NCBI GenBank assembly: GCA_964545895.1
Contig: CAZJHS010000003.1
Span: forward strand, 4,421 to 68,420
Source of the DNA: an uncultured Chitinophaga sp.
GTDB lineage: Bacteria > Bacteroidota > Bacteroidia > UKL13-3
DNA: 64,000 nt
Direction of reading: 5' to 3'
In this document: positions 1-64,000 of the stretch, one piece after another
Position numbering within the stretch: the first letter of the stretch is position 1
Layout of the letters: each line of letters starts with the position of its first letter
The notes under the pieces: generated by a model
What the model saw: the letters and a program-made list of their open reading frames with translations, nothing else
Told to the model about the DNA's origin: nothing
Database searches by the model: none
Program-made: the position numbers and the translations under genes

Positions 1-656
1 AATGTATTTTTGTTTGAAGCACGATCGTTTTCGATATCGCGAACATTGTTTGTATTTAAAACACCTGCACTTAAAAAACCAACCGCTGCTGCTGGTAAAA
101 TCATCCAATTATCATGCGGAGTATTCCAATGAAAACCTTGATGCAACACATACACACCCAACACGGCTACTAAACCAAAAAATACAAATACAAACACATC
201 GCCAAAACCGCTGTAGCCGTATGCGCTTTTACCAACTGTGTATTTTATGGCCGCAGCAATAGCAGCTAATCCCAATAAAAAAAACAATAAAAAAGCATAA
301 TTAAGTTGGCCATGCGCAGCAATGTATAGTAGGCATATTCCGCTGGCTAAACTAAGTACCACAAAAACAACTATCATGCGTAACATGGCTTGTGGGGTAA
401 TGTTTCCGCTTTGCAAAGCACGGGTATTACCAAGGCGTTTATCGTTATCAGTTCCTTTTGTAAAATCGCCATAATCGTTGGCAAGGTTACTTAATACTTG
501 TAAAAAAACAGCTGTAAGCAAAGCCAAAAAAGTAATGCTTCGGGTTGATTCTGCCCCGCTTAAATCGGCCAAAGCGCTGCCCATTAAAATACCCGAAACC
601 GCTAATGGCAAGGTGCGCAAACGCATGGCGCTAATCCATGTTTTTAAATTCGACAT
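1..656 (-). CDS. menA: 1,4-dihydroxy-2-naphthoate polyprenyltransferase (UbiA/MenA family), 3' part cut off by window edge
   Basis: Not in the ORF track because it runs off the window. The reverse complement from ATG at 656 reads without stops: MSNLKTWISAMRLRTLPLAVSGILMGSALA...LSNLANDYGDFTKGTDNDKR...GVLNTNNVRDIENDRASNK. It is polytopic and hydrophobic and has the Asp-rich motifs typical of MenA. Confidence 0.8.
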   Translation of the reverse strand, partial: MSNLKTWISAMRLRTLPLAVSGILMGSALADLSGAESTRSITFLALLTAVFLQVLSNLANDYGDFTKGTDNDKRLGNTRALQSGNITPQAMLRMIVVFVVLSLASGICLLYIAAHGQLNYAFLLFFLLGLAAIAAAIKYTVGKSAYGYSGFGDVFVFVFFGLVAVLGVYVLHQGFHWNTPHDNWMILPAAAVGFLSAGVLNTNNVRDIENDRASNKNT

Positions 657-659
657 ATA

Positions 660-1055
660 TTATTGTTGTGGTGTTGCCACCAATTCGTTAAACAATTGTT
701 CTAATTTTAAATCAACATTGGTACAAAAACCTGGGTGTGTTTCGGAGGTTTGAATTACCGTGCTACGCTTAGCTGTTAACCATTTAAAGCGCGATTGCAC
801 ATCAAGCGAAGCAATGGTTCCGGGTTGATTGTTGCCTATACATATTTGCTCAAACGCTTGTAAATGCTGTTCAATATCATGCACATCAGCCCAAGGAAAA
901 GCCTGCAAAATGCGTTGCTCATTAAACCCAAATTTGACTTTTAGGTATTTACTTTTTTTGCAAAACAATACCACACCTACATTCAAACATTCGCCACGTT
1001 CAACCCTTGGTATTATTTTAACAATGGCATACTCAAATAAGTTTTTCTCTTGCAT
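660..1055 (-). CDS. DUF3037-like small protein
   Basis: 131-aa ORF. The N-terminus (EYAIVKIIPRVERGECLNVGVVLFC) matches my recollection of the DUF3037 family. It ends 3 nt before the menA start and overlaps the upstream kinase gene by 23 nt. Confidence 0.65.
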   Translation of the reverse strand: MQEKNLFEYAIVKIIPRVERGECLNVGVVLFCKKSKYLKVKFGFNEQRILQAFPWADVHDIEQHLQAFEQICIGNNQPGTIASLDVQSRFKWLTAKRSTVIQTSETHPGFCTNVDLKLEQLFNELVATPQQ

Positions 1056-1830
1056 GTATGGCTTCGTTTAAAAAGGTTGAACAATGAGCTAAACGGGTGG
1101 TTAAAAATTGTTGGTATACCTCTCGAACTTCCTTTGCCGGTAAACCAACATTGGTGTTACTAAGCCAAGTTTCGGGTAGGTTGTTTACTACATTTTGTAT
1201 CACTGCAGGAGTAATGCGGGTAAGCATTTCATCATGCACATTTTTTAGGGTTGATGCTGTGGGCAACAACACATGGTCTTTAATTAAGGTAAATGGTTTG
1301 ATGGCTTGCTCTTGCCAGTTATCCCAAGTATGATGAAAGTATAAAGATGCCCCATGATCTATCAGCCACAACTGTTTGTTCCAAGTAAGCATATTGGTGT
1401 TTTTAACCGTACGGTCTACGTTGGTTAAAAAGGCATCTAACCAAACAATTTTAGACGCTAAATCGGCATCTAATTTTGTAACCAAAGCATCGTAAGTAAT
1501 AGAACCAGAAAGGTAATGCACACCTAAATTTAAACCCACACTAGCTTTTAATAAGTCTTGTATTTCTTCATCAGGTTCGGTACGTCCAAAGGCTTCATCT
1601 AAAGTTGCAAAAACCAACTCGGGCGTATTTAATCCAGCAGCACGAGCCAACTCGCCACCAATAAAATCGGCAATTAACGCTTTTACTCCTTGACCCGCCC
1701 CTCTAAATTTTATTACATACATAAAACCATCATCAGCCTCGGCCAGCGCAGGCATAGAGCCACCTTCGCGCAGCGGTGTAATGTACCGCATAATGTTTAC
1801 ATGCCTTATATCTTGTGTTGCAGTAGTCAT
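1033..1830 (-). CDS. HipA-like (small HipA_2-type) serine/threonine kinase family protein
   Basis: 265-aa ORF with a Gly-rich FRGAGQG segment, a catalytic-loop-like NVDRTVKNTNML and a LIDHGAS (DxG-like) motif. Confidence 0.6.
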   Translation of the reverse strand: MTTATQDIRHVNIMRYITPLREGGSMPALAEADDGFMYVIKFRGAGQGVKALIADFIGGELARAAGLNTPELVFATLDEAFGRTEPDEEIQDLLKASVGLNLGVHYLSGSITYDALVTKLDADLASKIVWLDAFLTNVDRTVKNTNMLTWNKQLWLIDHGASLYFHHTWDNWQEQAIKPFTLIKDHVLLPTASTLKNVHDEMLTRITPAVIQNVVNNLPETWLSNTNVGLPAKEVREVYQQFLTTRLAHCSTFLNEAIHAREKLI

Positions 1831-2204
1831 TGCTTAAAATAATTGTCAAAAGTAAGTAATGCAATCATTACAACAATAGCTTTTGATGAACGTGTTCTTA
1901 TTAACCACAAGGTGCACTAAGTTTTTTCACAAGGTACAAAAGGAGCAGTCTTGCGCTAAAATACAAAGCATTACAAAAGCGACCGGTGTGCATGCATGAG
2001 ATAAAAACTATGCTGTGAAGACTGTATGCATCAATTTCGCTGTGTCCTTTGTGCTTCCGAGGCTTCAGGACTTTGTGAACTTTGTGGTTATCTAATCTTT
2101 TACAAAACCAACTCAACATTCATCACTCATCATTCATAACTTTTAACCTTTAAAATAACCTTCACACAACAAAAAACTTGTTGTATTTTCGCCACCTATA
2201 ATAC

Positions 2205-3395
2205 ATGGCAAAGAACAACACTATACACGATACGCATAAAAAACAAGAAACTGCTGTGCTAGTGGGTGTAGTAACCCAACAACAAAAAATAGAACAAGCA
2301 GAGGAATATCTTGACGAGTTATCTTTTTTAACCTTAACCGCTGGAGCGCGTGTGGTAAAACGCTTTTTACAGCGCTTAACCAAACCACACTCGGGTACAT
2401 TTGTGGGCGAAGGAAAATTGGAAGAGATAGCCAATTACGTGCGAGAGCATGAGATTGATATGGTTATTTTTGATGATGAATTAAGTCCATCGCAAATACG
2501 TAACTTAGAGCAATCTATTAAATGTAAAATACTAGATCGCAGCAATTTAATATTGGATATTTTTGCTACCCGTGCACGTACAGCACAAGCAAAAATGCAG
2601 GTTGAGTTAGCGCAAGCGCAATACTTATTGCCACGCCTTACGCGCATGTGGAGCCATTTAAGCAAACATGCTGGTGGTATTGGAACACGCGGACCAGGTG
2701 AGAGTGAAATTGAAACCGATAGACGTGTAATTAGAGAAACCATTGGCAAGTACAAGGCACGCTTAAAGGAAATTGAACAACAAGCAGAAACGCGTAGAAA
2801 AAATCGTGATGATAAAGTTAGGTTAACTTTGGTAGGCTATACCAACGTGGGCAAATCAACCATACTTAACATGTTAAACAAAAGCGAAGCGGTGCTTGCC
2901 GAAGACAAACTTTTTGCTACGCTTGATAGTACTGTGCGCAAAGTAGTTATTGATGGTATTCCTTTTCTGTTAACCGATACCGTTGGATTTATTCGCAAGC
3001 TCCCACATCAATTAATTGAGTGTTTTAAAAGCACTTTAGATGAAATTACGGAGGCCGATGTATTGGTACATGTGGTGGATGTTTCGCACCCCAATTTTGA
3101 AGAGCAAATTGCGGTAGTAAACAAAACTTTAGAAGAAATTAAAGCCAATAACAAACCTATTTTATTGGTGTTTAATAAAATTGATAAACTACAAGAACCG
3201 CTTAGATTGCCTGATGAAATAGAAGAAGGCGAAGAAGATATTCCTTACATTGATCGTTTAAAAAACACTTGGATGGCCAAAGAAAATTCGCCTGTAATTT
3301 TCATCTCGGCCGAAAAACAAACCAATGTAGCCGAACTAAAATCGGCCATTTTGGAGTTAGTTAAGCAACACAACAAGGTTTCGTACTTTAAATAG
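2205..3395 (+). CDS. hflX: GTPase HflX
   Basis: 396 aa. It has the HflX N-domain (DELSPSQIRNLE, ILDIFATRA) and G motifs GYTNVGKST, DTVGF and NKID. Confidence 0.95.
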   Translation: MAKNNTIHDTHKKQETAVLVGVVTQQQKIEQAEEYLDELSFLTLTAGARVVKRFLQRLTKPHSGTFVGEGKLEEIANYVREHEIDMVIFDDELSPSQIRNLEQSIKCKILDRSNLILDIFATRARTAQAKMQVELAQAQYLLPRLTRMWSHLSKHAGGIGTRGPGESEIETDRRVIRETIGKYKARLKEIEQQAETRRKNRDDKVRLTLVGYTNVGKSTILNMLNKSEAVLAEDKLFATLDSTVRKVVIDGIPFLLTDTVGFIRKLPHQLIECFKSTLDEITEADVLVHVVDVSHPNFEEQIAVVNKTLEEIKANNKPILLVFNKIDKLQEPLRLPDEIEEGEEDIPYIDRLKNTWMAKENSPVIFISAEKQTNVAELKSAILELVKQHNKVSYFK

Positions 3396-3548
3396 TTTAA
3401 CTGCTATTAAACAAGTGCGGTGTTTTTAATTGCACAACAAGTAATTAAGCTCACTATCAATACGTAAGCAATAAGCTTGTAAACATTAGTTAAAGACACG
3501 TTTTTTTATATTTTTGCATCATACAAAACCAAAATCATTTATACCAAA

Positions 3549-5561
3549 ATGAATAAACATACAGTAACACTAGGTGTTTTAACATTAGTTACTTCATTAA
3601 CGTTTGCCCAAAAGCCGGGAGTAAAAGCAAAGCCGGGCACCGCTAAGCCCGTTGCTGCATCAACCCAAAATACCAACCCTATGGTATTTACCTATGGTAA
3701 CGATACCGTGTACAAAGCCGAGTTTGAGCGCTTGTTAACTAAAAACAGGAACCAAAAAGAAACGCCAACCGAAGCTAGTGTACGTGAGTATTTAGAGTTA
3801 TACGAAAACTTTAAAATGAAAGTAAGCGAAGCAAAGCTTATGCAGCTTGATACGTTTACTTCGTTTAAAACAGAACTTGCCGGATACCGCAAACAATTAG
3901 CAAACCCTTATTTGACCGATAAAAAAGCTACCGAAGGCTTAGTTAAAGAAGCATACCAACACATGCTTACCGAAATTAATGCTAGCCATATTTTAATTAA
4001 CTGCAATGCAAATGCTCGTCCGGCTGATACTTTAGCTGCTTACAACAAAGCATTAGAGTTGCGCAAGCGTTACATAAAAGGCGAAAGTTTTGATTCGTTA
4101 GCTGCTAAAAACTCTGATGATCCATCGGCTATTAGCAACTACGGAAACTTAGGTTGGTTTGCTGCTTTTGATATGATTTATCCATTTGAAAAAATGGCTT
4201 ACAACACACCAAAAGGTCAAGTATCAATGCCGTTTAGAACCCAGTATGGATACCACATTTTAAAAGTAAACAATACGCGTGCAGCACGTGGCGAGGTAAA
4301 AGTACAACACATTATGCGCAGCACTGGTGCAAGTGCAAGTGCCGAAACAGTAGCCGAGCAACGTTTGGTTATTGATAGCGTGTACAACTTAGCGCAAAAT
4401 AAGCTTATTCAGTTTGATGATTTAGTGGCGCAATACAGCCAAGACGAAGGCAGCAAACCTAACAAGGGTATGATGAACTGGTTTTCGAGCGGAAGCCGTT
4501 TTCCAGAGGAGTTTAAAGAAGCTGCATTCGCATTAAAAGAGAAAGGTGACGTTTCTAAAATTTTTACTACTCAATATGGATTTCATATTATTAAGTTAAT
4601 TGATATGCGCCCAGTTGGCTCACTTAAAGAAGTTGAAGAAACTTTAAAAACAAAAGTATCTCGCGATTCGCGTGCTGAAAGTAGCCGTGCTAGCGTGGTA
4701 CAACGTATTAAAAAAGAAAACAACTTTAAAGAGCAAAAAGTAAACGTAACAGCCTTTGCAAATGCATGCGATAGCAGCATGTTTATGGACGGTTACACCG
4801 TTGATGCACAAAAATTTGGTAAACGTACTTTGTTTAGCATTGGCAATAAAACTTACACCGATTTAGATGTAGCAAATTACATTGCCGAAACCCACGATAC
4901 ATACGAGCCAGGCCAATCAGTGTTTATGTTGGTTAATGGGGTGTACAACAGATTTGTGGATGAAAAAGCGTTAGCATACGAAGAGGCCCAATTGGAAACC
5001 AAATACGAAGATTTCCGCAACCTAATGCAAGAGTATCATGATGGTATTTTATTGTTTGATTTAACCGATAAAAAAGTTTGGAATAAAGCAGTAATTGATA
5101 CCGTTGGTTTAGAGAAATTTCATGAAGCCAACAAAACTAAATACATGTGGAAAGACCGCGTAAAAGTTTTAACCTTTAACTGCCTTGATTTAAAAACCAA
5201 AACAGCTGCAATGAAAATGGCTGCTGCTGGCAAATCGGTTGAAGAAATAAAAGCAAAATTGGCTAAAAAAATTACGGGTGCAGTAGTTGTAACCGAGCAA
5301 AAAGCTGAGCGTGGCGAAAACCCATCAACCGATAAACTTTACGATAAAAAAGGAGTGATTGATATACCTAACGAGAACAACCAATTTAAGTTTTACTTTG
5401 TGGTAGGTATAGTTGGCCCCGAGCCTAAAACTTTAAAAGAAGCCAAAGGATTAGCTACCAGCGATTACCAAAACTACTTAGAAAAAGAGTGGATTAAAGA
5501 ATTGCGTGCTAAATACCCAGTTACTGTAAACGAAGAGGTTGTAAAAACCTTATTTAAATAA
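3549..5561 (+). CDS. Periplasmic PpiC-type peptidyl-prolyl isomerase (PpiD/SurA-like)
   Basis: 670 aa with a signal peptide. It has two parvulin signatures (ASHILI...YGYHILKV and YGFHIIKLID). Confidence 0.85.
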   Translation: MNKHTVTLGVLTLVTSLTFAQKPGVKAKPGTAKPVAASTQNTNPMVFTYGNDTVYKAEFERLLTKNRNQKETPTEASVREYLELYENFKMKVSEAKLMQLDTFTSFKTELAGYRKQLANPYLTDKKATEGLVKEAYQHMLTEINASHILINCNANARPADTLAAYNKALELRKRYIKGESFDSLAAKNSDDPSAISNYGNLGWFAAFDMIYPFEKMAYNTPKGQVSMPFRTQYGYHILKVNNTRAARGEVKVQHIMRSTGASASAETVAEQRLVIDSVYNLAQNKLIQFDDLVAQYSQDEGSKPNKGMMNWFSSGSRFPEEFKEAAFALKEKGDVSKIFTTQYGFHIIKLIDMRPVGSLKEVEETLKTKVSRDSRAESSRASVVQRIKKENNFKEQKVNVTAFANACDSSMFMDGYTVDAQKFGKRTLFSIGNKTYTDLDVANYIAETHDTYEPGQSVFMLVNGVYNRFVDEKALAYEEAQLETKYEDFRNLMQEYHDGILLFDLTDKKVWNKAVIDTVGLEKFHEANKTKYMWKDRVKVLTFNCLDLKTKTAAMKMAAAGKSVEEIKAKLAKKITGAVVVTEQKAERGENPSTDKLYDKKGVIDIPNENNQFKFYFVVGIVGPEPKTLKEAKGLATSDYQNYLEKEWIKELRAKYPVTVNEEVVKTLFK

Positions 5562-5584
5562 GTAACTACACGTTACATAAAGAG

Positions 5585-5618
5585 ACCGAAAAAAGCCGCA
5601 AATGCGGCTTTTTTCGGT
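5585..5618 (+). terminator. Rho-independent terminator
   Basis: Hairpin accgaaaaaagccgc-aaa-gcggcttttttcggt directly after the stop at 5561. Confidence 0.7.
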
Positions 5619-5722
5619 TAAAAATTGTAAGTGTTTTATTTATAACGATATTGAAATCTATCTAAAAATATGCTGCCAACATATCCGACCGATTTATGGG
5701 CCATGTAAATTAAAATAGAAAC

Positions 5723-7366
5723 ATGAAATCAAAACAACTAATTTTCATACTACTATCTATAATAACGCTTTGTCAATATTCATTTTCCCAAGACAGGACG
5801 AAGAGTAAAGTTTCTACACTTGTAGTTAAATCACTTGACCAATTAGAGTTTCCTTTAATTAAAAATCAACGCATACAGGCAAAGTTGTTTCGTGTTTTTC
5901 CAACTTCCGATACCACTTCAACAATTGGATATTATGATTACAACACAACAAATTTGTTTTTACAGCAAGTATCACATAAGGGTTACATCATAAAAACCGA
6001 TACTATTAATATCACTAACTTTAAACACAAAACAGGTTATAAAAATTTATTGTCTTATACGCTCATCAATACTGATAGTATTCTGTTATTCTTTAATCCT
6101 GCCTACGGTAACAAATATTACACTCATGACAGTGCACTATATTTAGTCAATCACAAGTCAAATCTTATTAAAATTATTTCAATGAATGATGTAAATGTAT
6201 CAACTTGGAATAAGGTTAAAGAAAATGATTTTTCTGTTGAAAAAAACCACCTATCAAACCCTTACTTCCTTGATTATAGGTATTCTACATTAACATACAA
6301 TGCTAAAAAAAGAGAAATATTTATAAACCTAAAAGCGTTCTCTGACACAAAAGCGAATTCGAATATCGCATCATCAATTATTGGCTTCTTGAATATTGAT
6401 TCTGAAAAATTCTCTATTGCTGACAAATCCTATTTCAGTTCATTAAACTATCCAAGCAACCTAATTCAAACAAGACATGTTGCACGATATGATGAAGATT
6501 TTTTTCTCACTGGATACGGTTTTACAAATAGATTTAACTGCTATTCTACTTCAAAAAATCAATTTATTAGGTCTGTTGATGTAGCAGCAGCATTTCTTGA
6601 TTCTATTAAACCTTTTACTGTAGAACAAAAAACTGGCGATAATTTTTCAGAAGGACAATTTCAACGAATACTTTATCATCCTCGATTAAAAAAATACATA
6701 AATGTATATCAAACCAAGGCTAAAAATGATAATTCTGAATATGATAATAAAATCATCATGCAATATATTGATAGTAGCTTTATTGTATTAGGAGAAATGA
6801 AAGTACCATCAAAATACTGGGAAAATTTTCAACCATTTGGTTCTAACTTTTTGGTGTTTGATGAGGCGACTTCAATAGATAGGAATAAATTAGTTTTTGA
6901 TATTGTTGATTTTAATTTTGATAGTAGTGTCCAAGAATTCAATAAAGAAAACATTGAAGATTTAACAGGAGAAACCCCAGAAAATTCGTTTAAAAAACTT
7001 ATTTCAGACGTAACGCAGAAACAATATCGAGAATTTGTATTTATTAATTATGAACGTTCATGCAAAACATGTATCACCTACTTAAATGATTACCTTAAAA
7101 CCAACTACCATTGGCTTAAAAACACTAATGTCGCCTTTATGATAGTTTCTTCAAGCAAGGAACAGGTAATACAAAACATAGGTGATGCGCATCAAATGGA
7201 TAATTTATTCATTTTAACTCCGATATATTATAAAAAATATCTGCCAGAATTAACTCACTTTAAGCATGTTGTTATGAAATCAGGTGGTAGTATATCTATT
7301 GAACAGTTTCAACCGTCAAATATGCATGTACTTTATAATAAGATTAATAAGCATCGTAAAAAGTAG
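5723..7366 (+). CDS. Secreted hypothetical protein with a C-terminal thioredoxin-like CxxC segment
   Basis: 547 aa with a signal peptide (LCQYSFSQ). It is N/K/Y/F-rich and AT-rich by eye. The C-terminal segment is FVFINYERSCKTCITYLNDYL. I recognise no family with confidence. Confidence 0.7.
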   Translation: MKSKQLIFILLSIITLCQYSFSQDRTKSKVSTLVVKSLDQLEFPLIKNQRIQAKLFRVFPTSDTTSTIGYYDYNTTNLFLQQVSHKGYIIKTDTINITNFKHKTGYKNLLSYTLINTDSILLFFNPAYGNKYYTHDSALYLVNHKSNLIKIISMNDVNVSTWNKVKENDFSVEKNHLSNPYFLDYRYSTLTYNAKKREIFINLKAFSDTKANSNIASSIIGFLNIDSEKFSIADKSYFSSLNYPSNLIQTRHVARYDEDFFLTGYGFTNRFNCYSTSKNQFIRSVDVAAAFLDSIKPFTVEQKTGDNFSEGQFQRILYHPRLKKYINVYQTKAKNDNSEYDNKIIMQYIDSSFIVLGEMKVPSKYWENFQPFGSNFLVFDEATSIDRNKLVFDIVDFNFDSSVQEFNKENIEDLTGETPENSFKKLISDVTQKQYREFVFINYERSCKTCITYLNDYLKTNYHWLKNTNVAFMIVSSSKEQVIQNIGDAHQMDNLFILTPIYYKKYLPELTHFKHVVMKSGGSISIEQFQPSNMHVLYNKINKHRKK

Positions 7367-7387
7367 ACATCAACGAATAAGTGATTA

Positions 7388-7428
7388 AAACCGGCCGCCT
7401 TGAGTTAAACCTCGGGGCGGCCGTTTTG
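7388..7428 (+). terminator. Rho-independent terminator
   Basis: Stem cggccgcc / ggcggccg followed by tttt, 22 nt after the stop at 7366. Confidence 0.6.
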
Positions 7429-7542
7429 CTTTATAAAACTAAATTTCGCTAATTGCGCAAGGCCCATTATATTTACGGCTTAAAGTATAGGCTTGGTGTA
7501 CTATCAAGCTACCTATTTTCGTTTTAGTATTATTATTTTTTA

Positions 7543-8907
7543 ATGAAACAGTTTTTAGCACTTGTTGTAGTAGGCTTAGTAATGTGCTTAGGCACAAATA
7601 CCATGGCACAAGGTCAATTAATTGATGAAATTGCCGCTGTAGTTGGCGAAAACATCATTATGCAATCTGAAATTGAAGTGGAGTTTTTTCAGCTTCAGAA
7701 AGAAATTGGCCAATTAAACGATAGTGCCAAATGCGCTATACTTCGCCAAAAAATTGTAGAACGTATGATGCTTACCCAAGCACAATGGGATAGTTTACCA
7801 CAAAACGATGAGCGGGTAGATATGGAATTGGAAAAGCGTGTAAAATACTTTGCATCGCAGTTTCAGGGTGGCGAAAAGGAAATGGAAAAATACTACGGTA
7901 AAACCGTAGCCGAGATAAAAGCCAGCAACCGAGATAAAATTAAACAAAGCTTATTGGTGCAAGAAATGCAAGGCAAAATTTTACGTGAGGTAAAAGTATC
8001 GCCAACTGATATCAAGAAATTTTACAACGAATTAGATAAGCTTGATAGCCTGCCATACTACAGTGCCGAAGTAGAGTTGGCACAACTTGTAATGACTCCT
8101 AAAGTAAGCAAAGAGGCTAAGCAAATTGCGCTCGAAAAAATTACAGAATTACGTGCACGTATTATGCGTGGCGATAATTTTGGTACCCTTGCTCTTATTT
8201 ACAGCGATGATAAAGGTTCGGCCCAAAACCGCGGTGAGCTTGGTTTTTTTGGTCGTGGTGATATGGTACCCGAGTTTGAAGCAGCCGCTTTTAAGTTAAG
8301 ACCTGATAGCATTTCAAAAATTATTGAAACCAAATATGGCTACCATATTTTGCAGTTAATTGATCGTAAAGGCGAGAACATTAACATCCGCCATATATTA
8401 ATTAAACCACAAATTTTCCGCACGGATATTGCCCGTACCAAAGAGATTATGGACAGTGTACTTTGGTTAGTAAAAATAGACTCGTTAACATTTGAGCAAG
8501 CTGCACAAAAGTTTAGCGATGATGAAAACACCAAAGCAAACGGTGGCTTTATTACTGATGGAAATATTGGATCAACCAAAATACCATTGGACGAATTGCC
8601 TAAAGATATTTATTACACCATTGAAAAATTAGAGCCAGGCCAAACCACCGAGCCTGATTTAATGACCTTGCCTACACCCGATAAACAACAAGCTTGGCGC
8701 GTATTTTACTTAAAATCGCAAAGTGCACCACACCGTGCAAACATGCGCGATGATTATCAAAAATTACAAGCACTAACCTTACAACGTAAGCAAATGTTAG
8801 CCATGCAAAACTGGATTGCCAAACACAAGGATTTATACTTTATACAAATTAGTGATACCTACAAAAACTGCAACAATATTCAAGAGTTTTTAAAGAAAAG
8901 TAACTAA
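7543..8907 (+). CDS. SurA-like peptidyl-prolyl isomerase/chaperone
   Basis: 454 aa with a signal peptide. It has a SurA-N-like region and two parvulin domains (KYGYHILQLID, then IRHILIKP...). Confidence 0.85.
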   Translation: MKQFLALVVVGLVMCLGTNTMAQGQLIDEIAAVVGENIIMQSEIEVEFFQLQKEIGQLNDSAKCAILRQKIVERMMLTQAQWDSLPQNDERVDMELEKRVKYFASQFQGGEKEMEKYYGKTVAEIKASNRDKIKQSLLVQEMQGKILREVKVSPTDIKKFYNELDKLDSLPYYSAEVELAQLVMTPKVSKEAKQIALEKITELRARIMRGDNFGTLALIYSDDKGSAQNRGELGFFGRGDMVPEFEAAAFKLRPDSISKIIETKYGYHILQLIDRKGENINIRHILIKPQIFRTDIARTKEIMDSVLWLVKIDSLTFEQAAQKFSDDENTKANGGFITDGNIGSTKIPLDELPKDIYYTIEKLEPGQTTEPDLMTLPTPDKQQAWRVFYLKSQSAPHRANMRDDYQKLQALTLQRKQMLAMQNWIAKHKDLYFIQISDTYKNCNNIQEFLKKSN

Positions 8908-8913
8908 GCCCAC

Positions 8914-9882
8914 ATGAGCATAACTTATACTAATGATGTAGAAGCAGCAAATGCTTTACATAGCAAATACAAAGAACTTAAGGCAGAAATTGGTAAAGTA
9001 ATTATTGGACAGCACGAAGTAGTTGATGCTGTTTTAATGTCGATTTTTGCTAACGGACATACCTTATTAGTAGGTGTACCTGGCTTGGCTAAAACCTTGT
9101 TGGTACGCACCATTGCCGAGGTACTTGATTTAAACTTTAGCCGCATACAGTTTACACCAGATTTAATGCCGAGTGATATTACTGGTAGCGAAATTTTAAA
9201 CGATAAACGCGAGTTTAGTTTTGTACGCGGACCCTTATTTGCCAATATTGTATTGGCCGATGAGATTAATCGTACACCACCTAAAACACAAGCAGCTTTG
9301 CTCGAGGCCATGCAAGAACGTAACGTTACCGTAAATGGTAAACTGCATAAATTAGAGCAACCATTTTTTGTATTGGCTACACAAAACCCAATTGAGCAAG
9401 AAGGTACCTATCCGTTGCCAGAGGCGCAGCTCGATCGTTTTATGTTTAATGTAATACTTGGTTACCCTACTTTAGAAGAGGAATTACAAGTAATAAAAAA
9501 CACTACTGGAAATAGCACCGCACAGCTTAATAAAATTTTACATGCACAAGATATTTTAGCATTTCAACAATTGGTGCGTAAAGTACCAGTAGCCGATAAT
9601 GTGTTAGAGTATGCAGTAAAATTAGTTGCAAAAACACGCCCAAACACTACCCTAGCAACAGCTAAAGTAAACGAGTACATTAGTTTTGGTGCAGGCCCAC
9701 GTGCTGGGCAGTTTTTAGTTATGGGAGCCAAATGCCATGCCTTAATAAATGGCAAATACAGCCCCGATATAGACGATGTAAAAGCTGTAGCTTACGATGT
9801 ATTGCGCCACCGTGTAGTAAAAAACTACAAGGCCGAGGCCGAAGGCATAAGCATTGAACAAATTATTGATGGCTTGATGTAA
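8914..9882 (+). CDS. MoxR-family AAA+ ATPase
   Basis: 322 aa. It has Walker A GVPGLAKT, Walker B VLADEINR and the typical FFVLATQNPIEQEGTYPLPEAQLDRF. Confidence 0.9.
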   Translation: MSITYTNDVEAANALHSKYKELKAEIGKVIIGQHEVVDAVLMSIFANGHTLLVGVPGLAKTLLVRTIAEVLDLNFSRIQFTPDLMPSDITGSEILNDKREFSFVRGPLFANIVLADEINRTPPKTQAALLEAMQERNVTVNGKLHKLEQPFFVLATQNPIEQEGTYPLPEAQLDRFMFNVILGYPTLEEELQVIKNTTGNSTAQLNKILHAQDILAFQQLVRKVPVADNVLEYAVKLVAKTRPNTTLATAKVNEYISFGAGPRAGQFLVMGAKCHALINGKYSPDIDDVKAVAYDVLRHRVVKNYKAEAEGISIEQIIDGLM

Positions 9883-9891
9883 TAACAGCAC

Positions 9892-10494
9892 ATGAACAGA
9901 ACTTGGGCTATACTGTTATCAACTGTTTTTCATCCGGTATTTATTAACCTACTTAGTTTTATTTTAGTAATAGAACTTACCCCTTATTTACAAGCAGGAT
10001 TTACCCCAGAAGCCAAATGGTTTTATGTGCTGTATGTATTTATTACCACAGGCATGATTCCGTTATTTGTAGTAGTGTTGCGCAAAGCACTAGGGTTTAG
10101 TAAAAGCATTATGCTTGATCATGCCGATGACAGACACATACCTTACATTACAACTGCCATAGCCTATTTAATGGGCTACTACTTTTTTATTAAGCTAGGA
10201 GCGCCACATATTTTACAAGGCTACATGTTGGCCAGTGCCTGTATCATGGTATCTATACTTATTATTAATTTTTATACCAAAATTAGCGCACATGCTACCT
10301 CGCTTGGTGCACTGGTAGGCTTACTTATGGCATTAAGTTCGTATGCTTTGGTTGATGTACGCATTTACCTGGTAGTAACCTTAATTTTAACTGGCCTAAC
10401 CTGCGTAGCTCGCTTGGCATTGCAAGCACACACCCACCAACAAATATACTGGGGTGCTTTTATTGGGTTTATGATGATGTGGTTGGTGATGTGA
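9892..10494 (+). CDS. Polytopic membrane protein (possibly PAP2-like)
   Basis: 200 aa with about 6 TM helices. SAHAT...ARLALQAHTH weakly resembles PAP2 motifs. Its last 21 codons are duplicated at 13181-13247. Confidence 0.6.
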   Translation: MNRTWAILLSTVFHPVFINLLSFILVIELTPYLQAGFTPEAKWFYVLYVFITTGMIPLFVVVLRKALGFSKSIMLDHADDRHIPYITTAIAYLMGYYFFIKLGAPHILQGYMLASACIMVSILIINFYTKISAHATSLGALVGLLMALSSYALVDVRIYLVVTLILTGLTCVARLALQAHTHQQIYWGAFIGFMMMWLVM

Positions 10495-10498
10495 TTTT
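10432..10498. repeat. Direct repeat DR1a (67 bp; 3' end of the membrane-protein gene)
   Basis: acccaccaacaaatatactggggtgcttttattgggtttatgatgatgtggttggtgatgtgatttt matches 13181-13247 at 66 of 67 positions. Confidence 0.95.
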
Positions 10499-10841
10499 AT
10501 ATTGCGAACAAACTAATAGCCAATCCCAACATTTTTATTCTGCTTTCATCATCACATTTTTCTAGTGAAATGATAAAATCGCTCCAGGTAGAAATGGTGT
10601 AATTAAAAGTTATACCACCACCCGCAAGATCCATAACCAACTGTTTATCGCAGTCTAATACATCACAAATTTCAACAAACTGTTGAAGCGGAACAACCTT
10701 TAATTGCCCATTTTCTAATTTAGAATACACGCTGCGCGTAATACCACATTTGTGCGCCACATACTCTTGTTTAAGGGCTTTGCGTTGCCTAATTAATTTA
10801 AGCAGCAAACAAATATTGTTATAGTAGGCTTGTTTGTTCAT
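10497..10841 (-). CDS. XRE-family helix-turn-helix transcriptional regulator
   Basis: It has the HTH_3 pattern LIRQRKALKQEYVAHKCGITRSVYSKLENGQ. I prefer the ATG at 10841 to the TTG at 10862 given in the ORF track. Confidence 0.8.
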   Translation of the reverse strand: MNKQAYYNNICLLLKLIRQRKALKQEYVAHKCGITRSVYSKLENGQLKVVPLQQFVEICDVLDCDKQLVMDLAGGGITFNYTISTWSDFIISLEKCDDESRIKMLGLAISLFAI

Positions 10842-10875
10842 GGAGTATAATAGGTTAAACAAGTTTAATAAAAAT

Positions 10876-10890
10876 GTGCATCACATGCAC
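10876..10890. promoter_or_regulatory. Perfect 6-3-6 palindrome (candidate XRE operator) in the divergent promoter region
   Basis: gtgcat-cac-atgcac lies immediately upstream of the XRE gene. A palindromic gtgcac follows at 10905-10910. Confidence 0.35.
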
Positions 10891-11040
10891 CATATGTTCA
10901 TATTGTGCACGCGATTTTACTTCAAGTAATGCCAAACCAATAATAGTTTTGAGTTGAGTTTACAAAGTGTTACTGCAGAGCATTATTGAAACTTACGGAT
11001 AGCCGAAAACGGATTAGAGTAGGCAATAAATAAATTTAAT

Positions 11041-11448
11041 ATGAAAAAAGTAATTTCATTGTTATTAACAATCATGTCAGGAGTAATGTATGGTTATGGA
11101 CAAACAACATATGTTGTTGAAAACGGAGTAACATACACAAGGATTTTCACAATTCAAGAGTACCAGTCATTAGGGTTAATGGTTGAAGGAGAAGAAGTGG
11201 CTGAAGCTGCAAGAAAGAAGAAATCAGGAACAATTTTGTGGTGTAAAAAAGGTTATGGGTGCTGTTTGTCATCAAGAATTGAAATAGATGGAAATGGTGG
11301 AATTACCGCTATGACTGTTGTTGCCCAAGTTGATGATGAAGGGAATGCGGTACAAGAAACAAGTGGAATCTTTGCTTATTATAATTCAGAATTAGATGAA
11401 GTTATTTATCGTGTTACATCAACACCACCAGCTGTAATCGCAAATTAG
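11041..11448 (+). CDS. Small secreted protein with a WCKKGYGCC cysteine motif
   Basis: 135 aa with a signal-like N-terminus (MKKVISLLLTIMSGVMYGYGQ). An acidic EGEEVAEAA stretch is followed by RKKKSGTILWCKKGYGCC. I recognise no family. Confidence 0.6.
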   Translation: MKKVISLLLTIMSGVMYGYGQTTYVVENGVTYTRIFTIQEYQSLGLMVEGEEVAEAARKKKSGTILWCKKGYGCCLSSRIEIDGNGGITAMTVVAQVDDEGNAVQETSGIFAYYNSELDEVIYRVTSTPPAVIAN

Positions 11449-11458
11449 TATTTAAATA

Positions 11459-11489
11459 ATGCCAACAATTAAATTGTTGGCATTTTATT
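11459..11489 (+). terminator. Hairpin terminator/attenuator between the small gene and the 557-aa gene
   Basis: Stem gccaacaat / attgttggc followed by attttatt, 11 nt after the stop at 11448. Confidence 0.55.
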
Positions 11490-11502
11490 CTTATTTTTAT
11501 TT

Positions 11503-13176
11503 ATGAAACGACTATTATTTTTATTGATTTGCTTTAATCAGTTTAATGTAAACGCTCAGTTTACTGAAAAATTTTATCATTTGGATACTTATGCTGCTGA
11601 AGCAAGTTTTGATTCATTGATACGAAATGAAATTCAAACTCATGATAGCTTGTCAGAGAGCTACTATCTCATAACCTATCCCATATTGGCTGGTGCTACT
11701 AGTTGGGTTCCTCAATTTATCAGGATATTTAATAAAATAAAAAACACAAATAATGATATTGTTATACTCTACTATCTAAATGGGGGATTACGAGAGAAAG
11801 ATATTCCTTTATTTATGAAGGAAAAATTGAAAATGACAGATGCAGACATGAAAAAAGTGAAAACTATTTTTAATGATGAACTTTATACAACCATAAGTAA
11901 TGGGAGAAACTTGGTTAGGCTGCAATATTATTTTAGAAGAAAATTATACTATGATGAGGCGGGAAAATGGCATGATGTTGCAGCAACAAATTTGCCAGAA
12001 GAGAAAATAACTATTAAACAAATAAATAAAATTCAATTAAAAGAAATTGACTCATTGCTCCTATTTGAAAGAGACCAAATTTTTCCTTTTAAAGAAGATA
12101 AATTACTTATTTTAAGTGATGCAAAAAATGAAATCCTAGAACTTGATGTTAATTCAGGAGAAGTAAAACCATTTATCTCAATAAATAAGGTATTTAACGC
12201 TACTGATATATATTGTAAGTATTTTGCGAATGGAGACACCTTAGCTTGTAACTATGCAAAAAAATTGGAACACAAAGTTACTTCAATTGGTAGGCAAACA
12301 TTAAAAATTGATGGAGTTAAAAAAGTGGATGATTTTCTATATCTGTCAGGGGGAATTGAAGCATTTGTTCAAGACAAAAAAGATTATACATTTAAAAATG
12401 AAGAGGGAGAAAAAGTTACTATTGAAGCGAGTGAACCTTCTACATCCTATTTTGGCTTAATATTTAAATACAACTTAATTACTAAGCAATGTGAAATATT
12501 TAGGTTAGAGGAGTTGCCCGAAACTCGGAAAGATTTTCCATTCATTTATCCAGATTGTGGACTTTTTATGAAACAAGATACCATTGTTGCTGGCGTGAAT
12601 ACATGGCATAAAAAAGGTTTAAACACATTTAATTTAATTAATCTAATACCCAAAGATGGCAGCTATAAACCAGCTAATAAATTGGCACCATTAGAGATAA
12701 AATCACCACTATTGGCAGATAATTACAACAAAAGTTTTTTTTATACATTTAATGAACAGCAATACTTTTCCATCAACTTTAGTAAACACATTTACTTAGT
12801 TGGCAGAGAAAAACCACAATCTAGTTTATATGGTAATGGCAGCTCCCCATACAGTATCGAAAAAGTTCCTGACTTTGTGGAGGACACTTCTTCATCACTA
12901 TTGGTAAACTTTTCTATACACGACATGAAGCCAATTTTTAATAACAGGTACTTACTAACTTATTGTGATTTTAAAGGGCAACCTATTTTCGAATTAAAAA
13001 ATCGGATGTTAAAAACCGTTGACATAATAGATGCAAAAAGTATTAAAGGGCTTGAGCGCTATTATTCAAACAACTATAGAATTGATTTACTAATTGATAA
13101 CGATAAGATATATTATAAGAGTATTGATAATGGTGAAATGTTTCTAAATGTATTTTCTATCCTACCAGTCAACTGA
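11503..13176 (+). CDS. Secreted hypothetical protein (N-terminal thioredoxin-like segment without CxxC, then a beta-rich region)
   Basis: 557 aa with a signal peptide (NQFNVNAQ). The segment YYLITYPILAGATSWVPQFIRIFNKIKNTNNDIVILYY resembles the CxxC segment of the 5723-7366 product. It looks AT-rich. Confidence 0.7.
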   Translation: MKRLLFLLICFNQFNVNAQFTEKFYHLDTYAAEASFDSLIRNEIQTHDSLSESYYLITYPILAGATSWVPQFIRIFNKIKNTNNDIVILYYLNGGLREKDIPLFMKEKLKMTDADMKKVKTIFNDELYTTISNGRNLVRLQYYFRRKLYYDEAGKWHDVAATNLPEEKITIKQINKIQLKEIDSLLLFERDQIFPFKEDKLLILSDAKNEILELDVNSGEVKPFISINKVFNATDIYCKYFANGDTLACNYAKKLEHKVTSIGRQTLKIDGVKKVDDFLYLSGGIEAFVQDKKDYTFKNEEGEKVTIEASEPSTSYFGLIFKYNLITKQCEIFRLEELPETRKDFPFIYPDCGLFMKQDTIVAGVNTWHKKGLNTFNLINLIPKDGSYKPANKLAPLEIKSPLLADNYNKSFFYTFNEQQYFSINFSKHIYLVGREKPQSSLYGNGSSPYSIEKVPDFVEDTSSSLLVNFSIHDMKPIFNNRYLLTYCDFKGQPIFELKNRMLKTVDIIDAKSIKGLERYYSNNYRIDLLIDNDKIYYKSIDNGEMFLNVFSILPVN

Positions 13177-13180
13177 TATT

Positions 13181-13247
13181 ACCCACCAACAAATATACTG
13201 GGGTACTTTTATTGGGTTTATGATGATGTGGTTGGTGATGTGATTTT
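13181..13247. repeat. Direct repeat DR1b (67 bp)
   Basis: Second copy of the 3' end of the membrane-protein gene. The single mismatch (10456 g vs 13205 a) would change Ala to Thr. Confidence 0.95.
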
Positions 13248-13377
13248 GTTTATTGGTTAAGCCATACTAATGACTTAAAAAAATCATAATTTACATTGTG
13301 CACATCCATGCGTAATTAAGATTAAAAAACAATAATTAAATTTGAGTTAAGCCATTGGCCAAGCTAAAATTTATACT

Positions 13378-16300
13378 ATGAACCTAAGAGCCCTAATTAC
13401 TTTACTTCTATTACTACCATTAGGTGTTTGTGCGCAGCAATTTACTGATGCAACAGTTATTGGGGGATTAGGTGGCCAAGGCGTAAACAATATTTATCAT
13501 GATAATATTGGAAACAAATATGTGTTGCTTTTCTCAGACAAGCCAATTACAATTGATAGCTCGGGAACCCCGATTACTATAACTAGTAATTCAAGAGAGT
13601 ATGCGCTCATAAAGTATTCTAATAAAAATAAGTATTTACACCACATAAGTATTAAACGAGTTTGGCCAAATAGTAGTTTTGTTGTTTCATTTACCTCCCA
13701 AAACGACCTTCTGCTTTCTTGCTCTTTTAATCATCGTGATACCATAGAACTTTATCATTCCAACAGATTATTATATAAACAGTTAATTATCAGAAATGGA
13801 ACTCCACCTTTAGCTCGTAACATTGCAGTTTTCATTACTAAAATTAGCTCAAGTGGGCAGTTCTTATGGACCTCGTTCATCAATAAATTAAACGCCAATT
13901 ACACTCAACAAGGTGCAATTGAAGTTGGCGTTTATTGCCACTCCGATACTGCTATTTATGTTAGTTTTAGTAGTGACCAATTAACAAATAGCATTGATAC
14001 TATTTTAGTAACTAATAACACAAATCAATCCGATACTATTTTTTCCAATAAGGTATCAATCATTGTTAAACTTAATCAACAAGGCAAGTTACTTACCTAT
14101 ATCGAACCGCTTAAATCTTTAAAACATTTTCAACAAGATTCAGCACTTATAAGAACATTTAAAATAGCTAAAATTAATAACAATATTTACTTCGTATTAA
14201 ATGCAACAATTACAACTCCAGATAGTATTGTTGGATTAAGTCAAACCACACCAATTGATACCGGCACTGTTTATTTACTTTTTAAAATGAACCTTACAGA
14301 TAGCATAGTTTGGGCAAAAGAAATAGTAGTAAATCATACCGGACCACAAGTACAATATCCAATTATTGACTTGAGTTCTGATACGGTGAATAATCATTTA
14401 CTTTTAGCTATTGATTTTGACCCGTATCGCAACGAAATGAAATTGTTTAGTTCCAACGCAAGCTTCGGAACTTATTTGAGCAAAATTGATGAACAAGGGA
14501 ATCCGGTTTGGAGCGAATTTCTGAACAACATTAGATACCCTACCTACAAAAAAAACTATACTAATAAACAATCCGTTCTAATTGGAGAAACGGTCTATCC
14601 AAATGGATATTTTCAGCATTATTTACCATACAACCAACTTGGCATTCGAACAACTTTTATTGCTTTTCAAGATAGCATGAACAGGTTTTTTAATGCACAA
14701 AGCATTCACGCTAATCAAGTAACCTTCAGCAGCACCTTATCAATATCAGGCATATCTATTAGTCCAAATGGTAAAGTAGCAGTTGGTGGTTCATTTTTGG
14801 ACAGCATCTCATTACCCTGTAGAACTATCCAAGCCACACTTGATTACAGCGACTACGGACAAAAACTATCTGATGGCTTTTTATTAGAATACAGCCCAAT
14901 ATTGGCAATTGATACTGCTGTTTGTAAAAGAATGATATCGCCTAGCGGTAAATACACTTGGGATAGTACTGCCTATTATTTTGATACCATACCTAATAAA
15001 TTGGGCTGCGATAGTACCCTATTGTTTTATGTGAAGGTAATGCAAGATAAAGTTTCAATTGACACTACTGTTAAAGTAAGCATGCAATCGCCAAGTGGTA
15101 AATATATTTGGGATAGCACCGCAACCTATACCGATACCCTGACTAATACTTTTGGATGTGATAGTATACTTACTTTTAATGTAAAGGTGTTACAAAACAG
15201 CACTTTTATTGACACTTCGGTTTGTTTGTTTTTTAAACTTAGCACAAGTTTAAAAGCATTTTACCAAACAGGTAATTTTATTGATACCCTAACCAACCGC
15301 TTGGGGGGCGATAGTATTGTTTACATTAAACTTACCATACTTAAAAGTACTGCAATTATTGATACCTCGTTTTGCAATAAAATACTAAGCCCTAGTGGTA
15401 AGTTTTGGTTAAACAATACAGGCGCGTATACCGATACATTAATGAACAAGCATAATTGTGATAGTATAATCGCCATTAGGTTTACACGCTTACCCATGAT
15501 GGATACAATTCGGCTATCTGCATGTAAACCATTAGGCAGCCCTAGTGGTAAGTTTGTTATGAATGAAACCCGTTGGTATACCGATACATTAGTGAGTAGT
15601 AAAGGTTGCGACAGCATACTACAAATTGACTATACGCAAATACGTATTACCGATACCATTGTTTTAGCCAATTGTAATGCGGCTTTAAGTCCAAGCAATA
15701 AATTTGTAATGCAACAAAGCGGCTGGTATACCGATACCCTTATAACCACCAATGGTTGCGATAGTATAATACGTATAAATTTTACGCTTTTAAAATCAGC
15801 TAGTAGTATTGTGCTGGTTGCTTGCGATAGCCTTATATCGCCTAGTGGTAAATTAGTTTTTAATGCACCTGGAGTTTATACCGATACAATAACAAATGCT
15901 GCAGGTTGTGATAGTATTATTACCATTAATTTAACTTTTTCTAATTCGCAAATAAGCGTTTCAAAATCAAATGATATTAGTTGCGAAAACCAAAGCGCTG
16001 TATTAACCGCATCGGGTGGTAGTGTTTATGTTTGGCAACCATCAACAGGGTTATCAAACACGCAAATTAGCAATCCCATTGCTAACCCCCACCAAACTAC
16101 TCAATACACAGTAATTGCTACTGATGCCTACGGTTGTAAACTTTCAGATACGATATCGGTTTATGTAAATATATTAGATAGTGTTAACAATATACCAAAT
16201 GTAATTACACCAAATAATGACGGATTAAACGACTGCATTTCGGCAGAAAATATCGCTCAATTTAACACTTGCTCATTTGTTATTTTATCGCGCTGGGGTA

Positions 16301-16458
16301 ATGTTGTTTGGCAAACCAACAATCCTAAAAATAATTGGTGCGGCACTACCGAAAACGGACAAGAAACAGCCGAAGGAACATACTATTATATACTTAAAGG
16401 CACAACGCTTTGTAATCAAAAAATTAATAGTACGGGTACAATTACAGTTATTAGGTAG
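13378..16458 (+). CDS. Large secreted protein with a T9SS type B (gliding-motility CHU_C) C-terminal sorting domain
   Basis: 1026 aa with a signal peptide. It contains seven 50-aa Cys-containing repeats. The C-terminus is IPNVITPNNDGLNDC...GTYYYILKG...TGTITVIR. Confidence 0.85.
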   Translation: MNLRALITLLLLLPLGVCAQQFTDATVIGGLGGQGVNNIYHDNIGNKYVLLFSDKPITIDSSGTPITITSNSREYALIKYSNKNKYLHHISIKRVWPNSSFVVSFTSQNDLLLSCSFNHRDTIELYHSNRLLYKQLIIRNGTPPLARNIAVFITKISSSGQFLWTSFINKLNANYTQQGAIEVGVYCHSDTAIYVSFSSDQLTNSIDTILVTNNTNQSDTIFSNKVSIIVKLNQQGKLLTYIEPLKSLKHFQQDSALIRTFKIAKINNNIYFVLNATITTPDSIVGLSQTTPIDTGTVYLLFKMNLTDSIVWAKEIVVNHTGPQVQYPIIDLSSDTVNNHLLLAIDFDPYRNEMKLFSSNASFGTYLSKIDEQGNPVWSEFLNNIRYPTYKKNYTNKQSVLIGETVYPNGYFQHYLPYNQLGIRTTFIAFQDSMNRFFNAQSIHANQVTFSSTLSISGISISPNGKVAVGGSFLDSISLPCRTIQATLDYSDYGQKLSDGFLLEYSPILAIDTAVCKRMISPSGKYTWDSTAYYFDTIPNKLGCDSTLLFYVKVMQDKVSIDTTVKVSMQSPSGKYIWDSTATYTDTLTNTFGCDSILTFNVKVLQNSTFIDTSVCLFFKLSTSLKAFYQTGNFIDTLTNRLGGDSIVYIKLTILKSTAIIDTSFCNKILSPSGKFWLNNTGAYTDTLMNKHNCDSIIAIRFTRLPMMDTIRLSACKPLGSPSGKFVMNETRWYTDTLVSSKGCDSILQIDYTQIRITDTIVLANCNAALSPSNKFVMQQSGWYTDTLITTNGCDSIIRINFTLLKSASSIVLVACDSLISPSGKLVFNAPGVYTDTITNAAGCDSIITINLTFSNSQISVSKSNDISCENQSAVLTASGGSVYVWQPSTGLSNTQISNPIANPHQTTQYTVIATDAYGCKLSDTISVYVNILDSVNNIPNVITPNNDGLNDCISAENIAQFNTCSFVILSRWGNVVWQTNNPKNNWCGTTENGQETAEGTYYYILKGTTLCNQKINSTGTITVIR
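14923..15972 (+). repeat. 7 x 150-bp in-frame tandem repeat (C..SPSGK[YF]..W....YTDT..N..GCDSI)
   Basis: Units start at Cys codons from 14923 to 15823, with an average period of exactly 150 bp. The third unit (CLFFKLSTSLKAF...GGDSI) is degenerate. Confidence 0.85.
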
Positions 16459-16518
16459 CTAGTTTAATTTTGCCTATCATTATTTAATATTATAAACCCA
16501 AACTCATAACACCTTTTA

Positions 16519-16624
16519 CATCCATGCCTTTATCTAAAACCATTATTACTTTTATATTTAGCATTTGCAGCTTCTTGTTTCTTTCGTGCGGAAAATTGTA
16601 CCTAAAAGCTACTGGTGTAAAACC
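16519..16624. repeat. Direct repeat DR2a (106 bp; copy of the 5' end of the lipoprotein gene at 18343)
   Basis: Matches 18338-18443 at 105 of 106 positions, with a constant offset of 1819 bp. Confidence 0.95.
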
Positions 16625-16628
16625 ATAA
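16524..16628 (+). pseudogene. Truncated duplicate of the lipoprotein gene 5' end (signal peptide/lipobox only)
   Basis: MPLSKTIITFIFSICSFLFLSCGKLYLKATGVKP followed by a stop. Homology to the 18343 gene ends abruptly at 16624. Confidence 0.7.
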
Positions 16629-16720
16629 ACGTTACTGATTTTGACATGGGCTTATACATTGTACGTTTAGTGATAGACGACCAAACCGTTGCTAATACAA
16701 TACTCAATTATTCAAATTAA
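16628..16720 (+). pseudogene. 3' remnant of a T9SS C-terminal sorting domain gene
   Basis: Translates as NVTDFDMGLYIVRLVIDDQTVANTILNYSN plus stop. It resembles the last strands of the CTDs elsewhere in this window (GLYYLKINTPKGVIVKKIVKD, GIYFVKFTL...). It has no upstream body and keeps its own terminator. Confidence 0.55.
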
Positions 16721-16733
16721 TTTTATAATTTCG

Positions 16734-16767
16734 AAACACCGCGTATTATAAAATACGCGGTGTTTTT
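16734..16767 (+). terminator. Rho-independent terminator of the remnant gene
   Basis: Stem aacaccgcgtat / atacgcggtgtt followed by ttttt. Confidence 0.7.
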
Positions 16768-16778
16768 ATTTAACTCCC

Positions 16779-18296
16779 ATGAAAAAAAATTGGCTATTAC
16801 TAGTAATTATATTCTTTACCCAATTGTTAAAGGCGCAAAATACACAGTTGTTTCACAATAGGGATAGTACTAGCAGCAGAGTTATACTTTTATCTACTGG
16901 CTCTGATAATAGTTCACTATATAGTTTAAGTTGGCACTTACCAATTGATTCGATTCAGGATAATAATCGATTTTATTATAAGATAAAAAAAATTGACACA
17001 TCGGGAAATTTATTAGCGGCAAACGAAATTTATAAGAATGGAAAATTAAACGCCAGTTATCAACCAAGTACACCAAATCAAACTGACTTTGTTATTGTTG
17101 AAAACAGTGACACCTCAGAAAACTCTGTATACTACATAAACTATATTAAAAGTAATTTAAAAGTTGATAGTTTTATTTTACCGTTAATTGGTAAAACCCC
17201 ATATCTGTTTACCTATTGCAAACACAATGATAAGCTAATCATCATTTCATCAGACAGTAGAACTCTTGGAAACAAGGCATACGTAACCATTGCAGATACA
17301 CTTGGTAATGAAATTAAAACACAAAGATTCCTTTACGAATACTTTTATAATCAAACCAACCAAATAAGCATTACTCCGCTATGCTTGATTAGCGATGGAA
17401 ATGGAGGATTTATATCTGGTGGATGGTATGATACAGCTTCACAAGAAACCAAAATAAACTTGTTTAGAATTGATAGTTTGGGAAATAAAACTTGGGAGTA
17501 TAAAGAAACACGGATTGGAGGTTCTTTTATAAAAGGCATGCAGCTATTGCCTGATAAAACCATTTTAGCTTATGGAGCTTATGGAGATTTAATGTACTTG
17601 GCCAAGTTTAGTCAACAAGGTCAATTACTTAACGAAAATTTTTATTATCCAGGTGGTTTTATCGATCGTACAAGTGGCCGTTGCAATATTATTAATGTTA
17701 AAATAATTGATGGATATATATATGCCGTTGGTGGATCGCACAATATGTTTAAAGCACTTAATACATACACCGATTTGGGTACGCTTTTAAAAACAGACTT
17801 AGATGGTAAACCCATTTGGGCCAAGCAATTTGGCAATTATTATGGTTACAATATTCTAGATCAAATTTACCAAACATCAAATAGCCGATTGTTGTTGGCA
17901 GGGCTTGGTGTTGACAGCACACAAATGCCTTTACATGGAGTAAGCTGGTATGTAAGTACTGATACTGCTGCTAACGAAAACCTGCCTTGGTGCCAATTAG
18001 TAAATGTTGAGCGGTATTATCCATTTACGGGTATTAACGAGGTAAGTAGTTTGGGTTCAATGATACAAGTATATCCAAACCCAACAAATGGTGAGTTAAC
18101 CATTAAAAATCCCTTACAACTAGCTATTAACCAAATTCAATTTTATGACGGAAATGGTACACTTTGCCACACCCAATTATTTGATGAGCCAAACGCCCAG
18201 TTTAATATTGATGTTACTTATTTAAAACAAGGATTGTATTACTTAAAAATAAACACACCTAAGGGTGTTATAGTAAAAAAAATTGTAAAAGATTAA
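16779..18296 (+). CDS. T9SS type A sorting domain-containing secreted protein
   Basis: 505 aa with a signal peptide. The CTD is IQVYPNPTNGELTIKN...GLYYLKINTPKGVIVKKIVKD. Confidence 0.85.
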   Translation: MKKNWLLLVIIFFTQLLKAQNTQLFHNRDSTSSRVILLSTGSDNSSLYSLSWHLPIDSIQDNNRFYYKIKKIDTSGNLLAANEIYKNGKLNASYQPSTPNQTDFVIVENSDTSENSVYYINYIKSNLKVDSFILPLIGKTPYLFTYCKHNDKLIIISSDSRTLGNKAYVTIADTLGNEIKTQRFLYEYFYNQTNQISITPLCLISDGNGGFISGGWYDTASQETKINLFRIDSLGNKTWEYKETRIGGSFIKGMQLLPDKTILAYGAYGDLMYLAKFSQQGQLLNENFYYPGGFIDRTSGRCNIINVKIIDGYIYAVGGSHNMFKALNTYTDLGTLLKTDLDGKPIWAKQFGNYYGYNILDQIYQTSNSRLLLAGLGVDSTQMPLHGVSWYVSTDTAANENLPWCQLVNVERYYPFTGINEVSSLGSMIQVYPNPTNGELTIKNPLQLAINQIQFYDGNGTLCHTQLFDEPNAQFNIDVTYLKQGLYYLKINTPKGVIVKKIVKD

Positions 18297-18298
18297 CG

Positions 18299-18325
18299 GC
18301 TACTCACACACAAAATAAAAGTCTC
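18299..18325. repeat. Direct repeat DR3a (27 bp; copy of the 3' end of the FkbM methyltransferase gene)
   Basis: gctactcacacacaaaataaaagtctc matches 19020-19046 at 26 of 27 positions. On the minus strand it still encodes DFYFVCE-stop, and the mismatch is synonymous (GAC vs GAT). Confidence 0.85.
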
Positions 18326-18337
18326 TTCATAAAACTT

Positions 18338-18443
18338 CATCCATGCCTGTATCTAAAACCATTATTACTTTTATATTTAGCATTTGCAGCTTCTTGTTTC
18401 TTTCGTGCGGAAAATTGTACCTAAAAGCTACTGGTGTAAAACC
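18338..18443. repeat. Direct repeat DR2b (106 bp)
   Basis: Copy that forms the 5' end of the lipoprotein gene. See DR2a. Confidence 0.95.
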
Positions 18444-19006
18444 TTTTAAGCCAGTAATAGAACAGCAATTAATTAGTTACTTAAGCAAACAAGGTGTTAA
18501 ACAAGAGCGTATTTATGAAGTAGATTCTGTTCGTTTTAACGAGTTGCTTACATGATACATTAGTTTACACTAAGCCCAACTGGTGGATTCAAAATCATAT
18601 TCAACCTATACAAACCGTATGTTTTGATAATGCTACTAAAAAGCCACTGTATGCGTATTTTAATTGTATTGCAGAAAGTAAAGGGTTAACTCAATTTACT
18701 TGGAATAAATTTCAGGAGCTAGAATCGTTTCCGCCCAAAGAATATACCTCATACCGTTGGATAGACACCTTATTTACATTAAATGAATTAACCAATACAT
18801 TTGTTGATTTTAAAGGAAATTCAATTGTGTTGAACAATAACGAGAAAAAGTATACTGTATTTATTTACTACTCATTATTTGTAGAGAAGCAAGCCAACAA
18901 TTTGATAAGAGAAACGCTTACTCACCTCAACACTTTTATACCAAACGACTATAATGTGTACTTTATCAATTTTGATAATGCACTGTATCAGCTAAGTACT
19001 AATTAG
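18343..19006 (+). pseudogene. Lipoprotein gene interrupted by a frameshift
   Basis: Frame 0 runs from 18343 to the stop at 18553-18555 and includes the lipobox FLSCG. A second frame, offset +1, is open from 18524 to the stop at 19004-19006, adding about 150 aa (LHDTLVYTKPNWWIQNH...NALYQLSTN) with no start codon of its own. Confidence 0.6.
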
Positions 19007-19019
19007 GTTATACCCAACA

Positions 19020-19046
19020 GCTACTCACACACAAAATAAAAATCTC
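19020..19046. repeat. Direct repeat DR3b (27 bp; authentic 3' end of the methyltransferase gene)
   Basis: See DR3a. Confidence 0.85.
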
Positions 19047-19767
19047 CTTGTTCGTAGTTTAAGGCATTGGCACGTGTAAGTTCGCTTAGCTTACCTTGTT
19101 GCAGTTGCATAATTTTGTAGCCCAAAGGCAAAAACAAATCAAAAATAGTTGCTCTATTTTCGGGGCTGCTAATTTCCATTTGTATGGTAGGTTTAAACTT
19201 AGCAATTGTTTTTATAAAATGAGGCATCAAAAAAACTTCATAGCCTTCTACATCGCACTTTAAAAAATCAAACCTGGTTAAATGGGCAAATAATTCGTCA
19301 GGAATTTGCATGGCAACTTGGTAAGTATGCATGTTAGCCTCCTGCGCGTGGCTATCAATAACCTTTGTTAAACCGTGTCTAAAAACCCCATCAACCATGG
19401 GTGTGCCCATTTGTATGGTTTTATGCTCGCCACCTAATGCAGTTTGGTGCAGGGTAATATTACCTAAACCAAATTGAGTTACATTTTTTCTGAAAATGCT
19501 GGCAAATAAATCAACTGGTTCAACCGCATGTACATGTCCATTTGCACCTGCATATTGCGATAAAAACACCGAGTAGTAACCTACATTAGCACCAATATCA
19601 ACACAAACAAAACCTGGCTTTACTAATTGTTGTAAAAAGAATAATTCGGGATATTTTTTCTTTAAAAATCCCGAGCGTATTAAACGAATATAAACCTCGC
19701 TAACCAAGGCCAAGTATTTCTGATGTCCTAATACATCAAGCAGTAATGCGCGTAATTGTTTTTCCAT
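19021..19767 (-). CDS. FkbM-family methyltransferase
   Basis: 248 aa with the SAM-binding motif VCVDIGANVGYYS and FLKCDVEGYE. Confidence 0.8.
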   Translation of the reverse strand: MEKQLRALLLDVLGHQKYLALVSEVYIRLIRSGFLKKKYPELFFLQQLVKPGFVCVDIGANVGYYSVFLSQYAGANGHVHAVEPVDLFASIFRKNVTQFGLGNITLHQTALGGEHKTIQMGTPMVDGVFRHGLTKVIDSHAQEANMHTYQVAMQIPDELFAHLTRFDFLKCDVEGYEVFLMPHFIKTIAKFKPTIQMEISSPENRATIFDLFLPLGYKIMQLQQGKLSELTRANALNYEQGDFYFVCE

Positions 19768-19788
19768 GTATGTGTAAACCCTTTGGGC

Positions 19789-20040
19789 TTATTTCAATTC
19801 TTCATAATCCACGTACTCGCCAAGCTTTTTATCGGTTGGTTTTTTGGTGGTGTTGTTTATGTTAGGGTTAATGGTAATTTTTCCTTCGGGCTCGTTGGTT
19901 GAGTTGCTTTGGTTATAATGATGGTGGTGCGTATCGTATCTATACACTTTAGTTTTAATGGTGTTGCCACCCATTAACTTACCAAATACCAAACGCGATA
20001 ACACGTAAAACAAAAACAGGTATAATAAAAACTTTATCAT
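19789..20040 (-). CDS. DUF4834-like small membrane protein
   Basis: 83 aa with an N-terminal TM helix and a C-terminal GEYVDYEELK tail, as I recall for DUF4834. Confidence 0.6.
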   Translation of the reverse strand: MIKFLLYLFLFYVLSRLVFGKLMGGNTIKTKVYRYDTHHHHYNQSNSTNEPEGKITINPNINNTTKKPTDKKLGEYVDYEELK

Positions 20041-20096
20041 GTGCTTAAATTATGCGGTGGCAAAGGTACACTTTCTTGCCTAGCAATCAACCCCCA

Positions 20097-20927
20097 TTAA
20101 CCTATAATATTGGCATGTTTGCTGGCTACTGCGTGTCCTAAAAAGTTACCTGCTTGTGCGTTAAAATTCTTAGTATCATCAGTAGTTAAGTATTGGTGTG
20201 TACCACCTTTGCTGCAATACTGTTCCAACTCTGGGTGACGATTCAAGTAATCAACCAAACTATTTGCCACTATTTGCCCTTGGGTTAAAATAGTAATGTG
20301 TGCAGGAGTGTATTTACGAATCTTGTCAACCAATAAAGGATAATGAGTACAGCCCAATAAAATAGTATCAATTTGGGGTGATGATGCCAACAAAGAATCA
20401 ATGTGTTTTTGCACAAAATAATCGGCACCAGCGCCTGTATGCTCGTTGTTCTCTACCAACGGAACCCACATGGGGCAAGCTTCTTGAAACACCTGTACTT
20501 GCGGATAAAACTTATTTATCTCAACCACATACGATTGAGAAATAACTGTGCCTTTGGTAGCAAACACCCCCACTTGATTGGTTTTGGTGTATTTACCTAC
20601 AATTTCGGTTGTTGGACGTATTACACCTAAAACACGCAAATGATTTTCGAGCAGCGGTAAATCCTTTTGCTGTATAGTGCGCAATGCCTTTGCCGAGGCT
20701 GTATTACAAGCCAGTACCACCAAGCTACATCCTTGGTTAAACAAATGCTTTACACATTGTAAGGTGTACTCGTAAACGGTATCAAAACTACGTGTACCGT
20801 ATGGTGCACGAGCGTTATCGCCCAAATACAAGTAATCGTATTGGGGCAGTGTATGTATAAACTCCTTTAATACAGTTAATCCACCATAACCGCTATCAAA
20901 CACACCAATTGGTCCGGGTTTTATCAT
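20097..20927 (-). CDS. murI: Glutamate racemase
   Basis: Motifs PIGVFDSGYGGLTV, VLACNTASA and LGCTHYP. I prefer the ATG at 20927. The ORF-track start at 20966 is a TTG. Confidence 0.9.
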   Translation of the reverse strand: MIKPGPIGVFDSGYGGLTVLKEFIHTLPQYDYLYLGDNARAPYGTRSFDTVYEYTLQCVKHLFNQGCSLVVLACNTASAKALRTIQQKDLPLLENHLRVLGVIRPTTEIVGKYTKTNQVGVFATKGTVISQSYVVEINKFYPQVQVFQEACPMWVPLVENNEHTGAGADYFVQKHIDSLLASSPQIDTILLGCTHYPLLVDKIRKYTPAHITILTQGQIVANSLVDYLNRHPELEQYCSKGGTHQYLTTDDTKNFNAQAGNFLGHAVASKHANIIG

Positions 20928-21215
20928 ACCGCAACTTATACCAATTGTAATTATTTTCAAGTGCAAACTAGAAAATAATTTTACAATGGTAATGCCGATG
21001 CTATACCGATGAGAAATAAGTAATGGTTCAATTTCGTTTCACATCATTGTACCAAACTTCTTTCCTATCGGCATATACCACTGTAGGATTTATATCATTT
21101 AAATAATTTATAAATCACATTGGTATTACATGAAAATAGTTCAATAAGGCCATAGCAGAGATTGGACTATATTGAATGTGCCTTCGGTATTAAGGCAAAG
21201 TTGGGTTGATAGCAA

Positions 21216-21250
21216 TAAAAAAGTTCGCACAACACCAGGTTATGCGAACT
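21216..21250 (-). terminator. Rho-independent terminator of the endonuclease gene
   Basis: Stem agttcgca / tgcgaact, with a T-run on the minus strand, just downstream of the stop at 21277. Confidence 0.6.
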
Positions 21251-21276
21251 CTATTTATGGTTTTTATTAAACTTAT

Positions 21277-23793
21277 TTATTCTATAATCACACGCTTGGT
21301 AGCCACGCCACCATTGGTAATTACTTTAACAATGTACATGCCTTTTTGCGTTAGGTTTAATTGGGTTGATGTGGTTTGCTCCACCAATTTACCAGTAATA
21401 TCATATACATCAACACCCAATACTTTAAGTGCAGCAGGTAAAGCAATATTTACCACACCTGTACTTGGCACCGGATACATATTTACCAAATGATTAATAG
21501 TACTGTTTTCGGTTAAACCAACATACTGTTTAAAGTTAACCATTACACTGTCGTAAGCACGCATTTGAGGAGCTTTAGCAGCGTTAAACTCGCGTACATA
21601 AATTACCACATTGTTTTTGCTCATGTTAGGTACTTTAAATGAGTAGATGTTATTATTTTTAATAGCACCAACAATTGGAGTTACTATTATTGCAGAAGAG
21701 CTACTATCAAAATACACATATTGTAAAACTACAGAATCAACCATATTGCTATTCCAAACAATGCTGTAAGTTGAATCTGCATTTAACATAGCATTAGGTG
21801 CAGGTGCAGTAATATTTATATCAACTACCGTATCAACAGCAATGTAAGTCATCGTGCTAAAATCAATTTTTCTTGTCCACTCTGGGTGGTCAATAAATGG
21901 ATTACGATTTTTTTGTACAGTATAAATGTACTCGTTGCGCGCAATCTCTAATGCACTTGGAGGATCTTGTTGGTGCCATTGTAATAACACATTTAAATCT
22001 TGACTTGATGGCAATCTCCATGCGTTACCATTTGCACCATCATAACAAGTTAACATGTAAAGTAAAGCACGTGCGGCATCTCCTTTTTGTTCGTTGCGTG
22101 GTTCGTAAACTGTATTTCCTTTGCTATCAGTTCCTAATTTTCCTTCACCAGTAGGTGAGGTATATGTAGCATTAACTACAACAGCTAAAGGATAATTGCT
22201 ACGCTTGCCATTGCCTACAAGTTGGTCGGCAGGGAACAAGTGGTGTAAATCGTTATACTCTGGCAATTCCTTACCATTAGCGCCATTTGGCCAAGTAGAA
22301 ATACTACGTGTTGGCATCCAGCTTTGGCAAAAAGTATGCTCGCGTGTTTGTGTGCCAGGATTACCTGATTGTCCAGTCCACCATGTAAATGGCTCGTTGT
22401 ATACATAAGGAGCACCAGTATACACACAAGTAACGGCTTTTTTTCCGCCTGTTGTATCGCGCGATAAGTAGTTATTTACAATAACAGACAAATAACTACT
22501 GTAAAAAATAGTATCGTGCGAGTTAATCTTATTATGCAACGCAGTAAGGAAGTTATTAGCTTGCGGATCGATACCGTTGTAGTAATTTCCTGGCTCGCCA
22601 TTTAAAGTGGTTACACTTGAAGTTGGAACATTGCTGGTGTTGTAATTCTCAAATCCAGCAGGGCCATTAACCGAGTATGCAGCAAAGCTGTAATTGGTAT
22701 TTGCTAAAATGTAATTAGGTTTAATTGCGGTAGTATCTGCACCAATATACATTACTTGCGCACCACCAATATAATCTCCTCTTTGGTAAGTTACACCATC
22801 AACTGGTGCTTCGGTAAGTGCACCTCCCACTTTTCTCAATATCAAATATTTTTCGGTTTGGGTTGATGGATAGCTAACCGTTAATGTTTGTGTGCGCACA
22901 TTGCTCACATTAATAGAAGGAACAGCTGCAGGCTCGGTTGCATATTGGCCTCCAATAGCATAAAGATTAATTAAAAACGGGCTACGCTCTGTATCCGAAG
23001 TATATAACTTAACAGTGGCATAACGAGAACCATTTGCACTAGGTGTAAAGTAAACCGAGAAAGTATCGGTTCCATTATTAAATGGTGTAATACTATCAAA
23101 AGTGCCTACTGCAAAATCAGCAGCATGTGTGCCACTTAATACAATACTATCTATTTTTAAATTAGCCCCTGTACCTACATTTTGTATGGTAAAATTTTTA
23201 CTTGCGCTATTACCAAAAGTGTAAGTAATACCGTTTGATAAAGTGGTGGTATTTTGTTTAACCAACAAACCAACAGCAGCAGCAGGTGCCGCGTTAACCG
23301 TAATCAAATCAACGGCCATATTACCTCCACCTCCAGAACCACCCGGAAGCTTTATTGTGTAATAAAACCTTACCCAACGTGTGGTCGATTTTAATGAATC
23401 GGTATACATTGGGTCGTTAAAGTTGGTTGCAGTTGTTGCTTTTGATGTGAAGCTACGCATTGTTGTCCAAGTGGTACCATTATCACTCTCTTGAATATCA
23501 AACTGACCTGCCCAAGCATTACCTGCATTTTGTGGACTTAAATAATAAGTTAACGTACCCGGTTTATCAGCAAAGTTGATGGTTATATTTTCACCTGTCG
23601 CATCTAATCTGCCCGAAAGTGCATCGTTTTTACCAAATGCATAGGTTAAGTTTCCGTTAGTACCTACATTGTAACCCCAACCAGTTGGTGGAGCTGAAAC
23701 ACTTGGAGTTGTGAAGCCCCAGCTTGTAGGCAACACTGCCTGTGCAAATGCCAACATGGGCATCATGCATAATGAAAGTATTAGTTTTCTCAT
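21277..23793 (-). CDS. Secreted endonuclease I family nuclease with a T9SS C-terminal sorting domain
   Basis: Endonuclease I motifs are present (REHTFCQSW, DLHHLFPAD...GKRSNYP, YEPRNEQKGDAARALLYM, RNPFIDHPEW). The CTD is MYPVPSTGVVNI...GMYIVKVITNGGVATKRVIIE. The signal peptide starts at the ATG at 23793. Confidence 0.85.
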   Translation of the reverse strand: MRKLILSLCMMPMLAFAQAVLPTSWGFTTPSVSAPPTGWGYNVGTNGNLTYAFGKNDALSGRLDATGENITINFADKPGTLTYYLSPQNAGNAWAGQFDIQESDNGTTWTTMRSFTSKATTATNFNDPMYTDSLKSTTRWVRFYYTIKLPGGSGGGGNMAVDLITVNAAPAAAVGLLVKQNTTTLSNGITYTFGNSASKNFTIQNVGTGANLKIDSIVLSGTHAADFAVGTFDSITPFNNGTDTFSVYFTPSANGSRYATVKLYTSDTERSPFLINLYAIGGQYATEPAAVPSINVSNVRTQTLTVSYPSTQTEKYLILRKVGGALTEAPVDGVTYQRGDYIGGAQVMYIGADTTAIKPNYILANTNYSFAAYSVNGPAGFENYNTSNVPTSSVTTLNGEPGNYYNGIDPQANNFLTALHNKINSHDTIFYSSYLSVIVNNYLSRDTTGGKKAVTCVYTGAPYVYNEPFTWWTGQSGNPGTQTREHTFCQSWMPTRSISTWPNGANGKELPEYNDLHHLFPADQLVGNGKRSNYPLAVVVNATYTSPTGEGKLGTDSKGNTVYEPRNEQKGDAARALLYMLTCYDGANGNAWRLPSSQDLNVLLQWHQQDPPSALEIARNEYIYTVQKNRNPFIDHPEWTRKIDFSTMTYIAVDTVVDINITAPAPNAMLNADSTYSIVWNSNMVDSVVLQYVYFDSSSSAIIVTPIVGAIKNNNIYSFKVPNMSKNNVVIYVREFNAAKAPQMRAYDSVMVNFKQYVGLTENSTINHLVNMYPVPSTGVVNIALPAALKVLGVDVYDITGKLVEQTTSTQLNLTQKGMYIVKVITNGGVATKRVIIE

Positions 23794-24044
23794 AAAATAT
23801 TTCTGTGCTAAAAAAGCTGTGCAAGATAAACCTTTAGCATGCACAATTCCTTGATAATTAAATCAAATTATCATTAAATTTATGCAAACGGAGTTTTAAT
23901 TACTGCCAATTTTAAATGCTTCAGCATGATGCTCTTTGCTCAAACTATTACATTTTTGGCTTTGATTTTCAGACGTTTATTAAATTTATTGGAAATAGGT
24001 GTAACTTTACCTACCTCATTTGCGTACTACCATCGCCCCCAATA

Positions 24045-24530
24045 ATGACAGTAGCGGAATACAATACATGTGTTGATTTATTTGCTGACGGCCTATATAG
24101 GTTTGTGGTGAAGAATTGCCGCAACCAAGATATGGCGCAAGACGTGGTTCAGGACACGTTTGAAAAGTTATGGGTAAAGATAAACCACGTAGAATATGCA
24201 ACTGCTAAATCGTATTTATTTACTGCTGCCTATCATACCATGATTGATGCTATTAGAAAAGATAAAAAACATGCTGATATAACCGAAGAAAACCATGAGC
24301 ATTACAATACCGCAAGCCAATACACTGATGTAAAAAAAGTACTTAACATGGCACTAGCTAAGTTGCCCGAAATACAACGTGTGGTAATTACACTTAGAGA
24401 TTATGAGGGATATAGTTATGAGGAAATTGGACAAATAACAACTTTAACCGAAAGCCAGGTAAAGGTATACATATACCGAGCCCGCGTATTTTTAAAAAAC
24501 TATTTGGTAAGTCTTGATAGCGTAATATGA
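24045..24530 (+). CDS. ECF-type RNA polymerase sigma-70 factor
   Basis: It has region 2 (DVVQDTFEKLW) and region 4 (VITLRDYEGYSYEEIGQITTLTESQVKVYIYRAR). I prefer the ATG at 24045. Confidence 0.85.
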   Translation: MTVAEYNTCVDLFADGLYRFVVKNCRNQDMAQDVVQDTFEKLWVKINHVEYATAKSYLFTAAYHTMIDAIRKDKKHADITEENHEHYNTASQYTDVKKVLNMALAKLPEIQRVVITLRDYEGYSYEEIGQITTLTESQVKVYIYRARVFLKNYLVSLDSVI

Positions 24531-25486
24531 ATTTAGACAGAACAACATACGAGCTTTTTATTATTGATTACTTGGAGGGCCAATTGGATGCTGTTCAGGT
24601 ATCGGAGCTATTGTTGTTTTTAGAGCAAAACCCTGATTTAAAAACCGAATTTGAAGGTATTGAACAGGTGTATTTACACAAAGAGGAAATACTAAGTATT
24701 GACAAAAAATCGCTTAAAAAGCCTGAGCAAATAAACATCACTCCTGCTATAGAAAACTTGATGGTGGCCGTACTCGAATCAGATGCCACACCTGCAGAGC
24801 AAGCGCATTTATCAAACTTAACAGCAACTTACCCAAACCTGCGTATCCAACAACATTGGCTTGCGCAAACCATAACCGAAGCCGATTTAGCTGTAGTTTA
24901 TCCACGCAAAAAATCGCTTAAAAAATACAGCATTGGCAAATGGTACAAAATATCGGCTGTTGCAGCAGCACTTATTGCCAGCCTTGTAATTGCAGTGTTT
25001 TACAATACACCAATTACGCCTAATCCAATTGCCCATGTAAAGCCAGTATCTAACCCAAAAAATGTTGCACAAAACAAAGCTGAAACCCTACCCGTTTTAG
25101 CATCATTAACTACACAAAAAGAGATTAAACATACCCGTAAATCAATTTATGCAAACAAGCTAACAGCACCTATAAAAACAGCACCTGCTAGCTGCACATT
25201 AATTGCTACAAGCAAAAAGCCAATGCTAACTGCTGCCAATAAGCTGGAGTTTAAGGTACAAAACACGCAAGTAATACTTTTAGCTGCGCATAAAAATACT
25301 GATGATGATTTTATAAACGCAAACGAATGGCTTAAAAACAAAGTGGCCGAAACAACCAGTCCAAACTCATTACTGGCCCGCTTTAACCAAATTACTGGAG
25401 CAGGAATAATTTTAGAAAAAGATTCTTTTAGCGGAAAGTTTAAACGATTTGAAATTACAAGTATAGGTTTAGCTTTAAATAAATAA
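24527..25486 (+). CDS. Putative anti-sigma factor / membrane protein
   Basis: Its start overlaps the sigma gene stop (ATGA). It has one TM helix (ISAVAAALIASLVIAVFY). The call rests on position. Confidence 0.55.
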   Translation: MNLDRTTYELFIIDYLEGQLDAVQVSELLLFLEQNPDLKTEFEGIEQVYLHKEEILSIDKKSLKKPEQINITPAIENLMVAVLESDATPAEQAHLSNLTATYPNLRIQQHWLAQTITEADLAVVYPRKKSLKKYSIGKWYKISAVAAALIASLVIAVFYNTPITPNPIAHVKPVSNPKNVAQNKAETLPVLASLTTQKEIKHTRKSIYANKLTAPIKTAPASCTLIATSKKPMLTAANKLEFKVQNTQVILLAAHKNTDDDFINANEWLKNKVAETTSPNSLLARFNQITGAGIILEKDSFSGKFKRFEITSIGLALNK

Positions 25487-25546
25487 TTTTCAACTCCGCT
25501 GTAACTTTTTACATCACCTAACCGTATTACAGTAAATATTAAAACC

Positions 25547-26980
25547 ATGAAAACTTATACTAAACTATTTTTACTGCTTATTGGAGCTCCAATTTTGTTT
25601 ATTAAACCAGCTAAAGCCCAAAGCAGCCAACCATTACCCGAGTTTGATAAAATTAAAGCAGATGGCTATGTTAACATTGAACTTGTAATTGCCGATAGAC
25701 ACTCAGCTTACTCGGGTGCCGAAACAACACTTAAATTAGAGGTTAGCAACGGAACTCTTATTATCGATAATCTGCCAAGTGGAGAAAACTCGTTAAAAAT
25801 TTACACGCCTAAAATTAATGCCATACAATTAGATGGTGCTGTACACTTAACCACCACCGACACTATCAGAAATACTAATTTTTCGGTATTACTTGATGGC
25901 GCAAGTACTGCAAACATTATTGTTATAACTGATAACTTAAAAGCAACCGCTGATGGTGCTGCTAACTTAACCCTTGCAGGCAAGGCACAAACTGCGGTTT
26001 TTAATGTAGATGGTGCTGCAAAAATTAATGCTTTACAACTTATTGCAGAGCAGGCCGATGTAAAAGCAGATGGAATTGCCGCTGCAAAAGTTAACGTAAC
26101 TAAAAACCTAATTGCCCGAGCCGATGGAACTGCCAACATTAGTTTTGCCGGAAACCCCACCAATAAAACACTTACTATGGATGGTGTATCGCACATAAAA
26201 AGTATTGATACTGGTGATGACTTTACTGATTTAACGGAAACCAACACCCCAAAAGACGATACCACCAAAGTAAATATTGGCAATAAAAAGGTGCTTATTT
26301 TTGGAAACGATAAACAAAAGAAACCTAAAGAAACCACAGAATCTAAACGCATGAAACGTGTATATAGTGGGTTAGAGTTTGGTTTAAATGCATTAGTTAC
26401 CCCCGATTTGAGTTTTAAATTTGATAACACTAACAAATTTTTAAACACCAAAATGGGACAATCGTGGTTTGTTGGTTTTAACATACTTGAACGTGATTTA
26501 CAAATTGTTAAAAACAAAGTTGCCCTTACTACTGGCCTAGGTTTTAATTGGAGCGGTTATCGTTTTGATGGTAGTAATTACCTAACTCCAAATATCGACT
26601 CGGTAAGTGCAACCACATCGGCAACTGCATTAAGCTTAAACCAACTAAATACATTTGATATAAATGCGCCCTTACTAATTAAATATGCTCCTGGCCGAAA
26701 CAACAAAAAAAATAAAGGTTTCCATATTGCTGCAGGTGCAATTTTTAGATACATAGCCGCTGTAAATGTAAAAACCGAAACCACAGCAAATGGCTACAGG
26801 CAAATGGTATATCTGTACGATGATTTTAACATTAACCCGTTAAAAGTTGATGCAACAGTTAGAGTTGGATATAATAAATTACGCCTTTTTGCCAACTACT
26901 CGCTTACACCCTATTTCAATGCCAACAACGCACCCGATGTGCGCACATTTGCAGTAGGAATTACGCTTTTATCACACTAA
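25547..26980 (+). CDS. Head GIN (DUF2807)-like domain fused to an outer-membrane beta-barrel-like C-terminus
   Basis: 477 aa with a signal peptide. Repeated DGA(A/S)xxN strands resemble DUF2807. The C-terminal half is rich in alternating aromatic and Gly residues and ends FAVGITLLSH. Confidence 0.55.
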   Translation: MKTYTKLFLLLIGAPILFIKPAKAQSSQPLPEFDKIKADGYVNIELVIADRHSAYSGAETTLKLEVSNGTLIIDNLPSGENSLKIYTPKINAIQLDGAVHLTTTDTIRNTNFSVLLDGASTANIIVITDNLKATADGAANLTLAGKAQTAVFNVDGAAKINALQLIAEQADVKADGIAAAKVNVTKNLIARADGTANISFAGNPTNKTLTMDGVSHIKSIDTGDDFTDLTETNTPKDDTTKVNIGNKKVLIFGNDKQKKPKETTESKRMKRVYSGLEFGLNALVTPDLSFKFDNTNKFLNTKMGQSWFVGFNILERDLQIVKNKVALTTGLGFNWSGYRFDGSNYLTPNIDSVSATTSATALSLNQLNTFDINAPLLIKYAPGRNNKKNKGFHIAAGAIFRYIAAVNVKTETTANGYRQMVYLYDDFNINPLKVDATVRVGYNKLRLFANYSLTPYFNANNAPDVRTFAVGITLLSH

Positions 26981-27004
26981 TTCAATCAATAAACCTTATA
27001 GGCA

Positions 27005-27045
27005 AACGCCTATTGCTCTTTAAGTGGAGCAATAGGCGTTTTTTG
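27005..27045 (+). terminator. Rho-independent terminator
   Basis: 14-bp stem aacgcctattgctc / gagcaataggcgtt followed by ttttt. Confidence 0.75.
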
Positions 27046-27088
27046 TAATAAATTATCTGTTTGTAAATGCTTACTTTCGCATCAAATT

Positions 27089-27925
27089 ATGGCACTCGAT
27101 CAATTAGATGATGAATTTGTGGATCAGAAGGAAATGAGTTTCTTCGATCATATTGATGCATTTCGTGGGCACATTGTGCGTGCAGTTATTGCAGTTTTAG
27201 CACTTTCCATTATTGCATTCTTCAATAAATATTTACTGTTTGATGTAATCTTGTTTGGTCCAATTCATACCGATTTTTGGACCTACCAAGTTCTGTGCGA
27301 TTTATCTCATCAATTTACCAACAGCGATGAATTTTGCATCAAAGAAATGGGCTTTACGCTATCAAACATTAGCATGAGTGGCCAGTTTAGCGAGCATATT
27401 TTTATCTCGTTTATTTCAGGAATAATTTTGGCCTTTCCGTTTATTTTATGGGAAGTTTGGCGCTTTATTAAACCAGCACTTAGTGGTAAAGAAATTAAGT
27501 ATGCCCGTGGCTTAGTGTTTTTTAGCTCTATGCTATTTTTTATAGGCATTTTGTTTGGCTACTTTTTCCTTTCTCCTCTTTCCATAAATTTTTTGGGTTC
27601 GTATAAAGTTAGTGAGTTGGTAAGTAACGAAATCAACCTCGATTCATACGTATCGTTTATTGCTACTTTAACTTTTGCCACAGGCCTGGTGTTTGAAATG
27701 CCCATATTGGTTTACTTTTTAGCCAAAATTGGCATTTTAAGTAGCGGATGGATGCGTAAAAGCAGACGTTACGCCATTGTGGTTATTATGATTTTAGCCG
27801 CTGTACTAACACCATCGCCAGATATTGCAAGTATGGTACTGATGTTTATACCATTGTATAGCTTATACGAGGTAAGTATTTTAGTAGCAGCTAACGTAGA
27901 GCGAACAGAAAAACGTAAAAAATAA
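27089..27925 (+). CDS. tatC: Twin-arginine translocase subunit TatC
   Basis: 278 aa with 6 TM helices. It has FFDHIDAFRGHIV and typical TatC helices. Confidence 0.9.
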   Translation: MALDQLDDEFVDQKEMSFFDHIDAFRGHIVRAVIAVLALSIIAFFNKYLLFDVILFGPIHTDFWTYQVLCDLSHQFTNSDEFCIKEMGFTLSNISMSGQFSEHIFISFISGIILAFPFILWEVWRFIKPALSGKEIKYARGLVFFSSMLFFIGILFGYFFLSPLSINFLGSYKVSELVSNEINLDSYVSFIATLTFATGLVFEMPILVYFLAKIGILSSGWMRKSRRYAIVVIMILAAVLTPSPDIASMVLMFIPLYSLYEVSILVAANVERTEKRKK

Positions 27926-27950
27926 TTCACTTAAATAAAGCACGCATTTT

Positions 27951-28382
27951 ATGAAAATAGCAATTGGTGGCGACCACGCAGGTTTTACCTACAAACAAGA
28001 AATTATAACTATGCTTACCCAAGCTGGTCATGCGGTAAAAGATTTTGGACCATTTAGCGAAGCTTCGGTTGATTATCCGGATTTTGCACATCCTTTATCT
28101 ATCTCGGTTGAGAACGGAGAAAATGAATTAGGTATACTTATTTGTGGTAGCGGAAACGGAGTAGCATTAACGGCAAATAAACATCAAGGCATACGTGCTG
28201 CTTTATGTTGGCTTGATGAGTTAGGCGCATTAGCTCGTCAACACAACAATGCTAATGTATTGTGCTTACCAGCCCGCTTTATTTCGTTAGATTTAGCTAA
28301 GCAAATTACCAACACATTTATTGCTACACCTTTTGAAGGTGGCCGCCACGCAAACAGAGTAAATAAAATTAGCTGCTCATAA
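27951..28382 (+). CDS. rpiB: Ribose-5-phosphate isomerase B
   Basis: Motifs MKIAIGGDHAG, LICGSGNGV and GGRHANRV. Confidence 0.9.
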   Translation: MKIAIGGDHAGFTYKQEIITMLTQAGHAVKDFGPFSEASVDYPDFAHPLSISVENGENELGILICGSGNGVALTANKHQGIRAALCWLDELGALARQHNNANVLCLPARFISLDLAKQITNTFIATPFEGGRHANRVNKISCS

Positions 28383-28390
28383 CACGTAGT

Positions 28391-29299
28391 TTGAACACCG
28401 ATATACCCAACATACTCCAACAACTTTATCAAGGCGAAAAACGCGCCTTAGCTCGTTGCATAACCCTTGTTGAAAACGAGTGGGATGGGTACGAACAATT
28501 ATTACAGCAACTTTCGTTTACCAAAAACACTCCCGTTATTGGAATTACTGGCCCTCCTGGTGCGGGTAAAAGTACTTTAATTGGTGCATTAGCCGGGTAC
28601 ATTGCATCACTAGGAAAAAAACTAGCCATTATTGCTGTTGATCCCAGTTCGCCTTTTAATCGAGGAGCTTTAATGGGCGATAGGTTGCGCATGAGCGATC
28701 ACTACCTTAACCCTAATATTTTTATACGAAGCATGGCTAGCCGTGGCAGCTTGGGCGGACTTGCTCCCAAAATATTTGAAGTAGCTGATATTATTAAAGC
28801 CGCAGGTTTTGATTACATTATTATTGAAACCGTAGGCGTTGGACAAAGTGAAGTAGAAATTGCTGCTTTAGCCGATACAACTGTTTTGGCTTTAGTGCCC
28901 GAAGCTGGCGATGAAATTCAAACCATTAAAAGTGGGGTGATGGAAATTGCCGACATTTATGTACTTAATAAAGCCGATAGAGATGGCGCTCATACCTTTT
29001 TAAAAAACTTAACCTTATTGGCTCATACCAATGCACGCGAGGGTTGGGAAGCTCCCGTTATAAAAACAGTAGCAACCAAAAACGAAGGTTTAACAGAATT
29101 GTTAGCAGCCATTGAAAAACACCACACGCATGGCAGTAGCCAATTTAAAAAGGCGCATTTAATGGCCGAAAAAGCTATGATGCTGATTAAAAATTTACGC
29201 ACCAAGGATGTTTCCTTTACGGCTATTGAAGAAGAATTGCAGCAATTAATTACAGATAAAAACTTTAACCTCTATCAATATGTTTCTAAGTTTAGATAG
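28391..29299 (+). CDS. meaB: MeaB/ArgK-type GTPase (methylmalonyl-CoA mutase accessory)
   Basis: P-loop GITGPPGAGKSTL, plus ETVGVGQSE and NKAD. It has a TTG start, and there is no upstream ATG. Confidence 0.85.
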   Translation: MNTDIPNILQQLYQGEKRALARCITLVENEWDGYEQLLQQLSFTKNTPVIGITGPPGAGKSTLIGALAGYIASLGKKLAIIAVDPSSPFNRGALMGDRLRMSDHYLNPNIFIRSMASRGSLGGLAPKIFEVADIIKAAGFDYIIIETVGVGQSEVEIAALADTTVLALVPEAGDEIQTIKSGVMEIADIYVLNKADRDGAHTFLKNLTLLAHTNAREGWEAPVIKTVATKNEGLTELLAAIEKHHTHGSSQFKKAHLMAEKAMMLIKNLRTKDVSFTAIEEELQQLITDKNFNLYQYVSKFR

Positions 29300-29335
29300 G
29301 TTGGTTTTTAGCACCAACTGTTAATTAAAACAATC

Positions 29336-29911
29336 ATGAATATTTGTATCATATCAGGTTCGGCTAGGGCTAATAACAATACCATACGCGTTGCAAAAGC
29401 CATACAAAACCATTTACAAGCAGCACAACACCAAGTTAGTTTAGTTGATTTTCAGCAATACGATATTCCTTTAATTAACCAAGGCGAAGTAAGTGCCGAA
29501 TTGTTTACACCATTTCAGCAAAACCTAGCCAATTGCACGCAAGCAGCGCATGCTGTAATTATAATAACACCAGAATACAACTGGAGTACTACCCCCGAGA
29601 TTTTAAACTGGCTACACCGTTTTGGCGATAGAAAATTTGCCAATCAATTTAACGAAAAAGTATTTGCCACTGTTGGTGTATCAACAGGCAAAGGAGGCAA
29701 AGCTCCTGCAATTCATTTGCACAGCATACTCAATAAAATCATCAGTTTTACAGATTTAAACAGCGTTGTTTCTCCTAAAATTTTCGAATCTCATTTTACC
29801 AAAGAGGTATTGGATGAAAGTGGCAACTCGCTTGGAAACCCCATGTTTGATGCCGGCCTAAACGATTTTATACAATATACCTTGCGTGTAACCCAAAGGT
29901 GGATGAGGTAA
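29336..29911 (+). CDS. NADPH-dependent FMN reductase family protein
   Basis: 191 aa with ICIISGSARANNNT and ITPEYNWS motifs. Confidence 0.75.
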   Translation: MNICIISGSARANNNTIRVAKAIQNHLQAAQHQVSLVDFQQYDIPLINQGEVSAELFTPFQQNLANCTQAAHAVIIITPEYNWSTTPEILNWLHRFGDRKFANQFNEKVFATVGVSTGKGGKAPAIHLHSILNKIISFTDLNSVVSPKIFESHFTKEVLDESGNSLGNPMFDAGLNDFIQYTLRVTQRWMR

Positions 29912-29943
29912 ATTTGTATATTGCATTACCTTTTAATTGATGT

Positions 29944-31152
29944 ATGATTCGTACCCGACTAATTTTATTCTTATTCCACATTTTCTCAATTAATTATTTA
30001 TCTGCCCAAGTTCTAACGGTAGATCAAGACAGTATAATCAGGGAAACATTAAAAATCCATTTAGGCAAGTTTGGCCAAGAGGTTACTTTAAACCAAGGAG
30101 CTAACAGCTTTTTCTATCTCAATAAAGATACCTTCTTTAACCCGGTAGGTTTACATTACGTTTTTAAATTACATAACGGAAAAGCAACTCGAATCGACCA
30201 CTCCTATTATCACGGTGGAAATTTCGAGAGATATTGCTTTACATTTAAAAACAATGTTCATCTCATTGGCGGCTACGGCCTTTTCACAACCAATAACAAT
30301 ATTGAAACATTTGACTTTGCCACCCAAGAGTGGAACTTTGTAAAAAGCAGTGGTTCAAAACCTAATTTTATTCGAGGCTTGATTATTAGAGATAAAGACA
30401 ACCTTTACTCCATATATAACTCCAAATCAGGTAACAATGCCGAACCAGACGAATACGATAATACTTTATATAAACTTGATTTAAACACTTTCACTTGGTC
30501 GAAAACCAAAAACCTCAATCCTCAAAAACCTGACCTAAAAAACAAATACTACCTAAAAAACTTTACAGTTGGAATTCTTGATAATCAAGTAATGATTGTT
30601 AGTAACGATGAGCTAAAGTATTTGATATTAGGAAAGGAAGACCTACGTCTTACTCCTGAAATTATTGATTTAGAATGCTCAGAAAATTATATTTTTTTCC
30701 CTTCGAACAATACACAAATTCAAACCAAAAAAGTATTAAAAATTGACATTGAACAAATCTGGAACAAACATAGTGTAGATGCTCAAAAACTTATTTTAAA
30801 CCCCACATTATCTGACTACATTGTTTTTTATTGGATTGAGATTTTAGTTTCGATTGTAGGCTTAGTTCTTTTTTGTTTAACCATATTAATTTGGATAAAA
30901 TCAAAGAAAAATGTGAGCGTAAAAACTGTTGCTAAACATGTACTTTACGAAAGGTTTTTGAACGTGGGTAAAAACCAACTTGATATTGACGAGCTTGATT
31001 CTGTTTTAAATATTCAACACATGGAGACAGAAAGTAGGAAGCTAAAACGACACAGATTACTTTCAGAAATAAAGCAAATACACCCTAACCTAATTACAAC
31101 AGAAAAAGACGAAACTGATAAAAGAAGAAACATTTATAAAATCAACCCTTAG
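29944..31152 (+). CDS. Membrane-anchored protein: signal peptide, Kelch-like exodomain, one TM helix, basic cytoplasmic tail
   Basis: 402 aa. It has Kelch-like HLIGGYG...FDFATQEW, a TM helix (IVFYWIEILVSIVGLVLFCLTILIWI) and a tail LDIDELDSVLNI...RKLKRHRLLSEIK...DKRRNIYKI. It looks AT-rich. Confidence 0.6.
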   Translation: MIRTRLILFLFHIFSINYLSAQVLTVDQDSIIRETLKIHLGKFGQEVTLNQGANSFFYLNKDTFFNPVGLHYVFKLHNGKATRIDHSYYHGGNFERYCFTFKNNVHLIGGYGLFTTNNNIETFDFATQEWNFVKSSGSKPNFIRGLIIRDKDNLYSIYNSKSGNNAEPDEYDNTLYKLDLNTFTWSKTKNLNPQKPDLKNKYYLKNFTVGILDNQVMIVSNDELKYLILGKEDLRLTPEIIDLECSENYIFFPSNNTQIQTKKVLKIDIEQIWNKHSVDAQKLILNPTLSDYIVFYWIEILVSIVGLVLFCLTILIWIKSKKNVSVKTVAKHVLYERFLNVGKNQLDIDELDSVLNIQHMETESRKLKRHRLLSEIKQIHPNLITTEKDETDKRRNIYKINP

Positions 31153-31249
31153 CTAACTGTTTATCTATCAGAACTGAAACTGGTTTAAACCTATTTGAAA
31201 CCATTGTTTTTAAATAGTCGTACTTCATTTGCATCAACAAAAAACGCAT

Positions 31250-31480
31250 ATGAAAAGAGCCGAACGACTTTTTGCGATTTACAAACTTCTAAAAGTAAAA
31301 TCGCGTACCATTCAGCAATTGTTGTTGCATTTTAAAAACAACGGGGTTGAAGTAAGTGAGCGACAATTACAACGTGATGTAAATGCATTAGCAGAGCTTG
31401 TTAATGATAAGCATGAAACTATGGTTGTTGAAACACAAACCAACAATAAAAAAATTTACGCTATTTCAGTTCGACACTAA
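31250..31480 (+). CDS. Short HTH protein (N-terminal domain of YafY/DeoR-like regulators, no WYL domain)
   Basis: KRAERLFAIYKLLKVKSRTIQQLLLHFKNNGVEVSERQLQRDVNAL. I prefer the ATG at 31250. Confidence 0.55.
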   Translation: MKRAERLFAIYKLLKVKSRTIQQLLLHFKNNGVEVSERQLQRDVNALAELVNDKHETMVVETQTNNKKIYAISVRH

Positions 31481-31510
31481 TTGTCGGTTTGCCTTTTTAT
31501 ATTTGTTAAA

Positions 31511-31858
31511 ATGGAATTAAACGAATTGATGGTAATAATTGAAAACTATCCGATAGCAAAAGTTTTGCATACTACACAGAACGGTAGTGAATACACCTTT
31601 CAAGGATTAGCAATCAGTAGAGGTTCGAATGCCATTAAATATTTTATTCCAACAAGGAACGGAAATGGAAACAACGCCAAACGAGTAATTATAAATGAGC
31701 TACTTTTATACATAAACGAATATCTAAATACGGGCCAACATCCAAATAGCTTTTGGATTAACAATAATCTAATCAATGCAAAAAAAGATGGAGGTTGCAA
31801 CATTTGTGTCATCAGAAAATTAGCATCAGAGATAATCTACAATCACATCAACTTATGA
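31511..31858 (+). CDS. Hypothetical protein
   Basis: About 115 aa from the ATG at 31511. Its stop overlaps the start of the next gene (ATGA at 31855-31858). Confidence 0.45.
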   Translation: MELNELMVIIENYPIAKVLHTTQNGSEYTFQGLAISRGSNAIKYFIPTRNGNGNNAKRVIINELLLYINEYLNTGQHPNSFWINNNLINAKKDGGCNICVIRKLASEIIYNHINL

Positions 31859-33135
31859 AATCAAAAATTATATTTTTAGTGTTATTACTTTTAAGAAGTA
31901 AATTAGTATTCACACAAAACCTTCCAACTTACCTTCCTGCTAATGGTCTAGTTGGCTGGTGGCCATTATCAGGAAACGCTATTGACAGCAGCGGGAATAC
32001 AAACAACGGTTCAACTTATAATGTATCTTTTGGAAATGATAGATTTGGAACACCTAACAAAGCAGCTTATTTTAATGGCTCGAGTAGCTACATTGAGGTA
32101 CCTAACTCCTCAAGTTTATCTTTGAGTAGTGCCTATTCAATTTCACTTTGGTTTAAGGCTGCACAATGGTCTTTTCTGTCTCCAATTGATGAACACGCAC
32201 TTGTTTCAAAAATTGTAGATGGGAATTGGTATGGTGGTTACGAGATTAGACAAGGCGGTACTGCAGGAGGAGTGCATCATACCGGAAATATAAATGGAAA
32301 TTTTTATATAGGGGCTATTGGTGCTGATACAGGAATCTGGTATAATGTAATAACAACATTCAATGGTAATACTGTTAAATTTTACTTGAATGGAATATTA
32401 AGAGACTCTATATATTCTCCGGGTAATATTCAGACTAGTACAACTCCTTTGAGGTTTGGAAGAAGAGGAGGGGCTGGTTATTACAATTGTTGGTACAACG
32501 GTTTGATTGATGACGTAGCAATATGGAATAGAGCACTCTCATCACAAGAGATTCAATCCCTAAACTCAGGTTCTACACTCCCTGTTTCGTTTAACTTATT
32601 TAAAGTAAATGAAGTAGGTAATAAACCGAGATTAGACTGGACAACTGCTTCAGAATACAACAACAGAGGATTTTACGTTGAAAGGTCTCTAGATTCGGAA
32701 CACTGGAATAATATTGCATTTATACAAGGTAAAGGGAATAGTAACACGACTTCTAATTACTCATTTATTGATAATACAATTCAAATTGAGGAAGCTAAAA
32801 CAATTTATTACAGACTCTTACAAATAGATATAGATGGGAAAAAAGAATACTCAAAAATAGTTAGTTTTATTCCAAATCCTTCACAAACAGTTTCAGTTTC
32901 ACCAAACCCATTTAAAGACGTAATATCACTAGAAGGTGACTTTGCATCAAACGAGCTATTGAGTTTTTGCATATCAGAAATGGCTGGTCATGAAAATTTC
33001 TGTCACAACATTAATATCTCGCATCCAACAAAAAGAATTGATATTCCGGGTTTATCAGAATTGCCTCCTGGGGTTTATATACTGAGTATTAAAACCTCAT
33101 CATCAAGTTTCGTACACAAAATTATAAAACTATGA
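31855..33135 (+). CDS. LamG/concanavalin-like domain protein with a T9SS C-terminal sorting domain
   Basis: It has a signal peptide from the ATG at 31855. LamG-like features are LVGWWPLSGNAIDSSGN...YFNGSSSYIEVP...DDVAIWNRALSSQEI. The CTD is VSVSPNPFKD...GVYILSIKTSSSSFVHKIIKL. Confidence 0.8.
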   Translation: MKSKIIFLVLLLLRSKLVFTQNLPTYLPANGLVGWWPLSGNAIDSSGNTNNGSTYNVSFGNDRFGTPNKAAYFNGSSSYIEVPNSSSLSLSSAYSISLWFKAAQWSFLSPIDEHALVSKIVDGNWYGGYEIRQGGTAGGVHHTGNINGNFYIGAIGADTGIWYNVITTFNGNTVKFYLNGILRDSIYSPGNIQTSTTPLRFGRRGGAGYYNCWYNGLIDDVAIWNRALSSQEIQSLNSGSTLPVSFNLFKVNEVGNKPRLDWTTASEYNNRGFYVERSLDSEHWNNIAFIQGKGNSNTTSNYSFIDNTIQIEEAKTIYYRLLQIDIDGKKEYSKIVSFIPNPSQTVSVSPNPFKDVISLEGDFASNELLSFCISEMAGHENFCHNINISHPTKRIDIPGLSELPPGVYILSIKTSSSSFVHKIIKL

Positions 33136-33178
33136 TACTAGTTGATATTCTAGACAAATACATAAAACAATAATTACA

Positions 33179-33658
33179 ATGAAACCAAGAACGAACCCAA
33201 ACAAATTTGTATTCTATTTAACACTGATATTTCTAATATCAAGTTGCAACCCAACCATAGACTCAACCTCGGGCTACTCGCCAGATTTTAGTTCAAATGA
33301 GGGTATTAAGAACCACATAAGTCACAAAACATGGAGTATCTGGGGTGGAAGTTTAACGTTCACCAAAAACAACTCTTGCAACTTTACTAGATTAGATAAA
33401 AGAAGTGGTCAGCAAGAATGGAATATCAACGGAAAGTACGTTGTTGGAAGGTCAAGATTTAAAGATTCGGGTGATGAGTTTCTGTATGTAAGTATAGATT
33501 GGGATACTAAAGGAATAATCAATGATTTTTACACAATTTATACTGACCACCTCGTTGAACAGAGTGGAGAGTGGATAAGATTTGATAATCATGGACCATT
33601 ATTAGATGCTTGGAGAAGCGAGGGTGGCTTAGTGAATGATCAATACAAAGCTTATTAA
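33179..33658 (+). CDS. Lipoprotein, hypothetical
   Basis: 159 aa with lipobox LISSCN. Confidence 0.55.
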   Translation: MKPRTNPNKFVFYLTLIFLISSCNPTIDSTSGYSPDFSSNEGIKNHISHKTWSIWGGSLTFTKNNSCNFTRLDKRSGQQEWNINGKYVVGRSRFKDSGDEFLYVSIDWDTKGIINDFYTIYTDHLVEQSGEWIRFDNHGPLLDAWRSEGGLVNDQYKAY

Positions 33659-33806
33659 AAAGAAAAATCAGAGGCCAATTGACCACTATATTTTAAGTTT
33701 ACATTCTCTCAATACTTACTCAAGTGAACTTGACATGAAGTGAGCTTAAAAGACTCTGCATTTGCAAATCTTCGCATTTACTAATTTCCACATCAACAAA
33801 TCGTCA

Positions 33807-34178
33807 CTACCACTTTTTAAATATCACAAATACGGCTAGTACAATAAGTGCAAATCCTAAAATATGATTCCACTGCAAGGTTCCTTCTTTAAACACGTAA
33901 ATATTTACCACTATAAATACCAATATGCTAATGGCCTCTTGCAAGGTTTTTAGTTCAAACAAATTAAATGGTCCACCATGTTCAATATGCCCAATTCTGT
34001 TGGCTGGCACCTGAAACATGTATTCAAATAAGGCAATAAACCAGCTAATTAATATAATACCTATCAAACCAGTGGCTTTAAGCCAACTAATTTTCTGAAA
34101 CTGTAAATGTCCGTACCAGGCAAATGTCATAAACAAGTTGGATGCAAGAAGTAATCCTATGGTGTATAGCGGCTTCAT
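33807..34178 (-). CDS. DMT-superfamily small membrane protein (DUF486-like)
   Basis: MKPLYTIGLLLASNLFMTFAWYGHLQF from the ATG at 34178, with 4 TM helices. Confidence 0.7.
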   Translation of the reverse strand: MKPLYTIGLLLASNLFMTFAWYGHLQFQKISWLKATGLIGIILISWFIALFEYMFQVPANRIGHIEHGGPFNLFELKTLQEAISILVFIVVNIYVFKEGTLQWNHILGFALIVLAVFVIFKKW

Positions 34179-34267
34179 TTTAAACTTTTTAACGGTTATG
34201 CGAAGTAAATTTTTTAAAACCCAATCAAAAAATGTAGTTTCGCACATTATAACATTTTTATTAAGAG

Positions 34268-34615
34268 ATGAAGCAACAAATTGATGCGATAAAGAAAACA
34301 CTTGCAACTGAAGGTTTTGGCGACAAAATTATTGGTCAGTTAAAAGATTTACGTGAGTGGTTTAAAGCAAATCGTAATGAGCCGGGTTATGTAAAAATGA
34401 TTCGCCTTGCCTACGAGAACATAGAAGAAAATAACGATTACACGTTTATTTACTTGGAAGAAGAAGACGGAAAAGCCAACTTTGATTATTTAATGGATTT
34501 GCTTGGCGATTACGACAACAAATACAACAAAGAAGAGTTACAAGACATTAAAAACTTAATGTTAGGCATTGAGCCAACCGAAGAAACCGAAGAGGTAGAA
34601 GAAACTCAAGAATAA
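34268..34615 (+). CDS. Acidic hypothetical protein
   Basis: 115-aa ORF with an acidic C-terminus, followed by a strong hairpin. Confidence 0.5.
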   Translation: MKQQIDAIKKTLATEGFGDKIIGQLKDLREWFKANRNEPGYVKMIRLAYENIEENNDYTFIYLEEEDGKANFDYLMDLLGDYDNKYNKEELQDIKNLMLGIEPTEETEEVEETQE

Positions 34616-34624
34616 TTTTTTTTG

Positions 34625-34662
34625 AAAAACCGTCCCGAAATAACTTTGGGACGGTTTTTTTT
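34625..34662. terminator. Bidirectional rho-independent terminator
   Basis: aaaaaccgtccc...gggacggttttttt, with an A-run and a T-run on either side, between convergent genes. Confidence 0.75.
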
Positions 34663-34668
34663 ATGCCC

Positions 34669-35664
34669 TTACTTTAGCTGATTAAGTAACGTTTGTGCCT
34701 TTATTTTTAGCACACCCTTTAGCTGCACAATTCTATTTAAATACAGCTTAGCTGTTGGTATATCTTTTTTACTTAGGTGGCATTGTGCCGCCAACCAAAG
34801 CCCTTGCTCGTAACCAGTATTGGCGCTATTTAACAGCTTCGGTTCAATAATCATTAAGCAGCTGTCTGCCAAATTACGCGCATACAATTGGTTTGCCACA
34901 TTTAACCAAGTGGTATCTGTACTTACCTCCAATACCTGATTAGCTGCATTGTTTAAATTATTATTGGTTACCGCATTATAAGCCGAAGGATAAGGAGCGC
35001 TTGGCTTTTTACTGCTTAGTGCTTTACTTTTAGCTTCCTGCACTTGGCGTGCAGGTATAGCAACAACTGCCTCTTTTTCGCTTGCATCAGTAACAACTGC
35101 TAATTTCTCTTCGCTTTTCGCAACCTCAACTTTGCTTTTATCTGTTTCTATTTGATGTTCGTCAGAAGCCATAACAGTTACTGGCTGAGGTGGTAAAATG
35201 GGTTGGGTTGATGAAGCTGCTGCTGAACGCTTATTAACTTTTTTACTGGTGGCCAAAGCCAAACTTTTTTGATTAGGCAACTTACTATCTGTAGGTTTAA
35301 CTGAATCAATAATTGCAACAGGTTGTTGGGCTTTGTTTTCTTGTGCTATTTGTGCGTTTGGCACATCTTGTTTATACAATAATGTTAATCCAAGTACAGC
35401 CAATAAAGTTGCAGCAACAGCCATATACCAATAATTTAGTTTAACCACTTTAGCACCAACAGAAACATCAACAGCTGTATTAATTTTAGCAACATGGGTG
35501 GTTAATGTTGCATGGTTTTGCATTAAATCAATACCCAATTTTATGTCGGCACAAAGCTCACAGCCATCAACATGCTGTTGCAACGCAAGCTTTTGGGCAG
35601 CGCTCAACTGTTGGTTAGCGTATCGCTCCCAAACCGTATTAGTTATGCATGTTGTTGTATCCAT
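34669..35664 (-). CDS. Anti-sigma factor (zf-HC2-like N-terminus, one TM, TPR-like C-terminus)
   Basis: It has HVDGCELCAD and the TM helix YWYMAVAATLLAVLGLTLLY. It overlaps the sigma gene by 22 nt. Confidence 0.6.
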   Translation of the reverse strand: MDTTTCITNTVWERYANQQLSAAQKLALQQHVDGCELCADIKLGIDLMQNHATLTTHVAKINTAVDVSVGAKVVKLNYWYMAVAATLLAVLGLTLLYKQDVPNAQIAQENKAQQPVAIIDSVKPTDSKLPNQKSLALATSKKVNKRSAAASSTQPILPPQPVTVMASDEHQIETDKSKVEVAKSEEKLAVVTDASEKEAVVAIPARQVQEAKSKALSSKKPSAPYPSAYNAVTNNNLNNAANQVLEVSTDTTWLNVANQLYARNLADSCLMIIEPKLLNSANTGYEQGLWLAAQCHLSKKDIPTAKLYLNRIVQLKGVLKIKAQTLLNQLK

Positions 35665-36263
35665 AAAAATAATATTAAGCCCAAACTAATTCCTTGTTGT
35701 GCTAGCACTTGTTTTAAATTGCGTTTGCCATTTTGCAAATAGCTTTTCACTTCATTAATACTATACCCTGTTTTTGCACTTATCTCTTCATACGACATTA
35801 GTTTTAAATAAAACAACTCAACACATAAACGTTGCTTTTGATTGAGTTGTAAAATAGCTTGTTCTAATGCCACTAACTTTTCCTCTTTATCGTGTTGTAC
35901 TTCTGCTTGATGCAAATCGGGGATGTTTTGCATAAAATCATCTTCACTTTCTTCAGTATTTAACTGCACTATCAGATTTAATGCAGGTTTGCGCAACTCC
36001 ATAAAACAATAATTGCGGCACACACTATGTAACCAACTTTTAAAGTTTTTAATGTTGTGTTGTTTTAAATCGGTAAACAGTTTTTCAAAAATGTTCATCA
36101 CTGCATCGTGCGCTGCATCTTCGTTTTTAAGGTACTTAACACATACAGCAAAACACATCAGCGAGTGCCGCTTAAACAACTCGCCAACCAATGCTTTATG
36201 CCCTTCGGCTTGGTAAGCAATTACCAGTTCTTCATCGGTACGTATGTGTATGGCATTTAACAT
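35643..36263 (-). CDS. Sigma-70 family (ECF-like) RNA polymerase sigma factor
   Basis: It has region 2 (HDAVMNIFEKLF) and region 4 (LFYLKLMSYEEISAKTGYSINEVKSYLQNGKRNL). Confidence 0.8.
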   Translation of the reverse strand: MLNAIHIRTDEELVIAYQAEGHKALVGELFKRHSLMCFAVCVKYLKNEDAAHDAVMNIFEKLFTDLKQHNIKNFKSWLHSVCRNYCFMELRKPALNLIVQLNTEESEDDFMQNIPDLHQAEVQHDKEEKLVALEQAILQLNQKQRLCVELFYLKLMSYEEISAKTGYSINEVKSYLQNGKRNLKQVLAQQGISLGLILFLWIQQHA

Positions 36264-36346
36264 TTATGCAGCAATCTAAAATATTTTTAAAAAGTTTTAT
36301 GGAATAATGTGTGGCCATGCATCAATACCCCAAAACTTAAACAGAT

Positions 36347-38023
36347 ATGATACGCAAAAATGTAATTTTAGTAAGCCTGTTTACCCTATTGGTAAGCCTA
36401 CTACACGCACAAACAGCAAAACCCATTAAAGCCAAACTTGATCGTGCAACCGTGTACTTGCAAGGTGCGCATTTATATTACTCCGAATCGGTGCTACTTA
36501 AAACTGGTTACAACGAGTTAGTTTTCGAAAACATATCACCCCAAATAAACGTAGCCTCGCTACAAGCATACAGCAAAGGTGGTGTGGTAATGGATGTAAA
36601 GTATGATTTAAAGTATCGCGAAAAACCAGTAGTTACCCGAACCTACGATGCTGAAATTGCCCGTGTACTCGACTCGATTGAAGAGGTGGCATTTATTTTA
36701 ACAGACCTTACCAACCGCGAGCAAGTAATTGCTACCGAAAAAAGAATGCTGCTTAATAATCCTATTATAAAAGGTTCAAGCAACAAAGATTCTATTCCTA
36801 TTTTAAAAGATGGTATGGCCTTTTTGCGCGAAAAGCTAAACAATATTTATGATGTAGAATTGAAGTTAACACGACAAAAAAGTAAACATCAAAAAATTAA
36901 AAATAGGCTTGATGCGCGCTACAACGAACTTATACAATTACAAGAAAACAATGGCGAAATAGACATAGAAAGTACTCAACCTATATCGCAAGTTAAGGTT
37001 AACCTATACAGCGAAAACGCAGGCACTGCAACAGTAAACTTTAATTACTTTGTTGCACAAGCCAATTGGTATCCTTTGTATGATATTCAAGCATCATCAA
37101 CCCAAAACAAGTTACAGCTAAAGTATATGGCCAATGTTAGTCAAGGTACAGGAATTGATTGGAAAGGAGTTGCGCTTACGCTAAGCACATCAAACCCACA
37201 AGAAAATAATACCAAACCCGAGTTAACACCTTGGTATGTTTCGTTTATTGCACATGTGCGCAAAGCCCCAGTAAAATATTTACAGCGCAACAGCATGCTT
37301 GATGTGGAAACCGTTACCGCTGCGCCACGAATGGCTAGTAAAAGTAAGGCAGAAGAAAGTCATTCGGCCGATGAGTTGGATATGAATAATTATGTTGCGG
37401 TAACCGAAAACTTAATTAGAACCGAGTATGAAATTAAGTTAAACTACAACATTCAGTCCGACAACCAACCGCATAAAGTAATTATTAACCAACGCGATGT
37501 GCCTATGCAATTGCAATTTGCTGCTGTACCTAAAATTTGTACCGATGCTTATTTGATGGCCAACATTACAGGCTGGGAAGATTTAAATATTATACCCGGA
37601 AACTCTAGGTTATTTTTTGATGATGCCTTTGTTGGTGAAATGTACCTAAACCCACAAGGAACAACCGATACGGTAAGTATTAATTTAGGGCGTGATAAAG
37701 GTATAGCCATTACCCGCAAAAAAATAAAAGATAAAACTAAAACCAAATTACTGGATAATGAAAAGGTAGAAACGCGAAGTATGGAAATCGTGGTGCGTAA
37801 CACTAAAAGCATAGGCACCGAAATTGTGGTAGAGGACCAAATTCCTGTGGTATCTGGCACTGATGAGATTAAAATTAACTTACTAAATGGCGATGGTGCC
37901 GAGCTTGATCCGTTGACAGGGAAACTCATTTGGCGAATTAAATTAGGATCAAAAGATACCAAACGACTGGTATTTACTTACGAAATTCGTTATCCAAAGG
38001 ATAAAGTTGTATACGGCTTGTAA
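36347..38023 (+). CDS. DUF4139/DUF4140 (MuiA-like) domain protein
   Basis: 558 aa with a signal peptide. The N-terminus is LDRATVYLQGAHLYYSE. The family assignment is from memory. Confidence 0.65.
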   Translation: MIRKNVILVSLFTLLVSLLHAQTAKPIKAKLDRATVYLQGAHLYYSESVLLKTGYNELVFENISPQINVASLQAYSKGGVVMDVKYDLKYREKPVVTRTYDAEIARVLDSIEEVAFILTDLTNREQVIATEKRMLLNNPIIKGSSNKDSIPILKDGMAFLREKLNNIYDVELKLTRQKSKHQKIKNRLDARYNELIQLQENNGEIDIESTQPISQVKVNLYSENAGTATVNFNYFVAQANWYPLYDIQASSTQNKLQLKYMANVSQGTGIDWKGVALTLSTSNPQENNTKPELTPWYVSFIAHVRKAPVKYLQRNSMLDVETVTAAPRMASKSKAEESHSADELDMNNYVAVTENLIRTEYEIKLNYNIQSDNQPHKVIINQRDVPMQLQFAAVPKICTDAYLMANITGWEDLNIIPGNSRLFFDDAFVGEMYLNPQGTTDTVSINLGRDKGIAITRKKIKDKTKTKLLDNEKVETRSMEIVVRNTKSIGTEIVVEDQIPVVSGTDEIKINLLNGDGAELDPLTGKLIWRIKLGSKDTKRLVFTYEIRYPKDKVVYGL

Positions 38024-38185
38024 TGCAGTACCACAGCCCGAATAACATAAATACCGTTTGAACACCTAAAGTGCAGATTAAATAAAAATTAAGTTGTTTT
38101 AATCTATTTTTATATATTTGAGTGTGTTAAAGTTACAATACTTTAACATGTGTTTACAAACTAGACCCCCTCTAATGCTAGTAAT

Positions 38186-38218
38186 AAAAAGCCCGGTAGA
38201 TGAAAATCTCCGGGCTTT
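38186..38218 (-). terminator. Rho-independent terminator of dxs
   Basis: Stem gcccgg / ccgggc, with a T-run on the minus strand. Confidence 0.65.
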
Positions 38219-38242
38219 AATATTTTAAACAGTTTAGTTAAA

Positions 38243-40165
38243 CTATGCCGAAACCGGCTCTATTATTAAACTACGAACTGTTTTCATAATGGCGTTTACA
38301 TCATAACCACACTCTGCATAAAGCTCATTTGGTTCGCCATGTTCTACTATACTATCTGGCATACCCAACATTTTTACCTGAAGGCTATATTGGTTAGCTG
38401 CCATAAACTCAAGCACCGCACTACCAAATCCGCCAACTATAGTTCCATCTTCAATGGTTATTACCTTTTTGTACAACATACAAACCTCGTGTAGTAAGGC
38501 CTCATCAATTGGTTTTACAAAACGCATATCGTAGTGGCCTACTTTAATGCCTTCAGCAGCTAGGTTATCAATGGCTTCGGCAGCCATATTACCCACGGTA
38601 CCAAAACTCAATATCACCACATCATCGCCCGAACGAAGTTTACGACCTTTACCCAATTGCATTTCTTTAAAAGGTGTGCGCCACTCGGGCATTACACCAT
38701 TACCGCGTGGGTAACGAATACTAAACGAGCCCGCATTTTTAGGCAAAGAAGCGGTATACATCATATCACGCAACTCTTCCTCGTTCATGGGTGCCATTAC
38801 AGTAAGATTTGGCACACAACGCATATATGGAATATCTATCATGCCATGATGTGTTGGACCATCAGCCCCGGCAACACCAGCTCTATCCATACAAAGTACT
38901 ACATGTAGTTTTTGTAAAGCCACATCATGCACCACTTGATCGTAAGCGCGTTGCATAAACGATGAGTAGATGTTACAGAAAGGTATCATACCTTGAGTAG
39001 CCAATCCTGCGCTAAATGTTACCGCATGTTGCTCAGCTATACCTACGTCAAATGCACGTTTAGGCATTGCTTTCATCATAATATTCATCGATGAACCTGA
39101 GGGCATTGCAGGTGTAATACCTACAATTTTATCATTCATTTCGGCCAACTCCACTAAAGTATTACCAAACACATCTTGGTATTTAGGTGGTTGCGGTTTA
39201 TCTGGTACTGTTTTATAAATTTCACCCGTAACCTTATCAAACAAACCCGGTGCATGCCACTTGGTTTGATCTTTTTCGGCAAGTGCAAAACCTTTACCCT
39301 TAACTGTTACACAATGCAACAATTTAGGACCAGGAATTTTCTTTAAATCGTTCATTACCTTAACCAAATGGTTCACATCATGGCCATCAATAGGTCCAAA
39401 ATATCTGAACTTTAACGATTCGAATAAGTTACTGTGTTTTAGTAATCCACCTTTTAAAGTATCGTGTACTTTAGCAATAATATCTTGCGAAACATGACCT
39501 ACTTTGTTCAATTTATCTAAGGCCTTCCACACATCATCTTTAAACTTATTGTAAGTTGGCGATGTGGTAATATCTGTTAAATACTCTTTTAAAGCACCCA
39601 CATTTGGGTCAATACTCATGCAATTGTCGTTAAGTACCACAATTACGTTACTATCTTCAACGCCAGCATGATTAAGCGCTTCAAAAGCTAAACCTGCTGT
39701 CATGGCACCATCACCAATAACAGCTACATGTTGCCTATCTAACTCGCCTTTTAAGCGGCTAGCTACTGCCATACCCAATGCTGCAGAGATAGAGGTAGAC
39801 GAGTGACCAACGCCAAATGTATCGTATTCGCTCTCTGAGCGTTTAGGAAATCCGCTAATACCTTTATAAATACGGTTGGTATGAAAAACATCTCTGCGGC
39901 CTGTTAAGATTTTATGGCCGTATGCCTGATGCCCAACATCCCAAACCAATTGATCGTAGGGAGTATTAAATGCATAATGCAGCGCTACAGAAAGTTCAAC
40001 AACTCCTAAGCTTGCACCAAAGTGGCCTCCATAAACAGAAACCGTATCAATTATATATTGCCTTAAATCGGCACAAACCTTCACTAAATCTTCTTCTTTA
40101 ACCTTACGTAAATCAGCAGGATATACAATTGGCTCTAAATACTTCCCGGGTTTAATTTCCATCAT
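38243..40165 (-). CDS. dxs: 1-deoxy-D-xylulose-5-phosphate synthase
   Basis: 640 aa with GHFGASLGVVEL, the TPP motif IGDGAMTAG...NDN, and the HQAYGHKILTGR motif. Confidence 0.95.
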   Translation of the reverse strand: MMEIKPGKYLEPIVYPADLRKVKEEDLVKVCADLRQYIIDTVSVYGGHFGASLGVVELSVALHYAFNTPYDQLVWDVGHQAYGHKILTGRRDVFHTNRIYKGISGFPKRSESEYDTFGVGHSSTSISAALGMAVASRLKGELDRQHVAVIGDGAMTAGLAFEALNHAGVEDSNVIVVLNDNCMSIDPNVGALKEYLTDITTSPTYNKFKDDVWKALDKLNKVGHVSQDIIAKVHDTLKGGLLKHSNLFESLKFRYFGPIDGHDVNHLVKVMNDLKKIPGPKLLHCVTVKGKGFALAEKDQTKWHAPGLFDKVTGEIYKTVPDKPQPPKYQDVFGNTLVELAEMNDKIVGITPAMPSGSSMNIMMKAMPKRAFDVGIAEQHAVTFSAGLATQGMIPFCNIYSSFMQRAYDQVVHDVALQKLHVVLCMDRAGVAGADGPTHHGMIDIPYMRCVPNLTVMAPMNEEELRDMMYTASLPKNAGSFSIRYPRGNGVMPEWRTPFKEMQLGKGRKLRSGDDVVILSFGTVGNMAAEAIDNLAAEGIKVGHYDMRFVKPIDEALLHEVCMLYKKVITIEDGTIVGGFGSAVLEFMAANQYSLQVKMLGMPDSIVEHGEPNELYAECGYDVNAIMKTVRSLIIEPVSA

Positions 40166-40302
40166 AAATCTATTAACATGTTAAACCAATAATTGTTTAA
40201 CACTGGTTAAACTTATTTAGTTTGATCTTGTTTTAACAAACGGTAAAATTACCGTTTTGGTTTAAACTATAAAAATAAAAGTGCTGTTGCTGTGGTTTAA
40301 AC

Positions 40303-40330
40303 AAAAAAATGCCCCGATTAACGGGGCATT
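40303..40330 (-). terminator. Rho-independent terminator of the usp gene
   Basis: Stem gccccg / cggggc, with a 7-nt T-run on the minus strand. Confidence 0.7.
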
Positions 40331-40342
40331 AGTGGTAATGTT

Positions 40343-41152
40343 TTATAGCCTTGCGTCTGTAATAATTAAATCGTCTCTGGTAGGAACAATTAATACCGGA
40401 ACAGGAGAGTTATTAACCATTTGTTGGGCAAATTTGCCTAAAAAGAAAGAGCCAATTTGTGGTTCTTGTTCGGTCATAATAACAATTAAATCAGCTTCTA
40501 TCTCCTCGGCATAGGCAATAGTTACATTGGTAATATTACCGCCCAAGCGCGATTCTTGTGTACAAGCAATTTTGTGATCTAAAATGCTATCCTTGGCTTG
40601 GCGTGTATAGTTACTTACTATGTGTTCAGCTTCTTTATCTTTTCCGGTTGATACACCAATAATATGAATACTTGCCTGCAAGTTTTCGGCAAGATTAATG
40701 GCTGTTGGCACTTTTTGGCGCGATTCAAACGAAGTATCCATTGGAAGCACTATTTTCTTGAAATTAGTACTTCTTGCGCCCTCGCGAATGGTAAGTACTG
40801 GGCACTTGGCCGAACTAACTACTTTATTTGCATTGCTACCCAACCAAAACTCCTGAAATCCAGTTGAACCGTGTGTTCCCATGATAATTAAATCAACACC
40901 TAAATCTAATGATTTAATGATGATTTCCTTGTAAACACTTCCTTTACTTTCGCTGTAGGTGTGCACAGTTCCATTTAAAGCAGCGGCCACATTACTTTTA
41001 ACATCCTCAGATGTAGAAGATGTTTCGGCAACGTGATGAACATACAGGGCGGCTTTGTAAGCATTAGCAATAGTTTGCGCTGCTTTTAAAGCTACAGTAG
41101 AATATTGGGAAGCATCAACAGGTACAAGAATTTTTGAAATATTGGTACTCAT
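40343..41152 (-). CDS. Tandem-domain universal stress protein (UspA family)
   Basis: 269 aa. It has two Usp halves, each with a GxHG...G motif (IIMGTHGSTGF) and a PVL(T/I)V ending. Confidence 0.8.
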   Translation of the reverse strand: MSTNISKILVPVDASQYSTVALKAAQTIANAYKAALYVHHVAETSSTSEDVKSNVAAALNGTVHTYSESKGSVYKEIIIKSLDLGVDLIIMGTHGSTGFQEFWLGSNANKVVSSAKCPVLTIREGARSTNFKKIVLPMDTSFESRQKVPTAINLAENLQASIHIIGVSTGKDKEAEHIVSNYTRQAKDSILDHKIACTQESRLGGNITNVTIAYAEEIEADLIVIMTEQEPQIGSFFLGKFAQQMVNNSPVPVLIVPTRDDLIITDARL

Positions 41153-41213
41153 AACTGTATAGATTTATTGAATACAATCTACAACAATTAATGAACAAAA
41201 CCAAACAAAACCT

Positions 41214-41996
41214 TTATTGACCTGTAAATGACGGTTTACGTTTTTCGTTAAATGCGGCTACACCTTCTTTGTAATCAGCACTTCTACCCGCAATTTCTTG
41301 GCAGTACGCCTCGTATTGCAACATGGTATCTAAATCGCTATTAAACGATTTGTTCAACATTTTCTTCATTAAACCAATGGCCTTTGTTGGTGCTTGCGCA
41401 TAGTACGAAGCAATTTTCATGGTCTCTTCGTCTAACTCTTCAGGTTTTACAACACGGTTTACCATGCCCCAATCGTATGCTTGTTGGGCGGTAACTTTAC
41501 TTCCCATGGTTGATAACTCAAACGCACGTGCAGAACCAACTAAGCGTGGTAAAAAGTAACTTGATCCTGAATCTAACACTAAGCCAACATTCACAAAAAC
41601 TTCGATTAACGAAGCATTTTCGCTGGCCACAATCATATCACAGGCTAATGCCATGCTGCAACCCGCACCTGCTGCTACTCCATTTAATTTACAAATAATT
41701 GGAATTGGCAAATTGCGCATTGCTTTAATCATAGGGTTGTAACGCTTGTACAAACTATCGCTTAACGAACGATTTTTTGCACCTGCAATAGATTTTAAAT
41801 CTTGGCCACTGCAAAAAGCTTTTCCGGCTCCTGTTAAAATAACTACGCGTATTGATTTATCTCTGTCAATCTTTTTCAATGCATCAATCACATCAAAGCT
41901 TTGTTGCTCGTTAAATGCATTAAATACATCAGGTCTGTTAAGGGTTAATGTGGCAATGCCATTGTTTACTTCAAAAAGTATGGTTTCGTATTGCAT
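41214..41996 (-). CDS. Enoyl-CoA hydratase/isomerase family protein (PaaG-like)
   Basis: Motifs ATLTLNRPDVFNAF, LTGAGKAFCSGQDLK and NGVAAGAG. Confidence 0.85.
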   Translation of the reverse strand: MQYETILFEVNNGIATLTLNRPDVFNAFNEQQSFDVIDALKKIDRDKSIRVVILTGAGKAFCSGQDLKSIAGAKNRSLSDSLYKRYNPMIKAMRNLPIPIICKLNGVAAGAGCSMALACDMIVASENASLIEVFVNVGLVLDSGSSYFLPRLVGSARAFELSTMGSKVTAQQAYDWGMVNRVVKPEELDEETMKIASYYAQAPTKAIGLMKKMLNKSFNSDLDTMLQYEAYCQEIAGRSADYKEGVAAFNEKRKPSFTGQ

Positions 41997-42020
41997 AAAA
42001 TAAATTGCGTTTTTAATCTG

Positions 42021-42845
42021 TTAATTTAACTCGTTACCTACACTAAACAATTTAGTAAATACATGCTTAGTTTCGGGGGTGGCAAGTTCATGTTTTTTTT
42101 GCAAAATAAATATGCGCTTGTTCTTTAATTTTCTCACATACTTTATCATTTGGTATGGCGGAGTTATGGCATCCTTTTTACCAACAATCAATACTACTTT
42201 TATGTTGTGATGATCAAGCAGTTTAGCAAACTTTGAAAAATTGGTGGTAAGTTTACGCTGAGCCAACCATGTTTTAAAAACTTTTTGTATGCGCTCTTGC
42301 TTGCCTACAAACTTACTGGTAAATACATATACACTTCGGTTTAAAATTTTGAGCTTATGCAAGCGCTCAACCCAATTTAATAATGCACCAGGCGTGTTTG
42401 CAAAATATTTAAATGCCGCTAAACCAACAGGATTATTAGTAGTGAAATTAAGAAACCTATTAAACGAAAATGTAGGTGGTGAAAGCAAAATAAAATAATC
42501 AATTCGTGCCGCAAAATTACGAACCAATGCCCGCGCCAACCTGGCCCCCATACTAAACGATAATACAGAAAAACGTTGTGCATGAAGGTTTTCTTGTCTG
42601 GCAATTCCATCCAACAATTCTTTCATGTGCAAATCAGTAAAATCAAAAGGTTCGTGCCATTCACTGCTTCCATGCCAAAAAAAATCGATGGCAATAATGG
42701 TAAATCGTTCGCCTAACACGTCTTCAAAATATGCATACTCAGCGCCTGTTTGTCCATAACCATGAAAAGCCACCAAAACCTCGCTACCAGTACCTATACG
42801 GTGGTACGATACTATTGAATTTTTGTACTTAAATTGGTTTTGCAT
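42021..42845 (-). CDS. Alpha/beta hydrolase
   Basis: It has VAFHGYG and a nucleophile elbow SFSMGA. Confidence 0.7.
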   Translation of the reverse strand: MQNQFKYKNSIVSYHRIGTGSEVLVAFHGYGQTGAEYAYFEDVLGERFTIIAIDFFWHGSSEWHEPFDFTDLHMKELLDGIARQENLHAQRFSVLSFSMGARLARALVRNFAARIDYFILLSPPTFSFNRFLNFTTNNPVGLAAFKYFANTPGALLNWVERLHKLKILNRSVYVFTSKFVGKQERIQKVFKTWLAQRKLTTNFSKFAKLLDHHNIKVVLIVGKKDAITPPYQMIKYVRKLKNKRIFILQKKHELATPETKHVFTKLFSVGNELN

Positions 42846-42924
42846 AGCTACTGCGTTTAATGTTTACCTTCATTTTTTATGATTACATAAACGCCTTTAT
42901 TCTGCATAATCTTATCTTTACCGC

Positions 42925-44256
42925 ATGGCTAAATTAGACATTGCAAAAATTACGGAGTTTATTACCCATGATATTTGGCACGTAAAGTTAGATAAATTTC
43001 CGCGTTGGCAGCGCAGCAGCATTAAAATATTACGCATTATTATTTTAGCTGTAAAAGATTTTGGAAAGAAAAAACTGGCCTTGCGCGCATCGGCACTTAC
43101 ACTTTTTAGTATAATGAGTATTGTGCCTGTGGTTGCCATGATTTTTGGTATTGCACATGGCTTTGGTATTGAAGATTATCTTGACAAACAACTAGAGGGT
43201 ATTTTAGGTACACAACCCGTAATTTTAGAAAATGTAACTGCCTATGCACACAACTTACTAGGTAACACCAAAGGCGGAATAATTGCCGGTTTAGGTTTTA
43301 TTATTTTACTGTGGAGTGTAATACAAGTTTTAGGCAATGTAGAAGATGCCTTTAACTCTATTTGGTATATAAACCAACCACGTACTTGGGCCCGCAAATT
43401 TACCGATTACCTATCCATTATGTTGGTGGCTCCTATCTTCATCATTATATCAGGGGCGGCTAATATTTTTATTACCACACAGGTACAAAACTTGGTAACA
43501 CAGCTTAGCTTTTTAGGCACTGCAATTACCGAAACTATTATTATTTCGTTGCAAGTATTACCCTATTTAACCACCAGCTTGCTGTTTGTATTTTTGTATT
43601 TAGTAATGCCTAATACAAGCGTTAAACCACGTGCAGCAATAACTGCTGGTATTATTGCTGGTGTTATTTTTCAAATATTTCAATGGGCCTACATTACCTT
43701 TCAAATTGGTGTTTCTAGTTACAATACTATTTATGGTAGTTTTGCTTCAATACCCTTATTTATTACTTGGCTTCAGTTTAGCTGGATTATTGTGCTTATT
43801 GGTGCCGAAATTTCATACAGTGTACAAAACATAGCCTTGTTTGAAGCCGAACAACAAACAGGAAACATTAGCCATAAAATGCGCATGCTGTACAGTTTAT
43901 ATATTTTAAATTTAGTAGCTAAACGCTTTAAAAAGGCGCTCCCACCGCCCGATGCAGTAGAGATTGCTACAAAATTAAACTTGCCTTTAAACTTGTGCAG
44001 GCAGTTGTTAGATGGTATGCAGCGCTGCGATTTAGTTGCCAAAACTGTTGAAAACGATAAACGTAAAGAGTATTGCTATGTACCTGCTGTTGATACAAGT
44101 TACCTTACCCTTTCATACATAATAAATAAGCTTGAAAGTATGGGTGATTTAAAGAAACATGAGGCCGAAGTATTACACCAAATTAAAGTTAATTACTTGC
44201 AGCTAGAAGAGGCCATGAGTGCATCATCAGCCAATAAAAATATTTTAGATTTTTAG
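42925..44256 (+). CDS. YihY/BrkB family membrane protein with a C-terminal extension
   Basis: It has ASALTLFSIMSIVPVVAMIFGI, multiple TM helices and YGSFASIPLFITWLQFSW. Confidence 0.85.
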   Translation: MAKLDIAKITEFITHDIWHVKLDKFPRWQRSSIKILRIIILAVKDFGKKKLALRASALTLFSIMSIVPVVAMIFGIAHGFGIEDYLDKQLEGILGTQPVILENVTAYAHNLLGNTKGGIIAGLGFIILLWSVIQVLGNVEDAFNSIWYINQPRTWARKFTDYLSIMLVAPIFIIISGAANIFITTQVQNLVTQLSFLGTAITETIIISLQVLPYLTTSLLFVFLYLVMPNTSVKPRAAITAGIIAGVIFQIFQWAYITFQIGVSSYNTIYGSFASIPLFITWLQFSWIIVLIGAEISYSVQNIALFEAEQQTGNISHKMRMLYSLYILNLVAKRFKKALPPPDAVEIATKLNLPLNLCRQLLDGMQRCDLVAKTVENDKRKEYCYVPAVDTSYLTLSYIINKLESMGDLKKHEAEVLHQIKVNYLQLEEAMSASSANKNILDF

Positions 44257-44257
44257 C

Positions 44258-44824
44258 ATGGAAGACATTAGCCCCGATATGGTGCTGTACGCATACAGCA
44301 TTGGTGTTTTTCCTATGGCCAACAACGATGAAGAAAACAGTATTTACTGGGTTGAACCAGAGTTAAGAGGCATTATTCCGTTGGATGAATTTAAAGTGAG
44401 TAAATCACTAAAACAAACCTTGCGCAGCGGCAAATACCGGGTAACAATTAACCAAAATTTTGAAGGAGTAATGCGCGGTTGTGCTAACCGAGAAGAAACC
44501 TGGATTAGTGAAAAAATTATAGAAGTATATTGTCACCTTGCCGAAACCGGTTACGGATTTAGTTTTGAAACTTGGAATGATAAGAATGAACTAGTAGGCG
44601 GGTTATATGGAGTAGCGATGGGAAAAGCTTTTTTTGGTGAGAGCATGTTTAGCACACAAACAGATGCAAGCAAAGTAGCTTTATATTGCTTGGTGCAATG
44701 GATGAAAGAACATCATTTTATGTTGCTAGACACACAATACATTACCGACCATTTAAAAAGTATGGGAGCTATTGAAATTGACCGTGCGGCATATTTAGCC
44801 TTATTGGCTGATGCCCTTGCCTAA
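44258..44824 (+). CDS. aat: Leucyl/phenylalanyl-tRNA--protein transferase
   Basis: Motifs YSIGVFPM, YWVEPELRGIIPLDEFKVSKSL and GESMFS. Confidence 0.9.
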   Translation: MEDISPDMVLYAYSIGVFPMANNDEENSIYWVEPELRGIIPLDEFKVSKSLKQTLRSGKYRVTINQNFEGVMRGCANREETWISEKIIEVYCHLAETGYGFSFETWNDKNELVGGLYGVAMGKAFFGESMFSTQTDASKVALYCLVQWMKEHHFMLLDTQYITDHLKSMGAIEIDRAAYLALLADALA

Positions 44825-44878
44825 CAATACAATTTAAGAATTGATTAAGCGTTTGTTTAACTATACTTGAAGCTAATT

Positions 44879-45580
44879 ATGATGATGAAAAAATACTTGC
44901 TTTTTTTGCTGATATGCTTGGCTGCTGTAAATTTTGCAACTGCACAAAAAGATACATCAAGCACGCCTTATGAAGAAAGTACAGAAACAGAAGGTGAAGA
45001 TGATGGCCCCATTGAATGGCTTAAAGGCAACATGAATGAGGATAGAAAATTTGGTGTGAAGTTAGGTGTGGGATTAAGCACCATGTTGGGTGGCGAATTA
45101 AATAATCCAAGGCCAAAATTTGGCTTAAGTGGAGCACTGTATTATAGGTATAAATACAAACCCAAAGCAGCCATCCAAACCGAACTAATTTTTAGTGTTA
45201 ACGGAAGTAATTTTGCTAACAAAGTTGGCGAGTACGAAACCATACAAGCATACTACTTAGGTGCACCAATTATGTGGGTTCGTTCAATTAATGAAAAAAA
45301 CACCAGCCATATTATTGTAGGATTGCAATATGCCCGATTGATCAATGCATCCTTATACGTTAATCCTAATCCATTGCCAGAATCGCAACAGCCCAAACTA
45401 AAAAAAGACGACCTAATGATACTAGCAGGAACCCAATTTTATGCTGGATTTGTAGGCTTTCAGCTTGTGGCTAAGTATGGTTTAGTGAACATTAACAACG
45501 GTTTAATAAGTGGATTAAATCCTCCTTTAAAAAACAAGGATATTCATAACTTTGCCCTCGAAGTAAATTTCCTTTTTTAA
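44879..45580 (+). CDS. Outer-membrane beta-barrel (PorT/porin-like) protein
   Basis: It has a signal peptide from the ATG at 44879, alternating beta-strand patterns and a terminal aromatic residue (EVNFLF). Confidence 0.6.
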   Translation: MMMKKYLLFLLICLAAVNFATAQKDTSSTPYEESTETEGEDDGPIEWLKGNMNEDRKFGVKLGVGLSTMLGGELNNPRPKFGLSGALYYRYKYKPKAAIQTELIFSVNGSNFANKVGEYETIQAYYLGAPIMWVRSINEKNTSHIIVGLQYARLINASLYVNPNPLPESQQPKLKKDDLMILAGTQFYAGFVGFQLVAKYGLVNINNGLISGLNPPLKNKDIHNFALEVNFLF

Positions 45581-45586
45581 AACTTT

Positions 45587-46444
45587 TTGTGCCAACTATT
45601 AGGCAACAATTTAATACCAAATACCGTGAATAGAAGCGAGCTAGTAAATCAGATTAAACAAAAAAAGAGCTTTTTATGTGTTGGACTTGATACCGATATT
45701 AAAAAAGTTCCACCTCATTTATTACAAGAAGAAAATCCGGTATTGGCCTTTAACAAAGCTATTATTGATGCTACCAAAGATTACTGCGTAAGTTACAAAA
45801 TTAACACTGCTTTTTACGAAGCCGAAGGTGTTAGTGGTTGGCAAACCATGCAGGATACTCTAAACTATATACCTGAAAACATTTTTACTATTGCCGATGC
45901 CAAACGTGGCGATATTGGCAATACCAGCGATATGTACGCGCGTGCATTTTTTAAGCACATGAATTTCGATTCGGTAACACTTGCACCATACATGGGACAG
46001 GATTCTTTATCTCCGTTTTTTACCTACACTGATAAGTGGGGCATTGTGTTGGCATTAACATCAAACCCAGGTAGTGCTGATTTTGAGCAACAGCAAGTTG
46101 GTGAAAACAAATTGTACGAACGCGTAATAAAAAATTTTTCATCAATGGCAACTGACGAACAATTGATGTTTGTAGTTGGCGCAACTAAGCCTCAAGAGTT
46201 AGGCGAAATACGTAAGCAAGTTCCAGGGTATTTCTTTTTGGTACCAGGAGTAGGCGCGCAAGGCGGAAGTTTAGTTGATGTTGCACAATATGGCATGAAC
46301 AAAGATTGCGGCTTATTAATTAACGCATCGCGCAGTATTATTTATGCAAGTAGCGGAACCGACTTTGCACAAAAAGCAGCCACAGAAGCAAAATTGATGG
46401 CCGATGAAATGGCTACTTTGCTACAACAACACGGTGTAATTTAA
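45587..46444 (+). CDS. pyrF: Orotidine-5'-phosphate decarboxylase (type 2)
   Basis: Motifs FLCVGLDTD and IADAKRGDIGNTS. The exact start is uncertain: the track gives a TTG at 45587. Confidence 0.9.
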   Translation: MCQLLGNNLIPNTVNRSELVNQIKQKKSFLCVGLDTDIKKVPPHLLQEENPVLAFNKAIIDATKDYCVSYKINTAFYEAEGVSGWQTMQDTLNYIPENIFTIADAKRGDIGNTSDMYARAFFKHMNFDSVTLAPYMGQDSLSPFFTYTDKWGIVLALTSNPGSADFEQQQVGENKLYERVIKNFSSMATDEQLMFVVGATKPQELGEIRKQVPGYFFLVPGVGAQGGSLVDVAQYGMNKDCGLLINASRSIIYASSGTDFAQKAATEAKLMADEMATLLQQHGVI

Positions 46445-46515
46445 ACTGCGCAGCAATTGTGCCGCAGCAAATCTCTTTTTGTTTTGTTCGGGTAAAACAG
46501 TAATTTCACTTTGCT

Positions 46516-47772
46516 ATGAAAGAAGAATTACTCCACTACATTTGGCAGCAAAAAGTACTGCTAAACAAAACGCTAAAAACCACCACAGGCAAACAAATTG
46601 AAGTAGTTAAAACGGGATCGCTGAATACAGATGCAGGGCCCGATTTTTTTAACGCACGCATTAAAATTGATGATACTTTGTGGGCGGGTAATGTTGAAAT
46701 ACATCTAAAAAGTAGCGATTGGATTAAGCATAAACATCATACAGATAAAGCCTACAACAATGTAATTTTACATGTGGTTTTTGAGCACGATGCAGAATTA
46801 AATATTCCTACGCTTGAACTTAAAAATTATATTAGTGATGCCTTGCTTAGTGCTTACAAAACCTTGCTACAAGACGCATCTCGTGTGCCTTGCCAAAACA
46901 TATTAAGTTTACCCGATGAGTTTAAGCTCAATCAATTTTTACACCGCCTAGCCGTTGAGCGTTTAGAAGAAAAATGCATTGTTCTTGAGCAGCAACTTAA
47001 GCAGTATCAAAACAGTTGGGAAAAACTTTTTTATGTAACAACTGCCAAGTATTTTGGTATGAAAGTAAACGCAGAACCATTTGTACAACTGGCACAAAAT
47101 CTTCCTGCATCACTACTGGCAAAACACAAACATAACTCCGCACAAATAGATAGTTTAATTTTTGGCGTAGGCGGTTTTTTACCCGTTAATAACCCCGATG
47201 AATATAGCACATTACTTTACCGAGAGTTTTCTTTTTTACAAACAAAATACGGCTTACCGCAATTAGAAAAAAGTGCTTGGAAATTTGCTAAAACTCGTCC
47301 TGCTAATTTCCCAACTATAAGGTTAGCACAGTTCTCGGCACTCGTTTTTCAATCGGTACACTTGTTCAGTAAAATGATGCAAGCATCAACATTAACCGAA
47401 GCCAAAAAACTACTTGCAGTTAGCACCTCAGAAAAGTTAAATTTAAATGCGCTACACCATGCTAATCATATACAAAAACCAGTTATGGGCGAACAATTTT
47501 TAAGTCATTTAATCATCAATGCAATTATTCCTATTAAGTTTTTGTATGGTAAACACATGCTTAACGAAACCCTTTGCGAGCAAGCCCTAACTTGGCTTGA
47601 AGAGTTAGCGCCCGAAAACAATACAGTTACAAAATTTTGGAAAGGATACGGAATTAGTGCGCCACAGGCCTTACATTCGCAAGCATTAATACAATTACAT
47701 CAAAACTACTGCCTTAAACATCAGTGTTTAACATGTGTAATTGGCAATCATATTTTATATAAACATGTATAA
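46516..47772 (+). CDS. DUF2851 family protein
   Basis: 418 aa with the N-terminus MKEELLHYIWQQKVL and VEIHLKSSDWIKHKHH, which are characteristic of DUF2851 as I recall it. Confidence 0.75.
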   Translation: MKEELLHYIWQQKVLLNKTLKTTTGKQIEVVKTGSLNTDAGPDFFNARIKIDDTLWAGNVEIHLKSSDWIKHKHHTDKAYNNVILHVVFEHDAELNIPTLELKNYISDALLSAYKTLLQDASRVPCQNILSLPDEFKLNQFLHRLAVERLEEKCIVLEQQLKQYQNSWEKLFYVTTAKYFGMKVNAEPFVQLAQNLPASLLAKHKHNSAQIDSLIFGVGGFLPVNNPDEYSTLLYREFSFLQTKYGLPQLEKSAWKFAKTRPANFPTIRLAQFSALVFQSVHLFSKMMQASTLTEAKKLLAVSTSEKLNLNALHHANHIQKPVMGEQFLSHLIINAIIPIKFLYGKHMLNETLCEQALTWLEELAPENNTVTKFWKGYGISAPQALHSQALIQLHQNYCLKHQCLTCVIGNHILYKHV

Positions 47773-48301
47773 ATACATTATCGCAATTTGTGTTATTACG
47801 TTTTGCCTAAAAAGCAGTCAAGCGCAAAATTTATTGTTTGTAAATAAAGCGCAAAACAAAACCATCACAGTAAAAGTTGGCGCTAAATTATTTTTAGGTT
47901 ATAGAGGCTATAATGGCAACACAGAGTTTGCAACCAATACCGTATACGAAATTACTGACAGCACAATTACTTTTGGTATCAACCCAGAATATATGCCTTT
48001 TAAACGCAAACCATCTGCAGCAACCAATCAATACAAAATAGTTAGGCTTAAAGATATTACTCATTTTAGAAAACGTAGCCTTGGCGGACAACTAACTAAA
48101 GATTTGCTAAGAACAGGCGCAGCCATTGGTTCGGTTTTTTTATTAAGTGATTTGTATAGAAACAGCAATATAAGCAGAGGCAACGCGTTTCTTATTTCAT
48201 TGGGAGTAGGTGTTGCAACCAATTTAGGCATAAAACTAATGTTTCCAGAAAATGCCAAACACGCCATTTCCGATGGTTGGCAAATTGTGGTGCAATATTA
48301 A
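47765..48301 (+). CDS. Secreted/membrane hypothetical protein
   Basis: It has a signal peptide from the ATG at 47765 (MYKYIIAICVITFCLKSSQAQ). It overlaps the previous stop by 8 nt. Confidence 0.55.
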   Translation: MYKYIIAICVITFCLKSSQAQNLLFVNKAQNKTITVKVGAKLFLGYRGYNGNTEFATNTVYEITDSTITFGINPEYMPFKRKPSAATNQYKIVRLKDITHFRKRSLGGQLTKDLLRTGAAIGSVFLLSDLYRNSNISRGNAFLISLGVGVATNLGIKLMFPENAKHAISDGWQIVVQY

Positions 48302-48356
48302 ATTTTTGACACATGCTTGAAATAAACACAACTCTGCTAAATTTGTAAGCATAACA

Positions 48357-48572
48357 ATGGAAAAACTAAAATACTTTGTGGAGCAATACGCATTTGGCGT
48401 TTGTAGTTATTTAGGCGATAAGCTTGGAATAGCTTCTTCACGTATTAGACTGTATTTTATTTACACCTCGTTTATTACCATGGGCTCGCCAATAATTATT
48501 TATTTAATTATTGCCTTTTGGCTTAACCTTAAAAAGTATGTAAGGCAGCATTTAAAGCCTTGGGAGCTGTAG
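48357..48572 (+). CDS. PspC domain-containing small membrane protein
   Basis: FGVCSYLGDKLGIASSRIRLYFIYTSF followed by a TM helix. Confidence 0.7.
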   Translation: MEKLKYFVEQYAFGVCSYLGDKLGIASSRIRLYFIYTSFITMGSPIIIYLIIAFWLNLKKYVRQHLKPWEL

Positions 48573-48598
48573 CAAACACCCTTTAATCTTTCTCTTTA

Positions 48599-49711
48599 GT
48601 GAAAAAACCAGCCATTATTTTTGCAACCTTATCGGTTTACATTATTGCGGCATTTGCATGGTGGACGTACGCTCACATTGATGCACGTAAACAAATTTAT
48701 GAGCAAGAGCTTGATAAATTGGCATTGCTTCCCCATAAATCAACCTTAGATTTAAGAGCCTGTGTAGACCAAGAAATGTTTAGGGATACCAACGATATTA
48801 AAAACTACTTTAACATCAATTACCCTCAGCTAAGCATTCAGTTTGCCGAAGACCAAGATCCCATGTATAACTATGCCATCATGCCAAGCCAACAAGCGGT
48901 AGATGAAATAGAAACCCGTTACAAGCGTAAAACCATGATGTATGGACTTGAAGGCGTGGTAATGGTTGTCTTATTATTTTGGGGTATTATTTTAATTTAC
49001 AGAAGCCAGCAAAGCAAGCTTTTGTTAAACAAACAGCAGCGTAATTTCTTACTTTCAATTACGCACGAGCTAAAAACACCACTAGCCTCTATAAAGCTAT
49101 ATTTAGAAACGCTGATTAAAAGACCCAATTTAGAGCGAGAGCAAGTAGAGACTATGATGCAAAACTCGTTAAGTGATGTGGGTCGTTTGCGCGAATTGGT
49201 AGAGAACTTGCTTTTAGCAGCACAATTAGACTCACACAAGTTTCACCTTACTTTTCAGGAAGCTAATTTATCTGATTTAGTTACGGATACAGCAGAAAAA
49301 TACGCCCTACCGCGTAATATGCAGGGTCGCTTAAACTTACAGGTAGAACCTGGCATTACCGCTAAAGTAGACCCAATTGCTTTTGAGATGATTATAACCA
49401 ACTTACTTAGCAATGCTTTTAAGTATTCGCCTAAAGATAAAACAGTTACAGTAAAACTTCATAAAACATCAACCCAAATTAAATTTTGCGTGATTGACGA
49501 AGGCGAAGGAATTACCGAGGCAGACAAAAAACATTTATTTGATAAGTTTTACCGGGCCGAAGACGAGAATATCCGCAAAAGCAAAGGCACTGGCCTTGGC
49601 TTGTTTATAGTTAAAACACTGGTAAATTTACATCATGCACAAATTGTTGCAACCGATAACACCCCAAATGGGTCTATGTTTGAAATAACATTAAACTCAA
49701 ATGCAGCATAG
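48599..49711 (+). CDS. Sensor histidine kinase
   Basis: It has two TM helices, an H-box SITHELKTPLASI, an N-box LLSNAFKYS and a G-box GTGLGLFIVK. The start is a GTG. Confidence 0.9.
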   Translation: MKKPAIIFATLSVYIIAAFAWWTYAHIDARKQIYEQELDKLALLPHKSTLDLRACVDQEMFRDTNDIKNYFNINYPQLSIQFAEDQDPMYNYAIMPSQQAVDEIETRYKRKTMMYGLEGVVMVVLLFWGIILIYRSQQSKLLLNKQQRNFLLSITHELKTPLASIKLYLETLIKRPNLEREQVETMMQNSLSDVGRLRELVENLLLAAQLDSHKFHLTFQEANLSDLVTDTAEKYALPRNMQGRLNLQVEPGITAKVDPIAFEMIITNLLSNAFKYSPKDKTVTVKLHKTSTQIKFCVIDEGEGITEADKKHLFDKFYRAEDENIRKSKGTGLGLFIVKTLVNLHHAQIVATDNTPNGSMFEITLNSNAA

Positions 49712-50402
49712 AATATTACTAGTAGAAGACGAAGAGCATTTACAACATGCTATTAAATTAAACCTTGAACTAGAGGGGTATACTGTAAGTGCAGTAGGAA
49801 ATGGCGCTACTGCCATGAAAACATTTAGGGAAGAAAAGTTTGACTTAGTTATTTTGGACATTATGCTACCCGAAGCTGATGGCTTAATGGTATGCGAAAA
49901 CATCAGACTACATGATGCCAATGTGCCTGTAATGTTCCTATCGGCCAAAAATACTGCCGCTGATAGGGTACTTGGTTTAAAAAAGGGTGGAGATGATTAC
50001 ATGACCAAGCCTTTTGATTTAGAAGAACTTTTACTGCGCGTTAAAAAGCTAATTGAAAAAAACAGCCGCATACTTCAACAAACAGAAAATAAATTAGGCG
50101 GTACCTTTCAATTTGGACCAAACTGGATAAACTTCGAAAGTTATGAGGCTCAAGGAATTAACGGAAAAATAGATTTAACCAAAAAAGAAATTCTGCTCAT
50201 GAAACTCTTGATAGAGAGTAAGAATCAGGTAGTTAGCCGCGAGCATATTTTAAAAGTAGTTTGGGATTACACGGTAATACCCAATACCCGCACTATCGAT
50301 AATTTCATTTTGGCACTTCGTAAATACTTCGAAAAAGATCCAAAAGACCCACAATACATCCAAAGTGTGCGCGGAGTTGGCTATAAATTTGTGATGGAAT
50401 AA
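49701..50402 (+). CDS. OmpR/PhoB-type response regulator
   Basis: It has a receiver domain (LVILDIMLPEADG, K at MTKPF) and a winged helix (VRGVGYKF). It overlaps the HK gene by 11 nt. Confidence 0.9.
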   Translation: MQHRILLVEDEEHLQHAIKLNLELEGYTVSAVGNGATAMKTFREEKFDLVILDIMLPEADGLMVCENIRLHDANVPVMFLSAKNTAADRVLGLKKGGDDYMTKPFDLEELLLRVKKLIEKNSRILQQTENKLGGTFQFGPNWINFESYEAQGINGKIDLTKKEILLMKLLIESKNQVVSREHILKVVWDYTVIPNTRTIDNFILALRKYFEKDPKDPQYIQSVRGVGYKFVME

Positions 50403-50508
50403 TGGGTGTAACCCAACAGCATCGCGTATTAGCACCAACAAAAGGATGAAACAAAGTGTTTTCTTTAATATTTTTACACATTTTGTTGTGAATTATAAAA
50501 TGATGCCG

Positions 50509-50516
50509 TACTTTTG
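50509..50516 (+). promoter_or_regulatory. Bacteroidetes -7 promoter box (TAnnTTTG) upstream of rplM
   Basis: TACTTTTG lies 28 nt upstream of the rplM start. Confidence 0.4.
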
Positions 50517-50543
50517 CCACCCCGAAAACTAAACTTATAGGTT

Positions 50544-50987
50544 GTGGATACATTAAGTTACAAAACAAAATCGGCCAATAAAGCTACTGTTACTAAAGAG
50601 TGGTTTGTGTTTGATGCGGAAGGCCAAACAGTTGGACGTTTTGCCACGAAATTGGCAAACATTTTAAGAGGTAAGCACAAGACGAGCTTTACGCCTCACG
50701 TAGATTGCGGTGACAACGTAATTATTATCAATGCTGATAAAATTCGTTTCACAGGTAATAAAATGAACGACAAAGAATACGTGTTCTATTCAGGTCATCC
50801 TGGTGGACAACGTTTTGTATCAGCTAAAAACATGATGCAAAAACGTCCTACCTATGCCGTAGAACATGCTATTGAAGGTATGTTACCAAACAATAAACTT
50901 GGTCGCGAAATCTTCAGAAATCTTTTCGTTTACGCTGGTGGCGAGCACCCGCACGCTGCACAACAACCAAAAGAATTAAAATTCTAA
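50544..50987 (+). CDS. rplM: 50S ribosomal protein L13
   Basis: KEWFVFDAEGQTVGRFATKLANILRGKHK. Confidence 0.95.
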   Translation: MDTLSYKTKSANKATVTKEWFVFDAEGQTVGRFATKLANILRGKHKTSFTPHVDCGDNVIIINADKIRFTGNKMNDKEYVFYSGHPGGQRFVSAKNMMQKRPTYAVEHAIEGMLPNNKLGREIFRNLFVYAGGEHPHAAQQPKELKF

Positions 50988-50990
50988 GAA

Positions 50991-51377
50991 ATGGAAGTTA
51001 TAAACGCATTAGGTAGAAGAAAAACTTCAATTGCTCGTGTATACATTACACCGGGTACTGGTAAGTTTGAAGTGAATGGTCGTGAGTCTAAGACTTACTT
51101 TCCTACAGTAGTATTGCAACACAGCATTTTCCAACCATTTGAAGTTACAAGCACAATGGGTCAGTTTGACGTAAAGTGTAATGTAAACGGTGGTGGTGTT
51201 GCTGGTCAAGCAGATGCTATTAAATTAGGTGTTGCACGTGCATTAGTTGCACACAACCCAGAATTGAAACCAGCTTTAAAGGCAGAAGGTTTAATGACAC
51301 GTGATCCTCGTATGGTTGAGCGTAAAAAACCAGGTCAGAAGAAAGCTCGTAAACGTTTCCAATTCGTTAAACGTTAA
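50991..51377 (+). CDS. rpsI: 30S ribosomal protein S9
   Basis: GRRKTSIARV...RDPRMVERKKPGQKKARKRFQFVKR. Confidence 0.95.
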   Translation: MEVINALGRRKTSIARVYITPGTGKFEVNGRESKTYFPTVVLQHSIFQPFEVTSTMGQFDVKCNVNGGGVAGQADAIKLGVARALVAHNPELKPALKAEGLMTRDPRMVERKKPGQKKARKRFQFVKR

Positions 51378-51401
51378 TCTTTATTTAGTAATAAAAGTAA
51401 T

Positions 51402-52142
51402 ATGTCACAAATCACACAACAAGAGTTGTTGGAAGCGGGCGTGCACTTCGGTCACTTAACCCGCAAATGGAATCCAAAGATGGCTCCGTATATTTTTATG
51501 GAGAAAAACGGAATCCACCTTATCGATCTTAACAAAACTGCTGTTAAGTTAGAAGAGGCCGCACATGCCATCAAAAACATTGTAAAATCAGGTCGTAAAA
51601 TCCTTTTCGTAGCTACTAAAAAGCAAGCTAAAGAAATGATTGAAAACGAAGCTAAGCGCGTAAACATGCCTTTTATAACCGAGCGTTGGTTAGGTGGTAT
51701 GTTAACAAACTTTACAACTGTTCGTAAATCAATCAAAAAACTACAAACGTTAGATAAAATGGCTGTTGATGGCACTTATGCCAACATGGCTAAAAAAGAA
51801 CGTTTAATGGTTGAGCGTGAAAAAGAAAAATTACGCAGAGTATTAGGCGGTATTGCCGACCTAAATCGTTTACCTGCTGCATTGTTTATCGTAGATATCA
51901 AGCGTGAGCACATCGCCATTGCAGAAGCACACAAACTAAATATCCCAACCTTTGCTATGGTTGATACCAACTCAGATCCAACTCTAGTTGACTATGCAAT
52001 CCCTGCAAATGATGATGCTGCAAAATCAATCGCTTTGATAGCACGAGTTATTACTGACGCTATCGCTGAAGGTTTATCAGAACGTAAAAAAGAAAAAGAC
52101 GAGACTGATAAAGAAAAAGTTGAAGAAACAACAGAAGCATAA
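51402..52142 (+). CDS. rpsB: 30S ribosomal protein S2
   Basis: [10 protein letters not shown]...[10 protein letters not shown]...VDTNSDP. Confidence 0.95.
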
Positions 52143-52150
52143 ATCTTAAC

Positions 52151-52176
52151 AAAATCGGCCCACAAGGCCGATTTTT
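52151..52176 (+). terminator. Rho-independent terminator/attenuator after rpsB
   Basis: aaatcggcc-cacaa-ggccgattttt. Confidence 0.65.
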
Positions 52177-52223
52177 GTATAGACAAAAAGTTAAATAATT
52201 AATCATAATAAAATTTATATACA

Positions 52224-53054
52224 ATGAGTACTATTAGTGCTGCAGATGTTAACAAATTGCGCCAAATGACCGGTGCAGGTATGATGGATTGCAAAAAAGC
52301 TCTTACTGAAAGTAATGGTGATTTTGAAGCCGCTGTAGATTTTTTACGTAAAAAAGGTGCTAAAGTTAGCGCTGCTCGTGCAGACAGAGATGCTAAAGAA
52401 GGTGCTATTATTGCTAAAACTTCTAGCGACAGAAAATTGGGTATCATTATCCAATTAAGCTGCGAAACTGATTTCGTTGCTAAAAACGAAGATTTCGTGA
52501 AATTTGCTAACAGCATTGCTGATTTAGCATTGGCTCACAAACCAGCTACTGCTGATGCATTAAAAGCATTAGACATGGATGGTCAACCATTAAGCGAGCG
52601 TTTAATGGAACAAGTGGGTAAAATTGGCGAGAAAATAGATGTAGTTAAATACGAAATTGTTGAAGCTGCTAACTTAGTTGCTTACATACATGGTGCTAAC
52701 CGTTTAGCTGTATTGGTAGCGTTAAACAACGAACCAACTGAAGCTAACTTTGTAGCTGGTAAAGATGCTGCTATGCAAGTTGCTGCATTAAACCCTGCTG
52801 CGGTTGATAAAGACGGTGTTGATTCAACTATCATCGAGCGTGAATTAGAGATTGCTAAAGACCAAGTACGTGCTGAAGGCAAACCTGAAAACATGATCGA
52901 AAAAATTGCTCAAGGTAAATTAGCTAAGTTCTACAAAGATTCTACTTTATTAAACCAAGAGTTTGTAAAAGACGGAAGCTTAACAGTGGCTCAAATGCTT
53001 GAAAAAGCAGAAAAAGGCTTAACTGTAACCTTATTCAAGCGTGTTTCGCTTTAA
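52224..53054 (+). CDS. tsf: Elongation factor Ts
   Basis: LRQMTGAGMMDCKKAL...ETDFVAKNEDF. Confidence 0.95.
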   Translation: MSTISAADVNKLRQMTGAGMMDCKKALTESNGDFEAAVDFLRKKGAKVSAARADRDAKEGAIIAKTSSDRKLGIIIQLSCETDFVAKNEDFVKFANSIADLALAHKPATADALKALDMDGQPLSERLMEQVGKIGEKIDVVKYEIVEAANLVAYIHGANRLAVLVALNNEPTEANFVAGKDAAMQVAALNPAAVDKDGVDSTIIERELEIAKDQVRAEGKPENMIEKIAQGKLAKFYKDSTLLNQEFVKDGSLTVAQMLEKAEKGLTVTLFKRVSL

Positions 53055-53086
53055 TATTCATTGTGGTTGATTGTTAAAATCAACTC

Positions 53087-53117
53087 AAAAAGTCGCCTCC
53101 AAAGGGCGACTTTTTTT
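53087..53117 (+). terminator. Rho-independent terminator after tsf
   Basis: aaaaagtcgcc-tccaaag-ggcgacttttttt. Confidence 0.75.
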
Positions 53118-53153
53118 ATAGTTCAATTAATCAGAAAATAGTACAGCCTCTAT

Positions 53154-53161
53154 TATCTTTG
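53154..53161 (+). promoter_or_regulatory. Bacteroidetes -7 promoter box upstream of prfC
   Basis: TATCTTTG lies 26 nt upstream of the ATG at 53187. Confidence 0.35.
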
Positions 53162-53186
53162 AGGCCGTTTATACAACCCATTTTAC

Positions 53187-54773
53187 ATGAGCACAATTCA
53201 ACCCGAATTACTAAAACGCAGAACATTTGGTATTATTAGCCACCCCGATGCTGGTAAAACTACCCTAACCGAAAAATTTCTTTTGTTTGGTGGTGCTATT
53301 CAAACTGCGGGTGCTGTAAAATCAAACCGAATTAAAAAAGCGGCTACCTCCGATTTTATGGAGATTGAAAAACAGCGTGGTATTTCGGTGGCTACATCTG
53401 TAATGGGTTTTGATTACAAAGACTACAAGGTAAACATTTTAGATACCCCTGGTCACAAGGATTTTGCCGAAGATACTTACCGAACGCTAACTGCTGTGGA
53501 TAGCGTTATTTTGGTGGTTGATTGTGTAAAGGGTGTAGAAGATCAAACCAGAAAACTAATGGAAGTGTGCCGCATGCGCAACACGCCTGTTATTGTTTTT
53601 ATTAATAAATTAGATCGCGAAGGGCAAGATCCTTACGATTTATTAGAAGAAATAGAAAAGGAATTAAACATACATACACGCCCACTTACTTGGCCAATTG
53701 GTATTGGTAGCGATTTTAAAGGCGTATATAATTTGTATGAAAAGAAACTCAACTTATTTCAGCCCGATAAAACCAAAATATCAAAAGAAGTAGTTGAAAT
53801 TAGCGACTTAAATAGCGCTGAACTTGATGAAATTATTGGCACAAAATCGGCTGATAAATTACGTGAGGATGCGGAGCTGATTGAAGGTGTTTACGAACCG
53901 TTTAATACCGACTTATATTTAGAAGGTTATTTAGCGCCAGTATTTTTTGGAAGTGCCATTAACAACTTTGGTATTCAAGAATTGCTTGACACTTTTGTGC
54001 AAATTGCACCAGAGCCACGCAGCCGTTTTACCGAAGAACGTGAAGTTAAACCTGACGAGAAAAACTTTACTGGCTTTATTTTTAAAATACATGCCAACCT
54101 AGATCCTAACCATCGTGATAGGATTGCGTTTTGTAGAATTGTATCGGGTAAATTTGAACGTAACAAGTTTTACCAACACACACGCCTTAGTAAAAAATTA
54201 CGCTTTAGTAACCCTACTAGTTTTATGGCTAACGATAAAAGTGTGATTGATGAAGCCTACCCAGGGGATGTTGTTGGTTTGTATGATAACGGAAACTTTA
54301 AAATTGGCGATACATTAAGTGAAGGCGAAAACATTACGTTTAAAGGTATTCCTAGTTTCTCGCCCGAGATATTTAAGGTGCTTGAAAACAAGGACCCACT
54401 TAAAACCAAACAGCTTGAAAAAGGTATTTTACAGCTTACTGATGAGGGTGTGGCGCAATTGTTTACCCAACAACCCGGCAACATCAGAATTATTGGTACC
54501 GTGGGTGAACTTCAATTTGATGTAATTCAATTTCGTTTGCTACACGAGTACGGTGCATCGTGTGTGTTTAGCCCGCTAAACTATCAAAAAGCTTGCTGGT
54601 TTACCTGCGATGATAAAGCAGAGCTAGAAAGATTTAATGTAATTAAACGCTACAACATTGCAGCCGATAAAGATGGTAGACCTGTATTTTTTGCTGATAG
54701 CATGTGGAGCTTAAAAATGACTCAGGATACGTTTCCTAAAATACAATTCCACTTTACTTCGGAGTTTAAATAA
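53187..54773 (+). CDS. prfC: Peptide chain release factor 3
   Basis: 528 aa with motifs [27 protein letters not shown] and NKLD. Confidence 0.95.
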
Positions 54774-54832
54774 GCGATTATTAATCATTCTTTGTTACTT
54801 TGCAACAAGGGTAGTCTTAGCCCCTGGACCAA

Positions 54833-56359
54833 ATGCGCAGTAAACATCCATTTATATTACTTATAATTATAAACTTGCTAGGCTCACCTAGCAAGTTATT
54901 CTCACAAACTAATTTATTGATGGATATTAATTTAAGTGATGATTCACTTGTTATTCCGTCAATCATCCATAATGTTAATAGCAACCTAATAATTGGTTCA
55001 GACATCTTTGTTTATCAAAACAGCTTTTTGTCCTATCAAAATTCTGCTTTGGTTAAAATCAACCAAGGCTCTAACTCTATTGATACAGCAGTAAGTTTAT
55101 ACACGCCATCAGCATTAAAAGAAATAACAGAATTTAAGACTTTCTCAATAATAAATCATAGCAATAATTTAGTTTCCATTCATCGTAAATTTTATCAAGG
55201 CCGAAATCCAGATAATCCAACTATTAGTGTTCTGATTAATTATTATGATTCTAATTTAACATCCATAACTAGTGATACAATTGAACTTATCAATAATGTA
55301 AAGAATCTAAATTTAAATCGCTACAAAATAAGGCTTGTTAATACTGACAGTTTATTTATTTATACCATCGTATACGATTCAACAGATGGTAATCCGCAAA
55401 CAAGATTTATAAACTACAATTACAATAGTAGAACAATATTCAAAAATCGCTTGTATACGGATAACTACTTGTTTGGTTTGGATGCATCTACAATATCACT
55501 AAATAGCAGCAACACTCTTTTTTCTTTTGCCTCTGATAATAATGATTTCGGCAATGTCACATTATTGAGCACTGAAAATCTTGATATCGTTCAAAGAACC
55601 TTCATTCGTAATAAGACAATTTTTAACTCCCCGCTAACTGATAATATAGTATATTGTTTGGATAATGTCAAATTTGACGGTTTTGATTATCTGCTCAATC
55701 TTACTGAAAGTACAAGCTTTGACGAGAACAATAGACTTAGATTGACCTCAAAGTTAAATCTTAAAAAAATTGATTCAAACGGAGTTGTTGTTAACGCTAA
55801 GTGGTTCGATTGTAATGTTCCAAGTAATATTGATTACTCACCATTCTATCGAAATGATTTACGATTCATTACCACTATTGGTGGAAGAATTTATTTTGTT
55901 TATGATCCAGATGTTGGCAATAGCTTTTACATCGCATCAATCGATACCGCATTAAACATTATTTGGTGGAAGGAATATTTCTCGACCTCTTCACAAGTAT
56001 ACCATGTTTGGGATGTAAGCGCAGTTGGTAATTACTTGTATTTTTCAGGTGGTATTACCGATGCAAATAATAAATGGAAAACATTTCTCTTTAAAATAAA
56101 TGAAACTGGGACGTTCACAGGTGTATCTGAAAATCAGATTGTAAGTAAAAGCTACACCATTTTCCCAAATCCAACTAATGATTTTATCATTTTACCCAAA
56201 GGTTCAACCAACTTACAAATATTCGATTTGATTGGTAAACAGTATCACTGTCCAAACAACGCAGATAGTTTTGACCTAAGTGAATTAAAAAGTGGTATTT
56301 ACTTTGTTAAATTCACTCTATCGGGTGAACAACAAATACAACGTATTATAAAACAATAG
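54833..56359 (+). CDS. T9SS C-terminal sorting domain-containing hypothetical protein
   Basis: 508 aa with a signal peptide. It looks AT-rich. The CTD is YTIFPNPTNDFIIL...GIYFVKFTLSGEQQIQRIIKQ. Confidence 0.8.
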   Translation: MRSKHPFILLIIINLLGSPSKLFSQTNLLMDINLSDDSLVIPSIIHNVNSNLIIGSDIFVYQNSFLSYQNSALVKINQGSNSIDTAVSLYTPSALKEITEFKTFSIINHSNNLVSIHRKFYQGRNPDNPTISVLINYYDSNLTSITSDTIELINNVKNLNLNRYKIRLVNTDSLFIYTIVYDSTDGNPQTRFINYNYNSRTIFKNRLYTDNYLFGLDASTISLNSSNTLFSFASDNNDFGNVTLLSTENLDIVQRTFIRNKTIFNSPLTDNIVYCLDNVKFDGFDYLLNLTESTSFDENNRLRLTSKLNLKKIDSNGVVVNAKWFDCNVPSNIDYSPFYRNDLRFITTIGGRIYFVYDPDVGNSFYIASIDTALNIIWWKEYFSTSSQVYHVWDVSAVGNYLYFSGGITDANNKWKTFLFKINETGTFTGVSENQIVSKSYTIFPNPTNDFIILPKGSTNLQIFDLIGKQYHCPNNADSFDLSELKSGIYFVKFTLSGEQQIQRIIKQ

Positions 56360-56984
56360 TCAACCGTTTTAACACCTCTTGTTTCACTTCATGGCCTCCA
56401 TCAAACTCAATAATCTTGGCTTTGAGTTGATGCATTAACGCATACACTTGTTGGTGTTTTTCGGGTGTAATAAACGGATCGTTGTTACCCGTAACATACG
56501 TAATTTTTTTGCTTAAAATTTGGGTTGAAATTGGATTAACCAACTCGGCAGCTAACTCACCGGCATAAATAATAAAATCATCAACCCTAACTGCACTTGC
56601 ATGTATAAACCTTGATGCAGTAGCCACGCCTTGCGAAAAACCTAACACCACTACTTTGCAATGCGCAGGAATTTGTAATGATTGATAAAGCGTTTGTAAA
56701 TAATTGATGTAATCTGCTATTTCAGCTTCTCGGTCTTCGGCAGTCATCCAAGTGGCAACAGGTTTGCCACCAAAACCACGGGCGTAAAATTTATTTAACC
56801 CTTCGGGTGCTACTATAAAGCGCGAACTATCGTTTAACGCTTCAAAATCTTGAATAAAATCTGATGCTAATTGCGCGTAGCCATGTAATACCAACCAAAC
56901 CTCTTGCGTGCTGTCGGTTAATTGACCCAACGTAAAATATCGAGCCGTTTTGGTTACCAATAAGTGATGCGCTTGCATAAGCAA
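56346..56984 (-). CDS. Alpha/beta hydrolase (phospholipase/carboxylesterase-like)
   Basis: 212 aa with LVLHGYAQ and the nucleophile elbow GFSQGV. Confidence 0.7.
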   Translation of the reverse strand: MLMQAHHLLVTKTARYFTLGQLTDSTQEVWLVLHGYAQLASDFIQDFEALNDSSRFIVAPEGLNKFYARGFGGKPVATWMTAEDREAEIADYINYLQTLYQSLQIPAHCKVVVLGFSQGVATASRFIHASAVRVDDFIIYAGELAAELVNPISTQILSKKITYVTGNNDPFITPEKHQQVYALMHQLKAKIIEFDGGHEVKQEVLKRLTIVL

Positions 56985-56993
56985 TGCTAGATA

Positions 56994-58067
56994 TTAACCT
57001 AGGTTTCCTTCTTTTAAACGCTCGGTATTTTCGGCTATCTGAAGCTTATCAATAAACTCTTGAATTTCACCGTTCATTACATCAGGTAAGTTGTAAACGG
57101 TTAAGCCAATGCGATGATCAGTTACACGTCCTTGCGGGTAATTGTAGGTACGAATTTTTGCTGAGCGGTCACCGGTTGAAACCATGGTTTTACGTGAGCT
57201 TGCAATTTTTTCGTTGTGCTTTTGCAATTCCATTTCGTACAACTTGGTACGTAACATTTGCATAGCACGAGCACGGTTACCTAACTGCGTACGTTCAACC
57301 TGGCAAACCACCACAATACCTGTTGGCTTATGGGTTAACATCACTTTAGATTCAACCTTGTTTACATTTTGCCCTCCAGCACCACCAGAGCGAGCGGTTT
57401 GCATATCAATATCAGCAGGATTTAAATACACATCCACTTCTTCGGCTTCGGGTAAAACAACCACTGTTGCAGCAGATGTATGCACGCGGCCTTGTGTTTC
57501 GGTATCAGGTACACGTTGCACACGATGCACGCCACTCTCATATTTTAAAATTCCGTACACATCATCGCCAGATACTTCAATTACAATTTCTTTATAACCT
57601 CCAGCAGTACCTTCGGTAAAATCAATTACCTCTGTTTTCCAACCACGACCTTCGCAAAAACGCATGTACATGCGGTATAAATCGCCAGCAAAAATACTTG
57701 CCTCATCACCACCAGTACCACCTCTAATTTCAAGCACAGCATTCTTTTCGTCTTCTGGATCTTTAGGAACTAAAAGCATACGAATTTCTTGCTCCATTGG
57801 CTCTACCATCGGAATCATTTCATCCAACTCGGCTTTAGCCATTTCGCGCATTTCTTCGTCTTTTTCGGTGCTTAATAGTGATTTATTATTTTCAATATTT
57901 CCCACTAAGTCGCGATACTGATAGTACTTTTCTACAATTTTTTGCAACTCTTTGTACTCACGATTTAGCTGCGTAAAACGTTTCATATCGCTTACCACAT
58001 CTGGTTGCGAAAGCATATCTTGTACTTGGTCAAACCTAACTTTAATGGTTTCTAATTTCTGTAACAT
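56994..58067 (-). CDS. prfA: Peptide chain release factor 1
   Basis: It has the GGQ motif ([14 protein letters not shown]) and HRVQRVP. I prefer the ATG at 58067 ([12 protein letters not shown]). Confidence 0.95.
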
Positions 58068-58191
58068 GTGTGTGTGTTTTGGTAACAATCCCATCATCAG
58101 CCCCAACCAAATGCCGAATGCTGATGCAAAAAGGTGTGCGAATTTCGGTTTTTTTGGTTACAACACCAACCAATTTATCAGACTTGGCTAA

Positions 58192-58992
58192 CTAATAACT
58201 ATACAGGTAAACGCTATCGGGCTTTTGTAAATAAAGGCGCTCTTTTTCAACACTAAGTTTAATAACATTGGTAGTATCGGGCATATTGTAGCTATTGCTT
58301 TGACCCGTTTGCCAATTGTATTTATTTAGTTTTTGATTGGCGTAATAGAAAAAATATTTATCAAGTATTTTAATCTCAGCAATGCCTTTAAGCGGAATGG
58401 TTTTTTGGTACGATGCAAACACATCAAACAACAAAATACCATTGGTGGAATCAACCATAAAAAGACGTTCGCCATTATCAAACAAATGGGTTACTGCTGC
58501 ATTATCAATAATATATTGGCGTATGTTGCCGCTGGTTTGTTCTACCTCGTTTTGGGTTGATACTTTTTTAAGTTGCAAATCGCCTAAATCAAAAACCCAC
58601 ACATTATTATCGTATGAGCGGGCAATAGCCGAAGCTTGTATAATACCGGCTTTTGTTAGGTTGATTTCGCCCCTATAAGCCAAGTTATTATCCAACATCA
58701 CCACCTTATTTAACTCTCGATAAAACAAGTAAATCTGCATGGGGTTTGATGCATCTATTTGTGTAATGTTACCTGCGTTATTGTAGTTTAATGTGCTGAT
58801 AACAGTGCCTTGACGGCCATACTTTGTTAGCTGATTGGTTTTGGTAACTACATATAAATTTCCAAAATTATCGGTATGAATAAGTTTGGCGTTTGTTTTT
58901 ATACCCTGCACCAAAGCAAACGGATTGGGGTTTTGCGGAGGAACAAACGCACAAAGCAGTATCACACTAAAAACTAACGCGAGCTTTTTCAT
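58192..58992 (-). CDS. Secreted hypothetical protein
   Basis: 266 aa with a signal peptide. It overlaps the lpxH stop by 4 nt. Confidence 0.55.
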   Translation of the reverse strand: MKKLALVFSVILLCAFVPPQNPNPFALVQGIKTNAKLIHTDNFGNLYVVTKTNQLTKYGRQGTVISTLNYNNAGNITQIDASNPMQIYLFYRELNKVVMLDNNLAYRGEINLTKAGIIQASAIARSYDNNVWVFDLGDLQLKKVSTQNEVEQTSGNIRQYIIDNAAVTHLFDNGERLFMVDSTNGILLFDVFASYQKTIPLKGIAEIKILDKYFFYYANQKLNKYNWQTGQSNSYNMPDTTNVIKLSVEKERLYLQKPDSVYLYSY

Positions 58993-59771
58993 GAAGGTTG
59001 AAATGTTTTTAACGATAACGTATTTCCATCAAAAACCGCATAGGTGTTATACCCCATCCAATCGCCAAGATTTATAAATTGGCTTTGTGGGGTAATGTTT
59101 TTTTGCATAGGCAAATGCCTGTGACCAAACACAAAATAATTTACAGCGGTATGCGCTAAAATGCCCTTTGCATAAAGCATTAAATGCTCTTTATCATCGC
59201 CATAGTAAACGGCATTTTCGGTAAAGGTGTGCTTTTTACTATTGGCCGAAAACCAATTGGCTATTCCTATGCCAATATTGGGGTGAAAAAATGCGAATAC
59301 CCTTTGAAAAAAACGATTGCGATAAACACTTAATATAAATTTAAACCATCGTTGCCCAGGGCCTAAACCATCGCCATGTGCAATATGAAAAATTTGATTG
59401 TTTAAGGTAATGGTAATTGGCTTACTGTAAACTTTGCAACCTAGTTCTTGCTCTAAATATCCAAACTGCCACAAATCGTGGTTACCATGAAAAATATGTA
59501 AACGAATTCCTGCATCACTTAGCTCGGCAAGCTTGCCTAAAAGCCTCGTAAATCCTTTAGGTACAACCGTTTTATACTCAAACCAAAAATCAAACAAATC
59601 GCCCACTAAATAAATGTCCGAGGCATTGTGTTTAATGCTATCAAGCCAACTCACAATAAGTTTTTCGCGTGTTAAACTTGCCTCAAAATTGGGAACGCCC
59701 AAGTGAAAATCGGAGGCAAAATATGTATGCGTGCGTGTGCTCAAAAAATTAGGCGTGATGTTGGTCGTCAA
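58989..59771 (-). CDS. lpxH: UDP-2,3-diacylglucosamine diphosphatase
   Basis: Calcineurin-like motifs are present (FASDFHLG, YLVGDLFDFW, GNHD, AHGD, GHRH). Confidence 0.85.
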   Translation of the reverse strand: MTTNITPNFLSTRTHTYFASDFHLGVPNFEASLTREKLIVSWLDSIKHNASDIYLVGDLFDFWFEYKTVVPKGFTRLLGKLAELSDAGIRLHIFHGNHDLWQFGYLEQELGCKVYSKPITITLNNQIFHIAHGDGLGPGQRWFKFILSVYRNRFFQRVFAFFHPNIGIGIANWFSANSKKHTFTENAVYYGDDKEHLMLYAKGILAHTAVNYFVFGHRHLPMQKNITPQSQFINLGDWMGYNTYAVFDGNTLSLKTFQPS

Positions 59772-60468
59772 TTAAAAAAACAAAAAGCTCTTTAGGGCCG
59801 TGTGCACCTAAAACCAGCGTACGTTCAATATCGGCAGTACGACTTGGACCCGTTACATAACTGAGCATGGCAGGTGTATTGCGGCCATATTTGTTTTTTA
59901 TTACCTGCATGGCATCCTTCATTTCCATAACTACTTGCGAGGTATGTGCCACCACAATGTGTGTACTTGGTGCAATAGAAATAGCTCTGCCGTTTTTGGT
60001 TGAACTTAAAAGTACTGAGCCAATGCGAGCAATTAAACTTTCGCAACCAGTAATGCCTACTTGCGCTTTTTCAATTTGAGCTACATCGTAGTTAAACGTA
60101 ATGCCGCTCTCCTTTAAATGTTGCTGTATATCGGACTCCCAGCAATGTAAGTTCTTGTATTTTTTACGCTCAATTAGCGTTAAAAGTTTATCAATAAAAT
60201 CAAACTTATTATCGCAGTAAATAAACTGCCCTTGAGCCTGAGTAAAATTACGAGCAAACGTTTCTAAAATTGGTTCGTGAGCGGGAGGTTGCGTGTAAAT
60301 ATTACTTTCTAAATCAATATTTGCATACATAGCTTTAGACTTGAAAATAAGCGCCTGACGCACCTTTTTCAAGATTTTTTCTTTAGCTGTTGTTGTATTT
60401 TGATCTAATGCCACTTGGTAGCAAGGTAAGTTATTTAGGCAAATATATAAATTAAGCACAAAAACCAT
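59749..60468 (-). CDS. LUD domain (LutC/YkgG-like) protein
   Basis: It has AKEKILKKVRQAL and ISIAPSTHIVVAHTSQVV...GPSRTADIE. The ATG at 60468 gives an odd hydrophobic leader, so the GTG at 60414 is an alternative start. Confidence 0.7.
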   Translation of the reverse strand: MVFVLNLYICLNNLPCYQVALDQNTTTAKEKILKKVRQALIFKSKAMYANIDLESNIYTQPPAHEPILETFARNFTQAQGQFIYCDNKFDFIDKLLTLIERKKYKNLHCWESDIQQHLKESGITFNYDVAQIEKAQVGITGCESLIARIGSVLLSSTKNGRAISIAPSTHIVVAHTSQVVMEMKDAMQVIKNKYGRNTPAMLSYVTGPSRTADIERTLVLGAHGPKELFVFLIDDQHHA

Positions 60469-60628
60469 TCATTACCTTGCATTGCATAATTAACTGTATT
60501 TTAGCAGCAGCAAATTTATCCCTCTAAATTATTACTTAAAAATACGGTTGATTAAGAATAATTAAAGACACTACATGCAGCATTGTAACGCAAATAGCAC
60601 TTGCTTTGACCTATTAATTAAGCTTGGT

Positions 60629-63496
60629 ATGAAAAGATTTATACTCATTTTGTTGTTTGTATTTACATCGGCTCTATCCTTTGCTGATCATTTAGCTGGA
60701 GGTAGTATTTCGTATACCAACATTGGTGATAGAAAATGGAAAATTACTTTAAAAATTATAGCTAACTGCCCAACAGCGTTTGCCTTTTGCAGACCAGAAG
60801 CCTGCCCAGTAATGGTTATGGTAAAACCAAGCCTGCAATTAAATCCTCCTGGTTCAGAAACTACAGTAAGTCCAAGCTCTATTACAATTAACCTAACCAA
60901 AGTTAACATAGAAGATATTAATCAAGTGGAGGTAAACCAACTGGGAGTGATTGCTAAAAACAACTGTACCAACATGGGCCAACAAACGGCTGGCTTTCAA
61001 AATCCAAGTTGGGAAGTATACACTTTTGAAGGAGTGTTAGATATGAGTATGCCTTCTCTTAATAACTCTGCATGCAAATATTGGGATATTACATATTCAG
61101 ATGCTGCACGCCTTTATCCTTCTATAACAAGCTTTGATGCTAATGCTGCTAGCTTTGCACTTAAAACGACACTAAATATTTATCATCAATCATCAGTAGC
61201 AAATGGATTAAAGTCAAACTCGCCACAATTAAAAAATCACCCATTGTTTAGAGCATACTCTGGCAATCAAATTTTTTATAACCCCGCTGCAATCGATAAA
61301 GATGGTGATTCACTTAGTTATTTTGTTGGACAAGCCTATTCCCAGCAAAATTTGCCCATGACCTATGCAGCCCCATTCAGCAATACTTATCCATTTCCGC
61401 TTAACCAAACTGCCGAGCCACATATTAGTTATCCGCAAGGCATCAACCCTTATTTAATTATGGATGGAGCAACAGGTACTTTAAGTTTTAATCCTGTAAA
61501 TAATAGCGCTAATAGTTTAATTGGATCGGTTGTAATTGGTATTAAACAATGGTCGAAGGATACATTAGGTAATCCGCTATTGGTAGGCATACAAGAGTAT
61601 GAATTTCCGGTGATGGTGGTTAATAACCAAGACAATAACGGCATAATATTAAAAAACCCGGTGGCTGTAAACAACTCGTTTAAAACAGCCTATACCATGT
61701 TGCCAACCGATACGCTTGTGGTAAATATTACTGCTAAAGATCCTGATATTAGTAGCACATCAACCCGAACTGATACTACTAAAATTATTCAAGTATTTAT
61801 GTCGGATAGTGTTAACACAACCATTACACATATCAACGGAACATCGGCCGAAGATGCCATTGCTATTAAATACACACCTGGCATGGCTAAGCTTAGCACC
61901 ACACAAACATTTACGGTGTTGGCCGTTGATAATAACTTCCCCATGCAAATGTCGTCAAGACAATTTAAAGTGCGCGTAGTTGATGGTGTTGCTTCGGCCA
62001 ATATTGCTAAAACTACTGATAACTGTGGCCAAGTTACCATTAGCTATTACAACCCGGTTAATGTAAATAATGTAGTGTGGAATGTAAGCACAATCCCCAA
62101 TCAATACAATTTATTACCAAACCAAGTGCTCAGTTATACCAGCAGTGCACCTATTAAATTACCCGCTTTTAATGCCATTGGTAAATATTTAGTTAGGCTT
62201 ACCATTTACAGAAAAGAACCCGAAAATGCTTCGCCTGTTTTTGTGTATGATACCATTACTGTTACTAAACAAACTTATCAAAACCCCGTAAAAGATACTG
62301 CTGTTTGTGCAAACTCGCCTGTTGCATTTACTATTTTACCGGGTAATTATTTATGGACCGCACGCCATAAGGAACAACAATTTGATACAACGGGTAATAC
62401 CTTTAACGATACCGTTTATGCCAATACGGTTTATTATGTGAGTGGCACAGTTACTGATTCGGCCTATGCTGGTTGTGTATTGTTTGATACAGCAACTGTT
62501 TGGGTTCAAACTACGCCTGAAACTCATTTAAATACCACCTACGCATTATGTAACAATACGCAGGTAACACTTAAAGCTACCGCACATAATACCAATACGG
62601 TGGCTTATGTATGGAACAATAATTTAACTGATTCTGTTATTACCGTTAACCAAACTGGCACTTATTGGGTAACCTTAACTAATGTACAAAACGGTTGTAC
62701 GTTAACTAAAACTGTTCAGGTAATTGGTGGTTCGTTGGTTAATTTAACTGTTCCCAAAAACGTTACAGCATGCCAAAACGATTCTGTAAAACTATATGCC
62801 AATGGTGCCGAAAATTACGTTTGGGAAGAATTAATAAATGGTAATCGTGTTGTTGTATCAAATGATTTAGCCTACTTATTTAAAGCTAACCAAAGCAAGC
62901 AAATTTATGTATCGGGCACATCAAACAACCCTATGTATTGCCCTAACCACGATACTATTTTTGTTGAAGTTACCCCAAAACCAAACCTTACTATTAGTGG
63001 ATTAGCCACTATAAAAAGCAACGATACCACAACCTTTACCATACCGCCAAACCCGCAATACCAAATTACCTGGAGTACACCACGCGGAAGTATTTTATAC
63101 AGCAATGATACCATGGCCAAAATTACCTGGGATATACACGGGTTTGACACCCTGAGTGTGGCTGCATACCAAACAAATTGTGGCACACTAAAACAAAACA
63201 AACAGGTTTCAATTTTTTATGTTGATGGACTTAACACCATGCAACTAAAAGCGAAAATTAAAATTTACCCCAACCCAGCAAATGGTTACCTAAATATTGA
63301 TTTTGATGATGTTAATGAACCTATTGAGCTTACCGTTTTTAACAACACCATGCAACAAGTTTTGCCAACTTATGTTTTAGATAATAAGCAAAGCAACTAT
63401 CAATTGCCGGTAAAAACTTTAACTAACGGCCTGTACTTTATAAAATTAAGCGGCAAGCAACAAAGCCTATTTTACAAAATTGTGATAGCTAATTAG
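60629..63496 (+). CDS. Large secreted Ig/adhesin-like protein with a T9SS C-terminal sorting domain
   Basis: It has a signal peptide from the ATG at 60629. The CTD is [14 protein letters not shown]...[22 protein letters not shown]. Confidence 0.8.
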
Positions 63497-63527
63497 CAAT
63501 AATTATTGGTATTACTTGGGCATTTCA

Positions 63528-63535
63528 TACCTTTG
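63528..63535 (+). promoter_or_regulatory. Bacteroidetes -7 promoter box upstream of panD
   Basis: TACCTTTG lies 12 nt upstream of the ATG at 63547. Confidence 0.35.
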
Positions 63536-63546
63536 CCCCGCTTTTT

Positions 63547-63897
63547 ATGCATATCGAAGTACTAAAATCTAAAATTCACCGCGTTAAATTAACTCAAACC
63601 GAGTTACATTACGTGGGAAGCATTACCATTGACGAGGCGTTGATGGAAGCTGCAAACATGATTGAAAACGAAAAGGTTCAGGTTGTAAACGTTAACAATG
63701 GCGAACGACTTGAAACTTACATTATTAAAGGCGAACGCAACAGCGGAGTAATTTGCCTTAACGGCCCTGCTGCACGCAAGGGTTTTGTGGGCGATTACTT
63801 GGTAATTATTTCTTACGCATCTATGGATTTTGAAGCGGCTAAGCAATACAAACCAATTGCCATTTACCCTGATAACAACAACAAACTAATCAGTTGA
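63547..63897 (+). CDS. panD: Aspartate 1-decarboxylase
   Basis: [23 protein letters not shown], with the GS self-cleavage site, and LNGPAAR. Confidence 0.95.
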
Positions 63898-64000
63898 GTA
63901 ACCAACTAAAAAAAGCCATACAACTGCTTGTCATATTTGGCATTGGCGCAGCCTTTTTGTTTTTTGTATTTAAAGGAACAAATTGGCCAGAGCTTTGGCT
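63894..64000 (+). CDS. 5' end of a membrane protein gene (possibly flippase-like/LPG-synthase TM domain), truncated by window edge
   Basis: A TTG at 63894 overlaps the panD stop. It reads [35 protein letters not shown]. It is not in the ORF track. Confidence 0.35.

Follow-up and report, generated by a model that had tools for sequence, protein, structure and literature searches.

In the 64-kb stretch of DNA analysed here (referred to as the window), the interval between a gene for a PAP2-like membrane protein, called M, and a convergent methyltransferase gene is composed of intact genes, a pseudogene and truncated gene ends:

9892..10494, + strand: M, 200-aa PAP2-like membrane protein gene (ORF), the source of the repeat
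10432..10498, + strand: DR1a, the native M 3' end plus TTTT
10497..10841 (ATG, 114 aa) or to 10862 (TTG, 121 aa), - strand: XRE-family HTH regulator gene (HTH_3, E 1.9e-9)
10869..13293, no strand: zero-diversity block, with no variable site in any assembly in the SNP map
11041..11448, + strand: 135-aa gene, signal-peptide-like N-terminus
11503..13176, + strand: 557-aa gene with a signal-peptide-like N-terminus, an N-terminal alpha/beta domain and a beta-propeller
13180..13181, no strand: J1, the sole novel (illegitimate) junction, where the 557 flank is joined to M position -67
13181..13247, + strand: DR1b, most likely a non-coding M-tail stub
13248..13377, + strand: spacer plus the region upstream of the 1026-aa gene; homology to contig L040 picks up again at 13315
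13378..16458, + strand: 1026-aa gene for a secreted T9SS type-B (CHU_C) protein, with internal repeats of 150 nt
16519..16624, + strand: head stub of the "224-aa" gene (5' end plus upstream sequence), left copy of a 106-nt direct repeat (105/106)
16625..16720, + strand: T9SS C-terminal sorting domain-like stub (last strands, INVTDFDMGLYIVRLVIDDQTVANTILNYSN*), fused to the 224-head stub
16779..18296, + strand: 505-aa T9SS type-A secreted protein gene, missing from contig L002
18299..18320, + strand: methyltransferase 3'-end stub (stop codon plus ~6 codons; 22 nt, perfect)
18338..18443, + strand: 106-nt repeat, right copy; genuine 5' end of the 224-aa gene
18343..19006, + strand: "224-aa" gene, lipoprotein-like, here a pseudogene with an 11-nt deletion after 18552
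19021..19767, - strand: Methyltransf_21 methyltransferase gene, convergent with M, the right border of the variable islet

The PAP2 match of M is weak (E 0.0011) and falls below the cut-off; homologs are found at 25-99% identity and several of them are tagged PF01569. The 3' end of this gene is present twice. DR1a and DR1b, 67 nt each, form a direct repeat in which 66/67 positions are identical and which consists of the last 20 sense codons of M, its stop codon and the 4 nt that follow. The only mismatch is found at repeat position 25 (G at 10456, A at 13205) and replaces, in the frame of M, a GCT codon (Ala) with ACT (Thr). There is no third copy in the 64-kb window when up to 3 mismatches are allowed, and in a shuffle control even two matches were obtained in none of 100 shuffles. 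The sequence of DR1a follows the M allele of each strain (in L005 and L006, repeat positions 18 and 33 are different). DR1b is identical across all strains and has an A at position 25 that is unique to it, being found in none of the sampled M genes.

The interval between the two copies (10499-13180, 2,682 bp) holds three ORFs. The XRE gene is convergent with M and its stop codon (10497-10499) shares 2 nt with the end of DR1a. No known family was found for the 135-aa gene. A small gene (115-135 aa) is located upstream of the 557-family gene also in L034, L036, L037, L038 and L041, where sequence homology to the 135-aa gene was seen directly in L036 and L038 only. The 557-aa protein has just 8 relatives and no match in Pfam, NCBIfam, PADLOC or PHROG; it is probably exported, judging from its N-terminus. 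Its AF2 model (pLDDT 71) gave propeller matches in Foldseek, with the best TM to 4raa (BF0058). The possibility that the 557-aa gene encodes a recombinase was rejected, given the lack of a family match and the propeller fold matches. A preliminary description had reported the duplication at these coordinates, the three genes in 2,682 bp, the overlap of the XRE stop codon with DR1a, the start of DR1b 4 nt past the 557-aa stop codon and the non-synonymous mismatch, all of which agree with the ORF list and the repeat comparison; its count of the last 21 codons plus stop is replaced by that given above.

The M tail is not the only truncated sequence at the locus. Within 9 kb, gene-end stubs are found from three sequences, i.e., the M tail, the 224 head and the methyltransferase tail, together with a fragment of a T9SS C-terminal domain (CTD), the likeness of which to other CTDs of the window was judged by eye, with no Pfam match on its 31 aa. 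The counterpart of the methyltransferase-tail repeat in L001 is 31 nt long and 90% identical.

The interval from M to the methyltransferase gene is a hypervariable islet and a recombination hot spot, with at least six population alleles. Same-species alleles were found via the identical M protein (L027 via a translated search) and were compared among the 10 contigs listed out of 19. In L007 and L027, M and the methyltransferase gene are 1 nt apart, while L004 and L009 have the order M, 224, methyltransferase, which is shared by the sister species L025 and L030. The L002 allele reads M, XRE, 135, 557, stub, 1026, 224, methyltransferase. The window arrangement is a further allele, with the 505-aa gene and both copies of the 106-nt repeat. 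In L001 an extra 118-nt M tail is found past the 1026-aa gene, so that this gene has an M-tail copy on either side (67 nt and 118 nt), and this extra tail is followed by the exact M spacer of the empty allele. The 118-nt stub has A at repeat position 33, i.e., the M allele of another strain, while the M gene of L001 itself has T; the other strain's allele together with its spacer therefore indicates an inter-strain origin of this stub. Its junction lies within an 8-nt microhomology, TTAATTTT; runs of at least 8 nt are found for 3e-4 of random position pairs from the locus.

Related lineages display parts of the arrangement. In L041 (93% identical) XRE-135-557 is present and homology stops at window position 13179/13180; past 13179 this contig continues into a methyltransferase-tail stub in place of the M-tail copy, and the cassette therefore exists without DR1b. 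In L040 (91%), M is followed at the same junction by an XRE gene on the - strand (95.6% aa identity to that of the window) and by different cargo, with no repeat; the non-homologous cargo slot corresponds to 10923-13314. A 48% homolog of the module is found in L036 in two stacked alleles with common flanks of 226 nt and 174 nt, which is an independent case of allele stacking on an unrelated contig.

The distribution of variable sites is also informative. The 2.4-kb block at 10869-13293 lacks SNPs against a background diversity of ~1-3%. This block leaves out the XRE gene, reaches 46 nt beyond DR1b, approximates the cargo slot of L040 and is offset from 10499-13180 on both sides. There are 10 variable sites across strains in XRE (~2.7%) and none in 135-557-DR1b. 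The recently spread unit is 10869-13293 and not the interval bounded by the repeats, and the XRE gene is an older resident of the locus, outside this block.

No recombinase, transposase or relaxase family was found for the three ORFs in Pfam, NCBIfam, PADLOC or PHROGs, in agreement with the preliminary description. Neither was an integrase (tyrosine or serine recombinase), transposase or relaxase found in a scan of the window ORFs at 30-60.5 kb (which excluded some short ORFs and the two located at 60.6-63.9 kb), nor among precomputed Pfam tags for 0.2-30 kb and for the contig of every allele. Several candidate structures were rejected. An integron gene cassette would require an IntI integrase with attI, and there is no integrase in the ORFs scanned; it would also require attC at its ends, where none of the inverted repeats listed forms an imperfect inverted-repeat site, and the direct repeats are copies of a gene end and not attC sites. 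A transposon or IS with a target-site duplication (TSD) is not supported because there is no transposase and no inverted repeat pairing 10499 with 13180, and because the duplications vary in length (67-118 nt), unlike a short, fixed-length TSD. Contigs of 2,775 nt that hold the cassette only, with a 26-nt end overlap, are probably not circles; the overlap is fully explained by de Bruijn breaks (k-1 = 30) at the repeat.

DR1b is most likely a truncated, non-coding M-tail stub and not one half of an att pair. We consider it probable that it is the scar of one homologous crossover and one illegitimate join between alleles, either by homology-facilitated illegitimate recombination (HFIR) or in a Campbell-like manner. 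DNA from another strain would be taken in by a RecA-type homologous crossover in shared flanks and one illegitimate, microhomology-assisted join; the process would be HFIR or its topological equivalent, i.e., single-crossover integration of a circularised fragment. A gene end common to both partners, on the incoming or the resident piece, would be duplicated as a stub, and repeated events would leave alternative alleles side by side with stubs between them. The stubs, the alleles, the junction sequences and the SNP-free block are observed, whereas the sequence of events for DR1b, its donor allele and the route of DNA uptake are inferred. In the version that we favour, a fragment of an allele of the type M/13248.../1026-aa would have been fused, through its M position -67, with the sequence flanking the 557-aa gene on the 3' side; 13248-13314 would then be the native M-downstream sequence of the donor. 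The recipient would have been an L041-type allele (M/XRE/135/557/methyltransferase-tail...), the other crossover would have taken place in shared sequence on the right, and the product, 135-557-stub-46 nt, would have spread through the population via ordinary homologous recombination.

This scenario is consistent with truncated copies of flanking genes beside heterologous DNA (M 67 and 118 nt, 224 106 nt, methyltransferase 22-31 nt, and the CTD fragment) and with stubs that stem from the allele of a different strain (the third M copy in L001, with A33 and the allele-B spacer; DR1b, with its unique A25). The region 13248-13377 has TTTTGTT in common with the M-downstream sequence of the empty allele B. 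With respect to the ~3-10 nt of microhomology expected of an HFIR scar, the L001 junction has 8 nt; J1 has a perfect match of only 2 nt (AC) and a patchy 7/10 match to the sequence where the methyltransferase tail begins. A 2-nt match is reached by 19% of random position pairs, which counts against the stub reading at J1. The position of J1, 4 nt past the 557-aa stop codon, counts against a random join; if the join was random, this closeness needs selection or a pre-existing compact boundary between the 557-aa and methyltransferase sequences. The donor allele predicted by the model is absent from the retrieved contigs, which also counts against it. At most, the present-day 67-nt repeat could allow the three genes to be deleted via RecA.

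The same end product could be formed if a circle composed of the 67-nt M tail, XRE, 135 and 557 entered the M tail through one RecA crossover in a strain where the 1026-aa gene directly followed M. Such a Campbell-type event yields cargo flanked by homologous segments with one novel junction (13180/13181), does not need a recombinase and explains the 118-nt and 106-nt repeats equally well. The end products of HFIR and of a Campbell-type insertion are identical, and the two are therefore indistinguishable here by sequence. However, XRE is variable and 135-557-DR1b is invariant, and XRE therefore does not seem to have been co-acquired, although later recombination could blur this signal. In addition, 67 nt is short for RecA, and the capture requires both circularisation and the same unobserved donor allele. 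We consider this specific route unlikely. The preliminary description had suggested single-crossover capture from a diverged donor; it pointed in the right direction as regards recombination without a dedicated integrase, but its exact Campbell form is the route judged unlikely here. It had also considered that the second copy might be the tail of a decayed M paralog, which is close to our conclusion in that DR1b is the tail of a truncated M copy, but the copy is allelic.

A distinctly unlikely alternative is CIME-like accretion, in which the M 3' end is an attB site where a recombinase acting in trans serially integrated XRE-135-557 and then the 1026-aa cassette, each integration leaving an att copy. 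The direct repeats of a gene 3' end that restore M would be expected from such a process (flanking repeats that duplicate the target are present, 67 nt, 66/67), as would the three tandem M tails in L001, the outermost of which is followed by the empty-site spacer; this observation counts against the stub reading. Alleles without the whole array exist. However, no integrase is found in the window ORFs scanned or in ~40 related contigs, i.e., neither in the putative element nor in a relative at the same site. The tail lengths are unequal (67 or 118 nt) instead of forming a constant att core, the 118-nt junction lies in microhomology, stubs of two other genes are found at the same locus, the cassette in L041 has no attR and L040 has XRE at the junction without the repeat. 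The repeat-bounded unit does not coincide with the recently spread unit, nor with a unit of presence or absence: among the 10 of 19 contigs listed, no allele lacks exactly this unit, L004, L009, L007 and L027 lacking far more and L040 differing in 10923-13314 only. The preliminary description had interpreted the repeats as attL and attR of a discrete, cis-mobilizable three-gene element, which these observations speak against; of the empty site it predicted, the search revealed alleles without the insert but not the precise three-gene form. A broader version, quite improbable in our view, is that the M tail is a true attachment site for a trans-acting recombinase or, more generally, that this lineage stacks cassettes of secreted-protein genes by a dedicated route free of recombinase genes, with gene-end duplications of 67-226 nt. 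It is hinted at by the three tandem M tails in L001 and the repeat-bracketed homologous module in L036.

Intragenomic templated insertion, where a template switch during replication or repair copied the 67-nt M tail into the gap between the 557- and 1026-aa genes without foreign DNA, would account for a short copy that is near-identical to the resident gene and for the patchy microhomology at J1. It is very improbable since the 118-nt copy in L001 is the allele of another strain and runs into the native spacer of that allele, and since the A at position 25 is found in no sampled M gene. An artefact of assembly or binning, with a repeat that is collapsed or chimeric, is practically excluded because, even though short-read contigs do break at the repeat, five independent assemblies from different samples and projects (L001, L002, L003, L005 and L006) contain both copies on a single contig and have the same junctions.

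Interpreted as a record of stacked alleles, the locus is a clean natural example of an islet that grows additively, gene by gene, without mobile-element machinery, in an uncultured activated-sludge population of Bacteroidota, where every event is recorded by a dated stub from an adjacent gene. The mechanism is an ordinary one and no new mechanism is revealed. For annotation, a flanking repeat of a gene 3' end is insufficient to call an integrative element, and stubs of this type may be used as natural barcodes for recombination history and gene-specific sweeps from metagenomes.

CIMEs formed by tandem accretion are integrative elements located at a gene 3' end, with direct repeats of the 3' end of the target gene. 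The locus resembles them in its 3'-end direct repeats, the tandem copies in L001 and the absence of an integrase inside the unit. It differs in having no cognate integrase-bearing element at the site, in its variable repeat lengths, in a junction with microhomology and in a repeat-bounded unit that is neither the presence/absence unit nor that of recent spread.

HFIR, which accompanies the uptake of foreign DNA, uses microhomologies of 3-10 bp (PMC6382021, PMC2884548). The likeness consists of one homologous anchor combined with one illegitimate join where a few nucleotides match (8 nt in the case of L001), the absence of mobility genes, and polymorphic or dimorphic variable segments between conserved flanks. 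The original studies (de Vries & Wackernagel 2002, Prudhomme et al. 2002, Meier & Wackernagel 2003) are summarised in these two papers. Experimental demonstrations are known from only a small number of competent species, among which there is no member of the Bacteroidota, whereas the events described here are deduced from population alleles. The DR1b join also differs in its perfect microhomology of only 2 nt, and the outcome is additive, i.e., stacking with duplicated gene ends, while HFIR more usually leads to replacement or deletion.

T6SS and Rhs loci contain series of orphan gene ends, which have been attributed to HFIR (Kirchberger et al. 2017, PMC5361080, and references therein). In the "C-terminal displacement" of T6SS, Rhs and CDI loci, incoming modules push older ones downstream and leave 3'-end stubs (PMC5361080); as at the present locus, gene fragments are found between intact genes, an integrase is absent and an HFIR-like mechanism has been proposed. 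Here, in contrast, the cargo consists of genes for secreted and T9SS proteins and an XRE regulator instead of toxin/immunity pairs, and the stubs stem from housekeeping-type flanking genes (membrane protein, methyltransferase) and include 5' as well as 3' ends. Small variable segments at the species level are mostly unexplained by known mobile elements (Touzain et al. 2010, PMC2884548). With such flexible genomic islets the locus shares a short hypervariable segment between conserved genes and many alleles per species; it is unusually layered, with four stubs and at least six alleles, and is located between convergent genes that are 1 nt apart in the ground state.

The 3′ end of the membrane protein gene M is present twice in the window, as two copies of a 67-nt repeat (DR1a and DR1b), which are identical at 66 of 67 positions, the sole mismatch being found at repeat position 25. 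Two matches to this repeat were obtained in 0 of 100 shuffles, i.e., chance gives nothing comparable, and the 67-bp duplication of a gene 3′ end claimed in the preliminary description is borne out together with its coordinates. The repeat does contain the end of M, but the "21 codons plus stop" ascribed to it are one too many, the actual number of sense codons being 20. The two copies are separated by 2,682 bp, which hold three ORFs, referred to as the cassette.

Features of the repeat-bounded segment
9892−10494, plus strand: M, gene of a 200-aa PAP2-like membrane protein
10432−10498: DR1a, the last 20 sense codons and the stop codon of M plus 4 nt
10497−10841/62, minus strand: XRE-type HTH gene, its stop overlapping DR1a by 2 nt
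11041−11448: 135-aa ORF
11503−13176: 557-aa ORF, ending 4 nt upstream of DR1b
13181−13247: DR1b

The predicted structure of the 557-aa protein suggests an N-terminal α/β domain and a β-propeller, and the best structural match of this model is BF0058, an exported Bacteroides protein; a 547-aa neighbor was considered as a paralog and rejected on comparison. Just 5′ of the 135-aa gene, at 10993−11025, a sub-threshold Rfam match to the DUF805b RNA is found (22.6 bits vs a gathering score of 35.6, E 0.0099). The sequence ATTGTGCAC is located at 10902−10910, in the divergent promoter region of the XRE and 135-aa genes, and at 13295−13303, upstream of the 1026-aa gene, and nowhere else in the window; as a shared XRE operator it was rejected because two matches vs 1.5 expected is not significant.

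The interval between M and the methyltransferase gene MT (19021−19767, minus strand) was compared among same-species contigs from many samples, found by exact-protein look-ups. Such contigs were essentially absent from the JGI collection of metagenomes and the GTDB collection of genomes, with one 1,092-nt fragment (L027) found; the other matches there were relatives at 25−76% identity.

Alleles of the M-to-MT interval
Cassette with both repeat copies (L001, L002, L003, L005, L006): M, XRE-135-557, truncated gene-end copy (stub), 1026-aa gene and onward
L002 type (L002): window arrangement without the 505-aa gene
L001 type (L001): window arrangement with a third M tail, 118 nt, after the 1026-aa gene
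Allele B (L004, L009): M, 78-nt spacer, "224-aa" gene, MT
Allele C (L007 tail; L027:170−190): M and MT convergent with 1 nt between the stops (TGA-T-TTA)

The gene order of allele B is also found in the sister-species contigs L025 and L030 (70−75% identical). Allele C is the "ground state", where an insertion between M and MT is tolerable only if it restores a gene end. Another contig, L017, was considered as having M adjacent to MT and rejected, as its sequence is that of the 224-aa gene. In L002 (10662−10859) the XRE gene contains a perfect 99-nt tandem duplication, either real or an assembly artefact, which gives a 147-aa product.

None of the alleles compared lacks exactly the three genes bounded by the repeats, and the segment that varies is a different one. 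In the related contig L041, which is 93% identical across 10605−13179 and harbors XRE-135-557, homology ends at 13179, and beyond this point an MT-tail stub, a stub of the 224-aa gene head and a stub of a T9SS C-terminal domain (CTD) are found, without an M tail. In another relative, L040 (M protein 92% identical), M is followed by the minus-strand XRE gene (95.6% amino acid identity) at the same junction without any repeat; after XRE there is a different 391-aa T9SS gene and then a 1026 homolog (72% identical). L040 is homologous to the window up to 10922 and again from 13315 on. Furthermore, in a comparison of the window with ten contigs (11 sequences in all), zero variable sites are found in 10869−13293, 10 in the XRE region (10499−10868), 8 in M and 12 in 13294−13393. 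The flanks of the 2.4-kb block display about 1−3% variable sites, locally up to 12%. As the M protein was the query for five of the contigs, their retrieval was not biased by the cassette. The block without variation identifies the recently spread unit as 135-557-DR1b plus 46 nt, which roughly equals the cargo slot defined by L040. Hence, XRE is an older resident of the locus, and DR1b is internal to the cargo segment rather than its border. The block looks like the result of a gene-specific sweep that the 135-557-stub segment underwent recently. The earlier view of the three repeat-bounded genes as a discrete element is not supported, given the absence of the M tail from L041, the absence of the repeat from L040 and the offset of the invariant block.

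M is not the only gene with a duplicated terminus. In a whole-window search the only other long direct repeat was one of 106 nt (16519−16624 and 18338−18443, 105/106 identical), which corresponds to the 5′ terminus of the 224-aa gene. Of the two copies, the left one is a stub and runs into a fragment (16625−16720) resembling the terminal part of a T9SS sorting domain. This pair brackets the T9SS CTD fragment and the 505-aa Por_Secre_tail gene, an insert that L002 lacks. Just 3′ of the 505-aa gene, a stub of the MT 3′ end (18299−18320, copy 19020−19041) matches perfectly over 22 nt and corresponds to a 31-nt repeat in L001 (90% identical); its location directly after the 505-aa gene indicates that this gene once abutted MT. 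Altogether, termini of three different genes are duplicated over a distance of 9 kb, which a single site-specific recombinase cannot explain. A 180-aa gene, with the PPIase gene on one side and the low-GC 547-aa gene on the other, is extra in L001 and L002 and missing from the window (5631−5722 vs L001:5189−5831), and no direct repeat flanks this indel. Because this indel lacks a repeat and the window contains only two long direct repeats, a genome-wide pattern of repeat-flanked genes was rejected and the stubs are specific to the M−MT islet. Both the window and contig L016 harbor the lipoprotein-like 224-aa gene (18343−19006) as a pseudogene, as an 11-nt deletion (after 18552; relative to L017) leads to a premature stop. 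The 1026-aa CHU_C protein gene contains, at 14919−15934, at least six tandem 150-nt (50-aa) units with an SPSGK...YTDT...GCDS motif, which are internal surface-protein repeats that have diverged.

The 118-nt stub of L001, equivalent to window 10381−10498, is found directly 3′ of the 1026-aa gene and is followed by exactly the spacer found after M in allele B. At this join, TTAATTTT is present exactly at the joining point both in the sequence 3′ of the 1026-aa gene (GTTTAATTTTgcc) and in M at −118 (ccTTAATTTTaac); a run of at least 8 nt is common to only 3e-4 of random position pairs in the locus. Repeat position 33 is A in this stub vs T in L001's own M, which indicates that the stub originates from another strain's allele. 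At the DR1b junction (13180|13181) only "AC" is in common with the alternative partner, the MT-tail stub start, within a wider patch of 7/10, which is not significant alone.

All stubs could be explained by one homologous crossover in a common flank combined with one illegitimate join inside a gene that the partner DNA also carries. Such homology-facilitated illegitimate recombination (HFIR) is known from competent bacteria, with microhomologies of 3−10 bp (PMC6382021, PMC2884548), and has been invoked for orphan gene-end arrays in T6SS and Rhs loci (PMC5361080). In the history favored for DR1b, an allele of the type "M|13248...|1026" would have contributed a fragment, whose M −67 position became linked to the 557 flank of an allele of the L041 type. 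The predicted donor is ...GCAAGCACAC + 67-mer + GTTTATTGGTTAAGCC, with M running directly into 13248..., an allele not observed in the contigs compared. The other crossover, to the right, would yield the L002 arrangement, from which a homologous exchange with an L041-type allele, located in the head of the 224-aa gene, would add the 505-aa gene to give the window arrangement; a further HFIR event would lead to L001, and the 135-557-stub block may then have swept the population by homologous recombination. Campbell-type insertion of a circularized fragment would give the same end product as HFIR and is indistinguishable from it here.

Stacked alleles are also found outside this locus. With only 8 relatives, the 557 family is a very small one, and in several genomes a small gene (115−135 aa) is found upstream in a neighborhood that differs in each; similarity of this gene to the 135-aa protein of the window was seen directly in L036 and L038 only. 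L036, an unrelated contig, is an independent example of stacked alleles, in which a 48%-identical homolog of the small-gene + 557-family module is present in two alleles with an HTH gene between them. Their common flanks of 226 nt (9293−9518/12688−12913; upstream region including the first 4 codons) and 174 nt (11675−11848/14802−14975; gene head) are interleaved. In another contig, L037, a 28-nt direct repeat (6265−6292 and 8802−8829, 93% identical) that contains the hairpin TGGTTAAAAATAACCA brackets a homologous module of 126-aa and 543-aa genes downstream of a two-component system.

A site-specific system acting in trans is improbable, at roughly one chance in ten. The absence of a recombinase, as claimed in the preliminary description, was confirmed for the three cassette ORFs, which display no recombinase resemblance in Pfam, NCBIfam, PADLOC or PHROGs, and for the window ORFs scanned, among which no integrase, transposase or relaxase was found. 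The ORFs near the cassette and at 30−60.5 kb were scanned directly, and ~0.2−9.9 kb and 19−30 kb were covered via precomputed Pfam tags of L001 and L016; two ORFs at 60.6−63.9 kb and a few short ones are outside the direct scan. The 557 family is not found on phages or plasmids in IMG/VR or PLSDB. The cassette-only contigs L013 and L014 (2,775 nt, 26-nt end overlap, period 2,749) were rejected as evidence for a circle because Logan contigs stop exactly 30 nt (k−1) inside repeats, as do L016 and L017 at the 106-nt repeat, and if DR1a of these strains has the L005-type A at position 33, breaks are expected at just the two ends seen, 10469 and 13243. An RNA gene as the integration target was rejected, as the window contains no tRNA and the only Rfam match is the sub-threshold DUF805b.

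T9SS cargo genes are present in the host, an uncultured lineage of Bacteroidota, and the related contigs are metagenome assemblies, at least one of which (L003) is labeled activated sludge. The locus illustrates additive island growth without mobile-element genes and is a warning that flanking repeats alone are insufficient for calling integrative elements. The window structure resembles attL/attR and L001 resembles accretion, but the islet differs from an integrative or cis-mobilizable (CIME-like) element, as proposed earlier, in that no cognate recombinase was found, the att core is not constant and the repeat-bounded unit is not the unit of presence and absence. The most suitable classification of the locus is that of a hypervariable islet with recombination scars (orphan gene-end stubs), which adds an example to a kind already known.

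Follow-up and report, generated by a model that had tools for sequence, protein, structure and literature searches.

We wanted to understand how several genes for secreted proteins came to stand in a row between two conserved genes, accompanied by duplicated ends of their neighbors, in a 64-kb stretch of DNA (the window) from an uncultured wastewater Bacteroidota bacterium. The two anchor genes, here called P and M (Table 1), are convergent, and the hotspot is the interval between them. The initial annotation had described gene-sized units stacked between two anchors without an integrase or attC-like sites, three repeat pairs that are each a duplicated gene terminus, a gene remnant, a frameshifted gene, and two T9SS sorting domains, one of type A and one of type B. 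The remnant, the frameshift, and both sorting domains proved to be real, and the remaining parts of the description were borne out by the searches reported below. The accompanying explanation, homology-anchored capture of foreign cassettes, stood only in part.

Table 1. Features of the P-M interval and its anchors (positions in the window)
Feature	Position	Strand	Remarks
Left anchor P, PAP2-like membrane protein gene	9892-10494	+	200 aa, intact; weak PAP2 match
Repeat copy 1 of P 3' terminus, 67 nt	10432-10498	+	Inside intact P gene
HTH regulator gene, XRE-type	10497-10862	-	Abuts P stop codon; HTH_3 E=1.9e-9; left portion of cassette A, of long standing
135-aa secreted protein gene (cassette A)	11041-11448	+	Without Pfam match
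557-aa secreted protein gene (cassette A)	11503-13176	+	GC 0.30, most AT-rich gene of island
P', orphan copy of last 67 nt of P, between cassettes A and B	13181-13247	+	
Cassette B, 1026-aa T9SS type-B (CHU_C) protein gene	13378-16458	+	CHU_C E=1.4e-20; 50-aa internal repeats
Lp native upstream region and Lp' (orphan first 34 codons of Lp)	16485-16624	+	Repeat copy 16519-16624
Remnant, last ~30 codons of lost type-A T9SS cargo gene	16625-16720	+	
Terminator-like hairpin of lost cargo gene	16734-16765	+	Read from sequence; conserved in L027, L032, L001
Cassette C, 505-aa β-propeller protein gene, type-A T9SS sorting domain	16779-18296	+	Por_Secre_tail E=2.3e-12
M', orphan copy of M 3' terminus	18295-18325	+	31 nt, possibly ~40 nt with 4-nt gap
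Lipoprotein gene Lp	18343-19006	+	18338-19006 with repeat copy 18338-18443; inactivated by 11-nt deletion
Right anchor M, FkbM-family methyltransferase gene	19021-19767	-	Methyltransf_21 E=3.9e-13; repeat copy 19016-19046 at 3' end

Scanning the whole window for repeats (seed 14, length of at least 28 nt) confirmed the three pairs and revealed exactly three families of long direct repeats in the 64 kb, all of them at the hotspot, so that their clustering there is not due to chance. The P-terminus repeat (10432-10498 and 13181-13247; 66 of 67 nt identical) consists of the last 63 nt of P and 4 further nt, the Lp repeat (16519-16624 and 18338-18443; 105 of 106 nt identical) consists of 5 nt and the first 34 codons of the lipoprotein gene, and the M-terminus repeat (18295-18325 and 19016-19046; 29 of 31 nt identical) is the 3' end of M, which lies on the minus strand. 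Between the start of P' and the M terminus, similarity does not exceed that of shuffled sequence. With relatives included, fragments of the anchors measure 23, 31-40, 67, ~105, and 118 nt, derive from both the P side and the M side, and occur in four lineages.

Comparison with related contigs (designated by L numbers) confirmed that the P-M interval is a genuine hotspot, the content of which varies by strain and species, with secreted-protein genes both swapped and stacked. P adjoins MoxR in every relative examined, and P and M are conserved on contigs on which the gene content between them is hypervariable. We directly observed at least nine distinct arrangements. The interval is empty (P/M) in three lineages (L030, L038, and L007, the last over only 29 nt); elsewhere, it contains a lipoprotein gene (P-Lp-M in L004, L009, and L011), a single β-propeller T9SS gene or a pair of them, or composite stacks, as in L002, L001, and the window. 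The remaining alleles read P-C1-C2-M (L028), P/M'/remnant-C-M (L032), P-A-M'-Lp'-remnant-C-M (L027), and P-HTH-391aa-B (L029). Across these contigs, the boundaries of presence and absence coincide with the repeats; cassette C, for example, is present in the window and absent from L002, and the difference is bounded exactly by the 106-nt repeat.

Because the 135-aa and 557-aa genes of cassette A are ~95% identical in nucleotide sequence to those of L027, as against ~78% for the flanking core MoxR-P, the comparison supports the view that this part of the cassette has moved between species. The encoded proteins share 97% and 95% of their amino acids, respectively, with the L027 copies, and P shares only 73.5%. 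The tract of high identity starts in the intergenic region between the HTH and 135-aa genes and extends precisely as far as cassette A does on the right, to where the 557-aa gene has its 3' end. The XRE-type HTH gene also lies beside P in L029 and L027 and is a pseudogene in L033. We note separately that cassette A, which ends at the same point on the right in L027 and the window, could be a discrete mobile unit. For the 1026-aa protein of cassette B, the sole close homologue is in L029 (72% amino acid identity), and no further full-length relatives were found.

Another account of the repeats is local tandem duplication followed by divergence without DNA from other cells. A true tandem pair does exist, C1/C2 in L028, the duplicated unit of which begins 23 nt before the P stop codon. 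In the window, however, the genes that lie between the repeats are unrelated to one another, with no homology detected among cassettes A, B, and C; the 135-aa and 557-aa genes are far closer to another species' copy than their flanks are; and an imported divergent tract sets L001 apart from the window (see below). We thus regard local duplication as extremely unlikely.

The island (10499-18337) has a GC content of 32.9%, compared with 36.9% in the rest of the window, and its five genes lie at 0.30-0.35, whereas 55 ORFs average 0.370 (sd 0.027). The AT richness that the initial annotation had judged by eye is thus real, but it is modest and is matched by secreted-protein genes elsewhere in the window (5723-7366, GC 0.29; 54833-56359, GC 0.31). 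Further, sorting-domain T9SS cargo genes number six in the window; such cargo is common throughout it, and its presence in the hotspot is therefore only mildly special. N termini resembling signal peptides, as read by eye, are present on the 135-, 557-, 1026-, and 505-aa proteins.

To the right of cassette B, the interval contains several broken genes. The segment that carries Lp' and the native upstream region of Lp matches the empty-state contigs L004 and L009, and in L004 and L011, which have the P-Lp-M allele, Lp is itself the resident gene. In the window, Lp is frameshifted by an 11-nt deletion (AAAAAAGAAAG) after 18551 relative to the intact 224-aa alleles of L001, L002, and L004. The remnant encodes ...NVTDFDMGLYIVRLVIDDQTVANTILNYSN followed by a stop codon, the final part of a C-terminal T9SS domain of type A, and L032 holds a longer version of it with a breakpoint that differs from that of the window. 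Cassette C, in which the N-terminal third of the 505-aa protein is hypervariable, immediately adjoins M in L027, L028, and L032. The left neighbor of the junction between M' and the Lp upstream region is the 557-aa gene in L027 and cassette C in the window and L001, and Lp' is decayed in L001 and L027 but matches Lp at 105 of 106 nt in the window. These varying neighbors, together with the uneven decay of Lp', point to later homologous exchange within short patches.

We considered whether such a stack could be an assembly chimera of coexisting strains with alternative alleles. The data are metagenomic, and several alleles of one species occur across the public metagenomes searched, which makes it plausible that one sample contained strains differing in their allele. 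Further, the 106-nt repeat of the window is nearly exact, and no independent contig spanning it was found to confirm the path of the window there. However, the P' junction (13180/13181) recurs in five independent assemblies from different samples and assemblers, L020 reproduces window positions 16595-18379 at 100% identity, and the full stack is present on the 191-kb contig L001, where Lp' is decayed and therefore unambiguous. K-mer graph misjoins, moreover, cannot make junctions that share ≤8 nt. A chimera is thus exceedingly improbable.

L001 also provides the sole event for which both parental junction sequences are known; the window junctions 13180/13181 and 16624/16625 are ambiguous for microhomology. 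L001 and the window are 99-100% identical over 8000-16399 and 17266-20254, and between these regions (16400-17265) identity falls to 39-85% per 200-nt window, with the lowest value dominated by gaps. This marks an imported tract of ~750 nt, from 16459 to ~17205. At its right end, the dense differences stop at ~17205, at a homologous crossover inside the 505-aa gene. At its left end is a junction unique to L001 among the contigs examined, where the region downstream of cassette B (...GTTTAATTTT) is joined to P'', the terminal 118 nt of a donor P, across an 8-nt microhomology, TTAATTTT, common to the B side and to native P (CTTAATTTTAAC...). One homologous crossover and one new junction thus enclose the tract, and the new junction carries a microhomology of a few bases, as in homology-facilitated illegitimate recombination (HFIR). 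Truncation of resident genes at junctions, a further feature of HFIR, is seen in the remnant and in Lp'. That P'' starts at the microhomology identifies it as something that the event itself produced. The proposed role of the short repeats as the substrate of capture was not supported: the crossover in L001 lies inside a resident gene and not in a repeat, and the duplicated anchor terminus is donor flank brought in at the illegitimate end. This event leads us to conclude that one-ended recombination of the HFIR type between alternative alleles left the duplicated termini, in the main, as scars.

More generally, we consider it fairly probable that the stack arose by HFIR-type recombination between alternative P-M alleles without mobile-element genes. 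Different strains and species hold alternative gene-content alleles in the interval, and donor DNA from a relative with another allele would recombine with that of the resident. Each event would combine a homologous crossover, placed in a flank or resident gene common to both, with an illegitimate join at the opposite end, at the level of microhomology and at a nonallelic position. Incoming DNA would begin or finish inside the donor's shared anchor gene and would therefore leave a fragment of an anchor (P', P'', or M') or of a resident gene (Lp' or the remnant) at the junction, each event adding genes rather than replacing them. The fragments and shared genes would then offer extra sites at which homologous recombination could add, exchange, or delete cassettes, and they may well have been reused later as short homology. 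What we infer here rather than observe is the sequence in which the events occurred, how the DNA entered the cell, and the reuse of short fragments by RecA. The "foreign" cassettes of the initial annotation are mostly other alleles of this locus, derived from relatives, and not arbitrary foreign DNA.

The initial annotation had also proposed circular intermediates. Cassettes would circularize, for example by recombination between direct repeats or after uptake, and RecA would integrate them Campbell-style through patches of 31-118 nt, which would make the repeats capture sites. L027 (A-M'-Lp'-remnant-C-M) and the window (Lp'-remnant-C-M'-Lp-M) indeed appear to hold the unit [Lp'-remnant-C-M'] in two circular permutations, as expected if one circle integrated through two different patches, and the exact bounding of the L002 difference by the 106-nt repeat agrees with this. 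A clean Campbell insertion, however, leaves resident genes whole, and the truncated remnant and Lp' instead fit one-ended illegitimate recombination. In L001, the homologous end is within cassette C rather than a repeat, and P'' begins at a microhomology. Further, an illegitimate event would still be needed to form each circle's first junction, and a circular junction was not observed. We therefore find this account rather unlikely. A related view, in which the orphan P, M, and Lp termini are portable recombination sites rather than mere scars and cassettes are repeatedly excised (possibly as circles), permuted, and reinserted by RecA or a trans-acting recombinase, seems to us quite unlikely; if true, it would amount to an integrase-free, integron-like cassette system diversifying the T9SS and surface proteome of these Bacteroidota.

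The P copies raise a further alternative, in which site-specific integrative elements insert at the P 3' end, and possibly at that of M, and accrete in tandem by means of an integrase encoded elsewhere; the cassettes would be remnants or satellites of these elements without an integrase of their own. P is intact and is followed in L001 by partial 3' copies (67 and 118 nt) after cassettes A and B, as in attL/attR arrays; all P copies stop at one nucleotide; and the right boundary of cassette A is the same in two species. The copies, including that of 23 nt in L028, have their terminal ~20 nt in common, and there may therefore be a site-specific core at the P terminus. However, M' and Lp' are copies of other genes, so that these duplicates and the truncated genes require another mechanism; P'' starts at the 8-nt microhomology with the preceding cassette; and the cross-species tract begins between the HTH and 135-aa genes rather than at the P terminus. 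Nor was a cognate integrase found in cis: integrase and transposase domains were absent from the hotspot genes, from the precomputed Pfam annotation of the flanks (~9 kb upstream of P and ~10 kb beyond M), and from 20 further ORFs of the window, and the long contigs of relatives showed no integrase up to ~10 kb from the locus. No tRNA genes or Rfam matches were found, and an inverted-repeat search revealed no inverted repeats, attC-like palindromes, or conserved motifs at cassette ends, the sole hairpins being ordinary terminators at 11458-11484 and downstream of the remnant. We consider tandem accretion very doubtful. Competence or conjugation genes were likewise not seen in the 64-kb window.

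The initial annotation had regarded the locus as an under-described route, and in general terms this did not hold up: the process matches HFIR, minimal mobile elements, and MGE-free hotspots (PMC5361080, PMC1797815, and PMC5635113). The locus does not fit an integron, as no intI-type tyrosine recombinase was found in the hotspot, flanks, and 20 further ORFs and no attC palindromes at the boundaries. The hotspot does share with integrons and tandem accretion a cassette array beside a fixed point with short repeated sequences between cassettes, but it is without intI and attC hairpins, its cassettes carry their own upstream regions and terminators, and its repeats vary in length and come from three different genes. 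HFIR itself (de Vries & Wackernagel 2002, Prudhomme et al. 2002, and Meier & Wackernagel 2003, as cited in PMC5361080) has also been described in E. coli conjugation (PMC3240628). It combines a homologous end with an illegitimate microhomology end, adds foreign sequence, and often truncates resident DNA, and L001 shows all three; the differences are that we deduce it from natural variation, not experiment, and that the foreign DNA here is another allele of the very locus it enters, with duplication of fragments of the shared anchors as the result. In Neisseria minimal mobile elements (Saunders & Snyder 2002, as cited in PMC1797815) and MGE-free hotspots of horizontal transfer (PMC5635113), as here, varied whole-gene cassettes lie between the same conserved gene pair without mobility genes and are exchanged by homologous recombination in the flanks, leaving a mosaic of flank identity; our profiles (L027, ~95% versus ~78%; L001, 99-100% versus 39-85%) bear such signs in both flanks and cassettes. 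Classical minimal mobile elements replace one another, whereas here alleles also add up and leave junction scars, and the host is an uncultured Bacteroidota bacterium without known competence. Also similar are the sequential displacement arrays of Vibrio cholerae T6SS effector-immunity genes and Rhs/CDI orphan C-terminal modules, for which HFIR is the mechanism proposed in PMC5361080 (and references therein), with later spread by homologous recombination. There, too, gene-sized modules lie beside a conserved anchor without an integrase, and partial 3' ends of displaced genes persist. The present hotspot differs in that it is without evident toxin-immunity logic, duplicates fragments of both flanking genes with stacking from both sides of the intergenic site, and carries T9SS, lipoprotein, and other secreted-protein genes. 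Overall, the process is already known and is seen now in another bacterial group; what is new is that such gene stacking is documented for T9SS cargo in Bacteroidota.

The interval between a gene for a PAP2-like membrane protein (P) and an FkbM methyltransferase gene (M) holds three cassettes (A, B, and C), a lipoprotein gene (Lp), and orphan copies of gene termini (P', M', and Lp'), which are listed in the table. The initial annotation had claimed three repeat pairs here; all three are present, each copies a gene terminus, and the 64-kb window contains no other direct repeats of 28 nt or more. The GC content of the island is 32.9%, compared with 36.9% in the remaining window, and five of its five genes lie under the window mean. 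Equally AT-rich genes for secreted proteins exist elsewhere in the window, and we rejected the low-GC genes outside the island as cassette paralogues, as they have T9SS tails alone in common. Six genes in the window encode T9SS sorting domains (B, C, and those at 21277-23844, 31855-33135, 54833-56359, and 60575-63496), so T9SS cargo in the hotspot is expected rather than remarkable; a repeat scan of the window found no repeats flanking the four such genes outside the hotspot.

Features of the P-M interval in window coordinates
Feature	Position	Description	Placement
P-terminus repeat	10432-10498 / 13181-13247	67 nt, 66/67 identical; final 63 nt of P (9892-10494) plus 4 nt
Lp-start repeat	16519-16624 / 18338-18443	106 nt, 105/106 identical; 5 nt plus initial 34 codons of Lp (18343-19006)
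M-terminus repeat	18295-18325 / 19016-19046	31 nt, 29/31 identical; 3' end of M (19021-19767, minus strand)
Cassette A		XRE-type HTH gene (minus strand), 135-aa gene, 557-aa gene	first after P
P'		orphan P-terminus copy	between cassettes A and B
Cassette B		1026-aa gene; CHU_C (T9SS type B)	between P' and Lp'
Lp'		orphan copy of Lp start	between B and remnant
Remnant		96 nt; piece of type-A T9SS C-terminal domain, own terminator	between Lp' and C
Cassette C		505-aa gene; Por_Secre_tail (type A)	between remnant and M'
M'		orphan M-terminus copy	between C and Lp
Lp		inactivated by 11-nt deletion	last unit before M
Candidate operator sites (ATTGTGCAC, palindrome)	10876-10910 and 13295-13303

Contigs for comparison, all of them metagenomic, were collected by exact-protein and homologue look-ups and mapped with tblastn and blastn. 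The window comes from an uncultured member of the Bacteroidota. At least one contig with an identical P protein is labelled as activated-sludge metagenome, and the relatives come from MAGs that bear the label Bacteroidia or Bacteroidetes bacterium. A 22-mer of the P terminus gave two chance matches only against metagenome contigs, and a scan of genome contigs with P gave three loci, L011 being the sole useful one. Among the contigs (amino acid identity of P to that of the window in brackets), P adjoins M in L030 (72%), L038 (60%), and L007, which is from the same species and in which just 29 nt of M are visible. The order is P-Lp-M in L004 and L009 (same species) and in L011 (70%); P-HTH pseudogene-179 aa-Lp-M in L033 and L034 (65%); P-C1-C2-M, with two genes of the C family, in L028 (71%); P/M' (40-105 nt)/longer remnant-C-M in L032 (75%); P-A-M'-Lp' (decayed)-remnant-C-M in L027 (73.5%); and P-HTH-391 aa T9SS gene-B in L029 (92%). 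Within the species, L002 reads P-A-P'-B-Lp-M, the window has the full stack P-A-P'-B-Lp'-remnant-C-M'-Lp-M, and L001 has this full stack with a third P fragment of 118 nt (P'') added after B. Further, M is absent from L037, where P is followed directly by a DUF4834 gene (L037 8001-8856), indicating that the right anchor is itself dispensable. Given these varied arrangements, neither synteny nor repeat structure is conserved across relatives; the condition that the initial annotation had set for its own refutation does not hold, and its proposal of a hotspot stands. Orphan fragments of anchor termini were found in four lineages, namely the window's species, L027 (M'), L032 (M', as a 40-nt repeat), and L028, in which the duplicated unit begins 23 nt ahead of the P stop codon. 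Local duplication with divergence fits C1 and C2 of L028 and nothing beyond them, and we regard it as a very improbable account of the locus.

The left side of P is also variable, as a CotH-domain T9SS cargo gene lies between MoxR and P in two lineages (L027 4935-6449 and L030 8426-9991); the window has a 9-nt gap (9883-9891) and no gene at this position. A second small islet at 5562-7429, between two peptidyl-prolyl isomerase genes, consists of a 180-aa gene and a 547-aa gene (GC 0.29, signal peptide-like start); both are missing from the equivalent position in L027, L030, and L037, and no flanking repeats were found. We also note that the block of genes for EF-Ts, ribosomal proteins S2, S9, and L13, and a two-component system, located at 46158-53119 and ∼40 kb from SurA-MoxR-P in the window, is directly upstream of SurA-MoxR-P in L011, L028, and L033. 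In L002, the SurA-like gene (7487-8828; window ∼8400-8600) is split by an indel into ORFs of 318 and 106 aa, and the HTH gene (10418-10861; window ∼10600-10900) is called as 147 rather than 114 aa in a divergent and gapped region.

We consider it probable that alternative alleles of this one hotspot recombined again and again, each time with one homologous and one illegitimate end, and that ordinary homologous recombination then spread, permuted, and deleted units. One such event can be reconstructed by comparing L001 with the window. The two are 99-100% identical in all 200-nt windows over 8000-16399 and 17266-20254 and 39-85% identical over 16400-17265, the lowest value coming from a gap-dominated 200-nt window; the dense differences start right downstream of B and end at ∼17205 within gene C. 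At the left junction, L001 reads GGTAGCTAGTTTAATTTT joined to AACTAGCCTAACC, followed by 118 nt of the 3' end of P and the native P-Lp intergenic sequence. At the same site, the window and L002 read GTTTAATT(TT) and then other sequence, and native P reads CTTAATTTTAACTGGCCTAACC, so that the new junction shares the 8-nt microhomology TTAATTTT. The comparison therefore defines an imported tract with a homologous end inside C and, at its other end, a new junction with 8 nt of microhomology. P'' is donor flank and nothing more. The anatomy of the tract, as read from the alignment, bears the signature of homology-facilitated illegitimate recombination (HFIR) and gives a direct view of the way in which a terminus becomes duplicated. 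L001 probably represents the derived state, because the adjacency of B and the Lp upstream sequence seen in the window is also present in L002. With only 8 nt shared, the L001 junction, judged from its sequence, cannot be a k-mer graph chimera. Junctions also recur in independent assemblies, and assembly chimerism can hardly be the source of the island; the window's route through the near-exact 106-nt repeat is spanned by no independent contig.

The L001 event is the only one reconstructed, and for the A/P' (13180/13181) and Lp'/remnant (16624/16625) junctions not both parental sequences are known here. Similarity to the M terminus was rejected as the cause of the start of P': it gave the best local match on the junction, but 232 of 500 shuffles reached its score. 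The remnant is the tail end of a T9SS gene, now lost, from upstream of C. It is joined to Lp' at a breakpoint common to the window, L001, and L027, and in L032 it is ∼40 nt longer and joined to M'. Resident genes cut short at the non-homologous end, such as the remnant, are again what HFIR yields. C directly adjoins M in L027, L028, and L032, so the M' that trails C in the window is donor flank. The left neighbor of the junction of M' with the Lp upstream sequence is the 557-aa gene in L027 and C in both the window and L001. Deletions have eroded Lp' in L001 and L027, but the copy in the window is one base off Lp. Later homologous exchange within short patches would most simply explain both this junction and the state of Lp'. 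Campbell-type capture of circles via the repeats keeps some weight, because a circular intermediate would also be expected to give these M'/Lp-upstream neighbors and a near-identical Lp' in the window; it is weak on the truncated genes and on the anatomy of the L001 event, and we think it rather unlikely. The initial annotation, which had proposed homology-anchored capture of foreign cassettes, was careful in its observation, which is real, and partly borne out in its interpretation: the repeats seem to have served as recombination patches in the later reuse of fragments, but the homologous end in L001 lies inside C. What we infer is the order in which the events took place, whether the ancestral interval was empty or HTH-bearing, and how DNA entered the cell.

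Comparison with L027 points to transfer between species. Amino acid identity to the window is 97% for the 135-aa protein and 95% for the 557-aa protein, compared with 73.5% for P, 88% for MoxR, 81% for M, and 77% for C. At the nucleotide level, identity is ∼78% over MoxR-P, ∼85% over most of the HTH gene (65-70% at its P-proximal end), and ∼95% from ∼10950 through the 557-aa gene, at whose end it collapses; past this point, the window carries P' and L027 carries M'. Because the identity of the 135-aa and 557-aa genes is far above that of the flanks, this sub-cassette must have moved between the species in the relatively recent past. Of the two ends of the transferred tract, one lies in sequence common to both and the other where common sequence stops.

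No integrase or transposase domains were detected in the hotspot genes, in 20 further window ORFs, or in the precomputed Pfam annotation of the flanks (∼9 kb upstream of P and ∼10 kb beyond M). tRNA and Rfam scans gave no matches, and the cassette boundaries carry no inverted repeats. Integrase-less site-specific elements at the P terminus may apply to A and B, but they leave M', Lp', and the remnant unexplained and have no integrase nearby, which makes them decidedly unlikely. A defense system was rejected, as the PADLOC matches were to generic HTH and methyltransferase proteins only. The 64 kb contain exactly two occurrences of ATTGTGCAC, one upstream of the 135-aa gene and the other of B; this is no more than chance predicts, and we dropped it as operator-motif evidence. 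ATTGTGCAC and the palindrome GTGCATCACATGCAC, which adjoins the HTH gene, may be candidate operators for the HTH regulator.

Neither the 135-aa nor the 557-aa protein has a Pfam match, and for the 557-aa protein there is no PDB sequence match either. B encodes a repeat-rich type-B T9SS protein; beyond the species, only L029 has a close full-length homologue. At 14919-15934 of B, at least 6-7 units of 150 nt (50 aa) are arrayed in tandem, their motif being SPSGK...YTDTL.N..GCDSI, and the L029 homologue carries the 50-aa repeats too. C is a β-propeller followed by a T9SS sorting domain; its structure model is of only moderate confidence (pLDDT 68), the best matches by fold are propeller domains, and no specific function follows from the model. 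The N-terminal part of the C family is hypervariable, across the family at roughly residues 80-200; C1 and C2 of L028 (10001-13131) are identical at both ends and ∼45% identical (by eye) over residues ∼60-240, and C of L001 differs from that of the window mainly within the first ∼140 codons (window 16779-17205). This pattern suggests that a surface propeller is under diversifying selection or has its alleles shuffled.

Most transfer hotspots that are free of mobile elements are explained only statistically, through recombination in flanking core genes, and to our knowledge recombination-driven gene gain in Bacteroidota is little documented. Because the P-M locus has kept its junction scars and includes a near-identical pair one event apart, the molecular steps can be read directly, and in natural, uncultured populations. 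The locus shows how alternative alleles can be added together instead of replaced, in this case among the secreted and T9SS-sorted proteins of Bacteroidota, and orphan fragments of gene termini could be a searchable signature of such events in metagenomes. HFIR has been defined by experiment, both for bacteria that can be transformed and for conjugation in E. coli (PMC3240628; references in PMC5361080), and HFIR-like sequential displacement has been proposed to have built the arrays of T6SS effector-immunity modules in Vibrio and those of Rhs loci (PMC5361080). In the minimal mobile elements of Neisseria, the flanking genes are fixed, the cassettes between them alternate, and mobility genes are lacking (PMC1797815), and many horizontal-transfer hotspots lack mobile elements and show recombination in flanking core genes (PMC5635113). 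The P-M locus is not an integron; it works like HFIR, displacement arrays, minimal mobile elements, and mobile element-free hotspots, whose testable features it shares, and clearly exemplifies, in nature and in a new setting, a process that is already known.

Follow-up and report, generated by a model that had tools for sequence, protein, structure and literature searches.

An exported protein pair with an intervening hairpin on a repeat-bounded mini-cassette of an uncultured Chitinophaga sp.

The question raised by this locus is whether three neighbouring genes with no recognised family form a unit of their own and, if so, of which kind. The genes lie within a window of 64,000 nt (GCA_964545895.1, CAZJHS010000003.1:4421-68420), that is, the whole stretch of DNA that was analysed, and a first-pass annotation had described them as a self-contained, apparently mobile cassette made up of a repressor-like regulator, a small secreted protein and a large secreted one.

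The repeat-bounded insert and its regulatory region

The three genes are enclosed between two direct repeats on the plus strand, an att-like left boundary (DR1, 10432-10498) and a right copy (DR2, 13181-13247), which share 66 of their 67 nt. DR1 covers the final 63 nt of a gene coding for a 200-aa PAP2-like membrane protein (9892-10494, plus strand; weak PAP2 match), up to and including its stop codon, plus 4 nt, and DR2, which begins 4 nt past the stop codon of the large gene, is a non-coding copy of that same 3' end; the 39-nt core of the repeat occurs only twice in the window, with 0 copies expected. The insert between them is 2,682 bp long and its coding sequences abut both repeats, the stop codon of the regulator gene spanning the junction with DR1. 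Its G+C content (0.27-0.35) is lower than that of the upstream flank (0.385-0.40). In a related metagenome-assembled genome (L015), the syntenic SurA-MoxR-PAP2-like site is found without the cassette, the PAP2-like proteins being 70% identical, and direct repeats of a gene's 3' end together with such an uninterrupted site in a relative are the signature of an integrative element. All seven same-species contigs carry the cassette and no empty site was found in the same species; one of them (L006) harbors a second cassette in tandem and, after the next gene, a third copy of the repeat of 113 nt. Neither a recombinase within 10499-13180 nor an integrase among the 10 mid-size ORFs of the window in which Pfam domains were sought was detected. 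Because of the direct repeats, the lower G+C content, the empty syntenic site and the unrelated contexts in which its genes occur elsewhere, the block looks mobile, as had been proposed. It is not an integron gene cassette, since the repeats are near-identical 3' ends of a host gene rather than attC sites (the only inverted match inside the repeat is the 7-nt CACCAAC/GTTGGTG) and no integrase was found among those ORFs.

The leftmost gene (10497-10841, minus strand, ATG at 10841) codes for the repressor-like protein already recognized by the first-pass annotation, a 114-aa XRE/Cro-C1-type helix-turn-helix regulator. The ORF reaches back to a TTG at 10862 (10497-10862), and the 114-aa start is the one chosen by gene callers on same-species contigs, at the ATG equivalent to position 10841. 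The protein belongs to the HTH_3 family (PF01381; residues 21-72, 37.8 bits against a gathering cut-off of 23, E 1.9e-9) and also matches HTH_31 and HTH_26, while its HipB-like, control-protein and phage-repressor-like matches are confined to the HTH region. The perfect palindrome reported in the divergent intergenic region is indeed present, though short: GTGCAT-CAC-ATGCAC (10876-10890; 15 nt, 6-nt arms, 3-nt spacer), located 35-49 nt upstream of the regulator ATG. With at most one mismatch it has two matches in the window versus 0.2 expected by chance, a modest enrichment, and it was not seen in the other lineages; it may be regarded as a candidate operator. A candidate promoter of the small gene is TAGTTTTG (10944-10951, plus strand), 97 nt upstream of the small-gene ATG, which matches the -7 box TAnnTTTG of Bacteroidota, a consensus that derives from Bacteroides sigma-A promoters. 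In the 5' UTR of the same gene a DUF805b-like RNA motif (RF02914; 10993-11025, plus strand) scores 22.6 bits, below the gathering threshold of 35.6, with two non-canonical stem pairs, and is not assigned to that family; in a distant locus (L023) the small gene is likewise preceded by this motif, with a score of 30.9 bits.

The conserved pair and the hairpin between its genes

The small gene (11041-11448, plus strand) encodes the 135-aa protein with an N-terminal signal peptide (ending YGYGQ, followed by TT) that had been annotated, and contains EGEEVAEAARKKKSGTILWCKKGYGCC, identical to the segment quoted at that time. The comparison of the window with its relative L012 (pN 0.081, pS 0.675) argues for a real coding gene under purifying selection, and homologs form a conserved family of about 10 clusters at 90% identity. 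Their alignment reveals an invariant Cys68/Cys75 loop (C-x6-C, with Gly73) preceded by a basic patch, both kept across the family, and conserved hairpins at the two ends of the protein (N-terminal YVVENGxTYTR and C-terminal FAYYNSExxxIIYR), whereas the stretch just before the C-x6-C loop is the most variable part. The predicted model, of moderate confidence (AF2 pLDDT 69, 9-sequence alignment), is a beta-rich domain for which no structural match was found.

The large gene (11503-13176, plus strand) codes, as claimed, for a secreted protein of 557 aa, with a signal peptide ending NAQ, followed by F. The predicted structure, also of moderate confidence (AF2 pLDDT 71, pTM 0.62, 9-sequence alignment), comprises an N-terminal alpha/beta domain (about residues 54-143) and a C-terminal beta-propeller (about residues 169-555) with a conserved helical insert carrying the pair Cys238/Cys249. 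The family is rare (53 representatives among 1.84 billion) and very divergent (about 50 clusters at 50% identity); K155 and R264 are invariant across it and a few other residues are nearly so. The structural matches of the model are generic 6-bladed propellers and TolB, with target-normalised TM-scores of at most 0.52, query TM-scores of 0.2-0.35 and about 10% identity for the propellers.

The N-terminal domain deserves a separate comment, as it had been credited with a thioredoxin-like signature. Sequence searches lend no support to this idea and any such homology is undetectable: in a profile scan of 35 N-terminal domains (E <= 10) no family matched more than two members, and no thioredoxin-type profile, nor Redoxin, AhpC-TSA or NHL, figures among the 25 commonest of the 27 families matched; no PDB sequence match was found, and hhalign gives a probability of 0.5% against E. 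coli TrxA. The domain has AGATSW in the place of CxxC, as well as no conserved cis-Pro. The elements of the model (strands 54-60, 85-91, 119-123, 139-143 and 148-150; helices 69-79, 98-107 and 125-131) follow the order beta-alpha-beta-alpha-beta-alpha-beta-beta, compatible with the thioredoxin topology as far as order, and not sheet arrangement, is concerned. Membership in the thioredoxin-like superfamily thus has no support from profile matches. The architecture that the annotation had in mind is that of NHLRC2-type proteins, in which an alpha/beta domain with the same element order precedes a 6-bladed propeller; these differ from the window protein, which lacks CxxC and has neither thioredoxin-like nor NHL profiles among the commonest families matched, and NHLRC2 is not among its top 50 fold matches.

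No Pfam family was matched at E <= 1 by the small or the large protein, and neither had a match in NCBIfam or PADLOC, a significant PDB sequence match, or relatives in phage genomes, plasmids or IMG/VR contigs; against PHROGs the small protein has one marginal match (E 0.027) and the large one none. The PADLOC matches concern only generic HTH models in the regulator, and no known anti-phage defence system is recognised in the two proteins. As far as can be judged from these sequence and structure searches, neither protein fits any described family or system, and the statement that the unit has no recognised family is borne out, no well-characterised family having emerged from either type of search.

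The survey of the genomic neighbourhood of the homologs revealed that a small-family gene lies directly upstream of the large one, on the same strand, in 10 of the 13 lineages with usable context (the window, L012, L004, L001, L002, L014, L020, L022, L023 and L026). The pair is kept down to about 20% identity of the large protein, it sits in unrelated genomic contexts in the other lineages, and from lineage to lineage the two genes diverge in step, as in co-inheritance. In two further lineages (L003 and L028), and probably in a third (L027), the large gene stands without a recognisable small gene, and therefore the large protein can persist alone. The regulator is not part of this conservation: adjacent HTH proteins share only 19-24% identity between lineages and are not fixed in place or orientation; in one lineage a two-component system stands there, and several lineages lack an adjacent regulator. 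Hence, conservation extends over the small gene, the hairpin and the large gene, and not over the trio; the idea of a self-contained three-gene unit stands for the former and fails for the regulator. The co-occurrence in the same order in 10 of the 13 lineages supports a functional link between the small and large genes. The operon was shown only in uncultured Bacteroidota.

In both families the signal peptides end in AQ, GQ or SQ and are of the Sec/signal-peptidase-I type, with Gln at +1, and both a lipobox and a T9SS C-terminal domain are absent from the small as well as the large protein. On these grounds the two proteins are expected to work in the periplasm or the cell envelope, and the conserved Cys pairs C68/C75 and C238/C249 fit an oxidising compartment. 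The signal-peptidase-I site of the large protein (AQ/F), with no conserved Cys at +1, rules it out as a lipoprotein.

The two genes are separated by a hairpin (11458-11484, plus strand), a perfect 12-bp stem with a 3-nt loop, A+T-rich and with four G-C pairs, which is followed by TTTTATTCTTATTTTT; the T-rich tract ends 18 nt before the large-gene ATG. The hairpin previously placed at 11459-11489 is thus confirmed. The 60 nt from 11446 to 11505 fold at -14.4 kcal/mol (z -3.7 versus dinucleotide shuffles), and the 54-nt intergenic region at -14.2 kcal/mol (z -5.9), none of 200 mononucleotide shuffles being equally stable. A strong intergenic stem-loop is present in all ten lineages with the pair (z from -2.9 to -7.0); the stems are unrelated in sequence between lineages and a T run usually follows. 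A stable stem-loop and then a U tract, in sense orientation and 3' of a gene, is the structure of an intrinsic terminator, and from the last 150 nt of the small gene to the large-gene ATG no TAnnTTTG box was found in the window, only 18 nt lying between the hairpin and that ATG. The hairpin is probably a leaky terminator, or attenuator, giving a much higher expression of the small gene than of the large one; a promoter within the end of the small gene is possible.

Proposed roles of the pair

Our best guess, which we hold only tentatively, is that the locus encodes a pair of envelope proteins, that a leaky terminator fixes the ratio between them, and that a non-autonomous integrative cassette carries their genes. 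According to this model, the large gene would be reached by read-through only, and the small beta protein with its disulfide loop would greatly outnumber the large one. The latter, with its TolB-like layout, might be a binding, handling or anchoring partner of the small protein rather than a modification enzyme of the cytoplasmic style. The XRE protein would repress the divergent promoters via the GTGCAT-N3-ATGCAC palindrome, making the expression of the module conditional, and the cassette would owe its place to site-specific integration at the 3' end of the membrane-protein gene, with a recombinase acting in trans or since lost, much as in a CIME (see below). A more far-reaching version, which we consider improbable, is that the small gene, hairpin and large gene represent an undescribed two-protein envelope system spreading as stacking, promoter-containing mini-cassettes with a recombinase in trans; in it, the small protein might be (this is one possibility) an effector or signal that is exported, and the propeller protein a receptor or handler dedicated to it, and the cassettes would form a tandem array at the 3' end of the membrane-protein gene, in which copies of the host-gene end would replace attC.

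An alternative is a module for antagonism between bacteria. The small protein might be an exported toxin, or bacteriocin-like protein, leaving the cell for instance in outer-membrane vesicles, and the large one a periplasmic immunity or receptor-decoy protein. Periplasmic immunity proteins suit envelope-targeting toxins, and the location expected for the large protein fits; so do the accessory, lower-G+C nature of the cargo, its position on a mobile cassette in a strain-variable region and its control by a local transcription factor, and the large genes that stand without a small one (L003, L028) resemble orphan immunity genes. However, a conserved terminator that lowers the expression of immunity relative to toxin runs counter to the needs of a toxin/immunity pair, in which the immunity protein is usually the smaller of the two, and neither a secretion signal beyond Sec, nor a T9SS C-terminal domain, nor a toxin domain was detected. 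We therefore regard this explanation as unlikely.

It is also doubtful that the large protein is a periplasmic enzyme, resembling the lactonases or sugar dehydrogenases with a 6-bladed propeller, with the small protein as its accessory subunit, substrate carrier or inhibitor. PQQ-dependent sugar dehydrogenases, paraoxonase and Drp35 lactonase are among its top Foldseek matches, but the low identity and TM-scores given above make these matches generic for the fold. Similarly, the invariant K155 and R264, with the few near-invariant residues, are what an active or binding site would leave, and yet no catalytic, metal-binding or cofactor-binding motif was recognised in the large protein and no enzyme family in 47 members. 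The small partner in excess would, moreover, be an unusual stoichiometry for an enzyme subunit.

The precursor-plus-processing module that had been suggested fares worse. It would require the small protein to be a bacteriocin- or RiPP-like precursor that the propeller protein cleaves, cyclises or matures in some other way in the periplasm, releasing an active Cys-loop peptide. Lantibiotic, microcin and lasso-peptide loci do classically place a leaky terminator between a small structural gene and a larger partner, this layout is conserved across the pair loci, and the family retains the basic patch and C-x6-C loop after a variable stretch. However, the small protein bears a Sec signal peptide in place of a leader peptide, both of its ends are conserved, and a single beta domain is predicted from its terminal hairpins, so that a leader-plus-core organisation does not apply; each locus has a single small gene, the pair loci were found to contain no C39 peptidase, ABC exporter, radical-SAM or other gene for maturation, and the large protein lacks a recognisable catalytic motif or enzyme family. 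A RiPP-type precursor is thus very unlikely.

Many XRE-controlled cargos of small mobile elements act in phage exclusion or defence, and a module blocking phage adsorption or DNA entry at the envelope would match the mobile cassette, the accessory and patchy distribution and a regulator resembling phage repressors and control proteins, but given the PADLOC, PHROGs and phage-genome results and the fact that nothing in either sequence suggests phage components, we judge it the least probable of all.

Should the two proteins indeed work together as an envelope system, as in the model that we favor, two new protein families would be defined, with a simple, testable design in which a small disulfide-loop protein is abundant and the gene of its propeller partner lies behind a leaky terminator. 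Conserved hypothetical gene pairs number in the thousands, and the novelty here lies in the fact that no described family or system fits; a new mechanism is not implied. The carrier, a 2.7-kb insert with no integrase, is perhaps as interesting as its cargo. With the second cassette and third repeat copy of at least one strain, it hints at a small-cassette accretion site in Bacteroidota, and such a site would escape current island and integron finders.

Comparison with known systems

The layout of the large protein recalls TolB, which is also periplasmic, has an N-terminal alpha/beta domain followed by a 6-bladed propeller and binds a small envelope protein, Pal. TolB chains align to the model over about 410-425 columns, with TM-scores of 0.21-0.31 and an rmsd of about 18 A. 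However, there is no sequence relationship, and no Pfam family was matched by the large protein; the small protein, unlike Pal, is neither a lipoprotein nor an OmpA-like peptidoglycan binder, and the module is an accessory cassette whose neighbours are the XRE and small genes and not tolQRA or pal. With only the two-domain layout in common, the protein is not placed in the TolB family.

A second parallel, drawn by the first-pass annotation from the EVAEAA sequence, concerns the small NVEALA proteins of Bacteroides (PF14055), whose genes, according to database annotation, adjoin those of 6-bladed propeller lipoproteins of the BF3164/DUF5128 type. In both cases a small gene of Bacteroidota lies beside a propeller gene of unknown function, and the structure 4raa (BF0058) is among the better matches of the large protein (target TM 0.51, rmsd 7.2 A); no paper on the NVEALA/propeller-lipoprotein association was found in the literature. 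The analogy in sequence does not hold, because EGEEVAEAA belongs to the least conserved part of the small protein, being replaced in homologs by SYTDADASA, IGESTGSSA and others, and in the absence of a Pfam match the NVEALA family is rejected. In contrast with the Bacteroides propeller lipoproteins, the large protein has the AQ/F site, an extra N-terminal alpha/beta domain and no lipobox; no family of the BF3164/DUF5128 type was recognised in it or in 47 members, and the general fold is what they share.

The lantibiotic, microcin and lasso-peptide operons resemble the locus in gene order, with a small gene, a stem-loop with a T tract and a larger gene reached by read-through. They differ from it in that both products of the window module are predicted to be Sec-exported, that the small one is a predicted folded domain of about 110 aa instead of a leader plus core, and that maturation enzyme families, peptidase and exporter are missing.

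As for the carrier, the closest concept is that of the cis-mobilizable element (CIME), as defined in PMC5704250. The window insert is far smaller than the described CIMEs, with three genes in 2.7 kb and coding sequence that runs up to both repeats, its target is a membrane-protein gene of an uncultured member of the Bacteroidota, and neither a cognate integrase nor an excision product was seen. Like a CIME, it has attL/attR-like repeats that rebuild the 3' end of the target gene and carries no integrase or transfer genes of its own, and the tandem second cassette and third repeat copy of the same-species contig resemble the tandem accretion of such elements.

A conserved gene pair and its variable regulator

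The ORF listing and a direct reading of positions 10200-13500 confirmed the anatomy of the cassette outlined in the first-pass annotation. A minus-strand ORF (10497..10862) encodes an XRE/Cro-C1 HTH protein (HTH_3, E 1.9e-9), whose start in same-species contigs was placed by the gene callers at the ATG corresponding to 10841, for a length of 114 aa. A divergent spacer of 199 nt (10842-11040), embedding the palindrome GTGCAT-CAC-ATGCAC (10876-10890) and a TAGTTTTG box (10944-10951) that fits the Bacteroidota -7 promoter consensus TAnnTTTG, separates it from a 135-aa ORF (11041..11448) coding for a protein with a signal peptide and the EGEEVAEAARKKKSGTILWCKKGYGCC stretch already quoted in that annotation. 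A hairpin with a perfect 12-bp stem and a 3-nt loop (11458-11484), then a T-rich tract, come after this small gene, and the large ORF (557 aa, 11503..13176; signal peptide ending NAQ, followed by F) starts 18 nt past the hairpin.

The large protein has 8 relatives in a word-indexed search of 5.8 billion proteins and 53 in a profile search covering 1.84 billion cluster representatives, the full-length members spanning about 515-600 aa; the small family comprises about 10 clusters, and scans of GTDB genomes with two distant subfamily alignments returned nothing. The gene directly before the large one, in the same orientation, encodes a small-family homolog in 10 of the 13 lineages with usable context, that is, in the window, L012, L004, L001, L002, L014 and L020 (HMM E <= 1e-39) and in the more distant L022 (9e-23), L023 (7e-14) and L026 (1e-4). 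The large gene stands alone in L003 (885-1121; protein 70% identical to that of the window) and L028 (1877-1988), and probably in L027. Purifying selection acts on the small gene (pN 0.081, pS 0.675, window versus L012; the L001 rows of this comparison were set aside because their start coordinate was off by one base), and the divergence of the two genes tracks each other between lineages. The pair is a genuine operon, conserved and confined to Bacteroidota, whose two products are exported, and it fits no described family. In L012 (418-430; also in L013), a lineage 77% identical, the small gene reads ATG AAA AAA TAG, with a stop at codon 4 and the remainder intact in another frame, and protein P0010 of a sister contig is intact; this stop may be either a sequencing/assembly error in the A run or a recently disrupted (or phase-variable) start.

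The idea that the three genes constitute a conserved unit did not survive the comparison of loci. The HTH_3 genes adjacent to the pair in L001 and L004 are 19-24% identical to that of the window and differ in position and orientation, a HisKA_3/GerE two-component pair occupies the regulator's place in L002, and in the other loci a regulator alongside is absent. Since conservation does not extend to the regulator, the unit that is conserved is the pair and not the trio.

Further features were observed around the pair in these relatives. L001 harbors two adjacent modules, with an HTH gene between them and a common 226-nt upstream region (5293-5518 and 8688-8913; 89% identical) that includes promoter, 5' UTR and first codons. 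The modules also have in common a 174-nt downstream segment (7675-7848 and 10802-10975), with which a 131-aa secreted Cys protein begins; after the first module this protein is cut short. A small-plus-propeller pair of another kind makes up the second module: its small ORF measures about 200 aa from the module-1-type start codon (called as 239 aa; 254 aa from an upstream TTG), and its 415-aa large protein has a faint Sortilin-Vps10 match and a T9SS tail. Three tandem 42-nt repeats (8010-8135), each embedding the palindrome TATGCAAAAATTTGCATA, lie between module 1 and the minus-strand HTH gene (8185-8583), about 50 nt past the 3' end of the latter, and look like candidate binding sites, e.g., for a regulator. 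The L002 pair is bracketed by a 28-nt direct repeat (5184-5211 and 7721-7748; 26/28 identical) with a TGGTTA/TAACCA palindrome inside; it may represent an att-like duplication, or simply a pair of terminators that resemble each other. In L004, an interspersed family of 84-90-nt repeats (22-105, 1313-1396, 4673-4762 and 8140-8229; core ...GCTGCAAAACGTTA...) separates gene blocks, the HTH-small-large block among them, and points to a REP/MITE-like element or to additional cassette junctions.

Insertion site and strain variation

The three genes are bounded by 67-nt direct repeats (10432-10498 and 13181-13247; 66/67 identical), which share a 39-nt core with just two copies in the window, none being expected by chance. 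The left repeat is the true 3' end of a gene (9892..10494) for a 200-aa PAP2-like membrane protein (weak PAP2 match), and the right one is non-coding. The insert is extremely compact: on reading the sequence, the XRE stop codon spans the junction with the left repeat, and the large-gene stop falls 4 nt short of the right one. Its G+C content is 0.27-0.35, against 0.385-0.40 upstream. The cassette occupies the same site in all seven same-species metagenomic contigs (activated-sludge and JGI samples among them). A related MAG, with a PAP2-like protein 70% identical, exhibits the same SurA-MoxR-PAP2-like synteny with a different gene directly after: the site is empty in this related species.

In the same-species contig L006, the 3' end of the PAP2-like gene occurs a third time, as a 113-nt copy (13427-13542) just after a 1026-aa CHU_C/T9SS gene, and therefore two cassettes are stacked there behind one gene end; this copy is absent from the window (16459-16480) and from a further same-species contig, L007 (13419-13440). 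The tandem repeat-bounded cassettes of L006 consist of the XRE-small-large block and then the CHU_C gene, and a TTAATTTT microhomology is common to the third-copy junction and the gene. Downstream of the CHU_C gene, a 505-aa Por_Secre_tail gene (window 16779-18296) is also present in L006 and absent from L007 (13419-13480), and the whole region downstream of the PAP2-like gene varies between strains. No recombinase was found within the insert or among the ten mid-size window ORFs tested. The pattern matches a putative site-specific integration at a gene 3' end, with tandem accretion and a recombinase that may have been lost or act in trans; such a pattern is known in the literature as a CIME, or cis-mobilizable element (PMC5704250). 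A phage or plasmid origin is not supported, because searches for relatives of the large protein in plasmids and phages (tblastn) and in IMG/VR (pattern scan) returned none. In this genome, the operon and a local XRE regulator are carried by a small insert that is bounded by direct repeats, has no recombinase and lies in a region that is strain-variable.

The sequence ATTGTGCAC, located beside the palindrome upstream of the small gene (10902-10910), recurs outside the cassette (13295-13303), upstream of the CHU_C gene; as a sign of XRE control over this neighbor it was rejected, its two matches being no more than chance would give (mean 1.5).

The two proteins

The large protein matches nothing in Pfam, NCBIfam, PADLOC or PHROGs; when 47 members of its family were scanned with Pfam, two chance single-member matches were all that came up, and a PDB sequence profile search with its alignment gave nothing significant. 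Across the family the signal peptides terminate in AQ, GQ or SQ, a pattern typical of Bacteroidota signal-peptidase-I sites (Gln at +1); no member has a conserved lipobox, and neither Por_Secre_tail nor CHU_C was reported among their matches. An AF2 model built from 9 sequences (pLDDT 71, pTM 0.62) places an alpha/beta domain at the N-terminus (about 54-143), ahead of a beta-propeller (about 169-555) with a conserved Cys238/Cys249 pair on a helical insert. K155 and R264 are the only family-wide invariant residues, Y142, D206, G219 and A252 being nearly so. Foldseek against the PDB retrieved generic 6-bladed propellers only (PQQ sugar dehydrogenases, paraoxonase, Drp35, BtuG2 and BF0058/4raa), at about 10% identity and target TM <= 0.52; the two-domain layout is common to the model and to the periplasmic TolB, but the superposition is poor.

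The specific analogies drawn in the first-pass annotation did not hold. The thioredoxin-like N-terminal domain is a possibility on the model, where the element order beta-alpha-beta-alpha-beta-alpha-beta-beta is compatible with that fold, without sequence backing: the 25 commonest of the 27 families from a Pfam scan of 35 N-terminal domains included no thioredoxin type and each matched two members at most, a PDB profile search with the domain alignment gave nothing significant, and hhalign against E. coli TrxA returned a probability of 0.5%. As for the suggested resemblance of the small protein to the NVEALA family, on which we found nothing relevant in the literature, the acidic EVAEAA stretch behind this suggestion is the region of the small protein that is least conserved. 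The small protein has no match in Pfam, NCBIfam or PADLOC, a single marginal one in PHROGs (E 0.027), nothing significant in a PDB profile search with its alignment, and no Foldseek match for its model (best E-values 1.4 and 0.55, PDB and BFVD). The AF2 model (pLDDT 69) is a beta-rich domain formed by conserved hairpins, N-terminal YVVENGxTYTR and C-terminal FAYYNSExxxIIYR; its centre, of lower confidence, embeds a patch that is usually basic and an invariant C-x6-C loop (CKKGYGCC, CRLGKGGC, CDNSEGNC and others) with a conserved Gly, and one subfamily has a second Cys pair.

Expression of the pair and possible roles

All ten small-to-large intergenic regions (46-146 nt) contain a strong stem-loop, usually followed by a T run, and the stem sequences are unrelated between lineages. 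Each region folds far more stably than its shuffled versions (z between -2.9 and -7.0), with no more than 2 of 200 shuffles as good, and this in one case only. The retention of structure without sequence conservation is the strongest single indication that the hairpin is functional. No TAnnTTTG box occurs in the window from the last 150 nt of the small gene to the large-gene ATG, and therefore read-through of a leaky terminator is the simplest route to expression of the large gene; the small protein would then be much more abundant than the large one. Upstream, a DUF805b-like RNA motif (RF02914: GAUAGCCGAAAA...AGAGUAGGC) lies 15-50 nt before start codons: it scores below threshold before the small gene in the window (10993-11025; 22.6 bits) and in the distant L023 (2639-2673; 30.9 bits), whereas in L002 (sites 8663-8697 and 8990-9024), ahead of a small gene that is unrelated, it reaches 36.6 bits and exceeds the gathering score. 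No Rfam family matches the 64-kb window at gathering threshold, and we found nothing relevant on DUF805b in the literature.

The conservation and the architecture of the pair are demonstrated; the roles of its products are proposals. The one we tentatively prefer, at somewhat less than even confidence, is an envelope pair in which the propeller protein would bind, anchor or handle the much more abundant small disulfide-loop protein, the leaky terminator fixing their ratio and the neighboring transcription factor gating expression. A toxin with its immunity protein would suit an accessory module in a mobile setting and the occurrence of orphan large genes in L003 and L028, but the terminator would under-express the immunity protein; we consider this unlikely, and the literature yielded nothing relevant on propeller immunity proteins. 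That the pair represents an enzyme with a subunit or inhibitor seems to us similarly improbable. Additional small-gene paralogs near the large gene were looked for in L026, L002, L001 and L022 and none was found, so that a multi-precursor locus was discarded; processing of the small protein as a periplasmic precursor is quite unlikely, given its Sec signal peptide and globular pattern of conservation, and given that each locus has one small gene and lacks maturation or export genes. Phage exclusion at the envelope level appears very unlikely.

Conserved hypothetical gene pairs are common; the mini-cassettes stacked at a membrane-protein gene's 3' end make this one somewhat more interesting. 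Each family or system considered failed at least one defining test, so that the module is unassignable to a known kind and, in the narrow sense of lying outside any known kind considered, is new.
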